Origin: Candidatus Saccharimonadota bacterium | GTDB taxonomy: Bacteria; Patescibacteriota; Saccharimonadia; Saccharimonadales; SLHW01 | Reading direction: 5' to 3' | Length of the DNA: 64,000 nt | Assembly (NCBI GenBank): GCA_050486305.1 | Contig: JBJHDA010000001.1 | Coordinates: forward strand, 499,071 to 563,070 | Part shown: positions 1-64,000 of the stretch, piece after piece | How positions within the stretch are numbered: the stretch's first letter is position 1 | Layout: the number at the start of each line of letters is the position of its first letter | Position numbers and translations under genes: made by a program | Notes under the pieces: model-generated | What the model was told of the DNA's origin: nothing | Database searches by the model: none | What the model saw: the letters and a program-made list of their open reading frames with translations, nothing else

Positions 1-641
1 TTTCTCGATTTGTTTCCCGTGAATATGACAGCGGTAATACCATATTGTTCCAAGGTGAGGCGCCTCGTGCAGCCTGCATCGTTGAGTCAGGCGTAGTACG
101 AGCGATAAACATTTCGGCGCAGGGCGAAGAACAAACCATTACCTTCCATACGCCGGGCGAGTTCTTCCCGACTACATGGATATTCGATAAAACACCGACG
201 TCTCTGTATTTTTACGAAGCCGTCACCCGCTCAAAAATTTGCTTTATGCCCCGGGCAGAATTAATAAACAGTTTTCAGAAAACCCAGAAAGCCCAGAACT
301 TATTAATTGATCACCTCGCCACCAGCCACAGTGCAGCCATGCTGCGCATCAGCGCTCTTGGACAATCAAAAGCGAGAGAGAAGATTATGCTAACACTTTA
401 CTATCTGTGCCAACGTTACGGCGACTCAACGGGAGACTCCGTCGCGATATCACTAAACTTGACCCATCAACACCTGGCAAGCCTGGTTGGGCTTACTCGG
501 GAGACAACCGCGACTGAGTTGAACAAGCTAAAGCGCGCCAAAATAGTCAATTACAAGAATCAACGCTACACAATTAACCTATCCGAACTGCTGAAGCTAA
601 TAGGTGAAGATAGCTTTCGCGATATCCGAATCCATTCATAA
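1..641 (+). CDS. Crp/Fnr family transcriptional regulator (5' end cut by window edge)
   Basis: The frame stays open back to nt 3 (SRFVSREYDSGNTILFQGE...), so the N-terminus lies outside the window. It has a cNMP-binding-like N-terminal part and a C-terminal HTH (LTHQHLASLVGLTRETTATELNKLKRAKIV). Confidence 0.85.
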   Translation, partial: SRFVSREYDSGNTILFQGEAPRAACIVESGVVRAINISAQGEEQTITFHTPGEFFPTTWIFDKTPTSLYFYEAVTRSKICFMPRAELINSFQKTQKAQNLLIDHLATSHSAAMLRISALGQSKAREKIMLTLYYLCQRYGDSTGDSVAISLNLTHQHLASLVGLTRETTATELNKLKRAKIVNYKNQRYTINLSELLKLIGEDSFRDIRIHS

Positions 642-708
642 AGCCATACGTAATAAATCAGAGGGCACAAAAATATGAGCGGTCGACTTCTTGCGCTGCC
701 TCTAAGCT

Positions 709-1095
709 TTACTTTTCTTGACGGGCATCGTGTTTTAGCACCTCATCAACTAGCTTGAGCAGCTCTTGCGGGGAAGCCCACGCCTTTAGCATGTACTTAT
801 TCGCACCAAGCTCATAAGCTTCGTCAATGTCCTCTTTTGTGTCCATGTTACTAAATACAACCACCTTGACATTGGGGTGCTTATTGACGATATTGTACTG
901 CTTCAAGAAATCCAACCCGCTCATCTTGGGCATTCGTAGGTCTAGCAGTATGAGGTCCGGCTCGATATCTTTGGTGATTTCAATGGCCTCTTTGCCATCG
1001 TAGGCCGTATAAACGTCATAACCCTTCCGCTTTAGTATCATTTGATACGCTTCGTTCAAAGTTTTTTCGTCTTCAACGATTAGAATTTTCTCCAT
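709..1095 (-). CDS. single-domain response regulator (CheY-like receiver only)
   Basis: 128 aa with receiver motifs ILIVEDE, DLILLDLRMPKMSG, VVVFSNM and KYMLKAW. There is no output domain. It lies directly downstream of the histidine kinase on the same strand. Confidence 0.85.
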   Translation of the reverse strand: MEKILIVEDEKTLNEAYQMILKRKGYDVYTAYDGKEAIEITKDIEPDLILLDLRMPKMSGLDFLKQYNIVNKHPNVKVVVFSNMDTKEDIDEAYELGANKYMLKAWASPQELLKLVDEVLKHDARQEK

Positions 1096-1183
1096 ATTAT
1101 CGAGCCTTTCACTTAGATGCCTTTTACTATTTTCATGCCAACCTTACGCAATTAGAGGAAGTATAGCCCACCATACAAGCCAG

Positions 1184-2998
1184 TCACTGTGAAATATTTA
1201 ACTGTTTCCCGCCCTTCGCCGCACTTTCAACAGGAAGTGAAATCGTAACAATAGAGCCTACTTTTACCTTTGACTGGAATGTTATTTTTCCGCCGTGGGC
1301 TTCAATAATCTTGTTCGTCAAATACAACCCGATGCCAGTTCCGGCTACCTGGTCGCCTAGGTCATTATCGACGCGAGAGAACTTCTTGAAAAGCAACGGC
1401 ATATCCTTATCAGAAACCCCTACTCCAGTGTCCCGTACGTGTATGCTGATATGTCGCAGTGCTTTTGTAACCCATATGACTATTTTGCCGCTTTCTGGAG
1501 TATACTTGCTGGCATTGCTAACGATATTCTCCAACGCCATACGTAAGTAGCCCTCATCTGCTTGGATGATAACAGAATCTTTCGGGAGACGTATCTCAAC
1601 TTTTTGACTCTTTTCTCTGATTGTCGGCTTTTGCTCCTGAACGATATCTTTTAGTAACGATTTTATATCGATGTCTTCGTAATCAAGCGTCACCCTGCCA
1701 GAGTCAAGCCTTGCTACAAACAACAGCTCATTCACTGTGTTAAGCTGGCGTTCGTTACTATCATAAGCATGCTCAATTAGCCCGATCTGGCTTTTTGAGA
1801 GTGGGCCGGCATACCCATCGCGTAGCATCCCAAGATATTGCTTTACTCCAGTCGCTGGCGTCCGGAGCTGGTGTGATGCGAGTGCAAGCAGCTCGTCTTT
1901 TGCCTGGTTAATATCAGTTGTTTCTTTTTCCTTCAACTTACGGATTCTTGTCTGTGTAAGCATGTAGATAAATGCAGTCACAAAAAACGTAAGCGTCATA
2001 CCAGATACTAATGACAATAATGGGCGGCGACTTTCACGTAAGGGAATCAGTGGCTGAGTATTTGTTGCCGTTACGGTAATAGCCTTCCCGGCCACTGATA
2101 TTGCATCCGAGGCACTTCTTAGCTCATTTGAACTGGGGTCCATTGGTTCCTCCGGGCTCTGATAAAGCAGGGTTTCTTCAGCTGGTGTAACAAGATGAAG
2201 TGTGTACATAGAGGGGTTATTGTCATCCATCAAGCCGCCAAAAAACTCCTGGCTATTGAAGGCAGCGTAGGTGTAGCCAATCAGCTCGTCTCTTCTCTCC
2301 TGGACAGTTTCGGGATTTTGGTTTGATTGATAGATTGGCGATACCAACAAAAAGTCAATCTCTAGCGATTGGTCGAATAGCGTTAGGAGCTCAGAATTGC
2401 GAATATCGATGATATCAGCCCGAGACATATCCCGGGAGAGCTCTAGTGATTGTTGAACTCCATCTATCGAAAACAGATCATACCCAATCAATCCGGTTGT
2501 AGCAGCTGCATCCTCTGGAGCGAAGTAGGCAATTGCAGCATACTCTGGTTGCTGCTCGTCCGTACTGATACTGTAGTTCTCCAGGCCTTCATTTTGTCGC
2601 ATACTGGCCTCATGATCTTGCCGTTCATCATCATGCACAAATTTTGCATAACCAACTGCTTTTATACCTTCGTGTCGTCCTCCTGGTTCCATCAATGTCC
2701 AAAATTCCTGCCAGGACATATCCTTCGTTGACCGGTCTTGGCTATTCGCTACGATAATTCTTGTTGCATCAAGCAGGTCTTCATACCCGTTAATCCTTGT
2801 CTGAAGCCTGGTGCTTGCCTCACGAGCATGCCGTGTTATAACGTTCACTCTTCGTTCTTCTACCACCTCGCTTGAATACTGCGAGGCCATCACCACAACA
2901 ATAACAAGCGCTATCATAACAACAAACGCCGGCATGGCCGTATAAAAAAACCATGAAAACGCCTTACTTGTATTTTTTGAGCTTTTTTTAAAAACCAT
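1184..2998 (-). CDS. sensor histidine kinase with extracytoplasmic CHASE-like domain
   Basis: 604 aa. Two TM segments flank a ~300-aa sensor region with CHASE-like conservation (GIKAVGYAKFV, YAAIAYFAPE, GYDLFS). It has a HisKA H-box (LASHQLRTPATGV) and HATPase_c boxes (NIVSNASKYT, DTGVGV, GTGIGLYL). Confidence 0.85.
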   Translation of the reverse strand: MVFKKSSKNTSKAFSWFFYTAMPAFVVMIALVIVVVMASQYSSEVVEERRVNVITRHAREASTRLQTRINGYEDLLDATRIIVANSQDRSTKDMSWQEFWTLMEPGGRHEGIKAVGYAKFVHDDERQDHEASMRQNEGLENYSISTDEQQPEYAAIAYFAPEDAAATTGLIGYDLFSIDGVQQSLELSRDMSRADIIDIRNSELLTLFDQSLEIDFLLVSPIYQSNQNPETVQERRDELIGYTYAAFNSQEFFGGLMDDNNPSMYTLHLVTPAEETLLYQSPEEPMDPSSNELRSASDAISVAGKAITVTATNTQPLIPLRESRRPLLSLVSGMTLTFFVTAFIYMLTQTRIRKLKEKETTDINQAKDELLALASHQLRTPATGVKQYLGMLRDGYAGPLSKSQIGLIEHAYDSNERQLNTVNELLFVARLDSGRVTLDYEDIDIKSLLKDIVQEQKPTIREKSQKVEIRLPKDSVIIQADEGYLRMALENIVSNASKYTPESGKIVIWVTKALRHISIHVRDTGVGVSDKDMPLLFKKFSRVDNDLGDQVAGTGIGLYLTNKIIEAHGGKITFQSKVKVGSIVTISLPVESAAKGGKQLNISQ

Positions 2999-3191
2999 GG
3001 GTCGCCTTATTTCTGTGTATTGTATAGCAACTGGAGTACGAGCATGAGTGAAAAATCTTACACTCCTACCCTCATTAAAGCCAAAGCAGGGATGATAAAT
3101 AGAGCGTTCTTGCAGTCTTATGCTCTACCGTGACATTTTCTTTTTTAGCTATTTGCCACGCTTACACCAGTATTTTGGCTTAACTCTTCCC

Positions 3192-3677
3192 TTAGGCGAT
3201 ATTCACTATCTTCCAATGTAGGCCGTGGGCTCGCCTGGGGTTCGCTACCTCAACCTCTTCATTCAATGACTTGCCGAGAAGTGCCTTGCCAAGCGGGCTA
3301 TGATTAGATATCTTGCCTTTTTCCGGGTCTGCTTCAATCGGCTCGACGATAACGCAATCAAGCTGATTGTCGTTTGTGACGATTCGCACTCGAGAGCCAA
3401 GCTGAACCCTCTTGCCGGTTGGCCTTTGAATTATCTTTGAGCGGTTGAGACAATTTGTAATTATCTCTATCTGCTCCTGTACGTACTGAAACCTCTCTTG
3501 CGCTCGTTGCCAGCCAATATCTTCTGGTAAAGCGGCGGTAGATTTTTGTGTTTTTAAATAGTTGAGCGTATCCATCAGCTCTGCTTTTTCCTTTTTATAT
3601 GAATCTAAATCGTTTCTTAGTTCTGCTGCACCCTCTTTGCTTATATAGTTCACTTTCAGATCATTTGTTATAACCAT
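3192..3677 (-). CDS. greA: GreA/GreB family transcription elongation factor
   Basis: 161 aa. It has an N-terminal coiled coil and a C-terminal FKBP-like Gre domain (VQLGSRVRIV...ISNHSPLGKALLGKSLNEEVEV). Confidence 0.75.
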   Translation of the reverse strand: MVITNDLKVNYISKEGAAELRNDLDSYKKEKAELMDTLNYLKTQKSTAALPEDIGWQRAQERFQYVQEQIEIITNCLNRSKIIQRPTGKRVQLGSRVRIVTNDNQLDCVIVEPIEADPEKGKISNHSPLGKALLGKSLNEEVEVANPRRAHGLHWKIVNIA

Positions 3678-3799
3678 GCATCCCCTCCTGTTTATTTGGT
3701 GATGCGATTACACCCTACTCTCGCCTCGCAGACTGTAAGAAAAATGACGGCACACAAAAATACAACTAGCCCACAAGAAGAAGCTTAAGAAAAAACGAG

Positions 3800-4156
3800 T
3801 TACTGTTCTTTTGCCTCTTCTTTCGGCTCTGCTTCTGGCTGTTCAAAAATTGCCGCGATAAACGCAAGCGCAACAAGAACAAGCGACATGAAGTCTAGAA
3901 TATGAATCGAGTACGTATACAAATTAAATAGCGCCCAGAACGAAATAGTAAGTGCACACATAGCCAGTAGCAAGCGAGATATTTTTATTTGTAATATCTT
4001 GATGACAACCAGGGAAAAAATTGTTATTAGCAACGTTATGCGAAGCGCCAGAAAATGCGTTGAGGTGTCTGCTAGTGTCATGACAATATTTTGCGGAAAA
4101 AATATTGTACCGATAGTTAAAACAAGTAGTGCAATGACTGAAGCCCCGATAATCAT
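3800..4156 (-). CDS. hypothetical small polytopic membrane protein
   Basis: 118 aa with about 4 hydrophobic helices and an acidic C-terminus. I recognise no family. Confidence 0.5.
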   Translation of the reverse strand: MIIGASVIALLVLTIGTIFFPQNIVMTLADTSTHFLALRITLLITIFSLVVIKILQIKISRLLLAMCALTISFWALFNLYTYSIHILDFMSLVLVALAFIAAIFEQPEAEPKEEAKEQ

Positions 4157-4342
4157 AACGTGCCTGTGCGCTCCTTTTTGTTAGTCCAGCTTGTTATTAA
4201 ACGTATCAGAATAGCGTTGCGTAAACTGTAAAAATGTTTACCAATATCATGCTAAATACTTTACGAAAAAATTATTTTTTATTGCAGAAACTCGTGCTGT
4301 CAAGTTGTAGCAATGCAAAAATTAGCTTATAAACTGCTTCCC

Positions 4343-4597
4343 TTACCGGTAACGATCTTCATCCTTTTCCATTTCCTCTTTCAGTGTATCTTTGACGTTA
4401 CGGGAGCCTTCTGTTGCAGCATTTTTTACCTCATCCTTTACGTGCTTTACGCCTTCCTGTACGCGATCTTTTTTCTGCTTTAGCTCATCCCGGGTCTCTT
4501 TGCCGCTTTTTGGTGCATATAAAAGTGCGGTAGCCGCACCGACTATCGCTCCTGTCATAAACATTGCTAAACCAAAACCTGTGTTCTGCTTATTCAT
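4343..4597 (-). CDS. YtxH-like membrane-anchored protein
   Basis: 84 aa. An N-terminal helix followed by LLYAPKSGKETRDELKQK and a charged helical tail is typical of YtxH-domain proteins. Confidence 0.6.
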   Translation of the reverse strand: MNKQNTGFGLAMFMTGAIVGAATALLYAPKSGKETRDELKQKKDRVQEGVKHVKDEVKNAATEGSRNVKDTLKEEMEKDEDRYR

Positions 4598-5095
4598 AAT
4601 AGTTAAGTAAGCCCTTTCTTTTCGTTATAGTTACTCTTCCATCCAACCGCTGCCGCTTCATTTTTTTGGCAAATTAATAGGGTACCTATCGTCATCAGGA
4701 ATTAAGCTGGATGTAGTAATCTTTATAGACCTGAGATTGATGAGGTACCCTTTTGCTCACTCGATGCATTTGGTGGGGAATGCTTTGAGTGTAGCCGACG
4801 CCCTCTGGTCGACTAACTGTGATTGTAAATTAATGAATGCGTGCGAACTATGATTTTTTTCACTCACGTAAATTTAATGTTCCCGGTGTATATCGCTTGC
4901 ATCCTTTTCTTCCCGAAAATACACTCGAAACGGACGCAAAGCTTGTGTCGTGTGACTCCTCATGACCAACCCCCTCTTTCTCCCTCGCACTAAAACGATA
5001 GCCCGATAAAGTCAAAGCGGCAGTAATCTATCTCACATGATGTTTGTCTATCTGATTTCATGTGATTCATCAAGCGCACAAAACACGCTCCTACA

Positions 5096-5425
5096 TTACA
5101 ACTTAAGGAAAACACCGGCTATGATGCCCATAATGCCGATCAGCGCAATGAGTGCTACGGTCGCCAACCCGAACGGAACCGCAAGAACCGCCGCCAAGAA
5201 CAGCAGGCAAACCCCGGCTATAATGAATTTTTTGTTTGTGGTGCTCGGAGGAGCTGTTTTTTCTTGCTTAACTTCCTGGATCAGCTCCTCTGGCCTCTCA
5301 CCTTGTGCTCCGGATGGTGATGGAGGTGTCACTGGGGCTTTAGCTAAATCGGCCGGGTCATAGCCAGCTATCTCGTGCTCTGGCTTTTCATCTGAGTTAC
5401 CGTCTAGTTTACTATTCGTTGCCAT
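5096..5425 (-). CDS. hypothetical tail-anchored membrane protein
   Basis: 109 aa. It has a Pro/Glu-rich N-terminal half and two C-terminal hydrophobic helices. Confidence 0.5.
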   Translation of the reverse strand: MATNSKLDGNSDEKPEHEIAGYDPADLAKAPVTPPSPSGAQGERPEELIQEVKQEKTAPPSTTNKKFIIAGVCLLFLAAVLAVPFGLATVALIALIGIMGIIAGVFLKL

Positions 5426-5568
5426 AATTATCCTCGCTCGCTATGCATAATGAACTATAAGTGCTTGCACTATCTGTAATATTTGTCATATATCCGCCGA
5501 GTTACCCATCTATCGTCAGGAGTGTAATTTTTTTGATAGGCGCTGATTGGCAGGTTCGCTACATTATC

Positions 5569-5988
5569 ATGCATATGGAAACTGATGTTGTTAGCCAAAA
5601 ATTAAACGAGCTACAAAGCTATATAGACCGAGTGCGCTCAAACATTGAGGAACACAAGCGGCAGATTGATGAGCTCGAAAGAGACGCCAGTAATCTAAAG
5701 CGAAAGGTCGCCCAAGAAATCAGCGAAGTCGCAAAAGAAAATCAGCCAACGAGCGCTGCAGAAAACTTTGTGGATTCACTCGAGAAAGAATATCAAGAAA
5801 AGCAAGATGAGAAGATAAACGAAGCAAAGCAAAAAAAGGAATACCGGTCTCTGCTAGAGCGGCATGTCAGTCAAGCAGAAAACATCTTTAAGGAATTAAA
5901 AACACAAGAGAGAACACTGCGCGAGCTTGAGCAAAAATCAAAAACCTGGTTAAACGAGGCTGACCAGATAATCGGGCGACACGCGTGA
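5569..5988 (+). CDS. hypothetical coiled-coil protein
   Basis: The ORF track starts at 5461, but the first ATG (MHMETD...) is at 5569. The body is heptad-like and Glu/Lys/Gln-rich. The start is uncertain. Confidence 0.5.
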   Translation: MHMETDVVSQKLNELQSYIDRVRSNIEEHKRQIDELERDASNLKRKVAQEISEVAKENQPTSAAENFVDSLEKEYQEKQDEKINEAKQKKEYRSLLERHVSQAENIFKELKTQERTLRELEQKSKTWLNEADQIIGRHA

Positions 5989-6063
5989 TTTTAAATAACT
6001 GCCTCCGGGAAATGCTGTTGCAAATCTTGCAAAATGATTTGCCTTACATCATAGTAAAACTTA

Positions 6064-7317
6064 ATGACAGAGCGCTACGGTGAATCTGGAGTTGAATCAT
6101 TTGAGGGTGAGTTAAGACTGCAGGCCCTACTGCCAGCGGGAAAAGATCAGCGAATCGCTGCTTTTTGTAAGGCCAGTATCGAATCATTACAGGAAAGCCC
6201 TAGATACAGGGACTTAGTCGGTAGACTCATTACTGATCGTGATGACTTAACCCCGACCAATGCTGTTAACCTGACGTTGCGGGGTCTTCAGCGGCAACTA
6301 ATGCTAAAACCGCGGAGTGGCTACCCTGAGGTATTCGAAGATCAGCATGCCTGGAAAGAGTCTATAGAATTCGTTTGTGAAACACCTCCCGCCTATGAAG
6401 GCTTCAGTTATGATGTTTTAAATCGCAATTTACAAAGTAATGTTTCGGGGCGATACAAAGCAGTATCGCTTATCGCGACGGCAATGCAGTCAAGACTCGG
6501 GAAGCGCCCGAGCATCTTAGATGTAGGCTGCAGCAGAAACCACGGCTTAAAACGTTTAACACTAGGGAAAAAATACCCTTTTCGATACCATATAGCGGGC
6601 AGAATAATCGAAGATAAGCTCGGCAATCCGCTTGCTGCTAACCCTGACCGTCGCTCAACCAGAAAAACGAGAGAGGCACTCGACCAAGGGCTCAGGCTGA
6701 ATAGAAGCCTCGGGATTGACATCGAGCCGCTTGACGATGAAGGCAACAGGGCATGGGCAAGAAGCTGCTCGTTTTACCCCAGTGAGCTGCTTGATACACG
6801 GCTCGTGAAAGAATATGATGATCTAGACCAGATAGAAAGAAAAAGTATTGGGTTTTACCAGGCTGATTTCTCTAGAGTTACGGCAGAGGAATTAGAAGAA
6901 GAAGCTCCTGTTTCACGATTTGATATGGTTACATTTTCAACTGTCTTATACCAAGCCTCAGAAGAGGAGCGGACAAAAATGTTAAAAACGGCTACAGCTT
7001 TGCTTAAGCCTTACGGTATTATACTTATTCAAGATTTTGTGGACATAGATACCGATGATCCGTCAAGGTTAGTGTTTTATGAGCACTGGCATGACGAGCC
7101 ATATAAATACCGCACAATACTGCTTGACCCAAAAGTGCGTGGAGGCAATTTTATTGAGCAGTTCAGATGGGACAACGGGAGATGTAATACCCTTCTCCCA
7201 CCAACTGATAGCAAATATACAGTTGCTGAAGAGCTTTCGTCATTAAAAGCCTATGCTGAGCTTACAGGCCCGGCAAAACACGACGAAAAAACTCCAAAAA
7301 AACCGCAAAAAGATTAG
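6064..7317 (+). CDS. putative class I SAM-dependent methyltransferase-like protein (atypical)
   Basis: 417 aa. A motif I-like ILDVGCSRNHG, then GIDIEP, FDMVTFSTVLYQ and LLKPYGIILIQDF suggest a Rossmann methyltransferase fold. A long insert follows motif I and there is a ~150-aa N-terminal extension. Confidence 0.55.
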   Translation: MTERYGESGVESFEGELRLQALLPAGKDQRIAAFCKASIESLQESPRYRDLVGRLITDRDDLTPTNAVNLTLRGLQRQLMLKPRSGYPEVFEDQHAWKESIEFVCETPPAYEGFSYDVLNRNLQSNVSGRYKAVSLIATAMQSRLGKRPSILDVGCSRNHGLKRLTLGKKYPFRYHIAGRIIEDKLGNPLAANPDRRSTRKTREALDQGLRLNRSLGIDIEPLDDEGNRAWARSCSFYPSELLDTRLVKEYDDLDQIERKSIGFYQADFSRVTAEELEEEAPVSRFDMVTFSTVLYQASEEERTKMLKTATALLKPYGIILIQDFVDIDTDDPSRLVFYEHWHDEPYKYRTILLDPKVRGGNFIEQFRWDNGRCNTLLPPTDSKYTVAEELSSLKAYAELTGPAKHDEKTPKKPQKD

Positions 7318-7898
7318 GCTTTCTTTTCTTTGCTTTCTGAGTCAAGTAGCCATGAGATCCGATTGGTATATGCTGTCATAAATTCTTTGTGTGTTTTTGT
7401 GAGGTTTCCATATGGCTGATAGTAGCTATAAATGAATGCGCCGCCCTCGGGGATGTTTAGCGGGTACACCATACTGCATTCAATACCAGCGCCTGCCTGG
7501 TTAAAGCGGGCCTGTTGCGGAGTGAGCTCCGGGACAAACAAATATTGCCAGTCTTCAGTATGCTGCGGGGAGTGCTCCTTAATCGCTTGCGAGATAATGT
7601 TTGTCGGATGATTAACTGGTATTCGTATTTCGTGAAAAGGTTTCGCCGTCATCTGCAACGTCTTTTTTGCCTGCTCGGTTTTAGAGAGTGCAATCCTGTC
7701 TATCGTTTTGTTCTCTTGATTAACGAGCAGTAGCACCGTTATTCCAAGATCAAGTTTCGTAGCAGTTAAAGGGTCGGCAAACGGCGCGTCAACAATCGCC
7801 TGGTAATATGCCGATCTATCTTTATGCTCTAGGTTTAGCTGTTTCTCAAGTCGTTTGATGTATTGTTCTATGTCGATATCTTTATCGGCTCTATTCAT
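7314..7898 (-). CDS. hypothetical protein (possible GAF-like fold)
   Basis: 194 aa. The pattern of alternating hydrophobic strands (GITVLLLVNQENKTIDRIALS ... IECSMVYPLNIPEGGAFIYSYY) is GAF-like, but this is a weak call. Confidence 0.45.
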   Translation of the reverse strand: MNRADKDIDIEQYIKRLEKQLNLEHKDRSAYYQAIVDAPFADPLTATKLDLGITVLLLVNQENKTIDRIALSKTEQAKKTLQMTAKPFHEIRIPVNHPTNIISQAIKEHSPQHTEDWQYLFVPELTPQQARFNQAGAGIECSMVYPLNIPEGGAFIYSYYQPYGNLTKTHKEFMTAYTNRISWLLDSESKEKKA

Positions 7899-8080
7899 TA
7901 GAGCTTATTATATATTAAAAGAGATAAAACAGCACTCAAATAAACCGTCTGCTCTGGTTGCCAACGTTTCTTTTTGCGGCAATTCCCGTAACCCTGTTAC
8001 CCTCGTGCAATATAGAAAAAAAACTGTCACTAGTGATATAATCAAAAATAAGCATAAACGTTTACAAATAGGAGAAAGAA

Positions 8081-8617
8081 ATGCCCAAGAAAAAATCAAA
8101 AGTAACAGCGGATAACGTATGGGGAGTAACCCGTATTGGGCTCGGCTTAGTATTATTCGGTGCTTTTGTCGACAAGCTGATCGGCATGGGGTTTACGACA
8201 TGTCGGGACACAGCCACGAACACTATTAATGTTATGTGTGATAGCGCTTGGCTAAGCGGCGGCTCGCCGACGACCGGATTCTTACAGTTTGGTACACGAG
8301 GGCCCTTAGCAGAATTCTATCAATCTCTAGCGGGGAACCCCTTGGTAGACTGGCTTTTTATGCTCGGCCTGCTTGGTATCGGTCTCGCGCTACTGCTTGG
8401 TATCGGGATGCGCATCGCAACTATTTCAGGGGTTGCATTGTTTTTGATGATGTATACAGCGACTATCCCGCCTACGAACAACCCGATTGTTAGCGATCAT
8501 ATTATCTACTCTCTTGTTCTTGTCGGATTGTATCTGCAGAATGATAAGCAACGATACGGACTCGGTAGCAAATGGAGTAAAAATAAGCTCGTCAAGAAAT
8601 ACCCGGTCTTACGATAA
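8081..8617 (+). CDS. DoxX-like membrane protein
   Basis: 178 aa with 4 predicted TM helices. The N-terminal GLGLVLFGAFVDKL is reminiscent of DoxX/DoxD family proteins. Confidence 0.5.
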   Translation: MPKKKSKVTADNVWGVTRIGLGLVLFGAFVDKLIGMGFTTCRDTATNTINVMCDSAWLSGGSPTTGFLQFGTRGPLAEFYQSLAGNPLVDWLFMLGLLGIGLALLLGIGMRIATISGVALFLMMYTATIPPTNNPIVSDHIIYSLVLVGLYLQNDKQRYGLGSKWSKNKLVKKYPVLR

Positions 8618-8692
8618 GGAGCCTACAGTCTGAGACGAGCGAAAAAGCACTATGCCCTTTTAGCTGCGATAACCGCCAATTTCATATGGGGT

Positions 8693-9589
8693 ATGGGCGG
8701 GTTCACCATAAAAATAGCCGTAGAAGATATCGGCGTCACCGATTACATTGCTACGCGATTTATTCTAGTAACTCTGTTGCTGTTGCCATGGGCAATCAAA
8801 TATTTTCCCCGTAAGCTTTCAATTAAAAAATGGATCCTGTTACTGTTTATTGGACTCTTAGCTGGTCCAGGGAATTATTTTTTAGTAGTCAACGGTCTTG
8901 ATGCCACCAATCTCTCCTCTGCTTCTTTTATACTGCTTGCAGAACCTCTTATTGCTTTTTTGCTTGCTGGTATTTTGCTGAAAGAACGTATCAGCAAACA
9001 AATGAAGACTGGGCTATGGATAGTCTTTTTAGGTGCATTACTAATAACTGTTGGAAGTGTCGGGGTTAACATTGCTGGCGTGAGCCTTATTGGCAATATG
9101 CTCATACTAGGAGTTATTGGATTATCTGCGCTTGATCTTGTTTTATCAAAGAAAATCATGAAAGACGTTTCGCCCCGGTTTCTACTTTGGCTGATGGCCT
9201 TTTTAACTTCTGTATTTGTCATACCTTTCGTGTCACTTGAACAAGCATTTATTGGCCTCGCTAACTCGTCGTTTGTAACTCAGTTAAGTGTTGCCTGGGG
9301 GGTTGTCATGAACACACTAATTGCCTACTACTGTTACTACTTCGCAATTAAAGCGCTAAAGGCAGGTGAAGCTGGAATGTTTCGCTATGTTGACCCTATT
9401 GTCGGTATAGCAGTAGGCTTTTTGCTGCTTGGAGAGCAGTTTTCTTGGCTCTATGTAGTTGGCGGTTTGCTTGTAGCAAGCGGTGTCTATATAGCAGAAT
9501 CATCGGTAAGAAAGCATCATGTGCGACATTTTTGGCAGCGTCACCGCAGAAACCATCGTAAGCACCACCACATATTACATAGAACATAA
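8693..9589 (+). CDS. EamA/DMT family transporter
   Basis: About 10 TM helices in two EamA-like halves, with a His/Arg-rich C-terminal tail. The frame is open upstream to 8618 and encodes an EamA-like N-terminus (RRAKKHYALLAAITANFIWG). Only a CTG (8630) is available there, so the true start is unclear. Confidence 0.8.
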   Translation: MGGFTIKIAVEDIGVTDYIATRFILVTLLLLPWAIKYFPRKLSIKKWILLLFIGLLAGPGNYFLVVNGLDATNLSSASFILLAEPLIAFLLAGILLKERISKQMKTGLWIVFLGALLITVGSVGVNIAGVSLIGNMLILGVIGLSALDLVLSKKIMKDVSPRFLLWLMAFLTSVFVIPFVSLEQAFIGLANSSFVTQLSVAWGVVMNTLIAYYCYYFAIKALKAGEAGMFRYVDPIVGIAVGFLLLGEQFSWLYVVGGLLVASGVYIAESSVRKHHVRHFWQRHRRNHRKHHHILHRT

Positions 9590-9615
9590 GCACAATATGT
9601 TTAAATAGGACATAT

Positions 9616-10875
9616 ATGCAAGAATTTTTTCCGTTTTTTATTATTCTCTTGGTTGCTGTCGTCTTCTCCCAGATGTTCATGCGCATGCGGATACCTTGGG
9701 TCGTATCTCTTATCGTCGGGGGGATGGTTATCGGGCCAAATGGGCTGGGCTGGTTCGAGCCTGACAACACAATAGATTTCTTGGCGACGATCGGCTTAGT
9801 ATTCCTGATGTTCATGGCAGGACTTGAGTCAAAACTGTCCGACATGAAGGGAGTTAAAGGCAAAATTTTACTCGTCGGCACCCTAGCCGGACTGATACCC
9901 ACCGCTACTGGTATTGCTGTTGCGCTTGCCTTTGGCTACAACTGGACCACAGCAATCTTATTAGGCATCATTTTTATGTCATCGGCGATCGCTCTACTCG
10001 TACCTAGCTTTCAACAACACAACATTATGAATGCAGACTTAGGTAAGACGATTGTCGCTGCTGCCATTATTATCGATGCGATTAGCCTCCTGCTCTTATC
10101 TGTATTTTTGCAAGTTACGACCGGGAACGATGCGACAGTAAATTCGCTGCTTATTTATCCGTTCGCTTTAGTTATGCTGGGGCTGTTTGCATGGGTACTT
10201 CCAAAACTGCGCTGGGTCGCTACATCAGGCTTGGATCACGACGAGCAAGACTTGTTTGAGCGCGAGCTTCGCTTTACGGTCATGATCCTCATCGGCTTAG
10301 TAGTATTTTTTGAATTCGTCGGTTTGCACGCGATTATTGCTGGATTTTTCGCCGGAATGATTCTGTCGAAAACAATGACGAACTCACTCTTAAAAGCCAA
10401 GTTGCATGCAATTAGCTATGGCTTTTTTGTACCGGTATTTTTTGTCGTCGTTGGCGCAACAACTGATCTATCGGTGTTTGCCGACGGACTCCAGGCAAGT
10501 TTGCTCATGCTGGTTATTATTATTACGCTCATGACATCTAAGTACCTGAGCGGATATATCGGCGGTAAACTGAGCGGCTTTGATGACCGTTCGAGCTCAT
10601 TTATTGGCGCTTCGGTTATGCCGCAACTCTCTACTGCGTTAGCAGTGGCGTTCCTTGGGTTCGGCGAGGGTATATTGGATCAAGAGCTTCTCTCTGCAAT
10701 CGTGGGATTAGCGATAGCTACGAGCATCATTAGCCCAATCATCGTCAATAACATCGGCCGGAAAATTGCTATTGCAAAACCAGAGCCGACTGCAGAACCT
10801 GCGTCAGGTTCGGTTATTGTTGGTACTAAGGCCGCTCCTACTACGGTCACCGATCGGCCTCCGGATCAAGAGTGA
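9616..10875 (+). CDS. cation:proton antiporter (CPA2/Kef-NapA-type membrane domain)
   Basis: 419 aa, polytopic, with Na_H_exchanger-like motifs (GPNGLGW, LVFLMFMAGLE, AGFFAGMIL). There is no C-terminal TrkA/RCK domain. Confidence 0.85.
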   Translation: MQEFFPFFIILLVAVVFSQMFMRMRIPWVVSLIVGGMVIGPNGLGWFEPDNTIDFLATIGLVFLMFMAGLESKLSDMKGVKGKILLVGTLAGLIPTATGIAVALAFGYNWTTAILLGIIFMSSAIALLVPSFQQHNIMNADLGKTIVAAAIIIDAISLLLLSVFLQVTTGNDATVNSLLIYPFALVMLGLFAWVLPKLRWVATSGLDHDEQDLFERELRFTVMILIGLVVFFEFVGLHAIIAGFFAGMILSKTMTNSLLKAKLHAISYGFFVPVFFVVVGATTDLSVFADGLQASLLMLVIIITLMTSKYLSGYIGGKLSGFDDRSSSFIGASVMPQLSTALAVAFLGFGEGILDQELLSAIVGLAIATSIISPIIVNNIGRKIAIAKPEPTAEPASGSVIVGTKAAPTTVTDRPPDQE

Positions 10876-10898
10876 ACTGAGGACAATTTTATGCCACC

Positions 10899-11456
10899 TC
10901 AAACAAGAGGTACAAACGCATAACCGGGATACTCCCTGATCGAATGGCTCCCGTCTTTGTGCTTATCAAGAACGTAGATGCTGTCTTTCACCGGTATTAC
11001 AAGTCTTCCGTCCTTCACAAGCTGCGTCAACAGCCCCTCTGGTAGCTGAGGTGCAGCAGCGCTTACTAGTATACGATCATATGGGGCATGCTCAGGTAGC
11101 CCAGGTTCATCGCCCGCCGCATGAAACGATACATTTTCTACCCCTTGCTTGCGGCAATTTTCCCGTCCAAACACAACGAGTTCAGGCACCTTCTCGACAG
11201 CATATACCATCCCTGCTTCGCCAACTAAATGTGCCAATAATGCCGTCGTCCAACCTGAGCCAGAGCCAACATCTAATACCTTTTGGCCCGGCTGCACACC
11301 AAGCCAGTCCAGCATCCGCCGCACCGTTGACGGCTGGCTATTGGTTTGGTTAAACCCGACTGGCAGCGGCGCATCGAGGCCGGCAAGCGACCGTTGTTCA
11401 GGCGGCAGAAACTCTTTTCTTTGGTGCGCTCTAAACGCCTCGTCAATGTCCGGCAT
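10899..11456 (-). CDS. pcm: protein-L-isoaspartate O-methyltransferase
   Basis: 185 aa with PCMT signature blocks VLDVGSGSGWTTALLAHLVG, YAVEKVPELV, YDRILVSAAAPQLPEGL and GRLVIPV. Confidence 0.85.
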   Translation of the reverse strand: MPDIDEAFRAHQRKEFLPPEQRSLAGLDAPLPVGFNQTNSQPSTVRRMLDWLGVQPGQKVLDVGSGSGWTTALLAHLVGEAGMVYAVEKVPELVVFGRENCRKQGVENVSFHAAGDEPGLPEHAPYDRILVSAAAPQLPEGLLTQLVKDGRLVIPVKDSIYVLDKHKDGSHSIREYPGYAFVPLV

Positions 11457-11541
11457 AATTTACAGCCCTTTTGTTACATTATCTCAGCAGGCTATTGTAT
11501 CGTGGCAGCAAACGCATGTATTTATGTTATTTCACAGTTAG

Positions 11542-12030
11542 CTATTCCGCCGAACGTCTCTGCTGCTTCAGTTTCCGGCGCTCTCGTTCTGAGTACCCAC
11601 CCCACACACCGAACCTTTCGTCGTTATCGATAGCAAGCTCAAGACAGTCAGTCCTAACCGGGCACTCCGCACAAATTCGTTTCGCTTCTTTGGTGCTGCC
11701 ACCTCTTTCCGGAAAGAACACCTCCGGGTCAGCCGAGCCACACCTACCAAACTCTATGACTATTTCCCTTCTAACAGAAGTATCGCCGAGTAAGTCACGC
11801 AACCGCTGAAGGACTGCTGCTTCAGCAGAAGCCGCTTCGTGCTCGAGTACCTTCTGTGCGCCTTCTTCTAACGGGACGTGGTCATCAGCTTGCTCGGATA
11901 GCCCAGTGTTGCCAGGATCTTCCAGAGTATCGAGATACCCTATATCAAAGTCCGTAAACTCCATTTCAATACGCGGTAAGTCTGAACCTATTTTTTCGTA
12001 CATAAACGACCTCACTTTTTTGTTTGCCAC
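11542..12030 (-). CDS. WhiB-like (Wbl) Fe-S transcription factor with ~90-aa acidic N-terminal extension
   Basis: The C-terminal 70 aa carry the Wbl signature: four Cys (GRCGS ... CAECPVRTDC), the GVWGG turn and a basic tail (RERRKLKQQRR). Confidence 0.8.
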   Translation of the reverse strand: MANKKVRSFMYEKIGSDLPRIEMEFTDFDIGYLDTLEDPGNTGLSEQADDHVPLEEGAQKVLEHEAASAEAAVLQRLRDLLGDTSVRREIVIEFGRCGSADPEVFFPERGGSTKEAKRICAECPVRTDCLELAIDNDERFGVWGGYSERERRKLKQQRRSAE

Positions 12031-12110
12031 CCGTTATATAGCAGTGTAGCAAGTTTTTTAATTTTATATATTCTGTTGCAAAAAACACTTCGTGATATTG
12101 TAGGTATACT

Positions 12111-12764
12111 ATGCGGCACAATCTCTCCTACTATGTACCCTGGCTGCTTTTTGGTATTGTGCTCATTGTTCCCTTTCTTGGCTGGCTCAATACGTATGAG
12201 TGGAATCCTGTGTTTACAGCACGAAGCTTATTTCCGTTACTTGGCGTGTGGGCCTGGAGTATCATGTGGACGCATTACGCCTATGGCTACCTGCGGCTGA
12301 CGTCACCTGAGGTTTTTAAAAAGAATGAAGCCTACTCTAGAGTATCTGCCTGGTTCGTGCTTGCGTTCCTGCTGCTGCATCCACTGCTTCTCGCCTGGTC
12401 GCAGTTTCAGGCACTTGGGCTATTCCCGACTGAGAGCTATTACGTTGGCGTAGCACCGACATTGCGCATATTTGTTACGTTCGGCCTTATCGCGCTGCCG
12501 ATTTTCTTGTCATACGAAATATTTATGAGACTGCGCGGCGCAAACTGGGTAAAACGGATATGGGGCTGGATAAGTCTCACTCAAATTACGGCGATGGTTC
12601 TTATTTTTACCCATGGGATCTCTATCGGACAGACTGTCCTACGCGGCTGGACGCTTGGCTACTGGATACTGCTCGGCGTACTCCTCGTGCCAGCATTTTA
12701 TGTGGTTGGTAAGGATGATTGGCGCCAACAACAATCGGCTCGTTCTGAAAAAACTACTCCTTGA
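12111..12764 (+). CDS. polytopic membrane protein (possible ferric-reductase-like heme-binding TM domain)
   Basis: 217 aa with about 6 TM helices and conserved-looking His in the helices (WTHYAYG, LLLHPLL, IFTHGISIG). The family call is tentative. Confidence 0.5.
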   Translation: MRHNLSYYVPWLLFGIVLIVPFLGWLNTYEWNPVFTARSLFPLLGVWAWSIMWTHYAYGYLRLTSPEVFKKNEAYSRVSAWFVLAFLLLHPLLLAWSQFQALGLFPTESYYVGVAPTLRIFVTFGLIALPIFLSYEIFMRLRGANWVKRIWGWISLTQITAMVLIFTHGISIGQTVLRGWTLGYWILLGVLLVPAFYVVGKDDWRQQQSARSEKTTP

Positions 12765-12795
12765 CATACTTGTGTTTTGATGTTATTATGATACC

Positions 12796-13788
12796 ATGAG
12801 CGATATTGTTGGTCCTGAAGATTTCGCGCGCAGAAGACGAGAGCACGAAGAGAGGCGAAAGCTGGCGGAGAGTGAGGCTGACATTACATCAGGCCACCCT
12901 TCCCAGGCCGGGAGAAGACTTGCTGCAGAAATTATTCGGCTCATCCCAAATGAAGAGCAATCTCCCCCTCCAGCAGTATCAAATAGCTTTAACCGAATCG
13001 TCTACAAATCTATCCGCGGCGTAATTTCTACTAGAGAAAATACGAACCAACCGACTGAGCAAACAGAGCAGAAAAACGAGACAAGTTCTGACTATTCACC
13101 TACATCGACGCTTCGTGAAACGCTTTTACTTGACTCGAAAACGCTGCAAGGCATCAGCAACAAGTTAGCTGCGGAATACCAAACCGCATATATACCTTTA
13201 TTTGAGTTAGCGGATGACAGTGCGCCGGCTAGGCAACAGATCGCCGTAGTTTCGCATGTTCGCTCAAGCGCTGAAGTGCGAACCAGAAAGTGGCTCGGCA
13301 GCATCACCCAATCCATAGCAGAAAAATCGTCCGACTCAGGACAACTTTTGGACGATTACCCGAACTGGCAAAATACGGTTCAAAGCTTGGCAGAAAGAGC
13401 TCGCACCTCAGTTGACCGTACTGCAGCTGCAGACGTGATACAAAGACTCTCAGACACCCCCCCTTCCACGTACACTAATGTCATCCAGCCACATCGATAT
13501 GCAGCCTGGCTCGCAACAGAGGCAACGATAGACTTCTACCATGAATATGCGTCTTCCCTGGATCGTCTGATTTTTGCCGGCACCGACGAGGAGCTAAGGG
13601 CGGCTATGGTTGATGTCGACCAGCGTCGGCTCATAGAGGCTACGCATTCACAAGCCGGACAGCGGCCTAACAAAATCAGTGCCGGAATACTCATAGACAT
13701 GGCTGGGGCAGCCACTCCTTACCGTGAGACTGAGGCACTCGATTATCAAAATAGGCTTCTTGCGGAAGCGAACCAGCGAGAACTCTGA
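12796..13788 (+). CDS. hypothetical protein
   Basis: A 330-aa ORF with no overlapping better ORF. It is soluble and I recognise no motifs. Confidence 0.55.
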   Translation: MSDIVGPEDFARRRREHEERRKLAESEADITSGHPSQAGRRLAAEIIRLIPNEEQSPPPAVSNSFNRIVYKSIRGVISTRENTNQPTEQTEQKNETSSDYSPTSTLRETLLLDSKTLQGISNKLAAEYQTAYIPLFELADDSAPARQQIAVVSHVRSSAEVRTRKWLGSITQSIAEKSSDSGQLLDDYPNWQNTVQSLAERARTSVDRTAAADVIQRLSDTPPSTYTNVIQPHRYAAWLATEATIDFYHEYASSLDRLIFAGTDEELRAAMVDVDQRRLIEATHSQAGQRPNKISAGILIDMAGAATPYRETEALDYQNRLLAEANQREL

Positions 13789-13804
13789 TACAATAAACGG
13801 CAAG

Positions 13805-14896
13805 ATGGGAACACAGAAGACTGACCGCAAGGTGCAGACTCGACCGCTCGGTATCGCAGCACTCGTTGCGCTCATAGTGGGCGCGATCTTCTTGACACCG
13901 TTTTTTGGCGTTATTGTCACTTCTGTCATTTTGGCCTTTAGCTTTTCGCCGATAAACAGGTGGTTCACGAAACGTACCAAGCGCCCGCATAGTGCGCCGC
14001 TGTTGACGCTGTTGACCGCCTTTTTTATGGTCGTGATTCCACTTGTGCTTATCCTTGGAGTCACCGTTGCTCAAACACGTACGTTGGCTGGCGAGCTGCA
14101 AGAGACAGTAAACGAACTGACTGTGGGCAGAGACACCGAAGAGCTGGTTTTACAAGTAAACCAAACACTGTATACCGTAACTGGCGGCTTAGTCGATGTA
14201 AGTAAAGAGGAAATTATCAGCTTCGCCTCGACCGCGGGTGCGGAGATTGCAAATGGACTCATCCGCATCATTACAAATGTTATCGGCAGCATCCCGGCGA
14301 TGCTAACAGCCGTCGTGCTGTTCATTTATATATTCCTAGCGGTACTTACGTACCAAAAACAAATCATGCGTTTTATTAAACGGCTCAACCCGCTAGGTGA
14401 TGATGTGTACGACCTATACGTTTCACGGACCGCAGCCATGACGAACGGAATGGTGCGCGGGCAATTCCTTATTGCACTTGTACAAGGCATCGTCGGTACG
14501 GCAACATTCGCGATTGCCGGTGTTCCATATCTGGCATTTTTCTTTTTGCTGCTTACGTTCCTGTCAATCATACCGCTCGGAAGCGGGATTGTAAGCTTGC
14601 CGGTAGGTATCATTCTGTTGGCTACCGGAAATATATGGCAAGGACTTGTTGTTTTGCTTGGCCATCTTCTTATCGTTGGGAATATCGATAATATATTGCG
14701 TCCGATTCTCATTCCGAAGGCAGCCAGGTTGCCATCAGCCCTCACATTAATCGGTGTGTTTGCCGGATTAGCAATGTTTGGCTTTTTGGGTATTATCATC
14801 GGGCCGGTGTTAATCATACTGATATTGACAACTCTTGAGGTTTACATAGCGAACAAAGAAATGACGGAAAAGCCGGCTAAAGCCGTCACGAAATAA
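13805..14896 (+). CDS. AI-2E family transporter (PerM/YhhT-like)
   Basis: The start is moved from 13724 to the ATG at 13805, which avoids overlap with the previous gene. It is polytopic with an AI-2E-like C-terminal core (GIVGTATFAIAGVPYLAFFFLL, IPLGSGIVSLP, ILRPIL). Confidence 0.8.
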   Translation: MGTQKTDRKVQTRPLGIAALVALIVGAIFLTPFFGVIVTSVILAFSFSPINRWFTKRTKRPHSAPLLTLLTAFFMVVIPLVLILGVTVAQTRTLAGELQETVNELTVGRDTEELVLQVNQTLYTVTGGLVDVSKEEIISFASTAGAEIANGLIRIITNVIGSIPAMLTAVVLFIYIFLAVLTYQKQIMRFIKRLNPLGDDVYDLYVSRTAAMTNGMVRGQFLIALVQGIVGTATFAIAGVPYLAFFFLLLTFLSIIPLGSGIVSLPVGIILLATGNIWQGLVVLLGHLLIVGNIDNILRPILIPKAARLPSALTLIGVFAGLAMFGFLGIIIGPVLIILILTTLEVYIANKEMTEKPAKAVTK

Positions 14897-14913
14897 ATAA
14901 TTAAGCGGAGCCA

Positions 14914-15888
14914 ATGAACAAACCATCCCGAGGGGAAAATAAGCCAACATTGCTACGAGACTCAAAAGTAGTAGGCACTTCGGTGCTCGTGAGCATATCT
15001 GATGTTGCGATAAATGCCATCGTCGCCGTAATTACCGGTAGCGTGGTTATGCTGTCGCAAGCCCTCCAGGGACTGTCGGACCTTATTACAACTAGCCTGC
15101 TGTACCGCGGCGTAAAAGTCAGCCGGCGTAAACGTGACGAGAAGCACCACTTCGGGTATGGCAGAGAATTATTTTTTTGGGTTATCATAGCCGGCGTATT
15201 CATGTTCTTTGGGACAGGGATGTTGTCGATATTTTTTGGCGTCCGTCAATTCCTCGACCCTCAACCATTACAAGATATATCGATTGCCCTGGTTGTTCTT
15301 GTTATCAGTTTCTTAGCAAACGCTTATGCGTTCTCATTGAGTGTCCGTCGTTTGCGGCAACACCTACCAAAAGGATCGTGGTGGAAAAGTGTTAGGGCAT
15401 CCTCGCTCATTGAAACGAAATCAACTTTCCTGATCGACTTTCTGGGAACGTTGGCAGCAGTGGTCGGATTCTTAGCACTTGGCTTGTTTATTACTACCGG
15501 CAATAGTCAGTTCGACGGATTAGGCGGTATCGTGATAGGTGGACTGATGATGATCGGCTCGAGCTTCATCGTCTTTGACGTAAAAGGCTTGATTGTCGGA
15601 CGCGCCGTCCCAAGGGAGACCGCACAAAAAATCAACGTCGCCGCACTAAGTATTCAGCACGTGTCCCGTGTACTCGACCTACGGACCACTTACATCGGAT
15701 CAAATAAGCTACTTATCATCATTGAGGTGCACCTTGATGACCGATTAAAAACTGACGAGATCGAGATTGTCGGCGATGAAATAAAAGCCTCGATTCGCCA
15801 GGCCATCCCACAGGCAAGTGTTGTTCAGGTGGAGGTAGAGACTCCGGACGAAGAGCTTTCCGCCCACGGCGAAAGGCATCAGCAGTGA
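14914..15888 (+). CDS. cation diffusion facilitator (CDF) family transporter
   Basis: 324 aa with six TM helices and a CDF signature region (SDVAINAIVAVITGSVVMLSQALQGLSDL ... HHFGYGR). It has a C-terminal cytoplasmic domain. Confidence 0.85.
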   Translation: MNKPSRGENKPTLLRDSKVVGTSVLVSISDVAINAIVAVITGSVVMLSQALQGLSDLITTSLLYRGVKVSRRKRDEKHHFGYGRELFFWVIIAGVFMFFGTGMLSIFFGVRQFLDPQPLQDISIALVVLVISFLANAYAFSLSVRRLRQHLPKGSWWKSVRASSLIETKSTFLIDFLGTLAAVVGFLALGLFITTGNSQFDGLGGIVIGGLMMIGSSFIVFDVKGLIVGRAVPRETAQKINVAALSIQHVSRVLDLRTTYIGSNKLLIIIEVHLDDRLKTDEIEIVGDEIKASIRQAIPQASVVQVEVETPDEELSAHGERHQQ

Positions 15889-16553
15889 GTAAACGCGCGG
15901 TGCTTAAGTTTTCCCTGCTCGTCCTCCTGGTATTGCTCGCTTTTTTTGGCGTTAATCAATACGAAATATTTAATAACGTTAACGTTGTGAGATGGCAAGA
16001 TGGCATCCAGAACCTCGGCATCTGGGCGCCGATCGGCTTTATACTGCTCTACACAATCGGAACGATCGTTTTTCTGCCTGGTACGATTTTTACGCTGATC
16101 GGCGGCGCGGCATTTGGTGTGTTTTGGGGCAGCATTCTCGGCATCATTGCAGCTACGTGTGGAGCTCTCGGCGCACATTTTACTGCACGCCTGCTCGGCA
16201 AGGACTTTATTGACTCGCTCGTTATGAATAATTTCAAACGGCTACATCGGTACAATAATAAAATCGCTTCTGAAGGCTTCCTTACAATACTCATACTTCG
16301 GCTGACTCCGTTTATCCCGTATAACATCTTGAATCTCGCGTTGGCTTACTCGCCGGTAAAAACCAGGGATTATACCCTGGCAACCGCAGCCGGTATCGCA
16401 CCGGGAATCATAGCGTATGTTTACCTTGGTGAGGCGGTAGCCACCCTTTCTCTGCGTAATATTATTTTTGGTGTTTTTGGCATATTGCTCTACATGGTTT
16501 TTACCGCAGCGCTTGTTTGGCGGGTGCGACAAGCAAGGATAGCTACAAAATAA
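15885..16553 (+). CDS. TVP38/TMEM64 (DedA-related) family membrane protein
   Basis: 222 aa with motifs PGTIFTLIGGAAFG and RLTPFIPYNILNLALAYSPV. It overlaps the CDF stop by 4 nt. Confidence 0.8.
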   Translation: MSKRAVLKFSLLVLLVLLAFFGVNQYEIFNNVNVVRWQDGIQNLGIWAPIGFILLYTIGTIVFLPGTIFTLIGGAAFGVFWGSILGIIAATCGALGAHFTARLLGKDFIDSLVMNNFKRLHRYNNKIASEGFLTILILRLTPFIPYNILNLALAYSPVKTRDYTLATAAGIAPGIIAYVYLGEAVATLSLRNIIFGVFGILLYMVFTAALVWRVRQARIATK

Positions 16554-16571
16554 CCCGAATCCAAGCTGCAA

Positions 16572-18320
16572 TTAGATACGGGTGGAGAGTCTCCGCTTCA
16601 CGTTAAGCAGTATGCGCTTAGCATCGAGCCGCCACTCCCATCCTCCATATAGAAGTACTGACCCGAGCACAAAGCCGGACAGCAGCCAGTTGGCGTTATC
16701 TGATGATGCTGCAACGTGAACGTCTTGTACTCCCATCGTTTCACTGTTCGGCTCGACAACATTCCGGCAGCGGTTCGTTTCTGGATTTCGTTCTTGGCCC
16801 GGGCCACAAGGGACCAAGTCGGTTGAAGCAGAAGATATTGAGCGGCAGCGATTCGTCTCTGGATTGCGTTCTTGACCTTCACCGCACGGTACGAGCTGGC
16901 TCGCTTGATTTATGTTCCGGCAGCGGTTCGTTTCTGGATTTCGCTCCTGTCCTGGCCCACATGGAACGAACTGACTGGCTGCAGCTGCTACGTTACGGCA
17001 GCGATTCGTCTCTGGATTGCGTTCTTGACCCTCTGGACACGGCGATAGTGTTTCTGTTGACGATTCTATGTTCCGGCAACGGTTCGTATCAGGATTACGC
17101 TCCTGGCCTTCTGGGCAAGGACGAAGCGGCATCTCCTCGTTCTCCTGATGCGGGGTAGTGCTGTACGTAATCTCCCAGGTATCGTTGCCGAACCAAGACC
17201 ATGACGCCGCTTCGGGCATACCAGCAGGGTACGTCTGTGTATCAGCCTCCTTCTGGTCTGTCGTTAGTAAATAGACAGTACCGCTTGGAGCTACCGGCAG
17301 CTGTACATCTGTTTCACCCTCGTAAAACGCTCTGTACTCATGGCCATCCAGCTTATCATCCTCTGTAAACCAGTAAATTGTAGTGTTTGCGCTAGACTGA
17401 AGCCCGCAACCGTACAAGCTTACCGTATCGTTTGTTGTATTGTGAAGCTCGATAAAAGCGTGTTCAGCTCTTGGGAACTCGCTTCTCGGTCCTTGAGGAT
17501 TTGGCAAGAGCTCTGAAAAAACAATACCGTCACAGTAATCGGTGTCCGTAGGAGTATTTTCGTCGGGATCTGTTTTTTCATCTTCAGGATTGTCTTGCTC
17601 GTTGCTGTCGCCTTCATCATCATGGCTGCCATTGTCCGTATCGTCTTCGCCTGGCGCATCGGGCTCATCACAAGCAGCCGCTTGCCATGGGCTAGGCTGA
17701 CTTGAAATAAAAAAGTCCTCTGCATTATTTTCAGAATTCACTAAACCTTCATCACTGAAACATCGGAATAACGAAGTATCAGGGTCTTCGAGCGACAGTG
17801 CTGGCTCCTCCTGGTAATACGTAGCAGATCCGTACCCGACCAAATCAGCAACTTCTTCTGAATCATCTAAAAGCAGAACGCTCCCGTCATGATAGTTCAA
17901 GTACCCGCTGGCAAAACGGCCTTCAATATAATAATCAGCTTCTGGCAGATAGTCCTCATAGCTAATCACAAAGAACTCCTTTGGTGGGATTTTTATAGCA
18001 GTGCTTTCTGTGTCATGAAATGCAGCAACGACACGAGTGGTGGTACCAGCCTGATTTATAAACTCAAGCCGCCAGCCATCAATAGAAACGTACTCATCGT
18101 GTGGATTGTAAAGTTCCACGAACTCCATGGTTCCGTCCGTCGACAGCTCACCATCCTCGTCCAGCAACGATCCGTGTGTTTGTAGCTCCGTAATAAAAAC
18201 GCTCGCTGCTGATTCACTATTGCTGTCGGCCTCAGCGAGAACAGAGCGAAAGGCTGCGGCTGGCCAGCTAAGCGCTAAGATAAATGCGATAAACAAGTGT
18301 GCTATAGCTTGTCTTTTCAT
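16572..18320 (-). CDS. secreted, C-terminally membrane-anchored protein with two lamin-tail domains and five Cys-pair repeats
   Basis: It has a signal peptide (ALSWPAAAFRS) and two LTD-like modules (VFITEL...MEFVELYNPHDEYVSIDGWRLEF; IVFSELLPNP...AFIELHNTTNDTVSLYGCGL). An acidic linker separates them. Five copies of C-[PG]-x-GQERNP-[ED]-TNRCR follow, then a terminal TM helix. Confidence 0.8.
   Translation of the reverse strand: MKRQAIAHLFIAFILALSWPAAAFRSVLAEADSNSESAASVFITELQTHGSLLDEDGELSTDGTMEFVELYNPHDEYVSIDGWRLEFINQAGTTTRVVAAFHDTESTAIKIPPKEFFVISYEDYLPEADYYIEGRFASGYLNYHDGSVLLLDDSEEVADLVGYGSATYYQEEPALSLEDPDTSLFRCFSDEGLVNSENNAEDFFISSQPSPWQAAACDEPDAPGEDDTDNGSHDDEGDSNEQDNPEDEKTDPDENTPTDTDYCDGIVFSELLPNPQGPRSEFPRAEHAFIELHNTTNDTVSLYGCGLQSSANTTIYWFTEDDKLDGHEYRAFYEGETDVQLPVAPSGTVYLLTTDQKEADTQTYPAGMPEAASWSWFGNDTWEITYSTTPHQENEEMPLRPCPEGQERNPDTNRCRNIESSTETLSPCPEGQERNPETNRCRNVAAAASQFVPCGPGQERNPETNRCRNINQASQLVPCGEGQERNPETNRCRSISSASTDLVPCGPGQERNPETNRCRNVVEPNSETMGVQDVHVAASSDNANWLLSGFVLGSVLLYGGWEWRLDAKRILLNVKRRLSTRI
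16758..17120 (-). repeat. five in-frame tandem repeats (72-78 bp period) encoding C-x-x-GQERNPxTNRC units
   Basis: The DNA core cggcagcg[ga]ttcgt[tc]tctggatt[tg]cg recurs near 16764, 16846, 16917, 16995 and 17073. The codon phase is preserved. Confidence 0.9.
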
Positions 18321-18377
18321 ATATGGCCCTCATGGTAACGCTTACGCTTTTAAAATTCAAACGAGCGGTGAGGTATA

Positions 18378-19070
18378 ATGAATGACATGTCTCAAATATA
18401 CTGCAGCAACTGCGGAAAACTCATTGCCTCATCAGCGAACTACTGCCAGTTTTGCGGCACTGCGCAGCATGGCATTGAAGCAATGACCCAAAAATCCATG
18501 CATAGGCAAAACCAGCACACCCACCCACAGCAAACGACGCCACAAAACAATCACGTACAAAAAACCATTGAAAAACGGCGACTGTGCCCAAGAGCGATGT
18601 GGTCATTCTTTTTAAGCTACATAGGTAAAACCAGCCTACTATTACTCCTTTTTCTGCTCGGCAGCTTCTTTGAGCCGCTGCTTTTCGGTCCGCTATTACT
18701 CGGGTACGTGCTGGTGCTTTATATTACTGCCGTTATCGTGCATCAAAATTATTATTTTGAAGTAAATGGATCCTCATTCAGAAAAGAGCATGGCGTTATC
18801 CATAAAACTGACGTGACAATTCCGTTCAATCGGATACAAAACGTGAACATTACCCGAAGTTTAAGTGACCGGATTCTCGGTCTCGCCAGAGTAGACATCG
18901 AGACTGCGGGGAGTTCTGCAATTAAAAAACGCAATATTGCAGGTGGAAGCTCCACAAAAGCAGAGGGACATTTGCCTGGTATAACCATGCCTCAGGCACG
19001 TGAAATTCACGACCTACTGATTGAACGTTTTAGCCAATACCAAAACCACCCCGGATCGAGCAGCCCTTAA
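18378..19070 (+). CDS. zinc-ribbon / bacterial PH (bPH_2, YdbS/YdbT-like) domain membrane protein
   Basis: It has an N-terminal CxxC...CxxC ribbon (YCSNCGKLIASSANYCQFCG) and two TM helices. These are followed by a bPH_2-like block (FRKEHGVIHKTDVTIPFNRIQNVNITRSLSDRILGLARVDIETAG). Confidence 0.7.
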   Translation: MNDMSQIYCSNCGKLIASSANYCQFCGTAQHGIEAMTQKSMHRQNQHTHPQQTTPQNNHVQKTIEKRRLCPRAMWSFFLSYIGKTSLLLLLFLLGSFFEPLLFGPLLLGYVLVLYITAVIVHQNYYFEVNGSSFRKEHGVIHKTDVTIPFNRIQNVNITRSLSDRILGLARVDIETAGSSAIKKRNIAGGSSTKAEGHLPGITMPQAREIHDLLIERFSQYQNHPGSSSP

Positions 19071-19768
19071 TCTTTTGTGTTTGTAGTATCGACTTGGCGA
19101 ATTTCTTCTGTAGCAAGAAAGTAATTACTCACGATTCCAACAATGGTACCGAGCATGGCAAGCCCGAAAAACATAAGAATCATTGCGACGATTCTGCCCT
19201 CAAAAGTTTCCGGATAAATATCGCCATAGCCCACGCTTGTAGCAGAAACAACTGCCCACCATATACCATCAAAGAAGGTATTAACTCTGTCGTTTGCAGC
19301 AGACTCAGCTAAATAAAAGGCAGCACCGCCACAAAATATAACCACAACAGCAAAGAGTGATACGAAAATATAACGAGAGCTGTTACGTGCGTAAAGCTCT
19401 GTTTGCTCACTAATCGCTTTTATTCGAGCGTATAGCCGGACGATTCGCACGAGACGAATCAGCTGGACCGAGCGTAGCGCCTGGAACATGCCGCCTGTTA
19501 TCGGGATCGAAGCGAGCAGCAAGTACCAGTTGGCCTTAAAATACTTCATCTTTTGTTTTGAAGTCACAAATTCATAGGCAAAATCTGCTAAAAACAGAAA
19601 AGCAATCACAACATCTACGGTATAGATCAGGCGTACTTGCTCAGCGAGCAAATCAGCGCTCAGCTCAAACACCAGCAAGCCAGCCGATAGCAGCGCTAGC
19701 GATGCTATCACGATATCACGCAGGAGGGATTGGCGATGCGGCAAGAGCTGGACTGCAAGGGTCTTCAT
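19067..19768 (-). CDS. minimal 6-TM voltage-gated-type potassium channel
   Basis: It has an S4-like helix with Arg at every third position (LRSVQLIRLVRIVRLYARI) and a K+ selectivity filter (TSVGYGDIYP). Confidence 0.85.
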   Translation of the reverse strand: MKTLAVQLLPHRQSLLRDIVIASLALLSAGLLVFELSADLLAEQVRLIYTVDVVIAFLFLADFAYEFVTSKQKMKYFKANWYLLLASIPITGGMFQALRSVQLIRLVRIVRLYARIKAISEQTELYARNSSRYIFVSLFAVVVIFCGGAAFYLAESAANDRVNTFFDGIWWAVVSATSVGYGDIYPETFEGRIVAMILMFFGLAMLGTIVGIVSNYFLATEEIRQVDTTNTKD

Positions 19769-19835
19769 TACCTAGTATTGTAGCAAGTTTATTCTAGTGC
19801 TGCACTTTTGAAATGTTCATACGGGTGCCACGCCA

Positions 19836-20270
19836 TTACAACGGGACACGGCCAGGCTTTAGCCACTGGCTCTCCGTCGGTTTTTGCCAGGCTTCATCCT
19901 GCTGTAGAGACGGAGGTACGGCTTCTCCGCTTGCATATGCGGACCGTTCAGCTTTTTGGCTTTCTACTTTTTCACGAAGAATCGATACGATCGTTTCATT
20001 CAAGCGATAGTCAGGCGAAAAATGATTAATAACACCGTTAACTACCATATCAACTAGGTCATCGAGCTGGTCTTCGTTTCGTACCTCGCAAATATCTACA
20101 AGGCCGCTGAGTATCTGTAGTGTTTCAACATCTCGACGACCAGTTTCAAAATTATGCTCATCTCCTGCTAGCTCTGGGCTCGATGGATGCCGACTAAATT
20201 CTTCTATCTGAAATTGGGGAGCAAGTACATGCTCCTCGCCTGCTGTAGGGTCTGCTTCTAGTGTTCTCAT
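19836..20270 (-). CDS. hypothetical acidic protein
   Basis: 144 aa, preceded by AGGAGAGAG upstream of the ATG. I recognise no domain. Confidence 0.5.
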   Translation of the reverse strand: MRTLEADPTAGEEHVLAPQFQIEEFSRHPSSPELAGDEHNFETGRRDVETLQILSGLVDICEVRNEDQLDDLVDMVVNGVINHFSPDYRLNETIVSILREKVESQKAERSAYASGEAVPPSLQQDEAWQKPTESQWLKPGRVPL

Positions 20271-20289
20271 TTTTTTCTCTCTCCTAACT

Positions 20290-20328
20290 AAAAAACTCCG
20301 AGGGTTCGACTGAGACCTCGGAGTTTTT
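20290..20328. terminator. bidirectional rho-independent-type hairpin
   Basis: aaaaactccgagg / cctcggagttttt forms a 13-bp perfect stem with a 12-nt loop. It has an A-run on the 5' side and a T-run on the 3' side. Confidence 0.7.
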
Positions 20329-20498
20329 CGTTTCTGCTTTTATTATATTCTACGAAGCTTCAGTCGTGGCAAGCTGACCAATTAAAATAATGACTAGAAT
20401 TTCTAGCTGCTGTACTTTTGCCTGCGCCAATGAAGCTATCATATGTCTATATGTACGCCGTTTTGCGCAGCGTGTCAAATCGAGAAAATCAAACCTTC

Positions 20499-20810
20499 CT
20501 ACATATGCTCAATGTCTTTTTTTATTGTCACTGCGTACTCAGAGAAGTACTTTCCGATTTCCGGTAAATCGAATATGGGTAAAATCGCCTCTTTTGGCTC
20601 TCGTTCTAGCAGAAAATAGAAGGATTGTATAAGCAATGTCTCTGGACTAACAGCCCCGTTCGTCAGCTCATCATAAAAATGACGCGATAGGGTAACCGTA
20701 TGGCTGCTTTTTGAATTATCTGCCTGCGAAACAACAGAAACATGGAAGCTTGCTTCCGGGAAACCATGCTGTTTTTCGACGATTACCTCATGATCTGTGC
20801 TGCGATTCAT
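20499..20810 (-). CDS. hypothetical protein co-transcribed with purA
   Basis: 103 aa. Its start overlaps the purA stop by 4 nt. I recognise no motif. Confidence 0.5.
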   Translation of the reverse strand: MNRSTDHEVIVEKQHGFPEASFHVSVVSQADNSKSSHTVTLSRHFYDELTNGAVSPETLLIQSFYFLLEREPKEAILPIFDLPEIGKYFSEYAVTIKKDIEHM

Positions 20811-22084
20811 AGCTGCCCCCGAACGATGGTCTGCTTGCGATCAGGGCCAACCGAAACGACAGTGATTGGCAGGCTTGTTTTGTCTTCAATAAATGACACG
20901 TATTCTTTTAGCTGTTGTGGCAATTTGTTCCAGCTCGTGGCGCTTGTCACGTCTTCCTTCCATGACGTTAACGTCTCGAGCTTTGGCTCGATGCTCTTAT
21001 GCGTCATGTCGTACGGGAGCTGATCTGTTGCCGTTCCATCAAGCTTATATGAGGCGCCCACTTTTAGCTCGCTAAGACCTGATAGCACATCGCTTTTCAT
21101 CATAAATAAGTCCGTTACACCGTTTATCATGCAAGCATATTTGAGTGCAACGATATCAAGCCAACCGCAACGCCGTTCTCTCCCTGTGGTTGAGCCGAAT
21201 TCATTCCCATTTTTTTGTATTTGTATACCGACTTCATCTGTCAACTCCGTCGGGAACGGCCCACTGCCCACACGTGTGCAGTAAGCCTTAAACACGCCAT
21301 ATACTTTACCAATCTGACTCGGCGCGATACCAAGTCCGGTACAAACACCCCCTGCTATCGTATGTGATGACGTGACGAAAGGATATGAACCATAACTGAT
21401 ATCCAGCAGTGTTCCTTGTGCACCTTCAGCTAATACCCGCTTTCCTGCTTTTAATTGTTCGCTCAAGTAATAACTGTCGTCTACTTGTTGTATATTTTTC
21501 AGTTTTTCTATGGCGTCACGCCAGCTTATCAAGTCATCAGTTAAATCGTATTCGTAGTCCAGCCAGGAGAGCTGCTCTTCATGCTTTCGCAGCGTATTTT
21601 CTAACTTGGTTTCGAAATCAGGAGCAAAAATATCACCGGCTCGAAGCCCATGTCGCGACACCTTATCGGTATAAGCCGGCCCAATACCACGGAGCGTGCT
21701 GCCGATTGCCTGTTTGCCTTTTCTTTTTTCGTGTGCTGCATCAAGTAAACGGTGGGTCGGAAGAATCAAGTGGGTTTTTTGTGCGACGAGGATCCTGTCA
21801 CTAACGTCATACCCACCCTCCTTAATCTTAGCCAGTTCCTCCTGAAGAACAACTGGGTCTAAAACCATACCATTACCGATAAGGTTTATTGTGTTTACTT
21901 GAAAAACCCCTGACGGCAGGCAATGCAGGACGTATTTCTTGCCGTCAAACACAAGAGTGTGTCCTGCATTCGGCCCGCCCTGAAAGCGTGCGATAATATC
22001 ATAGTTAGGTGCCAATACATCGACAATTTTTCCCTTGCCTTCATCGCCCCACTGTAAGCCTAGCAATACATCGACTTTATTCAC
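20807..22084 (-). CDS. purA: adenylosuccinate synthetase
   Basis: 425 aa with the P-loop GLQWGDEGKGKIVD plus GPNAGHT, TTGRERRCGW and full-length conservation. Confidence 0.95.
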   Translation of the reverse strand: MNKVDVLLGLQWGDEGKGKIVDVLAPNYDIIARFQGGPNAGHTLVFDGKKYVLHCLPSGVFQVNTINLIGNGMVLDPVVLQEELAKIKEGGYDVSDRILVAQKTHLILPTHRLLDAAHEKRKGKQAIGSTLRGIGPAYTDKVSRHGLRAGDIFAPDFETKLENTLRKHEEQLSWLDYEYDLTDDLISWRDAIEKLKNIQQVDDSYYLSEQLKAGKRVLAEGAQGTLLDISYGSYPFVTSSHTIAGGVCTGLGIAPSQIGKVYGVFKAYCTRVGSGPFPTELTDEVGIQIQKNGNEFGSTTGRERRCGWLDIVALKYACMINGVTDLFMMKSDVLSGLSELKVGASYKLDGTATDQLPYDMTHKSIEPKLETLTSWKEDVTSATSWNKLPQQLKEYVSFIEDKTSLPITVVSVGPDRKQTIVRGQL

Positions 22085-22143
22085 CGTTATTTAGTATAAC
22101 AGCTTATGCTAGACGAATACTTTATTTGCCTTAACCTATTACC

Positions 22144-22386
22144 TTAAATTTCGTACTTTTGCGCGTGCTCATTCAGACTAGAAAGAAACTCTTTCGCCTG
22201 CTTTCTTGTGAGAGCAATACGTGCAACCACATGCTGCTGGTTCGGCTGCGGGAGAGCTTGTGCAAATGTAAACGTTACGACGTTCTCATTTGAACCTATC
22301 AGGTATGAATCTGCGTATAAAACCGGCGTTTTTCCTGGGTCTAAATTAAAATTAACATTGTGCTTTTTATGTGAATCCTCTGCCAT
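22144..22386 (-). CDS. DUF3467 family protein
   Basis: 80 aa. The pattern PVLYADSYLIGSNENVVTFTFAQ...VVARIALTRKQAKEF matches my memory of DUF3467. Confidence 0.6.
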   Translation of the reverse strand: MAEDSHKKHNVNFNLDPGKTPVLYADSYLIGSNENVVTFTFAQALPQPNQQHVVARIALTRKQAKEFLSSLNEHAQKYEI

Positions 22387-22435
22387 TTTCCCTCCTATTT
22401 CTTCTCTATCGTATCAGGTTCGCTATACTGAAGCT

Positions 22436-23023
22436 ATGCCAACTAATAACAAAATAGACGCTGACTTGGTGAAAAATGGAGATAGTCGTAATGTTGTTGA
22501 TGCGTATAAAACCTGGAAGGTGCCAGCAATAAAGAGCGATATGGGCAAGCGTGCCTTCCCGCTTCACGTGGCGATTGAAAACTTTCAGCACGACTATAAT
22601 ATTGGCTCCATCGTTCGTACAGCAAACGCGTGCAACGTTTCTGGTGTGCACATTATTGGTAAACGGCATTGGAATCGACGCGGGGCTATGGCAACGGAAA
22701 AATACTTATCGCTCTTCCATCACCCATCTATTGAAGACTTTCTCAAGTGGCAGAATAAATCAGGCCTATTATTAATCGGCGTTGATAACATTAAAGGAAG
22801 CTTACCACTCAACGAGGCAAGGTTACCTCAAGCAGCGATATACGTCTTTGGGCAAGAGGGACCAGGTCTTTCAAAGCAGATGCAGCAACACTGCGAGTAC
22901 CTTATTGGAATTGAGCAATTCGGCTCCACCCGATCCGTTAACGTTGGGGTGGCAGCAGGCATTATCCTTTACGAGTGGCTTCGACGGAACGCTCTCTCTA
23001 AGAGCGCCGAGAGCAAGAGTTAG
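22436..23023 (+). CDS. TrmH/SpoU family RNA 2'-O-methyltransferase
   Basis: The start is moved from 22208 to the ATG at 22436, because the upstream part overlaps the DUF3467 gene antisense. SpoU motifs are present: NIGSIVRTANACNVSG, VFGQEGPGLS, IEQFGSTRSVNVGVAAGIILYEW. Confidence 0.8.
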   Translation: MPTNNKIDADLVKNGDSRNVVDAYKTWKVPAIKSDMGKRAFPLHVAIENFQHDYNIGSIVRTANACNVSGVHIIGKRHWNRRGAMATEKYLSLFHHPSIEDFLKWQNKSGLLLIGVDNIKGSLPLNEARLPQAAIYVFGQEGPGLSKQMQQHCEYLIGIEQFGSTRSVNVGVAAGIILYEWLRRNALSKSAESKS

Positions 23024-23508
23024 TCCGCAGTTTCGCCGACAGCATCGGTATTAAAATCAACGGACTGCACGTAATAATTCCATGCAGCTTCTTCGGCCTG
23101 GGTCAACTGCTTCGCTTGTTCTATCCACCGTGACAGAGCAATTTCCTCAATGTTAACTTCTTGACCCTTGTTTAATTCTGGAGAGCCTGCTTCTAACGTG
23201 AGGTTCGTTTCCACGTATATAATCTGTGCAGCACTCAACGATACATCGTATTTAAGCCCGAATGTCTGCGTTGCCTTGCGAGCAAGTAGCGTATATGAGT
23301 CTCCGGGCTGCGCAGTATACGTATATTGGGTATACGCTTCTGAGTCATTTAAATCTCCTATAGCAAAATTTTCTGTAGCACTTGAATTTCCGTCATCCAT
23401 TATCGAGTCCAGAATTCCTAGTGCAGAAGCCGAGGCGCCGGAGAGATAAATAAAAAACGCGGCCGATAACACAAAAACTCCTGTATTTATGGCAAGAAGC
23501 ATTTTCAT
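23020..23508 (-). CDS. secreted/anchored hypothetical protein with LysM-like segment
   Basis: 162 aa with an N-terminal hydrophobic anchor. YTAQPGDSYTLLARKA resembles a LysM core, but this is a weak call. Confidence 0.45.
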   Translation of the reverse strand: MKMLLAINTGVFVLSAAFFIYLSGASASALGILDSIMDDGNSSATENFAIGDLNDSEAYTQYTYTAQPGDSYTLLARKATQTFGLKYDVSLSAAQIIYVETNLTLEAGSPELNKGQEVNIEEIALSRWIEQAKQLTQAEEAAWNYYVQSVDFNTDAVGETAD

Positions 23509-23679
23509 TCAACTCTACCTCCTAGCCCACCACGTATTTGTTTTTTAGTAGGCTTATTGTAGCAACCCTGTGTTTGCTGCTCAAGCGAAGTCTCGTTAAG
23601 GCCTGGTGACAAAAACGATGTATTTCTAGCGTAACCACTTTTATTTGGTAGATTTTATGGCATCATACTAGGTAAGACC

Positions 23680-24720
23680 ATGCGAGAAACAGAAATCGAT
23701 TATCGAAGGAATACTCCTGAGCATCGATTTCCTATGGCTCGAAGGTGGGCAGCGGCAGGGATGATTGCGTTAATCGGCACCTTTGGCATACAGAACAAAG
23801 AAACGATCCAAGCATATTACCCATTTATAGATCCTATTTTCGGTGAAGCAGATATTGTACCCGATGTACGTGATTGCCCGCCGATACCAGACGAATACAG
23901 TGAGATACCACTTACTGAAGTCAATGGCTCTGTACATGATGTACGGTCAACTGCTCGTAATTTTGAGTCTGCCGGCATACGACCATTTCAGACTGTCGAG
24001 ACAATCCGGACATTCTTTGACTACCCGCAAGAATCATATACGTCTCCAACTTCTGGCATAGAATTCGTCTTCTATAGTGACGAGGCAGACGCTGGCTGGA
24101 TGGTCGATCCTGAAGCATTTGATGAACTGTTTCATTTTAGCCTGACAGCTGAACACGAGTATGGGCACCCTTCGGTAAACCACGTGGTCAACTGCTTACG
24201 AGAGCGAATCATAGATAATAGAGAGTTCGCTGGCAAAGAATACTCAATTTATATACCAAGCAACCCGCGCACCTGCTTAGGAAACGGTCGAATCATTAAC
24301 CTAGTGAACACCCCCGATGCTGCCTGTCACCAACGGGGCTTCGCCCCGCCAAAGCTCGACGTATCGTACGGTCCCTTTGAAATTATGGAAGGAAAGATTA
24401 TGATTCTCACCGGCGGCAGAAATGATGACACCAGATACACTAGCATGAACATGAACAGGCTCGCCTTTCATGAAAGCATCCACGCAACCACCGTACTGCC
24501 TGGCGAACGCTCATTCCGCATGGACCCAAACGAAAAATGGGCAAAATACCAAGAACGCATTCTGCTTGCTGAACATCGGGAGAAGTTTGATCAAATCGCA
24601 CCGTTTATTACATTCTTTAACGATGTTCCTCCAGAAATCCTGGAAGCAGCGAATAGTCGAGAGCAGCTTAAAGCAGACTTTAGAGCAGCGTTGAAAAATA
24701 ATACCAAAACTGCACAATAA
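23680..24720 (+). CDS. membrane-anchored hypothetical protein with two HExxH motifs
   Basis: 346 aa with an N-terminal TM helix (WAAAGMIALIGTFGI). HEYGH and AFHESIHA motifs are present, and no family is recognised. Confidence 0.55.
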   Translation: MRETEIDYRRNTPEHRFPMARRWAAAGMIALIGTFGIQNKETIQAYYPFIDPIFGEADIVPDVRDCPPIPDEYSEIPLTEVNGSVHDVRSTARNFESAGIRPFQTVETIRTFFDYPQESYTSPTSGIEFVFYSDEADAGWMVDPEAFDELFHFSLTAEHEYGHPSVNHVVNCLRERIIDNREFAGKEYSIYIPSNPRTCLGNGRIINLVNTPDAACHQRGFAPPKLDVSYGPFEIMEGKIMILTGGRNDDTRYTSMNMNRLAFHESIHATTVLPGERSFRMDPNEKWAKYQERILLAEHREKFDQIAPFITFFNDVPPEILEAANSREQLKADFRAALKNNTKTAQ

Positions 24721-25324
24721 TCATATAAACGACGATAATAAACCAAACGGCAATAATCGTAACATTATGCTTGGCGATAAACCGCAAAGTCGGCTGCACC
24801 GCCGGTTGTTTAAACTGAAAGATTTGCTGCCTCACCCCATAAGCAATAACACCGAACATGATTGGTACTACGGCGACCCAAATTACCATACACCACGGGC
24901 AAAGCGCTCGTATAACGAACAAGCTTTGGTAAACAAGATACTGCACAGAAATAAACCCGATTAACGAAGCGCCGAGCACCGCGTTCCAGAACCAGGGCTT
25001 GAGCCTTGCGCCTGCTATCAAAGCAATCCCGAGTGTCATCAGTGCCGCAAAAATACCAACACCAAGCAGCGAGTGTGGTATCCCAAAAAGGCTAGCTTGC
25101 GCACTGTCCATAACAGAGCCGCAACTTAAAATTGGATTAATATCGCAAAGTGGAACGCGACCTGGCTGTTCAAGCGAAGCTATTTTTTCAAGCATTAATG
25201 ACAAAGATGCGATAAATCCAAGGCCCCCAGAAATAACCAAAAATGTCGGCAGAAACCGTTCCCAAGCGAAAGCTCGCTTCGGTTGATGTTCGTCTAGGGT
25301 TGCTACTCTTTGCTTTTTCTTCAT
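24680..25324 (-). CDS. vitamin K epoxide reductase (VKOR) family protein
   Basis: 214 aa with 4-5 TM helices, a loop Cys pair (CDINPILSC) and the active-site CPWC in a TM helix. Confidence 0.8.
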   Translation of the reverse strand: MKKKQRVATLDEHQPKRAFAWERFLPTFLVISGGLGFIASLSLMLEKIASLEQPGRVPLCDINPILSCGSVMDSAQASLFGIPHSLLGVGIFAALMTLGIALIAGARLKPWFWNAVLGASLIGFISVQYLVYQSLFVIRALCPWCMVIWVAVVPIMFGVIAYGVRQQIFQFKQPAVQPTLRFIAKHNVTIIAVWFIIVVYMIIVQFWYYFSTLL

Positions 25325-25390
25325 GGTCTGATATCTGTGAGTCTTGAAAGTTACTTATTTTTTCCTTACACAGTGTAGCATCTTCATTTC

Positions 25391-26263
25391 TTATTTTTCC
25401 GAAAAATCTGTATACGTCACCGTCGTCGGCGTCAGCCGAATAACGATGTAGTATCCCTCCCGAAGCGTCGTTACTGGCGGTGATTTCTTTCCCTCTTTAT
25501 AATTGCGCTCCTGTACGACATGATTGAAGATCTGATCTTGTTTATCTTGACGCGTCTCGACTGTCGCTTCTGCTTGAAGCTGAGCTGTTTGCAGCGATCC
25601 GTCAGCGTGTATCGTCAAAGCGACCCCTGGATTGTTCATAATATTCCTAGCCTTTTGGCTGCCAGACTTGGTTACGATATATATCCTCCCATCATGATCG
25701 AGGACATAGTGAACAACCGCACCGCTGGGCGCACCTGACTTATCGGCCGTTGAAAGTACAGCAACATCATGCTCGGCAATGTAGTCAAATGCCTCTTGGC
25801 TAATTACGTCTTGGAGCTTTGAGTTTTTATCAACTTCCTGAAAATATCGTCCTGAGCTCTGGTCATACTGCCCGCCACTCAGTCGCCGAGATTCGATATA
25901 TTTAATAAAAACATCCGCTGCACGTTTCCCCACAAAACGTAGCGCGTAGTCACCTACCCGAGTCTGTAATGTAACTGATGAAAACGGGCCGGTTGTGTTT
26001 GATTGAATGCCTGAAACGATATCGTAAGTAAGGATGTCTTTAGTGGTAAAAAATGGCTTTCTATCTAGGTAGATCACTCGCTTTTCAGTCGCAACAAGCA
26101 TACACCACCCACCCTGACCTAAACCATAAATCGCACCTCCAATATGCTCGTCCTCATAGATGACGGATGGCAGATAGCGGCCTTCCGCACGAAATAAACT
26201 TAGTGAGTCGATGCCGACATTTGTGAGCTCTTGGTATATTCGATTTTTGTGGCTTTTCGACAT
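25391..26263 (-). CDS. bacterial PH domain / pyridoxamine 5'-phosphate oxidase-family fusion protein
   Basis: The N-terminus is YokE-like bPH (YEDEHIGGAIYG...MLVATEKRVIYLD). The C-terminal PNPOx-like split barrel reads VAVLSTADKSGAPSGAVVHYVLDHDGRIYIVTKSGSQKARNI. Confidence 0.7.
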   Translation of the reverse strand: MSKSHKNRIYQELTNVGIDSLSLFRAEGRYLPSVIYEDEHIGGAIYGLGQGGWCMLVATEKRVIYLDRKPFFTTKDILTYDIVSGIQSNTTGPFSSVTLQTRVGDYALRFVGKRAADVFIKYIESRRLSGGQYDQSSGRYFQEVDKNSKLQDVISQEAFDYIAEHDVAVLSTADKSGAPSGAVVHYVLDHDGRIYIVTKSGSQKARNIMNNPGVALTIHADGSLQTAQLQAEATVETRQDKQDQIFNHVVQERNYKEGKKSPPVTTLREGYYIVIRLTPTTVTYTDFSEK

Positions 26264-26354
26264 CTCACATCTCCCCTATTGTGCTGTCTATATTATAGTA
26301 TATTTAGCTTAAGCACGCCACTGAGGTATACCGCTTATGTTATAGTCGAGTACT

Positions 26355-27104
26355 ATGCGTGACCTAAGCATCCGCTTGATACAACGACGGAGGCGCTTTT
26401 TTGCGTATATCTGTGTCGCCATCGTCTTCTTTGCGGTTATTGCCTCTGAAGAGCGCCAGAGAATCGAGACAAATGCTTCAGCTGCCGATACTGCCCAGGT
26501 AAAAGAGGGCATAAGAAGCGGCATATACACGCTTGCGATTGAAGCGCTCGGAGAACTCGCTGTTCGTGAACGAGTTGACAGAACGGGTTATTCCCGAAGT
26601 AATTTCAGTCCTGGCTGGGCTACAGTAGACGGCTGCGATATGCGTAACCGGATATTGCAACGCGACCTTACGGAGGTTGTGTTAGCTGACGATAACTGTA
26701 CTGTGCTTAGCGGAATACTTAGGGAGGATCCTTTCAGCGGTAAGCGCATAGATTTTGAGCGTGGTCCAGATACCAGTGGTGATATTCATATCGAACATAT
26801 CGTTGCCGTATCAGACGCCTGGCAAAAAGGAGCACAGAATCTTTCGTACGAGGAGCGTTACGAATTTTATAACGATCCACTCAATCTTATTGCAATAGAC
26901 GGCCCAACTAACATGGAAAAGGGAGACAAAGATGCGTCTGACTGGATGCCAGTCCGGCAATACAGGTGTCGTTATGTTGCACGCCAGATAGCAATAAAGC
27001 TGCGCTACGATTTATGGCTTGATTACGCTGAGCACCGAGCTATGAAGCAGAAGCTCGACACCTGCCCAATGCAGGTTCTACCCGTACAGAAAGAAGCCCG
27101 CTAA
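26355..27104 (+). CDS. membrane-anchored HNH/DUF1524-type (GmrSD C-terminal-like) nuclease
   Basis: It has an N-terminal TM helix and a His-Me finger-like block (DIHIEHIVAVSDAWQKGA ... DPLNLIAIDGPTNMEKGDKDASDWMP). Its stop TAA overlaps the comEC ATG as TAATG. Confidence 0.75.
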   Translation: MRDLSIRLIQRRRRFFAYICVAIVFFAVIASEERQRIETNASAADTAQVKEGIRSGIYTLAIEALGELAVRERVDRTGYSRSNFSPGWATVDGCDMRNRILQRDLTEVVLADDNCTVLSGILREDPFSGKRIDFERGPDTSGDIHIEHIVAVSDAWQKGAQNLSYEERYEFYNDPLNLIAIDGPTNMEKGDKDASDWMPVRQYRCRYVARQIAIKLRYDLWLDYAEHRAMKQKLDTCPMQVLPVQKEAR

Positions 27105-28579
27105 TGAAGCTGGCTGCATTCAAACAAACCGTAAAGAGCAAACGTTTTCACGTTTCTTGGCTAATTGCCTGGTCATCAATTGGTATATTGCTTGGCGCCG
27201 TCTTCATTCGTTTTATCGAGCCGGCTAGGTATGCCGGCTTTGATTGGCTCTTGATCGCCCTCTGTGTGTTCTTTGCGGCTTACATAAAGCGCTCAGTGAT
27301 CGCCCTTTTGCTTGCTTTCACTGCTGGAGTATTCCTTGGGCTTTATGTCGGAGCCGCTAAGCTCATTACCCTAGAGCCACTCATCGCATTGCATGGCTCT
27401 CAACAAACTATCACCGGTACCATACGTAATGACACGACTCGCGGACCATCAGGCGATCAACGGTTTCGCATGGCTGATCTTCATGTTGGCAGCACCCCTA
27501 TGACCGGAGCAATATGGGTGAGCACGGCTGCTGACACGGAGTTAAAGCGCGGTGATGTCATTACAGTTAGTGGGGAGCTCTCGGAAGGATTCGGAACCAT
27601 GCAGGCAAGCCTTTTTCGGGCAACACTTGAGAATGTAACACGGCCAGAGCCTGGAGATGTAGCGAGAGCCGCCCGTGATGGTTTTTCCGATAAAGTAAGG
27701 CAGTTCATCCATGACCCCATGGCAAACATTGGTGTCAGTTTTTTAGTCGGTCAACGCAGCGGCCTACCTGATGACGTACAGGATATGTTTCGCGACTTAG
27801 GTCTCGTTCACCTGGTTGTCGCCAGTGGCTTTCATCTTACAATTGTTGTGCGTTTTAGCAGGCGGCTTTTTGTCGCCAGATCAAAATATATGGCTCTCGT
27901 GTCCAGTCTCGGTCTGATAGGCGGCTTTTTGCTCCTAACAGGCTTCAGCACTTCCATGATTCGTGCCTCGCTCGTGACGGCACTAAGTCTCTTGGCCTGG
28001 TATGTAGGCAGAAATATCCATCCGCTCGTCCTTTTGCCTTTCGTTGCAGCAATAACAGTCATCATTAATCCGCTGTATATCTGGTCGGATCTCGCTTGGT
28101 ATTTATCATTCACCGCTTTTACAGGCGTAATTATACTTGCGCCACTCATACAAAAATATTTCTGGAATCCAGACAAAGAGCCGGGCTTTGTGCGTTACCT
28201 CATCATTGCCACCTTATCTGCACAACTACTTACCTTTCCGATTATCGCTCTCGCTTTTGAGCAATTTTCGCCCCTCGCTATTCTAGCTAATTTGCTCGTC
28301 TTGCCATTCGTTCCGTTTGCTATGCTCGGCACCTTCGTTACTGGGATAATCGGCTATCTCATACCTTGGCTAGCTAATGTAGCTGCGGCAATCACTTCGA
28401 TCGGATTATCCTACATAAACGCTGTTGTTGAATATTTATCGGGGCTGCCTTGGGCAACCGGCCATGTCTCAATCTCACCCGTATTTATCGCAGTGTTCTA
28501 CGTCGGGATACTAATGTTTATGTATTATCTGCAGCGTACGACAGGGCACAGCCTGCGCACCGAAAATCCAGTTGAGTGA
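27104..28579 (+). CDS. comEC: ComEC/Rec2 DNA-uptake channel (OB/DUF4131 + competence domain; no metallo-beta-lactamase domain)
   Basis: 491 aa with an N-terminal OB-like region (ITGTIRND...VITVSGEL) and a competence domain (FLVGQRSGLPDDV...GLVHLVVASGFHLTIV...SMIRA). The ORF ends right after the last TM helix, and no HxHxDH motif is present. Confidence 0.85.
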   Translation: MKLAAFKQTVKSKRFHVSWLIAWSSIGILLGAVFIRFIEPARYAGFDWLLIALCVFFAAYIKRSVIALLLAFTAGVFLGLYVGAAKLITLEPLIALHGSQQTITGTIRNDTTRGPSGDQRFRMADLHVGSTPMTGAIWVSTAADTELKRGDVITVSGELSEGFGTMQASLFRATLENVTRPEPGDVARAARDGFSDKVRQFIHDPMANIGVSFLVGQRSGLPDDVQDMFRDLGLVHLVVASGFHLTIVVRFSRRLFVARSKYMALVSSLGLIGGFLLLTGFSTSMIRASLVTALSLLAWYVGRNIHPLVLLPFVAAITVIINPLYIWSDLAWYLSFTAFTGVIILAPLIQKYFWNPDKEPGFVRYLIIATLSAQLLTFPIIALAFEQFSPLAILANLLVLPFVPFAMLGTFVTGIIGYLIPWLANVAAAITSIGLSYINAVVEYLSGLPWATGHVSISPVFIAVFYVGILMFMYYLQRTTGHSLRTENPVE

Positions 28580-28597
28580 TATTGCATAACCGTAGAA

Positions 28598-29245
28598 CTA
28601 GTTTACTGTAGCATTTCCTGCGTAATGCCAGCCACTCTTCACTGAACCATCATGGCTATAAAACGATAGGTAGGTTCTCCATTCGGTAAATCCATCTAGC
28701 TTTGACCCAGGAACCGTAACCGAGCAGCTTGAACCGTTGATAGATTTTTTTACCGTCTTATGGTTGCTGCTCGTGCCGCCCTCTACAGGTTTCACGAGAG
28801 CTTGACACGTCCCGCTGTACGATTTGGGTAATTGCGCCGATAAAACTATTGAGTTGCCGTCTGTTTCCACAGAAACAGATGTTAACTTTATTTCATTAGG
28901 TTTCGTATGCTCTTTTTTGTCCGCATCAGTTTGCGTGTCTTGTTTTTGCTTTTCGGTTGTTGTTGACGTTGGCTTTGTTTGTGGCTGCTCCGGCTCTGAC
29001 TGCTTCTCTTCTCCTGGGTCATCTTGCTCAACATCTTCTGGAAGAACGGCAACAATTCCGTTAATATCAGCGTCCTTTAGTTCATCCTGTCCTGAATCAT
29101 AGCTATCGGTAACCTCTATGTTGCTGCGGGTGCTTTGTATCCGGTACACCACTCCGAGCGTAAATGCTATTACGCCTACAAAAACAATAATAATGATGAC
29201 AGGTACGTGAAGTACGCCCGTTTCATCTTCTAGCTTTTGAATCAT
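28598..29245 (-). CDS. hypothetical membrane-anchored extracytoplasmic protein
   Basis: 215 aa. It has an N-terminal TM helix, an acidic/Thr-Lys-rich linker and a ~95-aa C-terminal domain with two Cys. Confidence 0.5.
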   Translation of the reverse strand: MIQKLEDETGVLHVPVIIIIVFVGVIAFTLGVVYRIQSTRSNIEVTDSYDSGQDELKDADINGIVAVLPEDVEQDDPGEEKQSEPEQPQTKPTSTTTEKQKQDTQTDADKKEHTKPNEIKLTSVSVETDGNSIVLSAQLPKSYSGTCQALVKPVEGGTSSNHKTVKKSINGSSCSVTVPGSKLDGFTEWRTYLSFYSHDGSVKSGWHYAGNATVN

Positions 29246-29299
29246 ACTGTGCCTTTTTATTTAAATTGATGTAATAAGTATAACATAAGCAGTTTTATC

Positions 29300-30061
29300 T
29301 TATCCGCGGTAACTGCTAACTATATTGACAGCTTCTTGAATATCATCAGTGATAACATATAGCTCTCTGTCTTCTTTATCGATTGTTTTGTATGTTTCGG
29401 CAAGATATTTTTTTATATATGTATCTAGTGGATTCCAGAAATCCGAGCCCACAAGAATAATTGGTATCTGTTTAATCCGGTCTGTTTGCTTTAAGGTTAA
29501 TATTTCAAATAGTTCATCAAGTGTTCCAAAGCCACCAGGAAAATATATATATGCGCGAGCAGCAAACGATAATGCTACCTTGCGACTAAAAAAATAGTAG
29601 AAATCGACTGAGCGATTTACATATTCGTTCGTTACTTGTTCGTGTGGTAACTGGATTGTCATCCCAATTGAAACCCCGTTTTCATCTGCAGCACCACGGT
29701 TTGCTGCCTCCATAATTCCTGGACCGCCGCCTGTGATAACCGATGCCCCTGTGTCCCGAACGATATGATCAGCGAGTTCCCTCGCTTTTTTGTAGTGCTT
29801 ATCCTCTGGCTGCAAACGAGCAGAGCCAAAAAACGTTACAGTATTTTGGTGGTTTTTCAGTAATTTAAACGTCTGCTTGAATTCTTTATTTATCTGGCGC
29901 ATGCGCTTACGAGTCGCTCGATTTGAAGCATCGGCAATATGAAACTTCTCTTCACGCATTATGGTTTTTAATGCTGAATGATGTCGAAACTGCTTTTTTA
30001 GTTTCATTTTTATTTTTTCCATCTTAAGCACTAGCGTAGCCGAAAAATACAGTTTTTGCAA
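29300..30061 (-). CDS. LOG/TIGR00730 family protein (cytokinin riboside 5'-monophosphate phosphoribohydrolase-like)
   Basis: Motifs present: VTFFGSAR, ITGGGPGIMEAANRGA, PGGFGTLDELFE. The start is uncertain, with alternative ATGs at 30022, 30007 and 29959. Confidence 0.8.
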   Translation of the reverse strand: MQKLYFSATLVLKMEKIKMKLKKQFRHHSALKTIMREEKFHIADASNRATRKRMRQINKEFKQTFKLLKNHQNTVTFFGSARLQPEDKHYKKARELADHIVRDTGASVITGGGPGIMEAANRGAADENGVSIGMTIQLPHEQVTNEYVNRSVDFYYFFSRKVALSFAARAYIYFPGGFGTLDELFEILTLKQTDRIKQIPIILVGSDFWNPLDTYIKKYLAETYKTIDKEDRELYVITDDIQEAVNIVSSYRG

Positions 30062-30109
30062 AGCTTGCTCATATTTTTCAATCCCTATAGTTTTACGTAT
30101 ACTACAGCC

Positions 30110-30805
30110 ATGCCTAGAGACAAAAAAACTTCAGAAGCAGAGCAGCCATGGCCGCGGATGAAAGCCTTCCTCGCCTCTAAGCCTTTACTGTTCTTGTTCA
30201 GTCTAATCAATTGGCCTCGGCGAACAATAAGAAGAATGTACCGATGGGTTGTGGGGTGGTCAGAAGGAAAAAATGCCGAACGGGCACTTGGCGGTATAGC
30301 CTTCGCTGAGAGCTCGGTTTTCCCTATTCCTCCAGACCCGCTTCTTATCGCTATGACTACCGTGCAGCCAAAAAAGTATCTCCGTTTTGCAGCAATATGC
30401 ACAATCGCGAGCGTTTTGGGCGGGGCACTAGGCTATTTTATCGGTGTAGGACTGTTCGAGACCGTTGGAAGGTGGGTAATCGATACCTATAGTCTGCATA
30501 GTGAATTCGAAATAATCGGCCAACGCTATAGCGAGAACGCTTTTTTGGCAATATTTACGGCCGCCTTTACGCCTATCCCTTATAAGCTTATTGCAATATC
30601 AGCAGGCGTCTTCCATGTAAACCTGCTCGTTTTTATCATTGCTTCTATCATTGGTCGTGGAGGACGCTTCTTTGCAGTAGCACTCGCAATGCACCACTTT
30701 GGCAAGCGCTATAAAGACACGATCGAAAAATATATCGACCTGCTGTCTCTCGCCTTTACTGCCTTAGTTATCCTCGGTTTTGTAGCGATTCGCTATTTGC
30801 TGTAA
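30110..30805 (+). CDS. YqaA/DedA-related membrane protein
   Basis: The start is moved to the ATG at 30110 (MPRDKK...). Motifs are ESSVFPIPPDPLLIAM and FTPIPYKLIAISAG. Confidence 0.7.
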   Translation: MPRDKKTSEAEQPWPRMKAFLASKPLLFLFSLINWPRRTIRRMYRWVVGWSEGKNAERALGGIAFAESSVFPIPPDPLLIAMTTVQPKKYLRFAAICTIASVLGGALGYFIGVGLFETVGRWVIDTYSLHSEFEIIGQRYSENAFLAIFTAAFTPIPYKLIAISAGVFHVNLLVFIIASIIGRGGRFFAVALAMHHFGKRYKDTIEKYIDLLSLAFTALVILGFVAIRYLL

Positions 30806-31802
30806 CTTTCGCTTTTAGTGCTGGGTTAATTTTTTCGTTTCTGAAGCTATCCACGCCGGCGCTAACAAGGAGTGCTGTCGGTACAGCGAGCAACCCCCCG
30901 ATGATGCCAAATAGTATCGTACCTATCAAGAACGCGGTTAATACAATAATCGGGTGTAAGTGAACGGCTTTACCCATTAAAATTGGGGACAGTACATGGC
31001 TTTCAAGCTGCTGAATAACAACATACACCAGTGCGACAATTAGCCCTTTCTCGACTGAATCGGTCAATCCGAGCAAGATCGCAGGAACAGAAGCCAGAAT
31101 TGGGCCAATCAACGGGACAATCTCAAATAAAGCCGCGATTATACCGAGAACCCCGGCGAACGGTAGGCCAAGTGCCAGTGCTGACAGCCAAACCATTACC
31201 CCGACTACAGTACTGATTAGCATTTGGCCAATGAACCATCTGCTCAGCTTTATCTCGACACGAATCCATATGTCTTCGATTCTTTTTTGATATTGTTTTG
31301 GCACAAACGATACGAGAGTTTTCTTTAATGAATCGTAGCCCCGCAGCCAATACATCGTCAATACGAGTACAGCCAACAATACCCCTATAGCCTGAAGAAC
31401 CGAAAAGCCAATAACGAGAGCAAGAGAGCCAATATCAGCGAACCTATCCCGTACAAGGTCGAGCAGTGCTTGCTCATCCACACCAATTGCCTCCATAAAC
31501 GGTATTCCGCCTAAGATCGCAGGAAATTCTCTGATAAATTTCGGAAACTGTTCTGCGACTGCCGGGGCCACGTAAACGCCTAGACCGGTTAATATCCCAG
31601 CAAAAGCCAAGATAGGAATCAGGACAGCTAACATGGAGGGAAGCTTAACCTTATGTAAAATACGGACAAGCGGCAGCAAGATAACGGTTAACATAAACGA
31701 CACAAGTAAAATAAGTGCAACGAACTGCAGTCGCCAGAGTATAACAACCGTCAGGCCGATTGCCATTAGTTTATAGAGCTGTTTCATTGTTGCGCTATCC
31801 AT
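30768..31802 (-). CDS. AI-2E family transporter (second copy)
   Basis: 344 aa, polytopic, with an AI-2E-like core (GLPFAGVLGIIAALFEIVPLIGPILASVPA, ESHVLSPILMG). Confidence 0.8.
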   Translation of the reverse strand: MDSATMKQLYKLMAIGLTVVILWRLQFVALILLVSFMLTVILLPLVRILHKVKLPSMLAVLIPILAFAGILTGLGVYVAPAVAEQFPKFIREFPAILGGIPFMEAIGVDEQALLDLVRDRFADIGSLALVIGFSVLQAIGVLLAVLVLTMYWLRGYDSLKKTLVSFVPKQYQKRIEDIWIRVEIKLSRWFIGQMLISTVVGVMVWLSALALGLPFAGVLGIIAALFEIVPLIGPILASVPAILLGLTDSVEKGLIVALVYVVIQQLESHVLSPILMGKAVHLHPIIVLTAFLIGTILFGIIGGLLAVPTALLVSAGVDSFRNEKINPALKAKVTANSESLQNRG

Positions 31803-32019
31803 ATAAAAATCTTCTTAGAATTAAGTGTAGCATCGTTTAGCCAATAGCATAACTGCCCGCTTGTATAAAATACCTGCAAATAGCTAAACTTATGTGCAAA
31901 GCAGGGTTATGGTCGCACATAACACGTACATGTCCGGCAAATTAAGCAGCTTAAATACTCAAACGGCCGAATTAAAATAATAGATTAATCGGTGCTATAC
32001 AAGCAGAGCGATGCTGATT

Positions 32020-32328
32020 TTAAGAATTTAATCTCTGAAGGCACAGACGTGAGCGACGCCTTGTTGGCCAAACAATGACACTTGTTATAGTGCTGGCCGG
32101 AATCCACCCAAATGTGTCACTATCGGTACTGCCTGATTCTGCTACCCCCTTAACGTACAGTCGGTCTGCTTCAGCGCGCGCTACCAATTTTATCTTCTCG
32201 CGCCCTTCGTGAATAAATGTAACTATGTCACCGACGTGCGGTGTCCTGCGCTTCGAACCGACAACAAGCTGGTGAGGTGTTAGCAGAGGGCTCATGCTGC
32301 CTCCACTTATACGTAAAATCCTGACCAT
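32020..32328 (-). CDS. sodX: nickel-type superoxide dismutase maturation protease (S26 signal-peptidase-like)
   Basis: 102 aa with the S26-like catalytic Ser motif GGSMSPLL. It lies 8 nt downstream of sodN on the same strand, which is the canonical sodN-sodX arrangement. Confidence 0.75.
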   Translation of the reverse strand: MVRILRISGGSMSPLLTPHQLVVGSKRRTPHVGDIVTFIHEGREKIKLVARAEADRLYVKGVAESGSTDSDTFGWIPASTITSVIVWPTRRRSRLCLQRLNS

Positions 32329-32336
32329 TCCGTTCG

Positions 32337-32714
32337 CTACTGTTTTGTGCTCTTGAACCAGTCAGCTACTTCACCGATCAAATCAAGAAGTTTTTGACTT
32401 TCCTCTACCGAAGTCGATTTTTTTGCGGCGCCAGCTTGTTTCGTTGCCCGCCAAAACAAATCATGAAGGTCCGGTTTTGCTTCCAGGTGCTCCGGCTTTG
32501 CGTAATCTGTCCATATAACCCAAAGATGATGCTTTACAAGCTCCAGTCGTTGCTCTTTTATCATAACTGCTCGCCACTTGTCCTCTTGGGTAAGCCCGTC
32601 ATACTTCTGGTTGATTCCGTGTACCGACTCGGCCTCGATCCGAGCCTGTGCCGGATCATATACTCCACACGGCAAATCACAGTGTGCGTAAGCCGTTTTT
32701 ATAAGCTGCTTCAT
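32337..32714 (-). CDS. sodN: nickel superoxide dismutase precursor
   Basis: The Ni-hook HCDLPCGVYDP follows a short propeptide (MKQLIKTAYA|HCDLPCG). The start is set at the ATG at 32714, which is preceded by AGGAGG; the ORF track starts at 32747. Confidence 0.9.
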   Translation of the reverse strand: MKQLIKTAYAHCDLPCGVYDPAQARIEAESVHGINQKYDGLTQEDKWRAVMIKEQRLELVKHHLWVIWTDYAKPEHLEAKPDLHDLFWRATKQAGAAKKSTSVEESQKLLDLIGEVADWFKSTKQ

Positions 32715-32810
32715 GATTCCTCCTGTTCTATCCTCTTTTATCATCAACCCAGTATACCAATTCGATAAAGGACTGTCCTGAGGTCTTTCGCTTCGCTTGT
32801 TTTTGTATCG

Positions 32811-33467
32811 CTAGTTTTTTGTTTTTTTACTGTTGTTTTTACGCCATTTTTCTATCTCGGCGTGATTGCCGCTTAAGAGCACCTCGGGCACTTTCATGCC
32901 CTTAAATTCTTCCGGACGAGTGTAGTGAGGGTGCTCGAGCGTATCAGGATCCTGGAAGCTCTCGTTAGCGGCACTCGTTTCACCGCCTAAAACACCTGGA
33001 AGAAGCCGCGCAACAGCGTCGATTATTGTCATTGCGGGCAGCTCTCCTCCGGTTAAAACAAAATTACCGATAGATAGCTGCCTGTCAACGATAGAGGTGA
33101 TTCGCTCATCATAGCCCTCGTAGCGCCCACAGATAATAATCAAGCCTTCTTGCGAATCAGCTAGCTCCTGAGCGGTAGATTGCTGAAAGCGCTCACCACG
33201 TGGCGTCATGAGCAGAACTTTGGCGTCCGCATCCACAGACTTACAATGCTCCACCGCAGCAAAAAGAGGTTCGGGCCGCAGTAGCATCCCAGATCCACCG
33301 CCATAAGGAGTGTCGTCAACACTTTTATGCGGACCCAGACCAAAATCACGCAAGTTAATATACGAAAACGATACGATACCGTTATCTTTTGCTTTCTTGA
33401 GCATACTTGTTTCTAACACTCCTGGAAACATGCCAGGAAACAAACTGATTATTTGGATGTGTTTCAT
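32811..33467 (-). CDS. trmD: tRNA (guanine37-N1)-methyltransferase
   Basis: The start is set at the ATG at 33467 (MKHIQIISLFPGMF) with GAGGTGAG upstream. TrmD motifs are DDTPYGGGSGM, ICGRYEGYDER and VLTGGELPA. Confidence 0.92.
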   Translation of the reverse strand: MKHIQIISLFPGMFPGVLETSMLKKAKDNGIVSFSYINLRDFGLGPHKSVDDTPYGGGSGMLLRPEPLFAAVEHCKSVDADAKVLLMTPRGERFQQSTAQELADSQEGLIIICGRYEGYDERITSIVDRQLSIGNFVLTGGELPAMTIIDAVARLLPGVLGGETSAANESFQDPDTLEHPHYTRPEEFKGMKVPEVLLSGNHAEIEKWRKNNSKKTKN

Positions 33468-33520
33468 GATGGTGCTCACCTCACTACCGCTTTGTTCGTT
33501 TATCTGTCGTATTCTAGCAC

Positions 33521-33559
33521 GGCTAAAAATAAAACAAGACTGCATTATACACAGTCTTG
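33521..33559 (-). terminator. rho-independent-type terminator between the KH gene and trmD
   Basis: An 8-bp stem caagactg/cagtcttg (33535-33559) is followed on the minus strand by TTTTATTTTTAG. A TAGAAT -10-like box lies just downstream, before trmD. Confidence 0.55.
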
Positions 33560-33702
33560 CTTTATCACATAAAGCTCCCATCAATTATGATGGCTCGCAT
33601 TGAGCTTCGTTTAGTTGAAGTGATACGTCGTTTCACCAACAATCGTAACAATAGTACTATATCGCTGGTTTTTTTAAAACGCAAGCAGATTTTTCCAAGT
33701 GC

Positions 33703-34101
33703 TTAAATATCGAGGTCGTCAAGCTCTTCTAGCTCTTTACGAGCTCTCGATACTTTTGAGTCTTCCTCTTTTTGTTCTGACTGACTTTCATCTCCATCGG
33801 TGCTGCTTGAGCTGCCGTTTTTGCTGTTTGAGCTGCTGCCCTCTTCGGCATCCAGCGCGGTATCGATTATCTTTAAGTTGTACCTTGCATCGTTTTTCGT
33901 GCCGAGCGCGCGTAGTAATGTTCGTATACTTTGCGCGGTAGCACCGCGTTTCCCGATAACGCGGCCAAGATCTTCAGGGTCGACTGATAGCTCTAGCAGT
34001 ACACCTTTTTCGTCTATGCGACGATTAACGCTGACATTGTCCGGATTACTTACAAGTGACCGTACAATAAATTCAATAAACTGCTGGTCAATACTACTCA
34101 T
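33703..34101 (-). CDS. KH-domain RNA-binding protein (YlqC/UPF0109-like) with Ser/acidic C-terminal tail
   Basis: The start is at the ATG at 34101, preceded by AGGGAGG. The KH core is LELSVDPEDLGRVIGKRGATAQSIRTLL. Confidence 0.8.
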   Translation of the reverse strand: MSSIDQQFIEFIVRSLVSNPDNVSVNRRIDEKGVLLELSVDPEDLGRVIGKRGATAQSIRTLLRALGTKNDARYNLKIIDTALDAEEGSSSNSKNGSSSSTDGDESQSEQKEEDSKVSRARKELEELDDLDI

Positions 34102-34193
34102 CTGATAAACCTCCCTTATTGCGGTAATCACGTAATTAGAAAATCAGTATATGCACGTGTCAGTATAACAGAGTGATCCTGATGCGAATAGAC

Positions 34194-34628
34194 TTATTCT
34201 TGCTTTTCTTCAGGCTTTTCCCCTGAAGGCGTTGTGGCTTCTGTAGAAGCTTCTTCTGCAGCTCCTGATTGCTCAGCGCTGGCAGGTGCAGTCTCTTCTG
34301 GCTCTTCTTCCGCAGGGCGGTTTTTGCGTAGCTTCTCTGGGTTTTTCGTTGTACGTTTTGTCGCTGGCACCGCAACTTCTACCCAATCTGGAAGCTTTAT
34401 TTTTTCCGCTTTCAAGAGCTGCGCAACTCTCGGGGACGGCTGTGCGCCATTATTCAGATATTTTTTCGCCGTATCTTTGTCAAGCGAAACTTCTTTTGTA
34501 TGCGGGTTAAAGTGACCAAGATTAGCCACGACTCGGCCACTCGTAGGACTACGCTGGGCGTCTTGCACAATTATCCTGTATTGTGCATATCCTTTCCGTC
34601 CAACGCGTTGCAATCGAATTGCGAGCAT
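34194..34628 (-). CDS. rpsP: 30S ribosomal protein S16 (bS16) with ~60-aa acidic C-terminal extension
   Basis: The N-terminus MLAIRLQRVGRKGYAQYRIIVQDAQRSPTSGRVVANLGHFNP matches bS16. Confidence 0.92.
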   Translation of the reverse strand: MLAIRLQRVGRKGYAQYRIIVQDAQRSPTSGRVVANLGHFNPHTKEVSLDKDTAKKYLNNGAQPSPRVAQLLKAEKIKLPDWVEVAVPATKRTTKNPEKLRKNRPAEEEPEETAPASAEQSGAAEEASTEATTPSGEKPEEKQE

Positions 34629-34739
34629 AATAATTAAACTCTCTCTTTCCTCACTAAAGCGTTTTTGTAGCTACCCGCTTTAATGTATTACATTTATATT
34701 TTGCAATCTGCTCTATTTTACAGATGTAACGATAGACTG

Positions 34740-35435
34740 TCAACTCTGGTAGCGTTGTAGTGCCTTCTCGGCCGCCTCGACTTGTCCGGCCTGCTTGCTC
34801 GGCCCAGACCCTTTACCGATAAGCTCACCCTCGACAAAAACTCCAACAGTAAACGTCTTGTCATGATCCGGCCCATCTTCCTGCAGTACTTTGTAGACTG
34901 GTGTATGCCCATCTTTACTCTGAGCTAACTCTTGCAGGTGAGATTTAGGGTCCATCCAAGAACCACTCTCCAATATTTGATTAAATGTGACAAGCAGCGT
35001 TCGTGCAATAAAGTCTTTTGCCGCTTCGTAGCCTTTATCTAGGTAAACTGCGCCGATAACAGCTTCGTATGTATTGGCTAATATTTGTGCTCTCGCACGC
35101 TCGCTTCCCCGGCGCTCGCCACGGCTCAACCGTAACATTGACTCGAAGCCGAGACCTTTTGCCGCTTCGCCAATGCTCTCTGTCTTAACCAGACTGCTTC
35201 GCCAATTTGTCAGTACCCCTTCAGGATCGTCATAATTTACGTAGAGGTACTCCGTAACCACAAGCTCAAGAACGGCATCACCTAAAAACTCCAGCCGCTC
35301 ATTATGCTCCTTGGCAGTTTTTTTGTGCTCATTTAGGTAAGAGCGATGGGTAAACGCAGTGATAAGAAGCTCGATATCGTTAAACTCAACCCCGAGCGTA
35401 TCCAGCGCAAACGTTTTATATTTTGCCGTATCCAT
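34740..35435 (-). CDS. rnc: ribonuclease III
   Basis: It has the RNase III signature NERLEFLGDAVLELVV and a C-terminal dsRBD (PKSHLQELAQ...GSGPSKQAGQVEAAEKAL). Confidence 0.92.
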   Translation of the reverse strand: MDTAKYKTFALDTLGVEFNDIELLITAFTHRSYLNEHKKTAKEHNERLEFLGDAVLELVVTEYLYVNYDDPEGVLTNWRSSLVKTESIGEAAKGLGFESMLRLSRGERRGSERARAQILANTYEAVIGAVYLDKGYEAAKDFIARTLLVTFNQILESGSWMDPKSHLQELAQSKDGHTPVYKVLQEDGPDHDKTFTVGVFVEGELIGKGSGPSKQAGQVEAAEKALQRYQS

Positions 35436-35450
35436 AGCTATACGATTATA

Positions 35451-35951
35451 TTAAAGCTTACCTTCCCTTATTTTGCGTAAACCAAGCAAAATAAGTTTGC
35501 TGATATCTTCATATGCAATCGTGTCTACCGCTTCGGCAGCAGGAAACCACTTTATGCCGTTCATCCAGTCCTCTGGCTTCAAGTCATCCGTATCACCTAA
35601 TGCCTTCACTAAAAAGATTTCTGTTGTCATGAGCACGAGACTTGATTGACGACGGTATCGAAAGTTTATTTTCCCGAGCCAGTGCATCACTTTCATTTCC
35701 TTCAGCCCAGTCTCTTCCTTGATTTCACGCTCAGCAGCTTCTCTTGCGCTTTCACCTTCTTCAATGTGACCCTTTGGAATCGTCCATCGATTCTTCGCAT
35801 CTTGGATAAGTAAAATTTCGACATTCTTGCTGGTTTTTGCCCGACGGAAAATAATTCCGCCTGCCGTCGGCTCACGGACAACCTCTTTGATGCTGGGCTT
35901 TCGCTTATTGACAAATTTTTTCAGCCCTTGGATTGGCTTGGGTCGTTTCAT
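35451..35951 (-). CDS. NUDIX hydrolase
   Basis: It carries the Nudix box GHIEEGESAREAAEREIKEETGL (GX5EX7REUXEEXGU). Confidence 0.85.
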   Translation of the reverse strand: MKRPKPIQGLKKFVNKRKPSIKEVVREPTAGGIIFRRAKTSKNVEILLIQDAKNRWTIPKGHIEEGESAREAAEREIKEETGLKEMKVMHWLGKINFRYRRQSSLVLMTTEIFLVKALGDTDDLKPEDWMNGIKWFPAAEAVDTIAYEDISKLILLGLRKIREGKL

Positions 35952-35954
35952 AAT

Positions 35955-36512
35955 TTAGTTAGTACTCGCTTTCTTCGTCGTTTTCTTGGCACTTAATTTT
36001 TCGGTAGCTTTTTTTGTTTTTGGTTTCTTTGCTGGAGTGGTTTTTTTGGTGCTAGGCTTTTTTACCGGCTTCTTTTTTTCTGCAGCCTGCTGATGGTTTT
36101 TCAACAGTGTACCGAGAACGCCGTTTATAAATTTACTAGAGTTTTCGCCACCAAAGGATTTTGCCAGTTCGATTGCCTCATTAATGACAACCTTGTCGGG
36201 GACATCCGCCTCATGCAGCAACTCAAAAGCACCGATTCGTAACACAAGTCTGTCCATCCTGGCTATTTGATCAATCGGCCACTCAGGCGCAATTGGCTGC
36301 AACGTCTTATCTAGCTCATCTTGTCGCTTGCTTATCTGCCTAGTGAGCCGCTCGATAAAATCCGTGTCTTCTATTACGTTCTTATACCTTCGGATGTTCC
36401 TGTGAAGAACTTCCTCCAGATCAAATGAATTATCTTCACACGCTTGGCGGAGCTCCTGTTCATACAGAGTCTGCAAAACTATGATTCGGCCAAGGTGACG
36501 ATTAGATGCCAT
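35955..36512 (-). CDS. nusB: transcription antitermination factor NusB with Lys-rich C-terminal tail
   Basis: The NusB core is RIIVLQTLYEQE ... INEAIELAKSFGGENSSKFINGVLG. The tail reads KKKPVKKPSTKKTTPAKKPKTKKATEK. Confidence 0.88.
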   Translation of the reverse strand: MASNRHLGRIIVLQTLYEQELRQACEDNSFDLEEVLHRNIRRYKNVIEDTDFIERLTRQISKRQDELDKTLQPIAPEWPIDQIARMDRLVLRIGAFELLHEADVPDKVVINEAIELAKSFGGENSSKFINGVLGTLLKNHQQAAEKKKPVKKPSTKKTTPAKKPKTKKATEKLSAKKTTKKASTN

Positions 36513-36589
36513 ATCGATGTATATTATTTATGCTTCTCAAGGTGCGGTTTCGGGATGCTCGTTAAATAAGCCCCGCTGTTGTTACGATG

Positions 36590-36748
36590 CTACGATTTAC
36601 TGTTTGCGTGAGCCTTACCACTCTCACGACGAGTTGTGTACGCTTTAACCGGCGAAGCGGCATTTACGCGACGTGCCAGCTTTACAACTTCATGGCTGCG
36701 ACGCGAACCGGTTCTTCGAGGAGTCGTACGTTTTTTGGGTTTACCCAT
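36590..36748 (-). CDS. rpmF: 50S ribosomal protein L32 (bL32), Cys-less form; absent from the supplied ORF track (<60 aa)
   Basis: My hand translation of the minus strand gives MGKPKKRTTPRRTGSRRSHEVVKLARRVNAASPVKAYTTRRESGKAHANSKS*. The PKKRTxxxRxxxRRSH start is the bL32 signature, and GGAGA lies 8 nt upstream of the ATG. Confidence 0.7.
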   Translation of the reverse strand: MGKPKKRTTPRRTGSRRSHEVVKLARRVNAASPVKAYTTRRESGKAHANSKS

Positions 36749-36880
36749 AAGTCAGTCTCCTTCCTGATTTACCTTGGTGTAACTTGGGCACAGTATAGCG
36801 GACTCGACACCATAACTCAAGCAAACTAAGGTGTTTAATTATCTAGAATTCCCGGCTTAATTAAGCGTACTTACAGGTGG

Positions 36881-39805
36881 TCAAACAACAAAGTTGACCA
36901 ACTTTCCCGGAACATAAATGACTTTTTTAAGCTCATTATTATTCACGTAGGCCTTCGTTCGTTCATGCCCGAGTGCAGCAGAAACTACATCATCTTTTTC
37001 GCTATCTGCCGCAACCTCTATGTTTGCCCTTACCTTACCGTTCACCTGTACAACGATAGTGATTGTATCGCTCGCCAGCTTTGCCTCATCATAGCTCGGC
37101 CAATTATCTACGTGGACGGTACTTTTATTGCCCATATCACTCCAAAGCTCCTCACTGATATGCGGCGCAAATGGGGCGAGCACCTGAAGAAGACTCTCCA
37201 GCGCGAAACGCCATGTTTTTGTCTGAGAAACTCCATTACCCTGCTTAACTTTATATAGCTCATTCAACGCACTCATCATGGCCGCAATTGCAGTATTGAA
37301 CTTGTCGGCATCAATATCTTCTGTGACTTTTTTTATCATTTTATGCGTTGCAGTTTCGAGCTGCCTCTCTGCAGCTGTGCTGCTCTTGGGTTCGCCTTCA
37401 GCTCCAATAAATTCTTGTACAATTGTCCAGACGCGATTTAAAAATCGGTAGGTACCCGGAATTCCCTGCTCGTCCCAAAGCACATCCATTTCCACGGGAG
37501 CCGCAAACATCTCGTAAAGCCGCAGCGCATCGGCGCCATAACCGCTCTCAATTACATCAAGAGGATCAACGCCAGTCCCTTTGCTCTTACTGAACATCGA
37601 GCCGTCTGCCGCCCTGACCTTACCGTTGTAAACCATTTTTGAGAAAGGCTCTGGCTTAGTAACAAGTCCGAGCTTATGGAAAAAGCGCATAAAAAACCGT
37701 GCATACAATAAGTGTGCTGTCGCATGATCACCACCGTTGTAAAAATCCACCGGAAGCCACTTTCCGGCAAGTTTTACATCCCATGGCTGGACCTCATCAT
37801 TCGGGCTCAAGTACCGTAAGAAGTACCAGCTTGAACAAACGTATCCATCCATCGTATCAGTCTCTCGTTTTGCTGGCTCACGGCACTTCGGACACTGCAC
37901 GTTAACCCAGTCTTCCACGCCAGCTAACACGGATGCATGTCCACCTGTCGGCTTATAGTTTTGAATCTCGGGCAAGATAACCGGCAGGTCTTCTTCTGGT
38001 ACGGCTACCGGGCCACAAGTTTCGCAGTGGATAATTGGAATGGGTGCGCCCCAATACCGTTGCCGCGATATGAGCCAATCACGCATTTTATATTGGATTT
38101 TCGGCTCTGCTGACCCCTGCTTTTGCAAATCATTGATAATCGCCGTAGCTGCCTGGGCTGTCGTCATACCGTTATACTTTCCAGAATTCGTGAGCAAGCC
38201 TTCGCCACTATAGCATTCACCAAGCACAAGATATCGATAAAACGTCTCGTGAATACCGTCATCCAACATGCTCGCTGCAGCCTCAACCGGCTGCCAGGTT
38301 ACAGAAAATTTCCCTTCTTCACCATCATCAAGATCTGTCGTGTCTTTTTCTTGGTCAACGAGATCAAATAGTAATCCTTTACCGCTCACGTGCATATTTT
38401 TGTGCTTCGTGTTTGAGTAGAAGTAGCCGTGTCCAGAAAATTCCGCTTCTTTAACAAGTTCTAGATTTTTATAGCCTGTCTCTTCTTGGATTTCGCGTTT
38501 TGCCGCCTGTACGTAAGTTTCATTTTCCTCAACTCCGCCACCAATTAGCATATTACCGCCGTGGCGCTCTTTACGCGGGCCCCAGTCTAATACAATGACT
38601 TTATTTTTCTCTGGGTTCCTTACTGCGACAAATACTGATTTTTTGTAGGTGTCATCACCTTGCGGCTCGCCATAGGTAGGCTCAACTACAAACCGGATAG
38701 GCAAATCAAACTTATTTGCAAACGCAAAATCCCGTTCATCATGGGCTGGCACAGCCATGATAGCGCCAGTTCCGTATCCATATAGCACATAATCAGCAAT
38801 CCAAATTGGCATTTCTTCATTCGTTAACGGATTAACGGCGTATGCACCCGTAAAAACACCTGTTTTTTCCGCGCCAGCCTCTTGACGCTCGACATCGCTT
38901 TTTTGCTGTGCCTGTTTTACGTATACTTCGACAGCCTCTTGTTGCTCCGGAATTGATATTTTAGAGACTATCGGATGCTCGGGCGCTACCACCATAAATG
39001 TCGCGCCAGCTAACGTGTCCGGACGTGTAGTAAACACATCAAGGGAAGCGTCAGAATCACGTACGGTAAATGTAATTTGTGCGCCCTCACTTCGACCAAT
39101 CCAGCTTTTCTGAGAAGCCTTCACCGACTGGGTCCAGTTTAGTTCATCGGTTGCCTGAAGCATTTCATCAGCATAATCTGTAATTTTGAAAAACCACTGT
39201 TTCAAGTTTTTCTTTGTTACAAGCGGATCGTCAGGATTATCGTGGCGCCAACACTTTCCACCAAGCACTTGCTCATCAGCCAGCACGGTCTTGCACTGAT
39301 CACACCACCACTGCGGACTTTCTTTTTGATACGCGAGTCCGTTTTCAAATAGCTTTGTAAATATCCATTGCGTCCACTTGTAATAACCTGGATCTGTCGT
39401 ATTAATCTCTTTCGACCAATCGACCGCCCACCCCATTGCCCGATATTGCCGTTGATACTTCTTGACCGCTTCTGCAGTAGAGTCCTGTGGCGAAACACCT
39501 GTCTTTATCGCGTAGTTCTCTGCCGGCAGACCAAACGAGTCCCAGCCAACAGGTTGGTATGTTTCATACCCTTGCTGTCGCTTTACCCTGGTAATTACGT
39601 CAGGAATTGTATAGTTACGAACGTGCCCGACGTGGATACCTGCTCCGCTCGGATAATTAAACATGCCAAAGCCCATAAACTTGGGTTTATCGCTCGACAT
39701 ATCTGCTTGATATATCCCGCTCTTTTCCCAGTTTTGCTGCCACTTCGGCTCAATATCTTTTGGGTTATAACGCCTCATATCCATGCCATTATACGGCATT
39801 ACCAT
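36881..39805 (-). CDS. leuS: leucyl-tRNA synthetase carrying an internal Nudix-fold insertion
   Basis: 974 aa with HIGH (HVGH), KMSKS-type (FSKSKG), CP1 editing motifs (TTRPDTLAGATF, GTGAIMAVPAHDERD) and RDWLISRQRYWGAPIP. The start is uncertain, with ATGs at 39805, 39784 and 39778. Confidence 0.95.
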   Translation of the reverse strand: MVMPYNGMDMRRYNPKDIEPKWQQNWEKSGIYQADMSSDKPKFMGFGMFNYPSGAGIHVGHVRNYTIPDVITRVKRQQGYETYQPVGWDSFGLPAENYAIKTGVSPQDSTAEAVKKYQRQYRAMGWAVDWSKEINTTDPGYYKWTQWIFTKLFENGLAYQKESPQWWCDQCKTVLADEQVLGGKCWRHDNPDDPLVTKKNLKQWFFKITDYADEMLQATDELNWTQSVKASQKSWIGRSEGAQITFTVRDSDASLDVFTTRPDTLAGATFMVVAPEHPIVSKISIPEQQEAVEVYVKQAQQKSDVERQEAGAEKTGVFTGAYAVNPLTNEEMPIWIADYVLYGYGTGAIMAVPAHDERDFAFANKFDLPIRFVVEPTYGEPQGDDTYKKSVFVAVRNPEKNKVIVLDWGPRKERHGGNMLIGGGVEENETYVQAAKREIQEETGYKNLELVKEAEFSGHGYFYSNTKHKNMHVSGKGLLFDLVDQEKDTTDLDDGEEGKFSVTWQPVEAAASMLDDGIHETFYRYLVLGECYSGEGLLTNSGKYNGMTTAQAATAIINDLQKQGSAEPKIQYKMRDWLISRQRYWGAPIPIIHCETCGPVAVPEEDLPVILPEIQNYKPTGGHASVLAGVEDWVNVQCPKCREPAKRETDTMDGYVCSSWYFLRYLSPNDEVQPWDVKLAGKWLPVDFYNGGDHATAHLLYARFFMRFFHKLGLVTKPEPFSKMVYNGKVRAADGSMFSKSKGTGVDPLDVIESGYGADALRLYEMFAAPVEMDVLWDEQGIPGTYRFLNRVWTIVQEFIGAEGEPKSSTAAERQLETATHKMIKKVTEDIDADKFNTAIAAMMSALNELYKVKQGNGVSQTKTWRFALESLLQVLAPFAPHISEELWSDMGNKSTVHVDNWPSYDEAKLASDTITIVVQVNGKVRANIEVAADSEKDDVVSAALGHERTKAYVNNNELKKVIYVPGKLVNFVV
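38216..38653 (-). other. Nudix hydrolase-like module inserted in LeuRS (approx. residues 385-530)
   Basis: I translated nt 38471-38539 directly and obtained GGVEENETYVQAAKREIQEETGY, a perfect GX5EX7REUXEEXGU box. The flanking beta-strand-like segments (VFVAVRNPEKNKVIVLDWG, GKGLLFDLV) fit a Nudix fold. Confidence 0.75.
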
Positions 39806-39834
39806 CGGTCCCCAATAGATTATCTGGGTGGTAT

Positions 39835-41088
39835 TTAGTGTTTCTTAAATAATTGTGCCTTTTTCTTGAGCCATGCAGGTGACTGCCGGACGAGCTTTTC
39901 CTCGTCAGACGAATGAACGAGTAGAGGCTTAATTGCCTCCTCCAGAAAAACCCCGTTCTGCGAGCCCTTAAGCAGAACAACGCCATTCGGTTTTATCGCT
40001 TTTGACAGATACTCACCAATCTCATAAGGAGACTTAAACACCTTGACTCTGTTTCCTTGCTGGTTTGCCGCAGGAGCTAAGAATAGTTCAGCTTCGTGCC
40101 CAATAACGACTACTTCGTCCAGTTGGCTTGGATCGCAATGCTTGGCAGCGTGTTCATGCGCCGCCTTTGAGTATCCACCCATTTCATTCATATTCCCGAG
40201 TACTGCCATCTTCTGTGATGCCTTCATTTCATAAAGCGTATCCAGAGCTGCAACCACTGCTTCCGGGCTTGCATTATACGTATCATCGATAATAGTTATG
40301 TCATGCCTGCCTTCTAGCAGTTGCATTCTACCCGGCATAGCAGTTACGTTACGTAAATTCTTCTCTATCGGCTCCATCTCGAGGCTTAGTGCCAACCCGG
40401 TCAAATATGCCGCGCATAATATCTTTTGGACATGTGCGCCAATCAACTTCGTTTGAACGGCAAACTCTTTTTTTTCATGCCTGATAGCTGGCCGAACGTG
40501 ATTTTCCTTGAGCTGCACCAACGCCTCTCCTGAAACCCCGTAAGATTGATATTTTATACCGTGCAGATACTTTTTCGGTATATCGTCGATATTGACTATT
40601 AGTTGGTTACAAAATGCAGAAACGCTAAGCTCTTCTTTTGCTACCTCGTCAAGCGAGCCAAAGAACTCCATGTGCTCCGGTGAAACAGCAGTCACGACCG
40701 CGACATCGGCCCGCACATACGAGGAAAATTGCCCTATTTGGCCAGGCGCGTCGGTACCAAGCTCGAGCACAACAATATCGTACGGATAACTTTTCGTAAG
40801 CCTGTATTCAATCAGGAGCAACGTCTTCAACCATGAGAACGGATTGAATAGGCTTGGTAGCTGCAGCCCAAAATAGACGAGCGGGACCGATAAAAGATCA
40901 TTATAGTTACCGTCTTGATATTGGACACTAAATTTCCCTCCTAGATACTGAGCGATTGCCCGTTTGGTACTGCTTTTACCAACACTTCCGACAACGACGA
41001 CGGTTTTAAATGCATTTCTTTTGTATAGACGCCGAACTTGCCAGCCAAGAATGCTAGCCATAACTTGTCGAAAAAACTTTTTAAGCAT
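39835..41088 (-). CDS. murF: Mur ligase family protein, MurF-like (UDP-MurNAc-tripeptide--D-Ala-D-Ala ligase)
   Basis: 417 aa with an ATP-binding loop VVGSVGKSSTKRA and the Mur ligase C-terminal block DDTYNASPEAVVAALDTL...VLGNMNEMG. Confidence 0.75.
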   Translation of the reverse strand: MLKKFFRQVMASILGWQVRRLYKRNAFKTVVVVGSVGKSSTKRAIAQYLGGKFSVQYQDGNYNDLLSVPLVYFGLQLPSLFNPFSWLKTLLLIEYRLTKSYPYDIVVLELGTDAPGQIGQFSSYVRADVAVVTAVSPEHMEFFGSLDEVAKEELSVSAFCNQLIVNIDDIPKKYLHGIKYQSYGVSGEALVQLKENHVRPAIRHEKKEFAVQTKLIGAHVQKILCAAYLTGLALSLEMEPIEKNLRNVTAMPGRMQLLEGRHDITIIDDTYNASPEAVVAALDTLYEMKASQKMAVLGNMNEMGGYSKAAHEHAAKHCDPSQLDEVVVIGHEAELFLAPAANQQGNRVKVFKSPYEIGEYLSKAIKPNGVVLLKGSQNGVFLEEAIKPLLVHSSDEEKLVRQSPAWLKKKAQLFKKH

Positions 41089-41138
41089 TTACTCTATTTC
41101 GATATCGTTAAGATTAAAGTTTCCAAAACTCCCACCAT

Positions 41139-42113
41139 TTATTGCTGGGCAGCCTGGATACGCTGCTGGAGCTCAATTGCAGGAATCGGATCATCTGGAA
41201 TAGTAATTGGCTGTAGCACGCCATAATCTCGTAAAACTTCCTGTCGATCGTTTTGCGCACCATATGTCAATTCGGTAGGTTGCCGCGATAGAATATCTAC
41301 CTTAACTGTAAATCGAATTGGAGCCACGCCCCGAAAATCAGCCGGATTGACATTTTCTAGCTGCGTAAGCCCCATTGCGCCAGCCACTTGCTGCAAATAT
41401 GAAACATATGCCTCTGGCTGAAGCATCACTGGATAGGTGAAAATCGGACGGCCATTCTCGGATTCTCGCGTGACCCCTAAATAGTCCACATCATAAACCC
41501 CTGCCTCAAGCGCAAATTGTACGAGCTCTTTTCGTTCAGAGGCAGTCAGGCTTGCAAACGGGATAACACCGAGTACCGCTTCGCTGAATGATTCTCCATT
41601 TTGCGGCTGACCGGCAGGTGTTTCGCTAACGCCCCACACGCCGACGACATCACTGAAGTCAATCGCTTCACCATCTTCGTCCTGCTCAGAGGTTTCTATT
41701 AAGGTGTATCGCACATAATCACGTTCGGGCGTACCGATTTCCTCAGTGACAACCTCCGCGGTTATCTCGCCTTCCTGAGTTATGGTTGTCTGGCCGATTA
41801 CCCCAGTATCAGCTCCGAACTGAAGCCGATTAACCTGTTCAAGTGATTGCACTTCAGCCTCTTGAGAAACAGTTCTGGTTACGGAAGTTGTATTTAGTGA
41901 TTTGTTTAACATCCCCTCAAAGGTGCGCTCCGCATCGGTAAAGATAAACTGCCACCACAACACCACACCCGCACTCAGAATTATCAATGCAACAAGGACG
42001 GTAGCCTTCATTGCCGCCTGGCTTACGGTAAAAGTGTTTTGGTTAGCGCTTTTTTTTGATTTTTTACGGAATCTCCCACCTTGCAAAATACTCGGTCTCT
42101 TCATGCACACCAT
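41139..42113 (-). CDS. hypothetical membrane-anchored protein
   Basis: 324 aa with a single N-terminal TM helix (VLVALIILSAGVVLWWQFIF) and a large extracytoplasmic region. No motif is recognised. Confidence 0.5.
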   Translation of the reverse strand: MVCMKRPSILQGGRFRKKSKKSANQNTFTVSQAAMKATVLVALIILSAGVVLWWQFIFTDAERTFEGMLNKSLNTTSVTRTVSQEAEVQSLEQVNRLQFGADTGVIGQTTITQEGEITAEVVTEEIGTPERDYVRYTLIETSEQDEDGEAIDFSDVVGVWGVSETPAGQPQNGESFSEAVLGVIPFASLTASERKELVQFALEAGVYDVDYLGVTRESENGRPIFTYPVMLQPEAYVSYLQQVAGAMGLTQLENVNPADFRGVAPIRFTVKVDILSRQPTELTYGAQNDRQEVLRDYGVLQPITIPDDPIPAIELQQRIQAAQQ

Positions 42114-42274
42114 TGTATCAGTTTTTCATTTTGACGCTACACAGTGTTTTTCTTCTGCCAGAGACCAATGTTTGGTAGAATACAGTTGCTAATCAACGGT
42201 GGCATCCGGATATCGAGCGTTGGCGCGGTTGATATGGAACAATGCGGACAAATTATGCGTCCCGCACTTCTGGA

Positions 42275-42351
42275 GGGGCATTGGCGCAGTTGGCTAGCGC
42301 GCTTCCATGGCATGGAAGAGGTCATCGGTTCGAATCCGATATGCTCCACCA
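42275..42351 (+). tRNA. tRNA-Ala (GGC)
   Basis: I folded the cloverleaf by hand: acceptor GGGGCAT/ATGCTCC with the G3:U70 Ala identity pair, anticodon stem CTTCC/GGAAG, loop ATGGCAT, T-loop TTCGAAT. CCA is encoded. Confidence 0.9.
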
Positions 42352-42362
42352 GAAGTGCGGGA

Positions 42363-42395
42363 AGGTCCGGAATTCGAGTCCTCGTATCTCCACCA
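42363..42395 (+). pseudogene. degenerate copy of a tRNA 3' half (variable region + T-arm + acceptor 3' strand + CCA)
   Basis: aggtccggaattcgagtcctcgtatctccacca aligns ungapped with the tRNA-Ala 3' 33 nt at 21/33 positions. AGGTC, TTCGA, TCC and CTCCACCA are conserved. The T-stem no longer pairs (A53/C61) and there is no 5' half. Confidence 0.5.
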
Positions 42396-42472
42396 CACGA
42401 ACTACCGAAAAACTGTGAACTAAAAAGACCGTCGGTGCTATTCTTGAATCAAAGTGCAATTGCCCGTATATC

Positions 42473-42510
42473 AAAAAAGCTCCGTGAACGCTCAGTTTGC
42501 GGAGCTTTTT
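42473..42510. terminator. bidirectional hairpin terminator between tRNA-Ala and ligA
   Basis: aaaagctccg / cggagctttt forms a 10-bp stem with a 15-nt loop. It is flanked by an A-run and a T-run. Confidence 0.6.
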
Positions 42511-42670
42511 ATAAATTCGTGCGCCCCCACCCTGCGACGGGTGACGCTAATACTAAAATAGTTTTATATTTTGGTTGTTTTTATTTCACACGTCGCATTT
42601 CGACGCACGAACTACCATAAGCGTATACTGCTTACGCATCATTGTCAACTTCCTAGTACTGGCTGCTTAC

Positions 42671-45648
<2,978 letters not shown>

Positions 45649-45655
45649 AACTAAT

Positions 45656-46531
45656 CTATGCGTGCGTTCCCATATTACGCAGCCGGTTAACCCGTTCGTC
45701 AATTGGCGGGTGCGTGCTAAACATACCAGCTAGCTTGCTACCTTTCATGGGATTAGAAAAAAATAGGTGAGCAGTCGCAGTATGCTGAACTTTTGTAGCG
45801 CTGCCGTATTGACCGATTTTCTCTAGCGCCCTTGCTAACCCCTCCGGATAACGAGTCGTAAGCGCTCCGGTCGCATCAGCCAGATATTCCCGCCGTCGAG
45901 ATACGGCAAGTTGTATCATCTTCGCAATGATCGGTGCTAATATTGCCGCAACTATCCCAAGCAGAATAATTATTCCGCCGCCTTGATTATTACGGTTACC
46001 TCGAAACCATGTCATGCGTATCATCACGTCGGCTAATAGAGATATGACGACGACAAGCGCAAACGCTATCATAGTTAAGCGAATATCGTAGTTTTTCACG
46101 TGTGCAAGCTCGTGGGCCATCACCCCTTGAAGCTCGCTGTCATCCATGATGTCAAGCAATCCGGTCGTTGCACAAACAGCAGCGTGTTTCGGGTCGCGCC
46201 CTGTTGCAAAAGCATTCGGAGCCGGATCGTTCATGATGTACACCTTCGGCATAGGCATGCCTTCGGTGATTGCCAGATTTTCTACGGTCCGCCACAGCCG
46301 TGGATTATCGCGCTTCTGTATCTCTTTTGCACCATTGATCGCCAGTGCCATTTTTGAACCGGCAAGATAGCTAATAAGTGCATAAACTGCTGCTCCAATG
46401 AGCACGTAGGGCGTTATTGCCGGCTCTCCGACGTACACGCCGAAAATCCAGCCAAGTACTCCTACGAGGAGTACGAATACAAACATCAGTAAAATCGTTC
46501 GTCGCTTATTACTGGCAATCTGTTTATACAC
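45656..46531 (-). CDS. htpX: M48 family zinc metalloprotease HtpX
   Basis: It has the HELAHVKN zinc motif, 4 TM helices and the C-terminal HPPIDERV block. Confidence 0.9.
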   Translation of the reverse strand: MYKQIASNKRRTILLMFVFVLLVGVLGWIFGVYVGEPAITPYVLIGAAVYALISYLAGSKMALAINGAKEIQKRDNPRLWRTVENLAITEGMPMPKVYIMNDPAPNAFATGRDPKHAAVCATTGLLDIMDDSELQGVMAHELAHVKNYDIRLTMIAFALVVVISLLADVMIRMTWFRGNRNNQGGGIIILLGIVAAILAPIIAKMIQLAVSRRREYLADATGALTTRYPEGLARALEKIGQYGSATKVQHTATAHLFFSNPMKGSKLAGMFSTHPPIDERVNRLRNMGTHA

Positions 46532-46577
46532 GTCGGCTTATCTCCGCTTACTGTACGCTTCTTCTTTTCTCAAGAGC

Positions 46578-47132
46578 TTAGAATGATACTTCGGTTGGCT
46601 TAGCTATTTTTGCTACTTCTGATTCTTCTACTTCAAAGAAGTCGCGCTCGCTAAAGCCAAGCATACCGGCGATAAGGTTCGTTGGAAATACCTTCACCTT
46701 AATATTCAGCTCTCGGGCTGAACTGTTATAAAAGCGCCGTGCGGCCTGAATCTTATCCTCAGTATCTACAAGCTCCTCCTGCAAGTGCTTGAAGTTCTCG
46801 TTTGCCTTAAGATCCGGGTAGGCCTCAGCAACAGCAAATAAGCTCTTAAGTGTTTTTTGGAACATGTTTTCTGCTTCTGCGGTTTCTTTTACACCTTGAG
46901 CATTCATTAAGCCAGCTCGGGCCTCAGTCACCTTCTGAAACACTTCTTTCTCGTGCTTGGCGTATCCTTTTACGGTATTTACAAGATTAGGTATAAGGTC
47001 AGTCCGTCGCTTAAGCTGGACAGTAATATCGCTCCAGGCTTCATTAACCCGTACGTTCGCTCGAACAAGATTGTTGTATATGAAGATTACAGCTACTACC
47101 AGAACTGCCAGTGCAATCAATAGATATGTCAT
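46578..47132 (-). CDS. lemA: LemA family protein
   Basis: 184 aa with an N-terminal TM helix and LemA blocks (QLKRRTDLIPNLV, AEAYPDLKANENF, ARRFYN). Confidence 0.9.
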   Translation of the reverse strand: MTYLLIALAVLVVAVIFIYNNLVRANVRVNEAWSDITVQLKRRTDLIPNLVNTVKGYAKHEKEVFQKVTEARAGLMNAQGVKETAEAENMFQKTLKSLFAVAEAYPDLKANENFKHLQEELVDTEDKIQAARRFYNSSARELNIKVKVFPTNLIAGMLGFSERDFFEVEESEVAKIAKPTEVSF

Positions 47133-47320
47133 TTACGTATTTCTCCCTTTATCGTATCTATAACTATACTGGAAATTATCTGTTTTGAGAAGACGCTACT
47201 GTATATATTTGTTAATCAATTATGGGCTATTTACATACATAACTGAGCTTCTGCGTGCCTTCTCACTCCACCGACTGCCTCTATCTATCAATAGAGGATC
47301 CAGTTCTCGTCTGGGAGCAC

Positions 47321-47346
47321 GAAAAAACCCGTCACTACGGACGGGT
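47321..47346 (-). terminator. rho-independent terminator after tRNA-Phe
   Basis: On the minus strand, acccgtc-cgtagt-gacgggt is followed by TTTTTTC, immediately 3' of the tRNA CCA end. Confidence 0.7.
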
Positions 47347-47353
47347 CATTTCG

Positions 47354-47429
47354 TGGTGGCTCCTCCCAGACTCGAACTGGGGACACAAGGCTCTTCAAGC
47401 CTCTGCTCTACCAACTGAGCTAAAGAGCC
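47354..47429 (-). tRNA. tRNA-Phe (GAA)
   Basis: The reverse complement is GGCTCTTTAGCTCAGTTGGTAGAGCAGAGGCTTGAAGAGCCTTGTGTCCCCAGTTCGAGTCTGGGAGGAGCCACCA. It folds as a clean cloverleaf with anticodon loop TTGAAGA. Confidence 0.92.
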
Positions 47430-47537
47430 ACGACTGCCATCGTATTCTATGCGAAACAGGCTGAAATCTCAAGGCTAATCGTTAGATAATTTGCCCAGAA
47501 AGACAAGACTCGTTATAATTTGCTCGTTGCTCAGTAT

Positions 47538-47613
47538 GCGAGTGTAGCTCAGCTGATAGAGCGCTTCCTTGCCAAGGAAGAGGCCAGGGGTTTGAGTCCC
47601 CTCACTCGCACCA
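47538..47613 (+). tRNA. tRNA-Gly (GCC)
   Basis: Acceptor GCGAGTG/CACTCGC, anticodon stem CTTCC/GGAAG with loop TTGCCAA, T-arm AGGGG-TTTGAGT-CCCCT. CCA is encoded. Confidence 0.92.
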
Positions 47614-47726
47614 AATTATTATCAGAACACTACCCCTGTGAAACGTCGAGTAAATCGGCGTTTTTTGTTTGTTTTGGGCCTTTGGCCAAATAGGACTCTA
47701 ACTTACTTCTTTGATATGATGAGCAG

Positions 47727-48137
47727 GTGGATATTTTGATTAGATTACAAGAAATTGGCCTCAATAAGGAAAATAGCGTAGTAATTGGCTCAGGTATATT
47801 GAGTGCTTTGAACTTACGAGCGAGCAATGATATTGATGTTGTTGTGCCAGAAGTTGAGTATATTAGGCTAGCCGATAGCCAGCAGTTTACCAAGAGCCAA
47901 AATCACGGGTGTGAGATACTTGCGGACGAGCTTTTTGAGATTGGTACAAGTTGGGGTGTGCTTGGCAAAAACCAGACTTTTGATGAATTGCATAAAGAAT
48001 CAGTGGTTATTGGCGGCGTCCGCTACGTAACAATTGAGTTTTTATTGGCGGTAAAGAAAAGCTGGCTGCAAGATGACGATGTGCGACAAAAAGACATTGA
48101 TGACGTTAAGTTAATAGAAAAATATTTAGCACAGTAA
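47727..48137 (+). CDS. putative minimal nucleotidyltransferase-fold protein
   Basis: 136 aa with a GTG start. VVIGSGILSALNLRASNDIDVVV fits the pol-beta-type NTase pattern hG[GS]x9-13DhDh. I am not confident about the rest of the fold. Confidence 0.5.
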   Translation: MDILIRLQEIGLNKENSVVIGSGILSALNLRASNDIDVVVPEVEYIRLADSQQFTKSQNHGCEILADELFEIGTSWGVLGKNQTFDELHKESVVIGGVRYVTIEFLLAVKKSWLQDDDVRQKDIDDVKLIEKYLAQ

Positions 48138-48242
48138 ATCCGACGTAAGATTAAACTGATTCACGAGTTCTTTTAGTTTATAAAAATCAACTTTCTCAGG
48201 CGTGGTGCTTAGAAATATGCCTGACAGGCGGCACCAAGAAAA

Positions 48243-48270
48243 GAGTCGAGTCTTGTACTCGACTTTTTTC
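48243..48270 (+). terminator. rho-independent terminator downstream of the nucleotidyltransferase-like gene
   Basis: agtcgagt-cttgt-actcgact forms an 8-bp stem followed by TTTTTT. Confidence 0.65.
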
Positions 48271-48389
48271 TTGGCTGTGATTAGGCGGACGAAAACCCCG
48301 TCAGTGAGCTAAACGTACGAGGGTTTGGGCGCCAATGAGTTGCGCGCAGAAGCTTGCTTCGAGCACAACGAGTGCGTCAGCTTTAGCTT

Positions 48390-48407
48390 GTCCCCTCACT
48401 TGCACCA
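48390..48407 (+). repeat. direct repeat of the tRNA-Gly 3' end (att-like)
   Basis: gtcccctcacTtgcacca compared with tRNA-Gly gtcccctcacCtcgcacca-equivalent positions 47596-47613 (gtcccctcactcgcacca) matches at 17 of 18 nt. The rest of the tRNA is absent. Confidence 0.6.
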
Positions 48408-48619
48408 GATGACAGACCAGCCAGCTTGTTTTTGAGTCAAGCTCACAATACCGCTAGCTTTTTCATTGCTGACGCAGAGCAGGAGCTTGGATGCTGATGA
48501 GTTTCGCAGAAGGGCTCGTTTTCAGCGTAGCGAATATACCGCCTTTAGTTGCGCCAACGGTTATAAAATACCTACTGAGCCGCTGACTCCTGTATTGGCC
48601 TGCTTGGTATAATTAACTA

Positions 48620-48988
48620 ATGACAAAAGATGACATCCAGGACTGGATAGATAATTATGAAGCAGCGTGGCGCACAAACTCTACGTCTAAACTCGACGAC
48701 ATATTCGCCGCCGACATCAGCTATAAAGAGACGCCTTGGACACAGACAATAAGCGGTCTTTCAGATCTGAAAAACTTTTGGCATGAAGCTTGTTCAAGAC
48801 AGGGCAATTTTAAGCTGACGAGCGAAATTATCGCAGTCCAAGATACAACCGCCGTGGTACGGTTAGACGTCGAATACGAAAGTGATGAACCCTCGCTGTG
48901 GCGGGATGTCTGGATACTGACATTTAACAGTGATGGCTTATGCGACTCTTATGAAGGTTGGCCATATGCTAAACCTTCAAAACAATAG
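48620..48988 (+). CDS. NTF2-like (SnoaL-type) small protein
   Basis: 122 aa. An N-terminal helix W..NYEAAWRTNSTSKLDDIFAADISY followed by a beta-sheet pattern is typical of the SnoaL/NTF2-like fold. Confidence 0.6.
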   Translation: MTKDDIQDWIDNYEAAWRTNSTSKLDDIFAADISYKETPWTQTISGLSDLKNFWHEACSRQGNFKLTSEIIAVQDTTAVVRLDVEYESDEPSLWRDVWILTFNSDGLCDSYEGWPYAKPSKQ

Positions 48989-49059
48989 TTAAATACGTTA
49001 AGGTGTTTTTCTTCTAACAGATGTGTGAAACTTTTTGCTACAATACATCAGTGTCGCAT

Positions 49060-49133
49060 GGCGCGTTGGCCGAGGAGTTAGGCATGGGTCTGCAAAACCC
49101 AGTACACGGGTGCGAATCCCGTACGCGCCTCCA
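49060..49133 (+). tRNA. tRNA-Cys (GCA)
   Basis: Acceptor GGCGCGT/ACGCGCC, anticodon stem TGGGT/ACCCA with loop CTGCAAA, discriminator U73. CCA is encoded. Confidence 0.9.
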
Positions 49134-49138
49134 CGCAA

Positions 49139-49225
49139 GCCCAGGTGGCGGAATTGGTATACGCTGCGGACTTAAAATCCGTTGCCCTACAAGGCTTGAG
49201 GGTTCGAGTCCCTCCCTGGGCACCA
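49139..49225 (+). tRNA. tRNA-Leu (TAA)
   Basis: An 87-nt class II tRNA with acceptor GCCCAGG/CCTGGGC, anticodon loop CTTAAAA, a long variable arm and T-arm GAGGG-TTCGAGT-CCCTC. Confidence 0.9.
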
Positions 49226-49231
49226 AATTGT

Positions 49232-49278
49232 CACCATATAAAAAAGTCCTACGAACTGTAGGACTTTTTTATATGGTG
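49232..49278. terminator. 21-bp perfect palindrome (bidirectional terminator) between convergent tRNA-Leu and tRNA-Val
   Basis: caccatataaaaaagtcctac-gaact-gtaggacttttttatatggtg. The right arm overlaps the last 5 nt of tRNA-Val. Confidence 0.7.
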
Positions 49279-49350
49279 GGCGCTGAGGGACTTGAACCCC
49301 CGACCCCCTCGGTGTAAACGAGGTGCTCTAGCCAGCTGAGCTAAGCGCCC
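49274..49350 (-). tRNA. tRNA-Val (TAC)
   Basis: The reverse complement is GGGCGCTTAGCTCAGCTGGCTAGAGCACCTCGTTTACACCGAGGGGGTCGGGGGTTCAAGTCCCTCAGCGCCCACCA, with anticodon loop TTTACAC. Confidence 0.9.
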
Positions 49351-49497
49351 ACATGTTGGACTGTAGCCCACCAATTTCGCAAACCAAGCCTTGGCTGTTT
49401 GTGAAATTGAAAGGAGGAATTATGGAAGCCTTGTATGAAAATGCTGGAAATTTATTTTGCAGCATTTTTTTAAGCAAGGCTGGAATATATTCCGACG

Positions 49498-49584
49498 TGG
49501 TGCGCGAGAGAGGACTTGAACCTCCACGCCCCGAAGGGCACCAGCCCCTCAAGCTGACGCGTCTACCAATTCCGCCACTCGCGC
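49498..49584 (-). tRNA. tRNA-Leu (GAG)
   Basis: The reverse complement starts GCGCGAGTGGCGGAATTGGTAGACGCG, with anticodon stem TCAGC/GCTGG and loop TTGAGGG. It has a long variable arm and ends ...CTCGCGCACCA. Confidence 0.88.
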
Positions 49585-49663
49585 GTATGTCCGACTGAAA
49601 TGTACAACGTGAACCCTGTTATCTTACGTACTTTCTAACGAAAACTCAAGTATAAATTGCCTG

Positions 49664-51301
49664 TCAGGTTCTCGGTAGGTGATCAGATAGATGATCGATG
49701 GAGTAGTCCTGACGAAGCAATGGCTTGATGTCCTCAAGGGTTACATCGATTTTCACCCCAGGGTTTAAGAAGTTATACGGGTCAAATGCTTTCTTTACTT
49801 CCTGGAAAAGCCGGTAGACCTCATCCCCATAAAGATCCCGAAGATATGGCGCACGCAAACGTCCATCGCTATGTTCACCGCTTGTACTGCCGCCTAGCTC
49901 AATCACCATACGATAATAATCGTCGATTATACGAAATACCTTCTGTCTGTCTCCGACATGGCTTAAATCCAAAAACGGCTGCATGTGCAGGTTCGCATTA
50001 CCGCCATGACCCCATACTGCAACCTTTAAGCCGTACTTATCAAAAATTTTATATACGTTTTTGAGGTACTGCTGAAACTTATCGGCCGGAACAATACCAT
50101 CCTCGACAATCGGTAGCGCCTTTCGTTTGCCGTCAGCATACGCTGCTACGCCGGAAGCGCTGTGCCGGATCTTCCAGAGCTCATCAATTTTCTCTGGGTC
50201 TGTCTCGACCTGATGATTAATCTGGAGCTTATTGAGCAGTTTTGCGGTCTTTTTCGCCATCCGGCGCTGTGTACGCACACTCGGGTTGTCAAATTCAACT
50301 AGCATAACAAGCTTTGGATACGGCGGATCAATAACACCCTTTAGCTGATTCGGATTATTGGCACGAACGAACTGCAATAAGTTGTCGTCAACAATCTCGA
50401 CTGCGCTGGGCGGCTCCGGCAGGTTACGAAGCTCAATAATCGCCTCTTCAGCTACTTGCATGTCATCAAATTGCGCGACGATAAGCGTACTTTCTGGTGT
50501 GTGCGGTTCGGTATCAAGAGTTATCTCTGTTACGATGCCGAGCGTACCCTGCGAGCCAACCAGTAGTGGCGTCAAGTCAAACGATCCATTCTTTTGCTTC
50601 ACGTCAGCCAGAGCGTACCCTGCGGCATTCTTTGATACGTTCAATACAGTTTTGTCCAATACGTCTTTGTTTTCTTCTATTAATGTGTCGACTGCGCGGT
50701 AGATTTCACCCTCGAACGTCTGCAGACCGAGCTTTTTGTTTAGTTCTCGCTTACTCAAGCGGCGCGTCTCGATGACTTCTCCGTTCGCTAAAACAAACCG
50801 AAGTCCTTTTACATAATCTCTGGTACTGCCATATTTTACGGTCTTTTCGCCGCCGGCATTATTTGCTACTGCCCCGCCGACAGTTGAATATTCGATTGAG
50901 GCCGGAAACGGCGGCAGGAATCGTCCGTGCGTATGCAGGGTTTGCTGCAGCTTAGCGTACGTAATACCCGGCTCAACAACTGTAACGCCAGATTTTGCAT
51001 CGAGTTCTAGCAGCTTATTCATGTGGGCAGGAAACACCACCATCACACCGCTTCCAAGCGCACCTCCAGACTGGTCGGTGCCGAGCCCTCTAGCTGTAAT
51101 CGGAACAACTCTGCCCCGCTCTGCTAACTGCCAAGAAAACCGGGCGGTCTTTCTTATGTCATTTTCGTTTCTTGGATATACGACGATTGAGGGCATCACC
51201 TCAAAGACACTGGAGTCTGTTGAAAAATACTTGCGAACATCCCCTGATGTCATAACCTCACCCGTCAGATGATCCTGCAGATAGTGCGCGACTTTACTCA
51301 T
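49664..51301 (-). CDS. FAD-linked oxidase (GlcD / D-lactate dehydrogenase-like)
   Basis: 545 aa with an FAD_binding_4-like N-terminal half (VVYPRNENDI, ITARGLGTDQSGGA, TVGGAVANNAGG) and an FAD-oxidase C-terminal half (GGSTSGEHSDGRLR). Confidence 0.85.
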   Translation of the reverse strand: MSKVAHYLQDHLTGEVMTSGDVRKYFSTDSSVFEVMPSIVVYPRNENDIRKTARFSWQLAERGRVVPITARGLGTDQSGGALGSGVMVVFPAHMNKLLELDAKSGVTVVEPGITYAKLQQTLHTHGRFLPPFPASIEYSTVGGAVANNAGGEKTVKYGSTRDYVKGLRFVLANGEVIETRRLSKRELNKKLGLQTFEGEIYRAVDTLIEENKDVLDKTVLNVSKNAAGYALADVKQKNGSFDLTPLLVGSQGTLGIVTEITLDTEPHTPESTLIVAQFDDMQVAEEAIIELRNLPEPPSAVEIVDDNLLQFVRANNPNQLKGVIDPPYPKLVMLVEFDNPSVRTQRRMAKKTAKLLNKLQINHQVETDPEKIDELWKIRHSASGVAAYADGKRKALPIVEDGIVPADKFQQYLKNVYKIFDKYGLKVAVWGHGGNANLHMQPFLDLSHVGDRQKVFRIIDDYYRMVIELGGSTSGEHSDGRLRAPYLRDLYGDEVYRLFQEVKKAFDPYNFLNPGVKIDVTLEDIKPLLRQDYSIDHLSDHLPRT

Positions 51302-51551
51302 AATCAGAAATTATCCCTGTTTACCTAAGCATTAGCTGTATATAGTACATCATAGCATAAAACACACTTGCCAACAGTGGCCTTGAAGCAATCATTACAG
51401 CTCAATGCCATCTAGTCAATAACATATTCACAAGCAGGTGAGGCTTCACTTCTCTCCTCTATAGCCCTCAGAATGAACAGATTTTAGTTTCTAGCAAAAT
51501 TATGCACACCCGCTTGATGAGAGGATTCGCAAAACGGAAAAGCGAGGCAAC

Positions 51552-51608
51552 AAAAAGAGCCCGATATTTTTCTGCCAACTAATTGCAGAAAAATTTAACG
51601 GGCTCTTT
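51552..51608 (-). terminator. compound hairpin terminator after tRNA-Leu(CAG)
   Basis: An outer 10-bp stem aaagagcccg/cgggctcttt encloses an inner stem tttttctgc/gcagaaaaa. On the minus strand it is followed by TTTTTG. Confidence 0.65.
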
Positions 51609-51622
51609 GTACGTTGTCGAGC

Positions 51623-51708
51623 TGGTGCCGCGGGAGAGACTCGAACTCTCATGATCGAAGATCACTAATCCCTGAAACTAGCGCGTCTACCAATTCCGCC
51701 ACCGCGGC
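51623..51708 (-). tRNA. tRNA-Leu (CAG)
   Basis: The reverse complement is GCCGCGGTGGCGGAATTGGTAGACGCGCTAGTTTCAGGGATTAGTGATCTTCGATCATGAGAGTTCGAGTCTCTCCCGCGGCACCA, with anticodon loop TTCAGGG. Confidence 0.88.
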
Positions 51709-51793
51709 AAGTTGCTGTTGATGTCCTACACCAACCAACATACAGCAAGCTCATGATACCGTATTTTGGAGCTTTTTTGGAAAAGGGCTTGGC

Positions 51794-53575
51794 CTATTTA
51801 TCAACTCGAGCGTGACGAATGTACCACTCATTTACGTTCAGCATCCTGTCGCTGCTTGAGTTCATTAAAATCGGCTGAAAGCCTGATACCTCCGATTGTG
51901 TAATGTATATGAATCTCGGCTGATACAGCATAAGCGCTGGTGCGTCTCTTCGCCACGCCTCCAGAAATGGTTCATATTTTACTGAGCGCAGCTCATCGTC
52001 TGACCTGGTGCGCCCCGACTCAAGTGACTCATCGGCTGCGCCGGATTTGTATTCACTAAAGTTCAGGCGGTTCTCTGCTAACACTTCTGCTTGCGAGCTG
52101 TGCCAAAACGCGTATACATCCGGATCAGGACCGATTGATATACCGTGGAGCAGTGCCGAAAACTCATGATTTGCAATAGTTGACTGCAGCTCTTCTTCTT
52201 GCTGCAAAGCTGCCTCAACACGCACGCCGTGCTCGCTCCATTGCTGCTGGAGCGCCTGGATAACCGCTCTACCGTCAGAGCTATTCAACGCGACGAGTGA
52301 GAATTCCAGCTTGATGTCATCTTTCTGCCATACTCCATCTTCACCCTTTTCCCACTCAGCGTCTCGTAATATTTTCTCGGCTTGCTCGGGATCGTAGGAA
52401 AGCTGTGTCAGGTCGTTGTCATAACCTTGATGGAACGAGAGCAATGGGCTATCTGATGGGGCCACCGGCCCTTCAATTGAAGCGAGAACCTCATCAGTAT
52501 CAATAAAGCGAACAAGCGCCTGCCGAACAGCCCGTTCTTCAAAAACCGGTGTACTCGTCTTAAAGAATACGCCGACTTGTCCCGTTAGCGGCACAACGTA
52601 CTGGTGATGCTCATGGTCCTCCAGCAACTCATGAGAAGCATTATCAATGCCAGCCATTGCGTAAATATCGCGGTCTATAAAGCTCTCTATTAGCCGCTCT
52701 TCAGCCCGAAATGTCCGAAGTACAAATCGGTCAATATTCGGCCTGCCTCGGTGATAATCATCGTACGCGCTAAAGGCTAAGCGTTCTTCACGCGTGTCTG
52801 AAGTTAGGCCAACAACCTCTAGTGTATCCCACGAAAACGGACCCGTCCCAACTGGCTGAGCTGTATTAAACACATGAGAGCGAAGCTGTCGCGGCGGTAC
52901 TTCTTCTAGTATATGTTTTGGGACAATACCGTTCGTCAGCGCCAAGGGGAATGATACAAATGGGTTCGGCAAGTCAAAACGCACCGTATGCTCATCAATT
53001 ACCTCAAGTTCAGTATCTTTCCAGCTGGAAAACAACGGTGACCTGGCGTCAGCATTGGCTATTGTTTCATAGGTAAACACAACATCTTCCGCCGTAAACC
53101 GCTCTCCGTCATGCCAATACACATCGTCCCGTAAGGAAACGATATATTCTAACCCGGTATCATCAACTTCATAACCGATCGCTAAATCGGGCACTAGTTG
53201 ATTGTAGCCGTCAAATGTATACAGGCTCGAAAACAAAAGCTTGGAAACCGCTCCATCGACCGAGCCGGTCGCGTACAGCGGGTTTGCATTCGTAAAGCTG
53301 CCGATGACACCCTCTCGATATGTGCCTCCTGGCACCGCTCGGACTTCCTGATAGTAAGGGCTCAGCTGCTGCATTTGGATGTACACCCCGATAAAGCTTA
53401 CTGCTAATAGCAGCACCCACATAACCACAAAGCGACGAACGGTTACTAGCCTCGAAATACGACGCAGGACAAATTTATCCAGACGTTTATCCGTTTCGGC
53501 GCTTACATCAGCAACCTGCTTTTTACTTTTTCGTATCTGCCGTCGCCAACGAAGGCGAGTTTTTGGGTCAATCAT
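51794..53575 (-). CDS. ABC-type substrate-binding protein, family 5 (peptide/nickel type), membrane-anchored
   Basis: 593 aa with an N-terminal TM anchor (FVVMWVLLLAVSFIGVYI). SBP_bac_5-like conservation runs throughout (YWHDGERFTAEDVVFTYE, GTGPF). Confidence 0.8.
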   Translation of the reverse strand: MIDPKTRLRWRRQIRKSKKQVADVSAETDKRLDKFVLRRISRLVTVRRFVVMWVLLLAVSFIGVYIQMQQLSPYYQEVRAVPGGTYREGVIGSFTNANPLYATGSVDGAVSKLLFSSLYTFDGYNQLVPDLAIGYEVDDTGLEYIVSLRDDVYWHDGERFTAEDVVFTYETIANADARSPLFSSWKDTELEVIDEHTVRFDLPNPFVSFPLALTNGIVPKHILEEVPPRQLRSHVFNTAQPVGTGPFSWDTLEVVGLTSDTREERLAFSAYDDYHRGRPNIDRFVLRTFRAEERLIESFIDRDIYAMAGIDNASHELLEDHEHHQYVVPLTGQVGVFFKTSTPVFEERAVRQALVRFIDTDEVLASIEGPVAPSDSPLLSFHQGYDNDLTQLSYDPEQAEKILRDAEWEKGEDGVWQKDDIKLEFSLVALNSSDGRAVIQALQQQWSEHGVRVEAALQQEEELQSTIANHEFSALLHGISIGPDPDVYAFWHSSQAEVLAENRLNFSEYKSGAADESLESGRTRSDDELRSVKYEPFLEAWRRDAPALMLYQPRFIYITQSEVSGFQPILMNSSSDRMLNVNEWYIRHARVDK

Positions 53576-53589
53576 AAGTGCAAGCTATA

Positions 53590-53808
53590 TTATGCAACGA
53601 CGTGCATAATTAAAGAAGCAGCAAAAACAAAAATGAAAAAAATAGTAATCTGGTGAACGGTCTTTTCACTGCCGCGTCGCTCAATATTAATATCTTCTCC
53701 ACTGCCGCCACCAAGTCCAGCCCCAAGAGTTGCCCCACGTGTCTGTAGGAGTATTAAAGCTATCAGGACTACTACCGAGACCATCGTAATGTAATTATAA
53801 ACCGTCAT
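53590..53808 (-). CDS. secG: preprotein translocase subunit SecG
   Basis: 72 aa with two TM helices flanking the Gly-rich loop LLQTRGATLGAGLGGGSGE. Confidence 0.75.
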   Translation of the reverse strand: MTVYNYITMVSVVVLIALILLQTRGATLGAGLGGGSGEDINIERRGSEKTVHQITIFFIFVFAASLIMHVVA

Positions 53809-54167
53809 CTATCCTCCAAAATGGTTGTCACCAGGTAGTTTACCAGTCCTATTACCATGCCGGCAAGCATGGCCGATGTAAAGCTTGCGATCTGTAAGCT
53901 CGGATACAGGAAGCTGACGAGAGATAACATTAAGCCATTTACGACAATCATAAAAAGCCCAAGACTGAACAGTATAGCTGGCAAAGACAGGATGACTACT
54001 ATCGGCTTAATGACTGTATTTACGGCAGCAAGGATTAACCCAGCGATAATCACAACACCAATTCGCTCATAGTCTATCCGCTCACCGCCTAAGATACCAG
54101 CAGCCACCCAAATCCCGAGCGCAGCTATGCCCCATCGTACCGCAAATCGTGTTATCGCATGTTTCAT
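53805..54167 (-). CDS. 4-TM 'phage holin family 4 / YvlD (DUF360)'-type membrane protein
   Basis: 120 aa with four TM helices and the motif NTVIKPIVVILSLPAILFSLGLFMIVVNGLML. Confidence 0.65.
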   Translation of the reverse strand: MKHAITRFAVRWGIAALGIWVAAGILGGERIDYERIGVVIIAGLILAAVNTVIKPIVVILSLPAILFSLGLFMIVVNGLMLSLVSFLYPSLQIASFTSAMLAGMVIGLVNYLVTTILEDR

Positions 54168-54227
54168 AATGTCGTTCTATGTTTACTACTTATATAAAAT
54201 TGTAACGGTTTATAAAAAAACAGCAAC

Positions 54228-55442
54228 TCAGGCCACCTTTTGGCATGCGCTACTTAAGTTCTCGTAGCCGCCAGCCGTTATGAGGATATCGTCCTCAATC
54301 CGGACGCCAATGCCCTCTTCAGGAATATATATGCCAGGCTCTACTGTCATAACCATGCCAGGGCTAAGCGGCGTGTCATAACCGCCAACATCATGTACAT
54401 CAAGCCCAAGGAAATGTGACAAGGCATGCGGATAATACGTTCGGATAGCTGCATCATCACCGCCGGTTACCAACCCGAGCTTTTTCAGTTGTCCTGCCAT
54501 TATTTTACAAAAATCACTCTCGATCTCTTTTAGTGAAACGCCGGGGCGAAATAAGTCGAATGCTTTTTCTTGCGCTTCATAAACCGCGTCATAAATAGCT
54601 TTCTGCCGCTTGGTAGGCTTTCCTACGGCAAACATTCGTGTAATATCAGCGCTGTAGCCTGAAACCTCCGCCCCGCTATCAACGAGCAGGAGGCTATCTT
54701 TGGACAGCAAGCTGTCATTCTGAACATAATGCAGTGTGCAGGCATTCGCACCGCTCGCAACAATCGGCTCATAGCCATGTACCGCGCCGTGCTTACGATA
54801 CGAATACGTTAGCTCTGCTTCTATCTCGTGCTCGTATGTTCGCCTTGATAGGTCAGAACCCGAGAGCTCATTAAACGCATCTGATGTAATTGTGATGGCA
54901 TGGCGTAAGGCTGTTATTTCCTCTGGCTGCTTTTTTATCCGCAGCGCTACGAGGAGGTGCTGAACATCCTTAATTTTTATATTTTTATTGCGTATCTTTA
55001 ATCGCTGCAGCAGACGGTACTGACTCCCGTTCATTTGCAGCCCAGCAGCCGGAACGAAAAGCTGCGAGTTCGCCTTTGTGTAAACAGCTGTATGAGACTG
55101 AAGATCTTGCTTCAGCCGCTGCCATCCTTCAGCATGCGAATAAATCTGCGTAATGCCAGACGCGGCAGAAATATCACTAAATTTTGCCGAACCCTCGAAC
55201 AATTCATACGTGGCTGAACGTTCTGGTGCAATCAGATACTCATCAGCACCAGCCACTACCAGCACATAATCAGGCTCGGTAAGCCCGCTCAAGTACCAAA
55301 AATTACTCTCCTGGCGAAACGGGAAAGATGTATCACCGCTGCGCTGCACTCGGCTATGTGCCGCCAGCACAACCATTGCATTCTCCTCTATACCCTTACT
55401 CAGCGCCGCCCGGTTATTGCTAAAAAATTTCGCCTTAAACAA
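54228..55442 (-). CDS. pepP: M24 family Xaa-Pro aminopeptidase
   Basis: It has metal ligand blocks LLVDSGAEVSGYSADITR, HALSHFLGLDVHD, VMTVEPGIY and GVRIEDD. Confidence 0.85.
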   Translation of the reverse strand: MFKAKFFSNNRAALSKGIEENAMVVLAAHSRVQRSGDTSFPFRQESNFWYLSGLTEPDYVLVVAGADEYLIAPERSATYELFEGSAKFSDISAASGITQIYSHAEGWQRLKQDLQSHTAVYTKANSQLFVPAAGLQMNGSQYRLLQRLKIRNKNIKIKDVQHLLVALRIKKQPEEITALRHAITITSDAFNELSGSDLSRRTYEHEIEAELTYSYRKHGAVHGYEPIVASGANACTLHYVQNDSLLSKDSLLLVDSGAEVSGYSADITRMFAVGKPTKRQKAIYDAVYEAQEKAFDLFRPGVSLKEIESDFCKIMAGQLKKLGLVTGGDDAAIRTYYPHALSHFLGLDVHDVGGYDTPLSPGMVMTVEPGIYIPEEGIGVRIEDDILITAGGYENLSSACQKVA

Positions 55443-55500
55443 ATAATTCTCCTTTTTGTCTTCTATAGATCCGACTGTACTGATGAGGTATTATACCCGA

Positions 55501-57030
55501 TTACATCTGTCTGGTCGGCTTGTTGTTGGCAGGGCCGTGAAGCTGCGCGTATACCAGGCTGGCTTTTTTTGTGCCGATTACCTCCGCCAATTCGCTCTGA
55601 TCTGCTGCCGTAATCGCCCGCAAACTACCGAATGTTTTAAGCAGCTTCTTTTTTGTGGCTGGCCCAACGCCAGCAATGTCATCGAGCCGGCTCGCTGTAG
55701 TTCGGTGCCGTTTCAATACCGTATGATACGAAACGGCAAAACGGTGCGACTCATCACGTATGCGCTGAAGCAGCTTCACAATATCCGATCGCGGCGGCAG
55801 TGAAACAACATAATAATCCCCTTTATCTTCGATGTATCCGCCCTGGCGTTCAGCAATATCCGGCTGCAGCTCAACGAGCGAGCCAGTCTTGTGTATCACA
55901 AGCTGTTCAAACCGTTTCGCCAGCCCGATCATCGGTATGGATTGCTCACGTTCATCACGTGCTTTTATCGCCGCCGATAGTTGGCCTTTTCCGCCATCTA
56001 TCAGACAAATATCCGGTCGGCCCCAGCTTCGCTGCTTCGAGGAGGCAAACCGACGCCGAATCACCTCGTGCATGTGAATGAAGTCATCGTTTCCCGGTAC
56101 TCTCATTTTAAATTTTCTGTACGAAGCCTTGTCCGGCATACCGCTTTGAAACACCACCATGCTCGCGACCGTGTCCGACCCCTGCATATGACTTATGTCG
56201 TACCCCTCGATTCTATCCGGCAATACCGTAAGCCCTAACAGCTCAGCAAGCCCGACTAAGCCCATGTCTTTGCTGATATCTAACGATTCTTTGTCAGAAA
56301 ATACGATATGAGCGCCAAGTTGTTCAAGCACTCGCAGTTTGTTTCGTAGCTGTGCGGCCAGCTCAAATTTGTGCTCTTTTGCCGCTTGCTTCATGTCAGC
56401 TTCCAGCTGGCGCATCAATGCCGTCCGCTCACCACGCAAGTAGCGCATAAGCTTTTTTAGGTTGCTGCGGTAGTCTGCCAAGCTTGTCGCACCCACCTCA
56501 AGCCCGGGGCACAAGCCCAGATGTACGTGCAGGCAGGCTCGTTTTGGAACCGAAGTGACGTGCGTTGAATACGGAAACGCCTTTCTGAGCAGCTTTAAGG
56601 CCCGCCGAACAGTTACTGCACTAAAGTAAGGGCCAAAGTAATGCGCCCCATCATCGAGCGGTCGCCGCGTCAATGTTACAGTCGGGTGCTCGGCTTTATA
56701 CGATATCCGTACGTACGTCAGGCTTTTATCATCACGAAGCAAAATATTGTACTTGGGCCGATACCGCCGGATTAGCTCCGCTTCTAAAAATAACGCGTCC
56801 AGCTCCGTTTCTGTTTCCGTCCAGTCGATCTCAGCAATTTCAGCTACCAAGGCATCGGTCTTCGGGTCTTTGAAGCGGCTTTTTTGAAAATAGTGCCGCA
56901 CCCGACTATTCAGCCGGGCGGCTTTACCGATGTAAATAATCGTCCCTGCCGCATCCTTATGAAAATAAACACCCGGACCTTTCGGCAGATCTGATAATCG
57001 CTTATTTATGTAGTCGCTTTGTTTTTTCAT
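55501..57030 (-). CDS. uvrC: excinuclease ABC subunit C (short form, 509 aa)
   Basis: It has an N-terminal GIY-YIG (GVYFHKDAAGTIIYIGKA), a UVR segment, an RNase H-like endonuclease domain and a C-terminal (HhH)2 (LDDIAGVGPATKKKLL). Confidence 0.92.
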   Translation of the reverse strand: MKKQSDYINKRLSDLPKGPGVYFHKDAAGTIIYIGKAARLNSRVRHYFQKSRFKDPKTDALVAEIAEIDWTETETELDALFLEAELIRRYRPKYNILLRDDKSLTYVRISYKAEHPTVTLTRRPLDDGAHYFGPYFSAVTVRRALKLLRKAFPYSTHVTSVPKRACLHVHLGLCPGLEVGATSLADYRSNLKKLMRYLRGERTALMRQLEADMKQAAKEHKFELAAQLRNKLRVLEQLGAHIVFSDKESLDISKDMGLVGLAELLGLTVLPDRIEGYDISHMQGSDTVASMVVFQSGMPDKASYRKFKMRVPGNDDFIHMHEVIRRRFASSKQRSWGRPDICLIDGGKGQLSAAIKARDEREQSIPMIGLAKRFEQLVIHKTGSLVELQPDIAERQGGYIEDKGDYYVVSLPPRSDIVKLLQRIRDESHRFAVSYHTVLKRHRTTASRLDDIAGVGPATKKKLLKTFGSLRAITAADQSELAEVIGTKKASLVYAQLHGPANNKPTRQM

Positions 57031-57037
57031 AGGCTAT

Positions 57038-57562
57038 TTAGGTATGCTTACGAATCATATACTGCTCCCACTTTCGGACACCGAACGCCCGATCGTGAAA
57101 CCCATCGTCACCGAGCTTCTCTACCCATACCGTAATAAAACCGGCTCGGTTTCCACCCCAAACATCTGCGAGCAGCTTATCGCCTATCATGGCGATCTCT
57201 CCTGGCTCAGCAGAAAAATATTTTGTAATACGCTGGAAATATCGCTTCTTCGGTTTACGAACCAGGATGCTGGTTGGAACGACAGCTGCATTTATGCTTT
57301 CACTGAGCTCGCCAAGGTCATTTGTAATCCGGTTACTGGCAATGCACCACCCCTCAATATGCTTACGCTCCCGCAGTAAGTGCCGTTTTGTCCGGCTGTC
57401 TATCTCTGTTCCGCGATACGCCACAAGCGTACTGTCAGCATCAAGCGCGACATATTTGACCCCGCGCTGGCGCAGCATTTTAAAATCAACGCCCTGAAGC
57501 GATGTTGCCATAAAATCCGGTACGAATCGTGACGCATGATCGCTTTTCTTCAGCTCCCGCAT
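57038..57562 (-). CDS. YqeG-type HAD-IIIA phosphatase
   Basis: It has the DxDxT motif (ALDADSTLV) and GDKLLADVWGGNRAGF. Confidence 0.8.
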   Translation of the reverse strand: MRELKKSDHASRFVPDFMATSLQGVDFKMLRQRGVKYVALDADSTLVAYRGTEIDSRTKRHLLRERKHIEGWCIASNRITNDLGELSESINAAVVPTSILVRKPKKRYFQRITKYFSAEPGEIAMIGDKLLADVWGGNRAGFITVWVEKLGDDGFHDRAFGVRKWEQYMIRKHT

Positions 57563-57588
57563 ACGACCAGTATAGCCTATGCGGTACG

Positions 57589-58446
57589 CTACTGTACGTT
57601 ATGCTCGCCTTGACTGCTCCGGCTGTTAGTCGGCCGAGCTTCTGCTTCGCTAAATATTTCTTCGACTTCCGTTACATAATGGAGCGTCTCCTCGGGCAAA
57701 ATACTTCGATCAAAGCCAGATGCTACATACTGCTGTGCGCCACCGATACCCCAGTTATATGATACTGCTGTTATTTCAAGCTTCTTTGCTCGATCCTGTA
57801 AATACTCTGGGTTAATCAGGTTTGGTAAATAATACTGCTGGTTTACCGACACAACTGCTGCTGCCATCCGTATACTGTCACTAATATTTCTGTAATCATA
57901 GGTGCCGAAGTCTGTCTTCTCAGCAATATCGGCTGCTGTCTCTGGCATCACTTGCATAAACCCGCGTGCGCCAGCAGAACTTATGCCAACGTTTGGGTCA
58001 CCGCGGGATTCTAGCCAGGCAAAAGCTGCTAAATAGTTCGGATTGACATCAAACTCATCTGCCGCGGCGAGAAATAAATCAGCATGCTCTTGAATACTTT
58101 CTTTGTCTGGCAGAACTAACACCTCTTCTGTGTTGCGGTGCGGATTATCACGCTCAGCATGTGCTGCTGCTTGCTGCTGACGGAAACGTTCTTGCTCTGC
58201 TTTTATGTATTCGTCGGCTAGCGTCTGATCGTTCGTCAAATCTTCAGCGGTTTCTGCAGCTTCAGTACCGTTGTTTTCCGCGGGAGACTGCGCTGCAATT
58301 ATCAAAATACTACTGGCAGCAGCAACCAGCTTCCAGCGCTTCGGGGATATCTGCTCACTTGACACCACCGGTGTTTCAGGAGACATTCTTAACTGATGCC
58401 ATCTTGTATCATGGCCTTTCTCTGGCATATGCCCACACTTTCTCAC
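57589..58446 (-). CDS. secreted lytic transglycosylase (SLT domain)
   Basis: The catalytic block is AWLESRGDPNVGISSAGARGFMQVMPETA. The start is uncertain, with a GTG at 58446 and ATGs at 58428 and 58386. Confidence 0.8.
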   Translation of the reverse strand: MRKCGHMPEKGHDTRWHQLRMSPETPVVSSEQISPKRWKLVAAASSILIIAAQSPAENNGTEAAETAEDLTNDQTLADEYIKAEQERFRQQQAAAHAERDNPHRNTEEVLVLPDKESIQEHADLFLAAADEFDVNPNYLAAFAWLESRGDPNVGISSAGARGFMQVMPETAADIAEKTDFGTYDYRNISDSIRMAAAVVSVNQQYYLPNLINPEYLQDRAKKLEITAVSYNWGIGGAQQYVASGFDRSILPEETLHYVTEVEEIFSEAEARPTNSRSSQGEHNVQ

Positions 58447-58619
58447 TTATATCATAACATAAGCATTAGCTTTTTGCAACTATCTTTACGTCCGCTTGGA
58501 CAGACACTTAACAGTAGATGAGCTGTCGACTTGTGTCTATAAGTTTTCTCACCGCCCAGCTAAAATTTTTTACCGCGGCGGCAATATTACGCTGCCCCAC
58601 AACCAGGTAAAAACTTTGC

Positions 58620-59492
58620 TTATGCCGGAGAGCTTGCCTGGAGCTGCTGCTGACAGGCTTCGCTACACGTCGTCTTTTCTTTTTTGCAGGCACTGCACAA
58701 AATCACCAGACCGTTACACGCAACATTGCTGCAGTTTTCGTGATTACTGGTACGGACCTCACAGCGGACACACTTGCCAATATCTTTTGCTTTCTCTGAG
58801 AAGCCGACATTCAGCCGCTTATCAAACACGAAGCACTTACCTTCCCAGTGTCCGTCATCCTTGTAGGTCTCGCCGTATTTCACGATGCCGCCGTCAAGAT
58901 GATAGACTTCATCAAACCCTTTGTGTTTCATATAAGCGCTCAAGTATTCGCAGCGGATATCACCGGTGCAGTACGTGAGAATCGGCTTGTCTTTCGGGAG
59001 CTTCTCAAGCTCCTTTTTTATATCGCGGAAGGCATTGATTTTTGGCCGTATGACATTTTTCGTCTTGAAATACCCGATATCAGATTCATATTCGTTTCGA
59101 GCGTCCAATACAATGGTGTCCGGGTTTTTCTCTAGGTATTCGTGCCATTGCTTAGGCCGCAAACCCTTCGTGCTGTTAAAAACGTCAAACTCTTCATCTG
59201 GGGCAAGCGTGACAAGCTCCCGCCTCACCTTAATGCTCAAGCGCGGAAAGTCTTCACGATTTCCGTCGCTCCACTTATATTCGATTCCCTTAAATAGCGG
59301 GTGCAGGTTCATTTGCTTTTTGTAAGCTTTAAGATCTTCGATATCGCCGCCGAGTGTTCCGTTGATGCCTTGCTCGGCAACAATAATGCGGCCCTTTAGA
59401 CGTAAGCTTTGGCAAAGCTGCCGCTGCCAAAACATGACCGTGGTGGGGTCGGGGACCGGGACAAATTTGTAGTATAAAATTATTTTCTGCAT
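58620..59492 (-). CDS. trhO: rhodanese-domain protein UPF0176/YceA (tRNA U34 hydroxylase TrhO-like)
   Basis: The start is set at the ATG at 59492 (MQKIILYYKF). It has the rhodanese active-site loop TYCTGDIRCE and a C-terminal Cys cluster. Confidence 0.8.
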   Translation of the reverse strand: MQKIILYYKFVPVPDPTTVMFWQRQLCQSLRLKGRIIVAEQGINGTLGGDIEDLKAYKKQMNLHPLFKGIEYKWSDGNREDFPRLSIKVRRELVTLAPDEEFDVFNSTKGLRPKQWHEYLEKNPDTIVLDARNEYESDIGYFKTKNVIRPKINAFRDIKKELEKLPKDKPILTYCTGDIRCEYLSAYMKHKGFDEVYHLDGGIVKYGETYKDDGHWEGKCFVFDKRLNVGFSEKAKDIGKCVRCEVRTSNHENCSNVACNGLVILCSACKKEKTTCSEACQQQLQASSPA

Positions 59493-59515
59493 TGCGCATA
59501 GCATTATAGCATCTA

Positions 59516-59551
59516 TAAAAACCTGCCGGCTCAAGTAAGCGCCGGCAGGTT
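59516..59551 (-). terminator. rho-independent terminator upstream of trhO
   Basis: acctgccggc/gccggcaggt forms a 10-bp GC-rich stem. On the minus strand it is followed by TTTTTATAG. Confidence 0.7.
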
Positions 59552-59577
59552 ATAGGCTGCTAGAGCAGACGGGCTAT

Positions 59578-59841
59578 TTACTCTATTACTTCGTCAAGTT
59601 CACTCGTGTTCAGCTCGGCGTCGATATCTGTTTCCTGCAGCTCGTTTTCGATTGCTTCCAGCTCCGAAGCATCTTGGATGTCATCTGATTCTTCTACCTC
59701 AGAACTCTGCGGTTCTCCGTTCGCTTCATCAGTTGTGCCGTTTTGGATTCTCCAAAAAGCGAATGCAACGAGAGCCAACGCGACTAAAATAACTACGATA
59801 AGGCCGAGGTGAGCAATACCCTGCTGGTTACCTTTATTCAT
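59578..59841 (-). CDS. hypothetical small membrane-anchored acidic protein
   Basis: 87 aa with one N-terminal TM helix and an acidic tail. It overlaps the upstream gene by 8 nt. Confidence 0.5.
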   Translation of the reverse strand: MNKGNQQGIAHLGLIVVILVALALVAFAFWRIQNGTTDEANGEPQSSEVEESDDIQDASELEAIENELQETDIDAELNTSELDEVIE

Positions 59842-60487
59842 CGCCTTCCTCCTCTACGTTATTAGTGTCATCATTCTCTTCAACGCGAGCTTCGTTCTGC
59901 TCTGCCGCAGCGGCTCGGAGTGAGCTTATCAGCGTCACAAGTTGAGCACGATACTCCTTCAGTGCCTCGCGCGCCTCGGAAACTGCTGAGCGAAACGCGA
60001 ACGTCTGGTTACCAAGTGATGGGTTTTCGCAGTCGAACTCAAATTCATAGTTTACGACAACCTCTGCCGCAGCCTGGGCGTCGGCTTGAGCAAGCAAAAC
60101 AGAATCATTTAAATCATCATAATTTGCTACGGTCAGCTGACCCGTCTCATAAAATCCTTGAACGCGCTCATGCACGCCGTCAATCGTAGCGAGCAGCCGA
60201 GTTGTCTGGTTGGCCAGCCGAGGAACAAGCTGAGAAGCCTGATCTTGCCGACGCTCGCACACATCGCTGCGGACCTGAGCCCGACGAGCCTCGACTCTTC
60301 GCTGGATGTCCTCCGTCCGCTGCTCACGTAGGTCTGATATTGCTTCGCGTCTTTCTTCAGCTGTCTGCCGAGCCGATTGAGCTCGGGCTTGTCCTTCGCC
60401 GCGTTGCGCGACCGCGGCAACAGGTAATGTCAGCGTCGCCACCAACAATGCGGCGATAACTGCGAGTGATATTCGTTTTCGTTTCAT
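59834..60487 (-). CDS. hypothetical secreted coiled-coil protein
   Basis: The start is set at the ATG at 60487 (MKRKRISLAVIAALLVATLTLPVAAVA, signal-peptide-like), preceded by AAGGGGGA. The body is Arg/Glu/Gln-rich helical sequence. Confidence 0.55.
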   Translation of the reverse strand: MKRKRISLAVIAALLVATLTLPVAAVAQRGEGQARAQSARQTAEERREAISDLREQRTEDIQRRVEARRAQVRSDVCERRQDQASQLVPRLANQTTRLLATIDGVHERVQGFYETGQLTVANYDDLNDSVLLAQADAQAAAEVVVNYEFEFDCENPSLGNQTFAFRSAVSEAREALKEYRAQLVTLISSLRAAAAEQNEARVEENDDTNNVEEEGDE

Positions 60488-60563
60488 TTTTCCCCCTTGG
60501 TTGTAAAAGGCTTTGACTATTTTCACGTAGTTTCATGGTACAGCACGGTTATGCTTGAATCAA

Positions 60564-62285
60564 CTAGCGAAGAGATAGAGCAATGATAATAACGACTACG
60601 AAAACGACACCGATAGCCGCACCGATAGAGGCTTGTTTAATGGCCGAAGCATCAAAGGGCTGCCCGCGCCCAGATGCCTGTTGGGTTGGCGGCGGCAACT
60701 GCTCGTTTGCAGCAGCAGGCGATGACGGTTGGGAAGCCGTTTCAGTTTTGTCTACCGGAGCGGCAGAGGCGCTGGCTGCCGAGTCATTCTCATGTTTTGC
60801 TGCCTGTGACAGCACACGCTCTTGTTCGTATGAGCGGCGCGGGGCAAGCTCCGCAGCAGCACGAATATGCTGTTCAAGCCGTTGCTCGTAGCGTTCACCC
60901 GCTGCATATAGCCTCATGGTTTCACGCAGCCGTGCTTCGTTCAAAAATCCTTGCTCATACAATCCTTTGAGCGAAGTGCCCCGGTAGTCAACCCGCTCTG
61001 CCTCACGGAGTACTTCTGTGAGCGGCATTGTTCGAATACGCTCAGGCGCGATGGGCTCAGCTGTTTTTGCTTGCTCGGCTGAAGCCCGTCCAGACTCAGC
61101 AGTAGTTGACGGCGCTTCGGTGTTTTGTTCCGCTCGAGGAACTGACGGAACAAACGACTCCGGTGTAAACTTCTCTTTGACGGCAGGTTTCACATCGCGC
61201 TGCTCCTGGCGGTGTGCCGCTGCGCTGCGAACCTTATCTTCATACTGCTCTATTGTGGCTTGGAGCTGTCTGACTTCTTGTTCCAGCTTTTTGCGCGCTG
61301 GTACATGCTCGGACTCTGCATTTATCCGTCCTCGGCGGCGGCCGAATAAGTAGCCGACAAACGTGCCGAGTAAAAACTCACCGCCGGAGCGTTGCTTTCC
61401 AGTTCGCATTTCTGTGGTGCCTGCTGGTGCTTCACTTGAAGCGCTCGGCGACCGCTCGGATTTTGCACCGAAATGCGACAATCTGTCGCTACCCGAGCTA
61501 CGACCTCCGCCGGATTGAGATTCAGCAGTCTGACTATATGGCGCAGCTGTAGCGGCATCAATGATATTCGGCGTTATCGGCGGCGGTACGACTGGCGGTT
61601 TCGCCGGATGCGGTGAGTGCTCTTCGTCCTCCTGCTCTATCACTACCATATAATCATCTTCGTATCTGTGCTGGCCCGCTTCGACAGAAGACGGCGCCTC
61701 ACCGGCTGACTCGGCACCCTGTTGTACAACTTCATCATCCGTTGCTGCGGCAAGCTCTGCTACGGTTTCATCCGTCACGTCTTGCAGCAACTCGTCGTCT
61801 GGTGAAGCATTGCTATCGCGTAGCCTGTCAGCTAAACGCTGCAAGAACGTCCGGTTCGCCTGCACTGCAGCAGCCTCCTCCGGCTGTTCCGTCTCTTCCG
61901 TAGTGAGCTGCTCTTGCCGCTTGGCGATATACTCTTCCGTCGCCGCCCGCTGCTCTTCAGCGGACAGTTCTGACTTCTGCTCAGTTTCAGCAGACGCCTC
62001 TTTCTCTTCTGCTTCAGCATTTTTTAACGGCTTCTTGGAGGCTTCTTTTTTTGCAGGTACCGGCTCTGCCTTGATTAAGGCGTCAAGTAGAGACGGACGC
62101 TTGCCTTCATCTTTTTTTGCTTCTTCGTCTCGGCGCTCGTCATTTTTACGCTTTTCCTGCTCTGCTTGCTGGTGGCGCTTTTTCTTTGCCTTTTTCTTTT
62201 TCTCCTCTTTGTCGTCACTATAGCGCTCGAACGAATTCATCATCCGCTTATCATTATCGGAAGAGTCGTCATGATGATTCTCCAT
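60564..62285 (-). CDS. hypothetical large charged protein with internal and C-terminal hydrophobic helices
   Basis: 573 aa with a Lys/Glu-rich N-terminus, FLLGTFVGYLFGRRRGR mid-protein and a terminal TM helix IGAAIGVVFVVVIIIALSL. No motif is recognised. Confidence 0.55.
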   Translation of the reverse strand: MENHHDDSSDNDKRMMNSFERYSDDKEEKKKKAKKKRHQQAEQEKRKNDERRDEEAKKDEGKRPSLLDALIKAEPVPAKKEASKKPLKNAEAEEKEASAETEQKSELSAEEQRAATEEYIAKRQEQLTTEETEQPEEAAAVQANRTFLQRLADRLRDSNASPDDELLQDVTDETVAELAAATDDEVVQQGAESAGEAPSSVEAGQHRYEDDYMVVIEQEDEEHSPHPAKPPVVPPPITPNIIDAATAAPYSQTAESQSGGGRSSGSDRLSHFGAKSERSPSASSEAPAGTTEMRTGKQRSGGEFLLGTFVGYLFGRRRGRINAESEHVPARKKLEQEVRQLQATIEQYEDKVRSAAAHRQEQRDVKPAVKEKFTPESFVPSVPRAEQNTEAPSTTAESGRASAEQAKTAEPIAPERIRTMPLTEVLREAERVDYRGTSLKGLYEQGFLNEARLRETMRLYAAGERYEQRLEQHIRAAAELAPRRSYEQERVLSQAAKHENDSAASASAAPVDKTETASQPSSPAAANEQLPPPTQQASGRGQPFDASAIKQASIGAAIGVVFVVVIIIALSLR

Positions 62286-62347
62286 AGTGACTCCTATCTA
62301 TCGCAAATTACGTTAAGGAAATAGTAGGTTCAGGCGTATCGGCTCGG

Positions 62348-63073
62348 TTAGCTCTTTTCGCCTTCGCCTTCATTTGGCTGACCTGGCTCACCTGACTCTT
62401 TCTCCTCTTCAGGCGCACCTTCGGCGGCTGTTTCCTCGGTCTCTTCTTCAGGTACGCCGCTGGTTTCAGCATCTTCAGCGAGCGCTTCAGCAGCTGCGTC
62501 GGCCTCAGCAACCTGGTCTTTCGGCATTTCAACCGTCGCGATTGATTGGGTTTCGTCGTTTAAGACAGTGACGCGTTTTGGTACCTGCAAATCAGCAACG
62601 GTTAACGTGTCGCCAACCTCTTTTAGCGTAGTAGCATCAACCTGTATTGAGTCCGGTAAGTCTGTCGGGAGTGCTTCAACTTCGACCTCATCAAGCTGGG
62701 TAAGTACCATCAAGCCAGCTTGGTTGGCAGGCGAATCACCAACGAGCTCAATAGGAATTTCGGCCTGTGTTTTTCGGTTACGGCGAATCGACTGGAATAC
62801 AACGTGGCGAATTGTATTCTTACGCGGATCATAATCGATATCACGGATAAGAGCGAGAAGGTCATCATTGCCTATTTTTATCTCTATCGGGTGATGCCGT
62901 CCAGCAGCAGCAACAACCTTTTCCAGTGGTACATGAGCGCCACTGGCGTGGATCGATTCTTTTCCATGATTATGCACAACAACCGGTATTGAGCCGGCTT
63001 CACGCAACACTCGGAGCTTCTTGCCGATTACATCGCGCTTTTCCAGTTTTAAAGTAATTTCGTCACTTGACAT
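62348..63073 (-). CDS. rplY: 50S ribosomal protein L25 / general stress protein Ctc form, with acidic tail
   Basis: The N-terminus reads LKLEKRDVIGKKLRVLREAGSIPVVVHNHGKESIHASG. It has two beta-barrel domains and a Glu-rich C-terminus. Confidence 0.88.
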   Translation of the reverse strand: MSSDEITLKLEKRDVIGKKLRVLREAGSIPVVVHNHGKESIHASGAHVPLEKVVAAAGRHHPIEIKIGNDDLLALIRDIDYDPRKNTIRHVVFQSIRRNRKTQAEIPIELVGDSPANQAGLMVLTQLDEVEVEALPTDLPDSIQVDATTLKEVGDTLTVADLQVPKRVTVLNDETQSIATVEMPKDQVAEADAAAEALAEDAETSGVPEEETEETAAEGAPEEEKESGEPGQPNEGEGEKS

Positions 63074-63178
63074 TATAAATAAATTCTCCCTTATTTCAGT
63101 TTAGACCTGCTTGTCTTTCGCGAGACAGTATAACAGATTGGCATGCCGGTTTCTAGCAAAAGCATGTTCCGATGCCTG

Positions 63179-64000
63179 CTACACCAGCTCACGCAAATAC
63201 GTTGCGGTGTATGATTTCGGGCTCTTTATCACCTGCTCCGGTGTGCCGCTGGCAACCACCTTGCCGCCGCCGCTTCCGCCATCCGGCCCCATATCGATGA
63301 TATGGTCAGCGTTCTTAATAACATCAAGGTTGTGCTCGATAACTATCATACTGTTCCCGGTATCTACGAGCGCGTGAAGCACCCCGAGCAGCTTGTTGAC
63401 ATCCTCCATATGCAAGCCGGTCGTCGGCTCGTCAAGGATATAAAGCGTCCGGCCTGTCGGCCGCCTCGACAACTCGGTCGCCAGCTTTACCCGCTGTGCC
63501 TCACCGCCAGACAACGTTGTTGCCGGCTGACCGAGCCGAATATAACCAAGGCCGACATCAACCAGTGTTTGCAGCTTGCGGGAGATTGCCGGAATGTTCT
63601 TAAAGAAATCCAGCGCTGTCTCACAAGTCATATCTAAGACATCGCTGATATTCTTTCCGCGATAGTGTACCTCTAGCGCCTCTCGGTTGTATCGCTTGCC
63701 TTTGCATTCTTCACACGGAACGTACACATCCGGCAGAAAGTGCATCTCTATCTTAATGATGCCATCACCGGAACAGTTTTCACAGCGGCCGCCTTTGACA
63801 TTAAAGCTGAACCGTCCTGGCTTATAGCCGCGGAGCTTTGACTCTGGAGTTGTTGCGAACAGTTCACGAATCGGTGTAAATAGCCCGGTATACGTTGCCG
63901 GATTAGATCTCGGCGTCCGGCCGATTGGTGATTGATCGATAGTTATCACCTTGTCAAGATGTTCAATGCCAGCAACTTCGCTGTGGCTGCCCGGTACTTC
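63179..64000 (-). CDS. uvrA: excinuclease ABC subunit A, C-terminal part (5' end beyond window)
   Basis: The frame is open to nt 64000 (…[26 protein letters not shown]). It has the zinc-finger CENCSGDG...[10 protein letters not shown], the ABC signature LSGGEAQRV and Walker [13 protein letters not shown]. Confidence 0.93.

Follow-up and report, generated by a model that had tools for sequence, protein, structure and literature searches.

The nearest functional analogue of the nuclease described here is EndA of Streptococcus pneumoniae, which likewise has an N-terminal anchor and an extracytoplasmic His-Me-finger nuclease. The pneumococcal ComEC keeps a probably inactive MBL domain, and endA is not known to share an operon with comEC. 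Working beside ComEC, EndA degrades the non-transported strand (PMC8579336, PMC12455585). In Bacillus subtilis, NucA is a membrane-associated entry nuclease that cuts surface-bound DNA and so makes the ends for uptake (cited in PMC8579336). NucA is accompanied by its inhibitor partner Nin (ComI), and the ComEC of this species carries its own active MBL nuclease. The MBL domain of ComEC, as in B. subtilis and Moorella, is an extracytoplasmic nuclease at the channel entrance and cooperates with the OB fold. The literature treats as unsolved how ComECs without an MBL domain handle the second strand (Silale et al. 2021, PMC8579336; PMC12455585), and such a ComEC is needed for natural transformation in Southlakia epibionticum (Wang et al. 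2023, PMC10633639).

Two other groups of nucleases are relevant because of shared features. The endonuclease I family (Vvn, Dns of Vibrio cholerae, EndA of E. coli) consists of secreted or periplasmic, disulfide-containing His-Me DNases, of which the Dns enzymes degrade free DNA and antagonise transformation. GmrSD, BrxU and SspE share the Pfam domain PF07510 with the present nuclease, and they are cytoplasmic, multi-domain proteins with a DUF262 NTPase/sensor.

The nuclease gene and the short comEC

The window, meaning the whole 64-kb stretch of DNA that was analysed, comes from a Saccharibacterium (CPR), judging by how its homologues are named. The following features were located in it:

26355..27104, + strand: DUF1524 (GmrSD_C) nuclease gene; ORF of 249 aa, Pfam PF07510, predicted membrane anchor
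26397..26453, + strand: N-terminal TM anchor of the nuclease, residues 15-33, behind a conserved basic patch, RRRRF (hydropathy)
26526..27083, + strand: globular nuclease domain, predicted extracytoplasmic, residues 58-243 (invariant Cys, catalytic motif, AF2)
27102..27106, + strand: TAATG stop/start overlap of the nuclease gene and comEC (direct sequence reading)
27104..28579, + strand: comEC, 491 aa, 'DC' type (Pfam, NCBIfam, AF2)
27401..27640, + strand: OB-fold (DUF4131) domain of ComEC, residues 100-179 (AF2 beta strands, Foldseek)
27743..28537, + strand: Competence (channel) domain of ComEC, residues 214-478 (Pfam PF03772)
24680..25324, - strand: VKOR (disulfide-bond oxidoreductase) gene, ~1 kb off, context only (Pfam VKOR E=6e-37)
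16572..18320, - strand: lamin-tail-domain (LTD) surface protein, 582 aa (Pfam LTD E=2.4e-17)

Both open reading frames of the earlier note, of 249 and 491 aa, were found where it had placed them, and so was the overlap between them: the junction reads ...CCCGC TAATG AAG..., the TAA of the nuclease gene occupying positions 27102-27104 and the ATG of comEC positions 27104-27106, an overlap of 1 nt. From this overlap the two genes may be translationally coupled. Scans for promoters and terminators gave counts equal to the shuffled expectation and no site in the intergenic region 26264-26354. No other com gene and no MBL gene was present within ~15 kb on either side. An MBL protein encoded elsewhere in a cluster with other com genes had been named as an argument against the nuclease as substitute for the MBL domain; a six-frame scan of the whole window gave no HxHxD[HR] motif, and the window has no MBL gene.

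The 249-aa protein matched the GmrSD_C/DUF1524 profile of Pfam (PF07510) significantly and over its full length (E=1.4e-16), scoring 61.1 bits where the cut-off is 23 and spanning positions 2-136 of the 138 in the model. The complete domain agrees with the previous assignment to the His-Me-finger/DUF1524 nucleases, and the motifs quoted for it, HIEHIVAVSDAW and NLIAIDGPTNMEKGDKDASDW, were both found in the translation. The 1405 homologues detected were all single-domain proteins of ~240-260 aa. The catalytic motif consists of H148, N173-D174, N186, K189 and D193, that is, the catalytic His and the Asn/Asp metal site of a beta-beta-alpha-metal nuclease. Among 100 orthologues, H148, D174 and K189 were conserved in all, D193 in 99 and both N173 and N186 in 98. 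These features suggest that the protein is a DNase.

The AF2 model of the nuclease had an overall pLDDT of 88.5, with ~90 or more in the globular fold. Its best Foldseek matches were all His-Me nucleases, headed by the endonuclease I/Dns enzymes of Vibrio, and all were weak (E at least 0.15, TM 0.33-0.42). Since neither this model nor that of ComEC gave a match at E<=0.001, the matches serve as hints of fold class, taken from a PDB set older than the 2026 full-length ComEC structure. When the DUF1524 profile was run against PDB sequences, the only match was a spurious one to titin, and EndA, which this collection is expected to include, was not matched. The Endonuclease_1 and Endonuclease_NS families of Pfam did not match the nuclease either. 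Literature searches on secreted or stand-alone DUF1524 nucleases, or on a link between DUF1524 and ComEC, found nothing, and exported DUF1524 forms are not discussed in Machnicka 2015.

Hydropathy supported the N-terminal TM helix noted before, as the only such segment of the protein. Six K/R residues precede the helix and a net acidic stretch follows it, and RRRRF with the hydrophobic stretch was kept in 18 homologues. The patch was considered as a Tat signal and rejected, the annotation of Southlakia including neither TatA nor TatC; it is read as a positive-inside anchor. Four cysteines, C94, C115, C205 and C237, were kept in 99-100 of 100 orthologues. The nearby VKOR gene is relevant as context because an exported domain with four cysteines would need extracytoplasmic disulfide formation; in Southlakia, VKOR and DsbA are both present and both essential. 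On the basis of the positive-inside rule, the four invariant cysteines and the VKOR/DsbA of the phylum, the nuclease is predicted to be N-in/C-out with its domain outside the cell, as the earlier note had assumed. Also the extracellular Ca-binding Excalibur domain on the actinobacterial orthologues supports this topology.

The second protein has the channel domain of ComEC/Rec2 (Competence, PF03772; E=2.3e-45, residues 214-478) and, after three TM helices, a beta domain at residues 100-179. This part of the earlier domain assignment was less clear in Pfam, where DUF4131 reached only 23.7 bits (E=4e-5; cut-off 31.6). In the AF2 model (pLDDT 86.6, pTM 0.81), however, the beta domain resembled the OB folds of SSB and PriB with a Foldseek probability of 0.99, although with no match at E<=0.001, and despite the sub-threshold score the modelled OB fold appears to be real. 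The protein scored 76.5 bits against NCBIfam TIGR00360 (ComEC domain; cut-off 36.5) and 64.9 against TIGR00361 (full-length ComEC/Rec2 equivalog), below the 190 of the latter. The last helix covers residues 459-480 and the protein ends 11 residues later, so the early end and the lack of the C-terminal MBL nuclease were described correctly. Because Lactamase_B of Pfam is not matched, the protein stops at residue 491, TIGR00361 stays below its cut-off and HxHxD[HR] is absent, this ComEC belongs to the known 'DC' subtype (PMC6299819). The 120 best homologues all had 371-520 aa and no Lactamase_B, and the MBL-less ComEC is the norm in Saccharibacteria.

When compared with the described systems, the nuclease falls within the EndA-like class by prediction, as an anchored, outward-facing non-specific nuclease, but not by homology, EndA being an Endonuclease_NS/DRGH protein and the present one a DUF1524 protein. 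The MBL domain is wholly missing from the ComEC of the window, whereas the pneumococcal one has it. NucA is of an unrelated nuclease family, and no inhibitor-like gene comparable to Nin was seen at the locus. The MBL domain of ComEC has a two-metal site and is covalently fused, whereas the present nuclease would have a one-metal His-Me site in a separate anchored protein. Its anchor also distinguishes it from the endonuclease I enzymes, which are soluble. In contrast to GmrSD, BrxU and SspE, the nuclease stands alone, is predicted to be exported, and has a TM anchor and four cysteines.

Recurrence and neighbourhood of the gene pair

Beyond the window, the DUF1524 gene directly adjoined comEC in 26 loci, seven in species-representative genomes and 19 on metagenome contigs, and further pairs were found on short contigs bearing both genes. 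In the 27 linked loci the distance from stop to start varied from -44 to +151 bp, with a median of 4 bp and 12 overlaps. The linked ComECs were only 36-73% identical and the flanks were scrambled, ~14 different genes being found upstream of the nuclease gene, but the nuclease-comEC junction was never broken. The co-occurrence that the earlier note had made a condition of its reading thus extends well past this genome. Same-strand genes with a short or overlapping junction have been kept across divergent genomes with differing neighbours, which confirms a conserved, clade-specific nuclease-ComEC(-LTD) operon. In the ComEC tree, the linked ComECs were deep basal lineages in one part of the phylum, and a single gain or loss of the linkage would fit this tree, so that the linked loci, though many, do not count as independent events.

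The linkage is not general. That MBL-less comEC genes would consistently follow a DUF1524 gene did not hold, as only 19 of the 68 assessable metagenomic comEC loci and seven of the ~44 DUF1524 loci in species-representative Saccharibacteria were linked. No DUF1524 gene was present within 4 kb in 48 of the 68 comEC loci. The commonest setting of the MBL-less comEC in Saccharibacteria was rimK-DUF192-comEC-yebC, and ~25 of the DUF1524 loci were situated between pepN and yhhQ/tgt/nusA. The latter include that of Southlakia, where the orthologue SEML1_0519 (ECOD assignment e1oupA1) lies ~245 kb from comEC and was dispensable in co-culture Tn-seq. The Southlakia annotation tables list a single MBL-fold protein, of 211 aa and unrelated to the com genes, and they list no ComEA.

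The gene for the LTD protein, here 9 kb off, had its orthologues directly behind comEC in most of the related loci; the 582-aa protein matched the LTD neighbour in one of these, L128, with a tblastn E-value of 2.5e-48. The order DUF1524>ComEC>LTD was found in 16 of the 26 mapped loci (25 linked loci and L150, a 3.5-kb case), and L011 is a seventeenth, with a short ORF between ComEC and LTD. Altogether the LTD family was present in 49 of 80 comEC loci. It is possible that the LTD protein is a third partner of the nuclease and ComEC. In Southlakia, however, the LTD neighbour is essential although ComEC is dispensable, so adjacency to comEC does not guarantee a shared function.

Orthologues of the nuclease were frequent in Actinobacteria (>7700 matches, ~50% identical). 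The median identity between Saccharibacteria and Actinobacteria was 51-52%, as against 54-56% within Saccharibacteria. The actinobacterial DUF1524-Excalibur proteins are true orthologues, sharing ~50% identity, the arrangement of the cysteines and a hydrophobic segment at the N-terminus, but they differ in the additional C-terminal Excalibur domain and in their variable genomic contexts; no characterised member was found in the literature searched. In Kineococcus sp. SYSU DK004 the order is DUF1524 > comEA > comEC, and this ComEC, the one actinobacterial ComEC beside DUF1524 that was examined for the domain, has an MBL domain. The nuclease is thus not tied to the loss of MBL. Adjacency to comEA/comEC as a general actinobacterial arrangement was rejected, as among ~37 loci only this strain had it; it was absent in K. 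rubinsiae, Blastococcus and ~34 other DUF1524 loci.

Explanations for the nuclease beside ComEC

The best explanation, a tentative one, is an operon of two genes (three in most relatives) in which an entry nuclease similar to EndA or NucA, but of a different family, accompanies ComEC. Both proteins would arise from a shared mRNA and enter the membrane next to each other, and DNA would be brought there presumably by a type IV pilus. The tethered nuclease could then nick or cut the DNA so that ends are made, one strand is removed, or both, after which the single strand would be caught by the OB fold of ComEC and imported through the channel, for transformation, as a source of nucleotides, or for both. 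The nuclease may be coupled to ComEC physically or functionally, and may supply the strand degradation that is done elsewhere by the MBL domain.

The earlier note had gone further and proposed a split uptake module with the nuclease as substitute for the MBL domain. The substitution is consistent with the outward prediction for the nuclease, the conserved operon and the absence of MBL from the window, but the unlinked orthologue in Southlakia and the MBL domain of the Kineococcus ComEC speak against it, and it stands only in part. A split implies fission, and this was not upheld: the evidence fits instead the recruitment of an accessory nuclease to an ancestrally short ComEC.

A possible, though rather doubtful, alternative to the entry nuclease sees the protein as a general-purpose DNase, surface-bound or extracellular, that serves nucleotide salvage or clearing of eDNA independently of ComEC, with an adjacency that is historical or reflects loose co-regulation. 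The family is kept in Saccharibacteria whether linked or not, and in Actinobacteria with variable neighbours; most of the loci are unlinked and the ComEC tree fits a single linkage event. The weak structural matches to endonuclease I/Dns point in the same direction, as do the lack of nucleotide synthesis in Saccharibacteria (PMC10633639) and the non-essential, unlinked orthologue of Southlakia. On the other hand, the overlapping or nearly overlapping junction has outlasted the scrambling of all the other neighbours, which would be unusual for functionally unrelated genes, and the nuclease has stayed anchored in the membrane instead of being released. This alternative overlaps with the entry nuclease model, since salvage through import by ComEC would still make the two proteins partners. 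An independent DNase of this kind would be comparable to Dns/Xds of Vibrio or NucH of corynebacteria.

A wider form of the entry nuclease model, in which the DUF1524 protein is the entry or strand-degrading nuclease of the MBL-less ComEC across Saccharibacteria, linked or not, appears unlikely. It would act in a complex with ComEC, perhaps with LTD as a receptor replacing ComEA, and its gene would have been exchanged with Actinobacteria.

It is very improbable that the epibiont uses the protein as a contact-dependent weapon or for feeding, as a surface DNase turned at the attachment site against the DNA of the actinobacterial host or host eDNA, gained horizontally from the host phylum and linked to comEC through co-expression during contact. 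The nuclease identities across the two phyla are about as high as within Saccharibacteria, a pattern that points to exchange of the gene between the epibionts and their host phylum; the domain is predicted to lie at the cell surface, and the LTD surface protein encoded nearby is one that Southlakia needs to grow as an epibiont. The orthologue itself was nevertheless dispensable in the Southlakia co-culture, no toxin-delivery domain or immunity gene was found alongside the nuclease, and a membrane-tethered enzyme would be unable to reach DNA in the host cytoplasm.

An anti-phage nuclease, whether of the GmrSD type (type IV restriction) or another, that stands beside comEC by chance, as the Pfam name GmrSD_C and the label 'GmrSD restriction endonuclease domain-containing protein', which NCBI gives to some of the orthologues, would suggest, is so remote as to be effectively ruled out by the architecture: no DUF262/GmrS N-terminal domain was found in the nuclease or its neighbours, the domain is predicted to be exported and disulfide-bonded instead of cytoplasmic, the lone PADLOC match was marginal (E=0.0018, over the HNH motif) with no system called, and the loci lie in conserved contexts of a housekeeping type, not in defence islands.

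About half of all ComEC proteins are without the MBL nuclease domain, and Saccharibacteria are naturally transformable through such a short ComEC (PMC10633639); the only genetic system for CPR rests on transformation. A conserved operon with a predicted surface His-Me nuclease is a concrete candidate for the missing nuclease of ComEC, and one open to knockout, since SEML1_0519 is non-essential. If a role with ComEC is false, the nuclease would still be a predicted surface DNase found across the phylum, probably one for nucleotide scavenging. If it is true, the operon would represent a second, non-homologous case of the EndA solution, which may help to improve the transformation of bacteria from uncultivated lineages and would be relevant to the ways in which epibionts obtain DNA from their hosts.

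The nuclease gene and the short comEC

The two open reading frames and their TAATG overlap were found exactly as the earlier note had them, the TAA stop of the first (27102-27104) sharing one base with the ATG of the second (27104-27106):

26355..27104 (+), nuclease gene, 249 aa
27104..28579 (+), comEC, 491 aa, Competence domain (PF03772)

Pfam identified the first product as the DUF1524 nuclease that had been proposed (GmrSD_C/DUF1524, PF07510, E=1.4e-16, entire model covered), and its AlphaFold2 model was confident (pLDDT 88.5). Each of the catalytic His-Me residues H148, N173, D174, N186, K189 and D193 is kept by 98 or more of 100 sequences, which makes an active enzyme very probable. All fold matches were to His-Me nucleases but weak (E at least 0.15), the leading ones being the periplasmic or extracellular endonuclease I family (Vvn, V. 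cholerae Dns) and Cas9 HNH domains. The orthologue in Southlakia epibionticum ML1, a cultivated, transformable relative, was likewise placed with endonuclease I (ECOD domain e1oupA1) by Wang et al. (PMC10633639). Named homologues of both the nuclease and ComEC belong to Candidatus Saccharibacteria/Saccharimonadales.

Hydropathy indicated a single TM segment (residues 15-33), preceded by six K/R in a conserved RRRRF patch and followed by a net acidic stretch, which by the positive-inside rule predicts an N-in/C-out orientation. The globular domain has four cysteines, each invariant in 99-100 of 100 orthologues, and a VKOR-family disulfide oxidoreductase is encoded 1 kb upstream (24680..25324, - strand). 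Southlakia possesses VKOR and DsbA, both of them essential, and its annotation lists no Tat system. In Actinobacteria the orthologues have an additional Excalibur domain, typical of extracellular proteins. Together, the TM and charge pattern, the cysteines, VKOR/DsbA and Excalibur predict an exported, disulfide-bonded and membrane-tethered domain, in line with the extracytoplasmic location suggested earlier.

The ComEC also agreed with its first description as a protein with OB/DUF4131 and competence domains and no metallo-beta-lactamase (MBL) domain. Pfam gave Competence at E=2.3e-45, DUF4131 only under threshold and no Lactamase_B match, and the HxHxD[HR] motif was absent from all frames across the 64-kb window. 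NCBIfam recognised the ComEC core domain (TIGR00360) with a score far under the full-length ComEC/Rec2 equivalog cut-off. The confident AlphaFold2 model (pLDDT 86.6, pTM 0.81) consists of three N-terminal helices, a beta domain (100-179) matching SSB/PriB OB folds (Foldseek probability 0.99) and a helical channel to residue 480. A ComEC without the MBL domain is the rule in this group, as the best 120 homologues are all 371-520 aa long and without Lactamase_B, and it is functional, since ComEC is required for natural transformation in Southlakia (PMC10633639). The protein belongs to the known 'DC' architecture (Pimentel & Zhang 2018, PMC6299819); how such ComECs handle the second strand has explicitly been called an open question (PMC8579336; PMC12455585).

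Linked and unlinked loci

The nuclease profile returned 80 loci from species-representative genomes (about 44 Saccharibacteria/CPR, about 35 Actinomycetota and one labelled Acidobacteriota), seven of them, all Saccharibacteria, with comEC directly downstream. The reciprocal metagenome scan with the ComEC profile returned 80 loci (39-47% identity), and among the 68 with enough upstream sequence the nuclease gene was directly upstream in 19, 3.5 kb off in one and not within 4 kb in 48. The two genes thus co-occur beyond this genome, but MBL-less comEC does not consistently follow a DUF1524 gene. In the protein database, too, numerous short contigs carried both genes.

In 27 linked loci, the window included, the stop-to-start distance was -44 to +151 bp (median 4 bp), with overlapping junctions in 12. 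Linked ComECs share only 36-73% identity (median 46%) and form deep basal lineages in the ComEC tree, the unlinked ones forming one separate clade. The surroundings of the pair have been rearranged, about 20 loci having about 14 different genes upstream, and 16 of the 26 mapped loci have a conserved block of nuclease, ComEC and a 480-590-aa lamin-tail-domain (LTD) surface protein; in one further locus, L011, a short ORF separates the last two. These comparisons show an old pairing that has been maintained, evidence in favour of a functional link. The pairing seems to stem from one evolutionary event, however, and the locus counts are therefore not independent replication.

The 48 unlinked comEC loci read rimK, DUF192, small TM protein, comEC, yebC, LTD, ruvC, ruvA. 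The short ComEC might have alternative partners here in the DUF192 protein (PF02643) and a four-TM protein of 160 aa, both conserved and encoded after rimK, directly upstream of comEC (for example, 1448..1930 in L113 and 520..1002 in L144). A third arrangement, pepN (- strand), nuclease, yhhQ/tgt, nusA, ... clpC, is shared by about 25 Saccharibacteria nuclease loci, those of Nanosynbacter and TM7 HOT-348 among them. Southlakia is also unlinked: its ComEC (SEML1_0777, 482 aa, Competence and DUF4131 only) adjoins yebC and the LTD gene, and its nuclease (SEML1_0519, 226 aa) is encoded some 245 kb from there, beside an M1 peptidase; by Tn-seq neither ComEC nor the nuclease is essential. The nuclease is kept across the phylum, linked or not, and a partnership without linkage is therefore possible.

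Other genes around the pair

13724..14896 (+) and 30768..31802 (-), AI-2E-family transporter genes
15885..16553 (+) and 30056..30805 (+), VTT/DedA-domain genes
16572..18320 (-), LTD surface-protein orthologue, not adjacent to comEC
25391..26263 (-), 290-aa fusion of bPH_3 (bacterial PH domain) and a pyridoxamine-5'-phosphate-oxidase-like domain
35451..35951, separate NUDIX gene near the leucyl-tRNA synthetase gene
36881..39805 (-), leucyl-tRNA synthetase, 974 aa, NUDIX insert at residues 387-522 (Pfam E=9e-14)

The LTD protein is the most consistent comEC neighbour in Saccharibacteria (family in 49 of 80 comEC loci, linked and unlinked; for example, 5514..7151 in L128 and 6317..8032 in L083), its gene being non-adjacent in the window's own sub-clade (window, L001, L002). 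These proteins of about 500-590 aa have Cys-rich TNFR-like repeats and a C-terminal TM helix, and could be DNA receptors or host-contact proteins. None of the Saccharibacteria comEC genes examined had a ComEA gene nearby. Adjacency to comEC is no proof of a shared role, because in Southlakia Tn-seq the LTD protein (SEML1_0775) is essential and ComEC is not.

The fusion gene, divergent from the nuclease gene, is a conserved upstream neighbour in the closest relatives L001 and L002, and L001 also keeps the VKOR gene ahead of that for the four-cysteine, predicted exported nuclease. The AI-2E and VTT/DedA paralogue pairs lie within 17 kb and flank the operon on both sides. The NUDIX insert of the synthetase comes directly after the editing domain.

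Actinobacterial orthologues and the proposed role of the nuclease

Actinomycetota orthologues with the same cysteine pattern gave more than 7700 matches, mostly with a C-terminal Excalibur domain. Median nuclease identity between Saccharibacteria and Actinobacteria (51-52%) was as high as that within Saccharibacteria (54-56%), which for an epibiont phylum and its host phylum suggests that the gene was transferred horizontally. In the NJ tree the actinobacterial sequences (L012-L079) nest among Saccharibacteria clades.

The only nuclease-com adjacency found outside Saccharibacteria was in Kineococcus sp. SYSU DK004:

5749..10341 of locus L061, DUF1524-Excalibur, then ComEA (SLBB and HHH_3), then ComEC (Competence and Lactamase_B)

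This hints that the nuclease may be tied to DNA uptake independently of MBL loss, anecdotally, since K. rubinsiae, Blastococcus and about 34 other actinobacterial loci lacked the arrangement. In K. rubinsiae (L161) the nuclease gene comes after leuS and genes for an acetyltransferase and an amylase. The earlier proposal that the nuclease substitutes for the MBL domain is only partly supported: the maintained pairing favours a functional link with ComEC, and the Kineococcus nuclease beside an MBL-bearing ComEC argues against its existing to replace a missing domain.

The best-supported reading, which we favour tentatively, is of a co-expressed, tethered His-Me DNase that faces outward and would process DNA on its way in, at the ComEC entrance or close to it, in the manner of pneumococcal EndA or B. 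subtilis NucA. One strand would then be taken in by the OB fold and channel, and the DNase might degrade the complementary strand, the MBL domain's job elsewhere, or merely make ends. The main rival, plausible if rather doubtful, is a general DNase of the cell surface that scavenges nucleotides or turns over extracellular DNA, its linkage to comEC being inherited gene order; it overlaps with an entry nuclease if ComEC import itself serves salvage. A host-directed surface nuclease is unlikely. A GmrSD-type defence enzyme is highly improbable: the protein is a bona fide DUF1524 member, yet the DUF262 domain is missing, the predicted topology is exported and PADLOC found no system.

Pneumococcal EndA is an analogous entry nuclease on paper, not a homologue, and B. 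subtilis NucA is a proposed analogue as a nuclease acting on incoming DNA. No paper was found on exported stand-alone bacterial DUF1524 nucleases or on DUF1524-comEC linkage. The reading as an accessory competence nuclease that comes from another family and shares an operon with the channel is partly supported, and the genetic system of Southlakia offers a direct means to test this interpretation.
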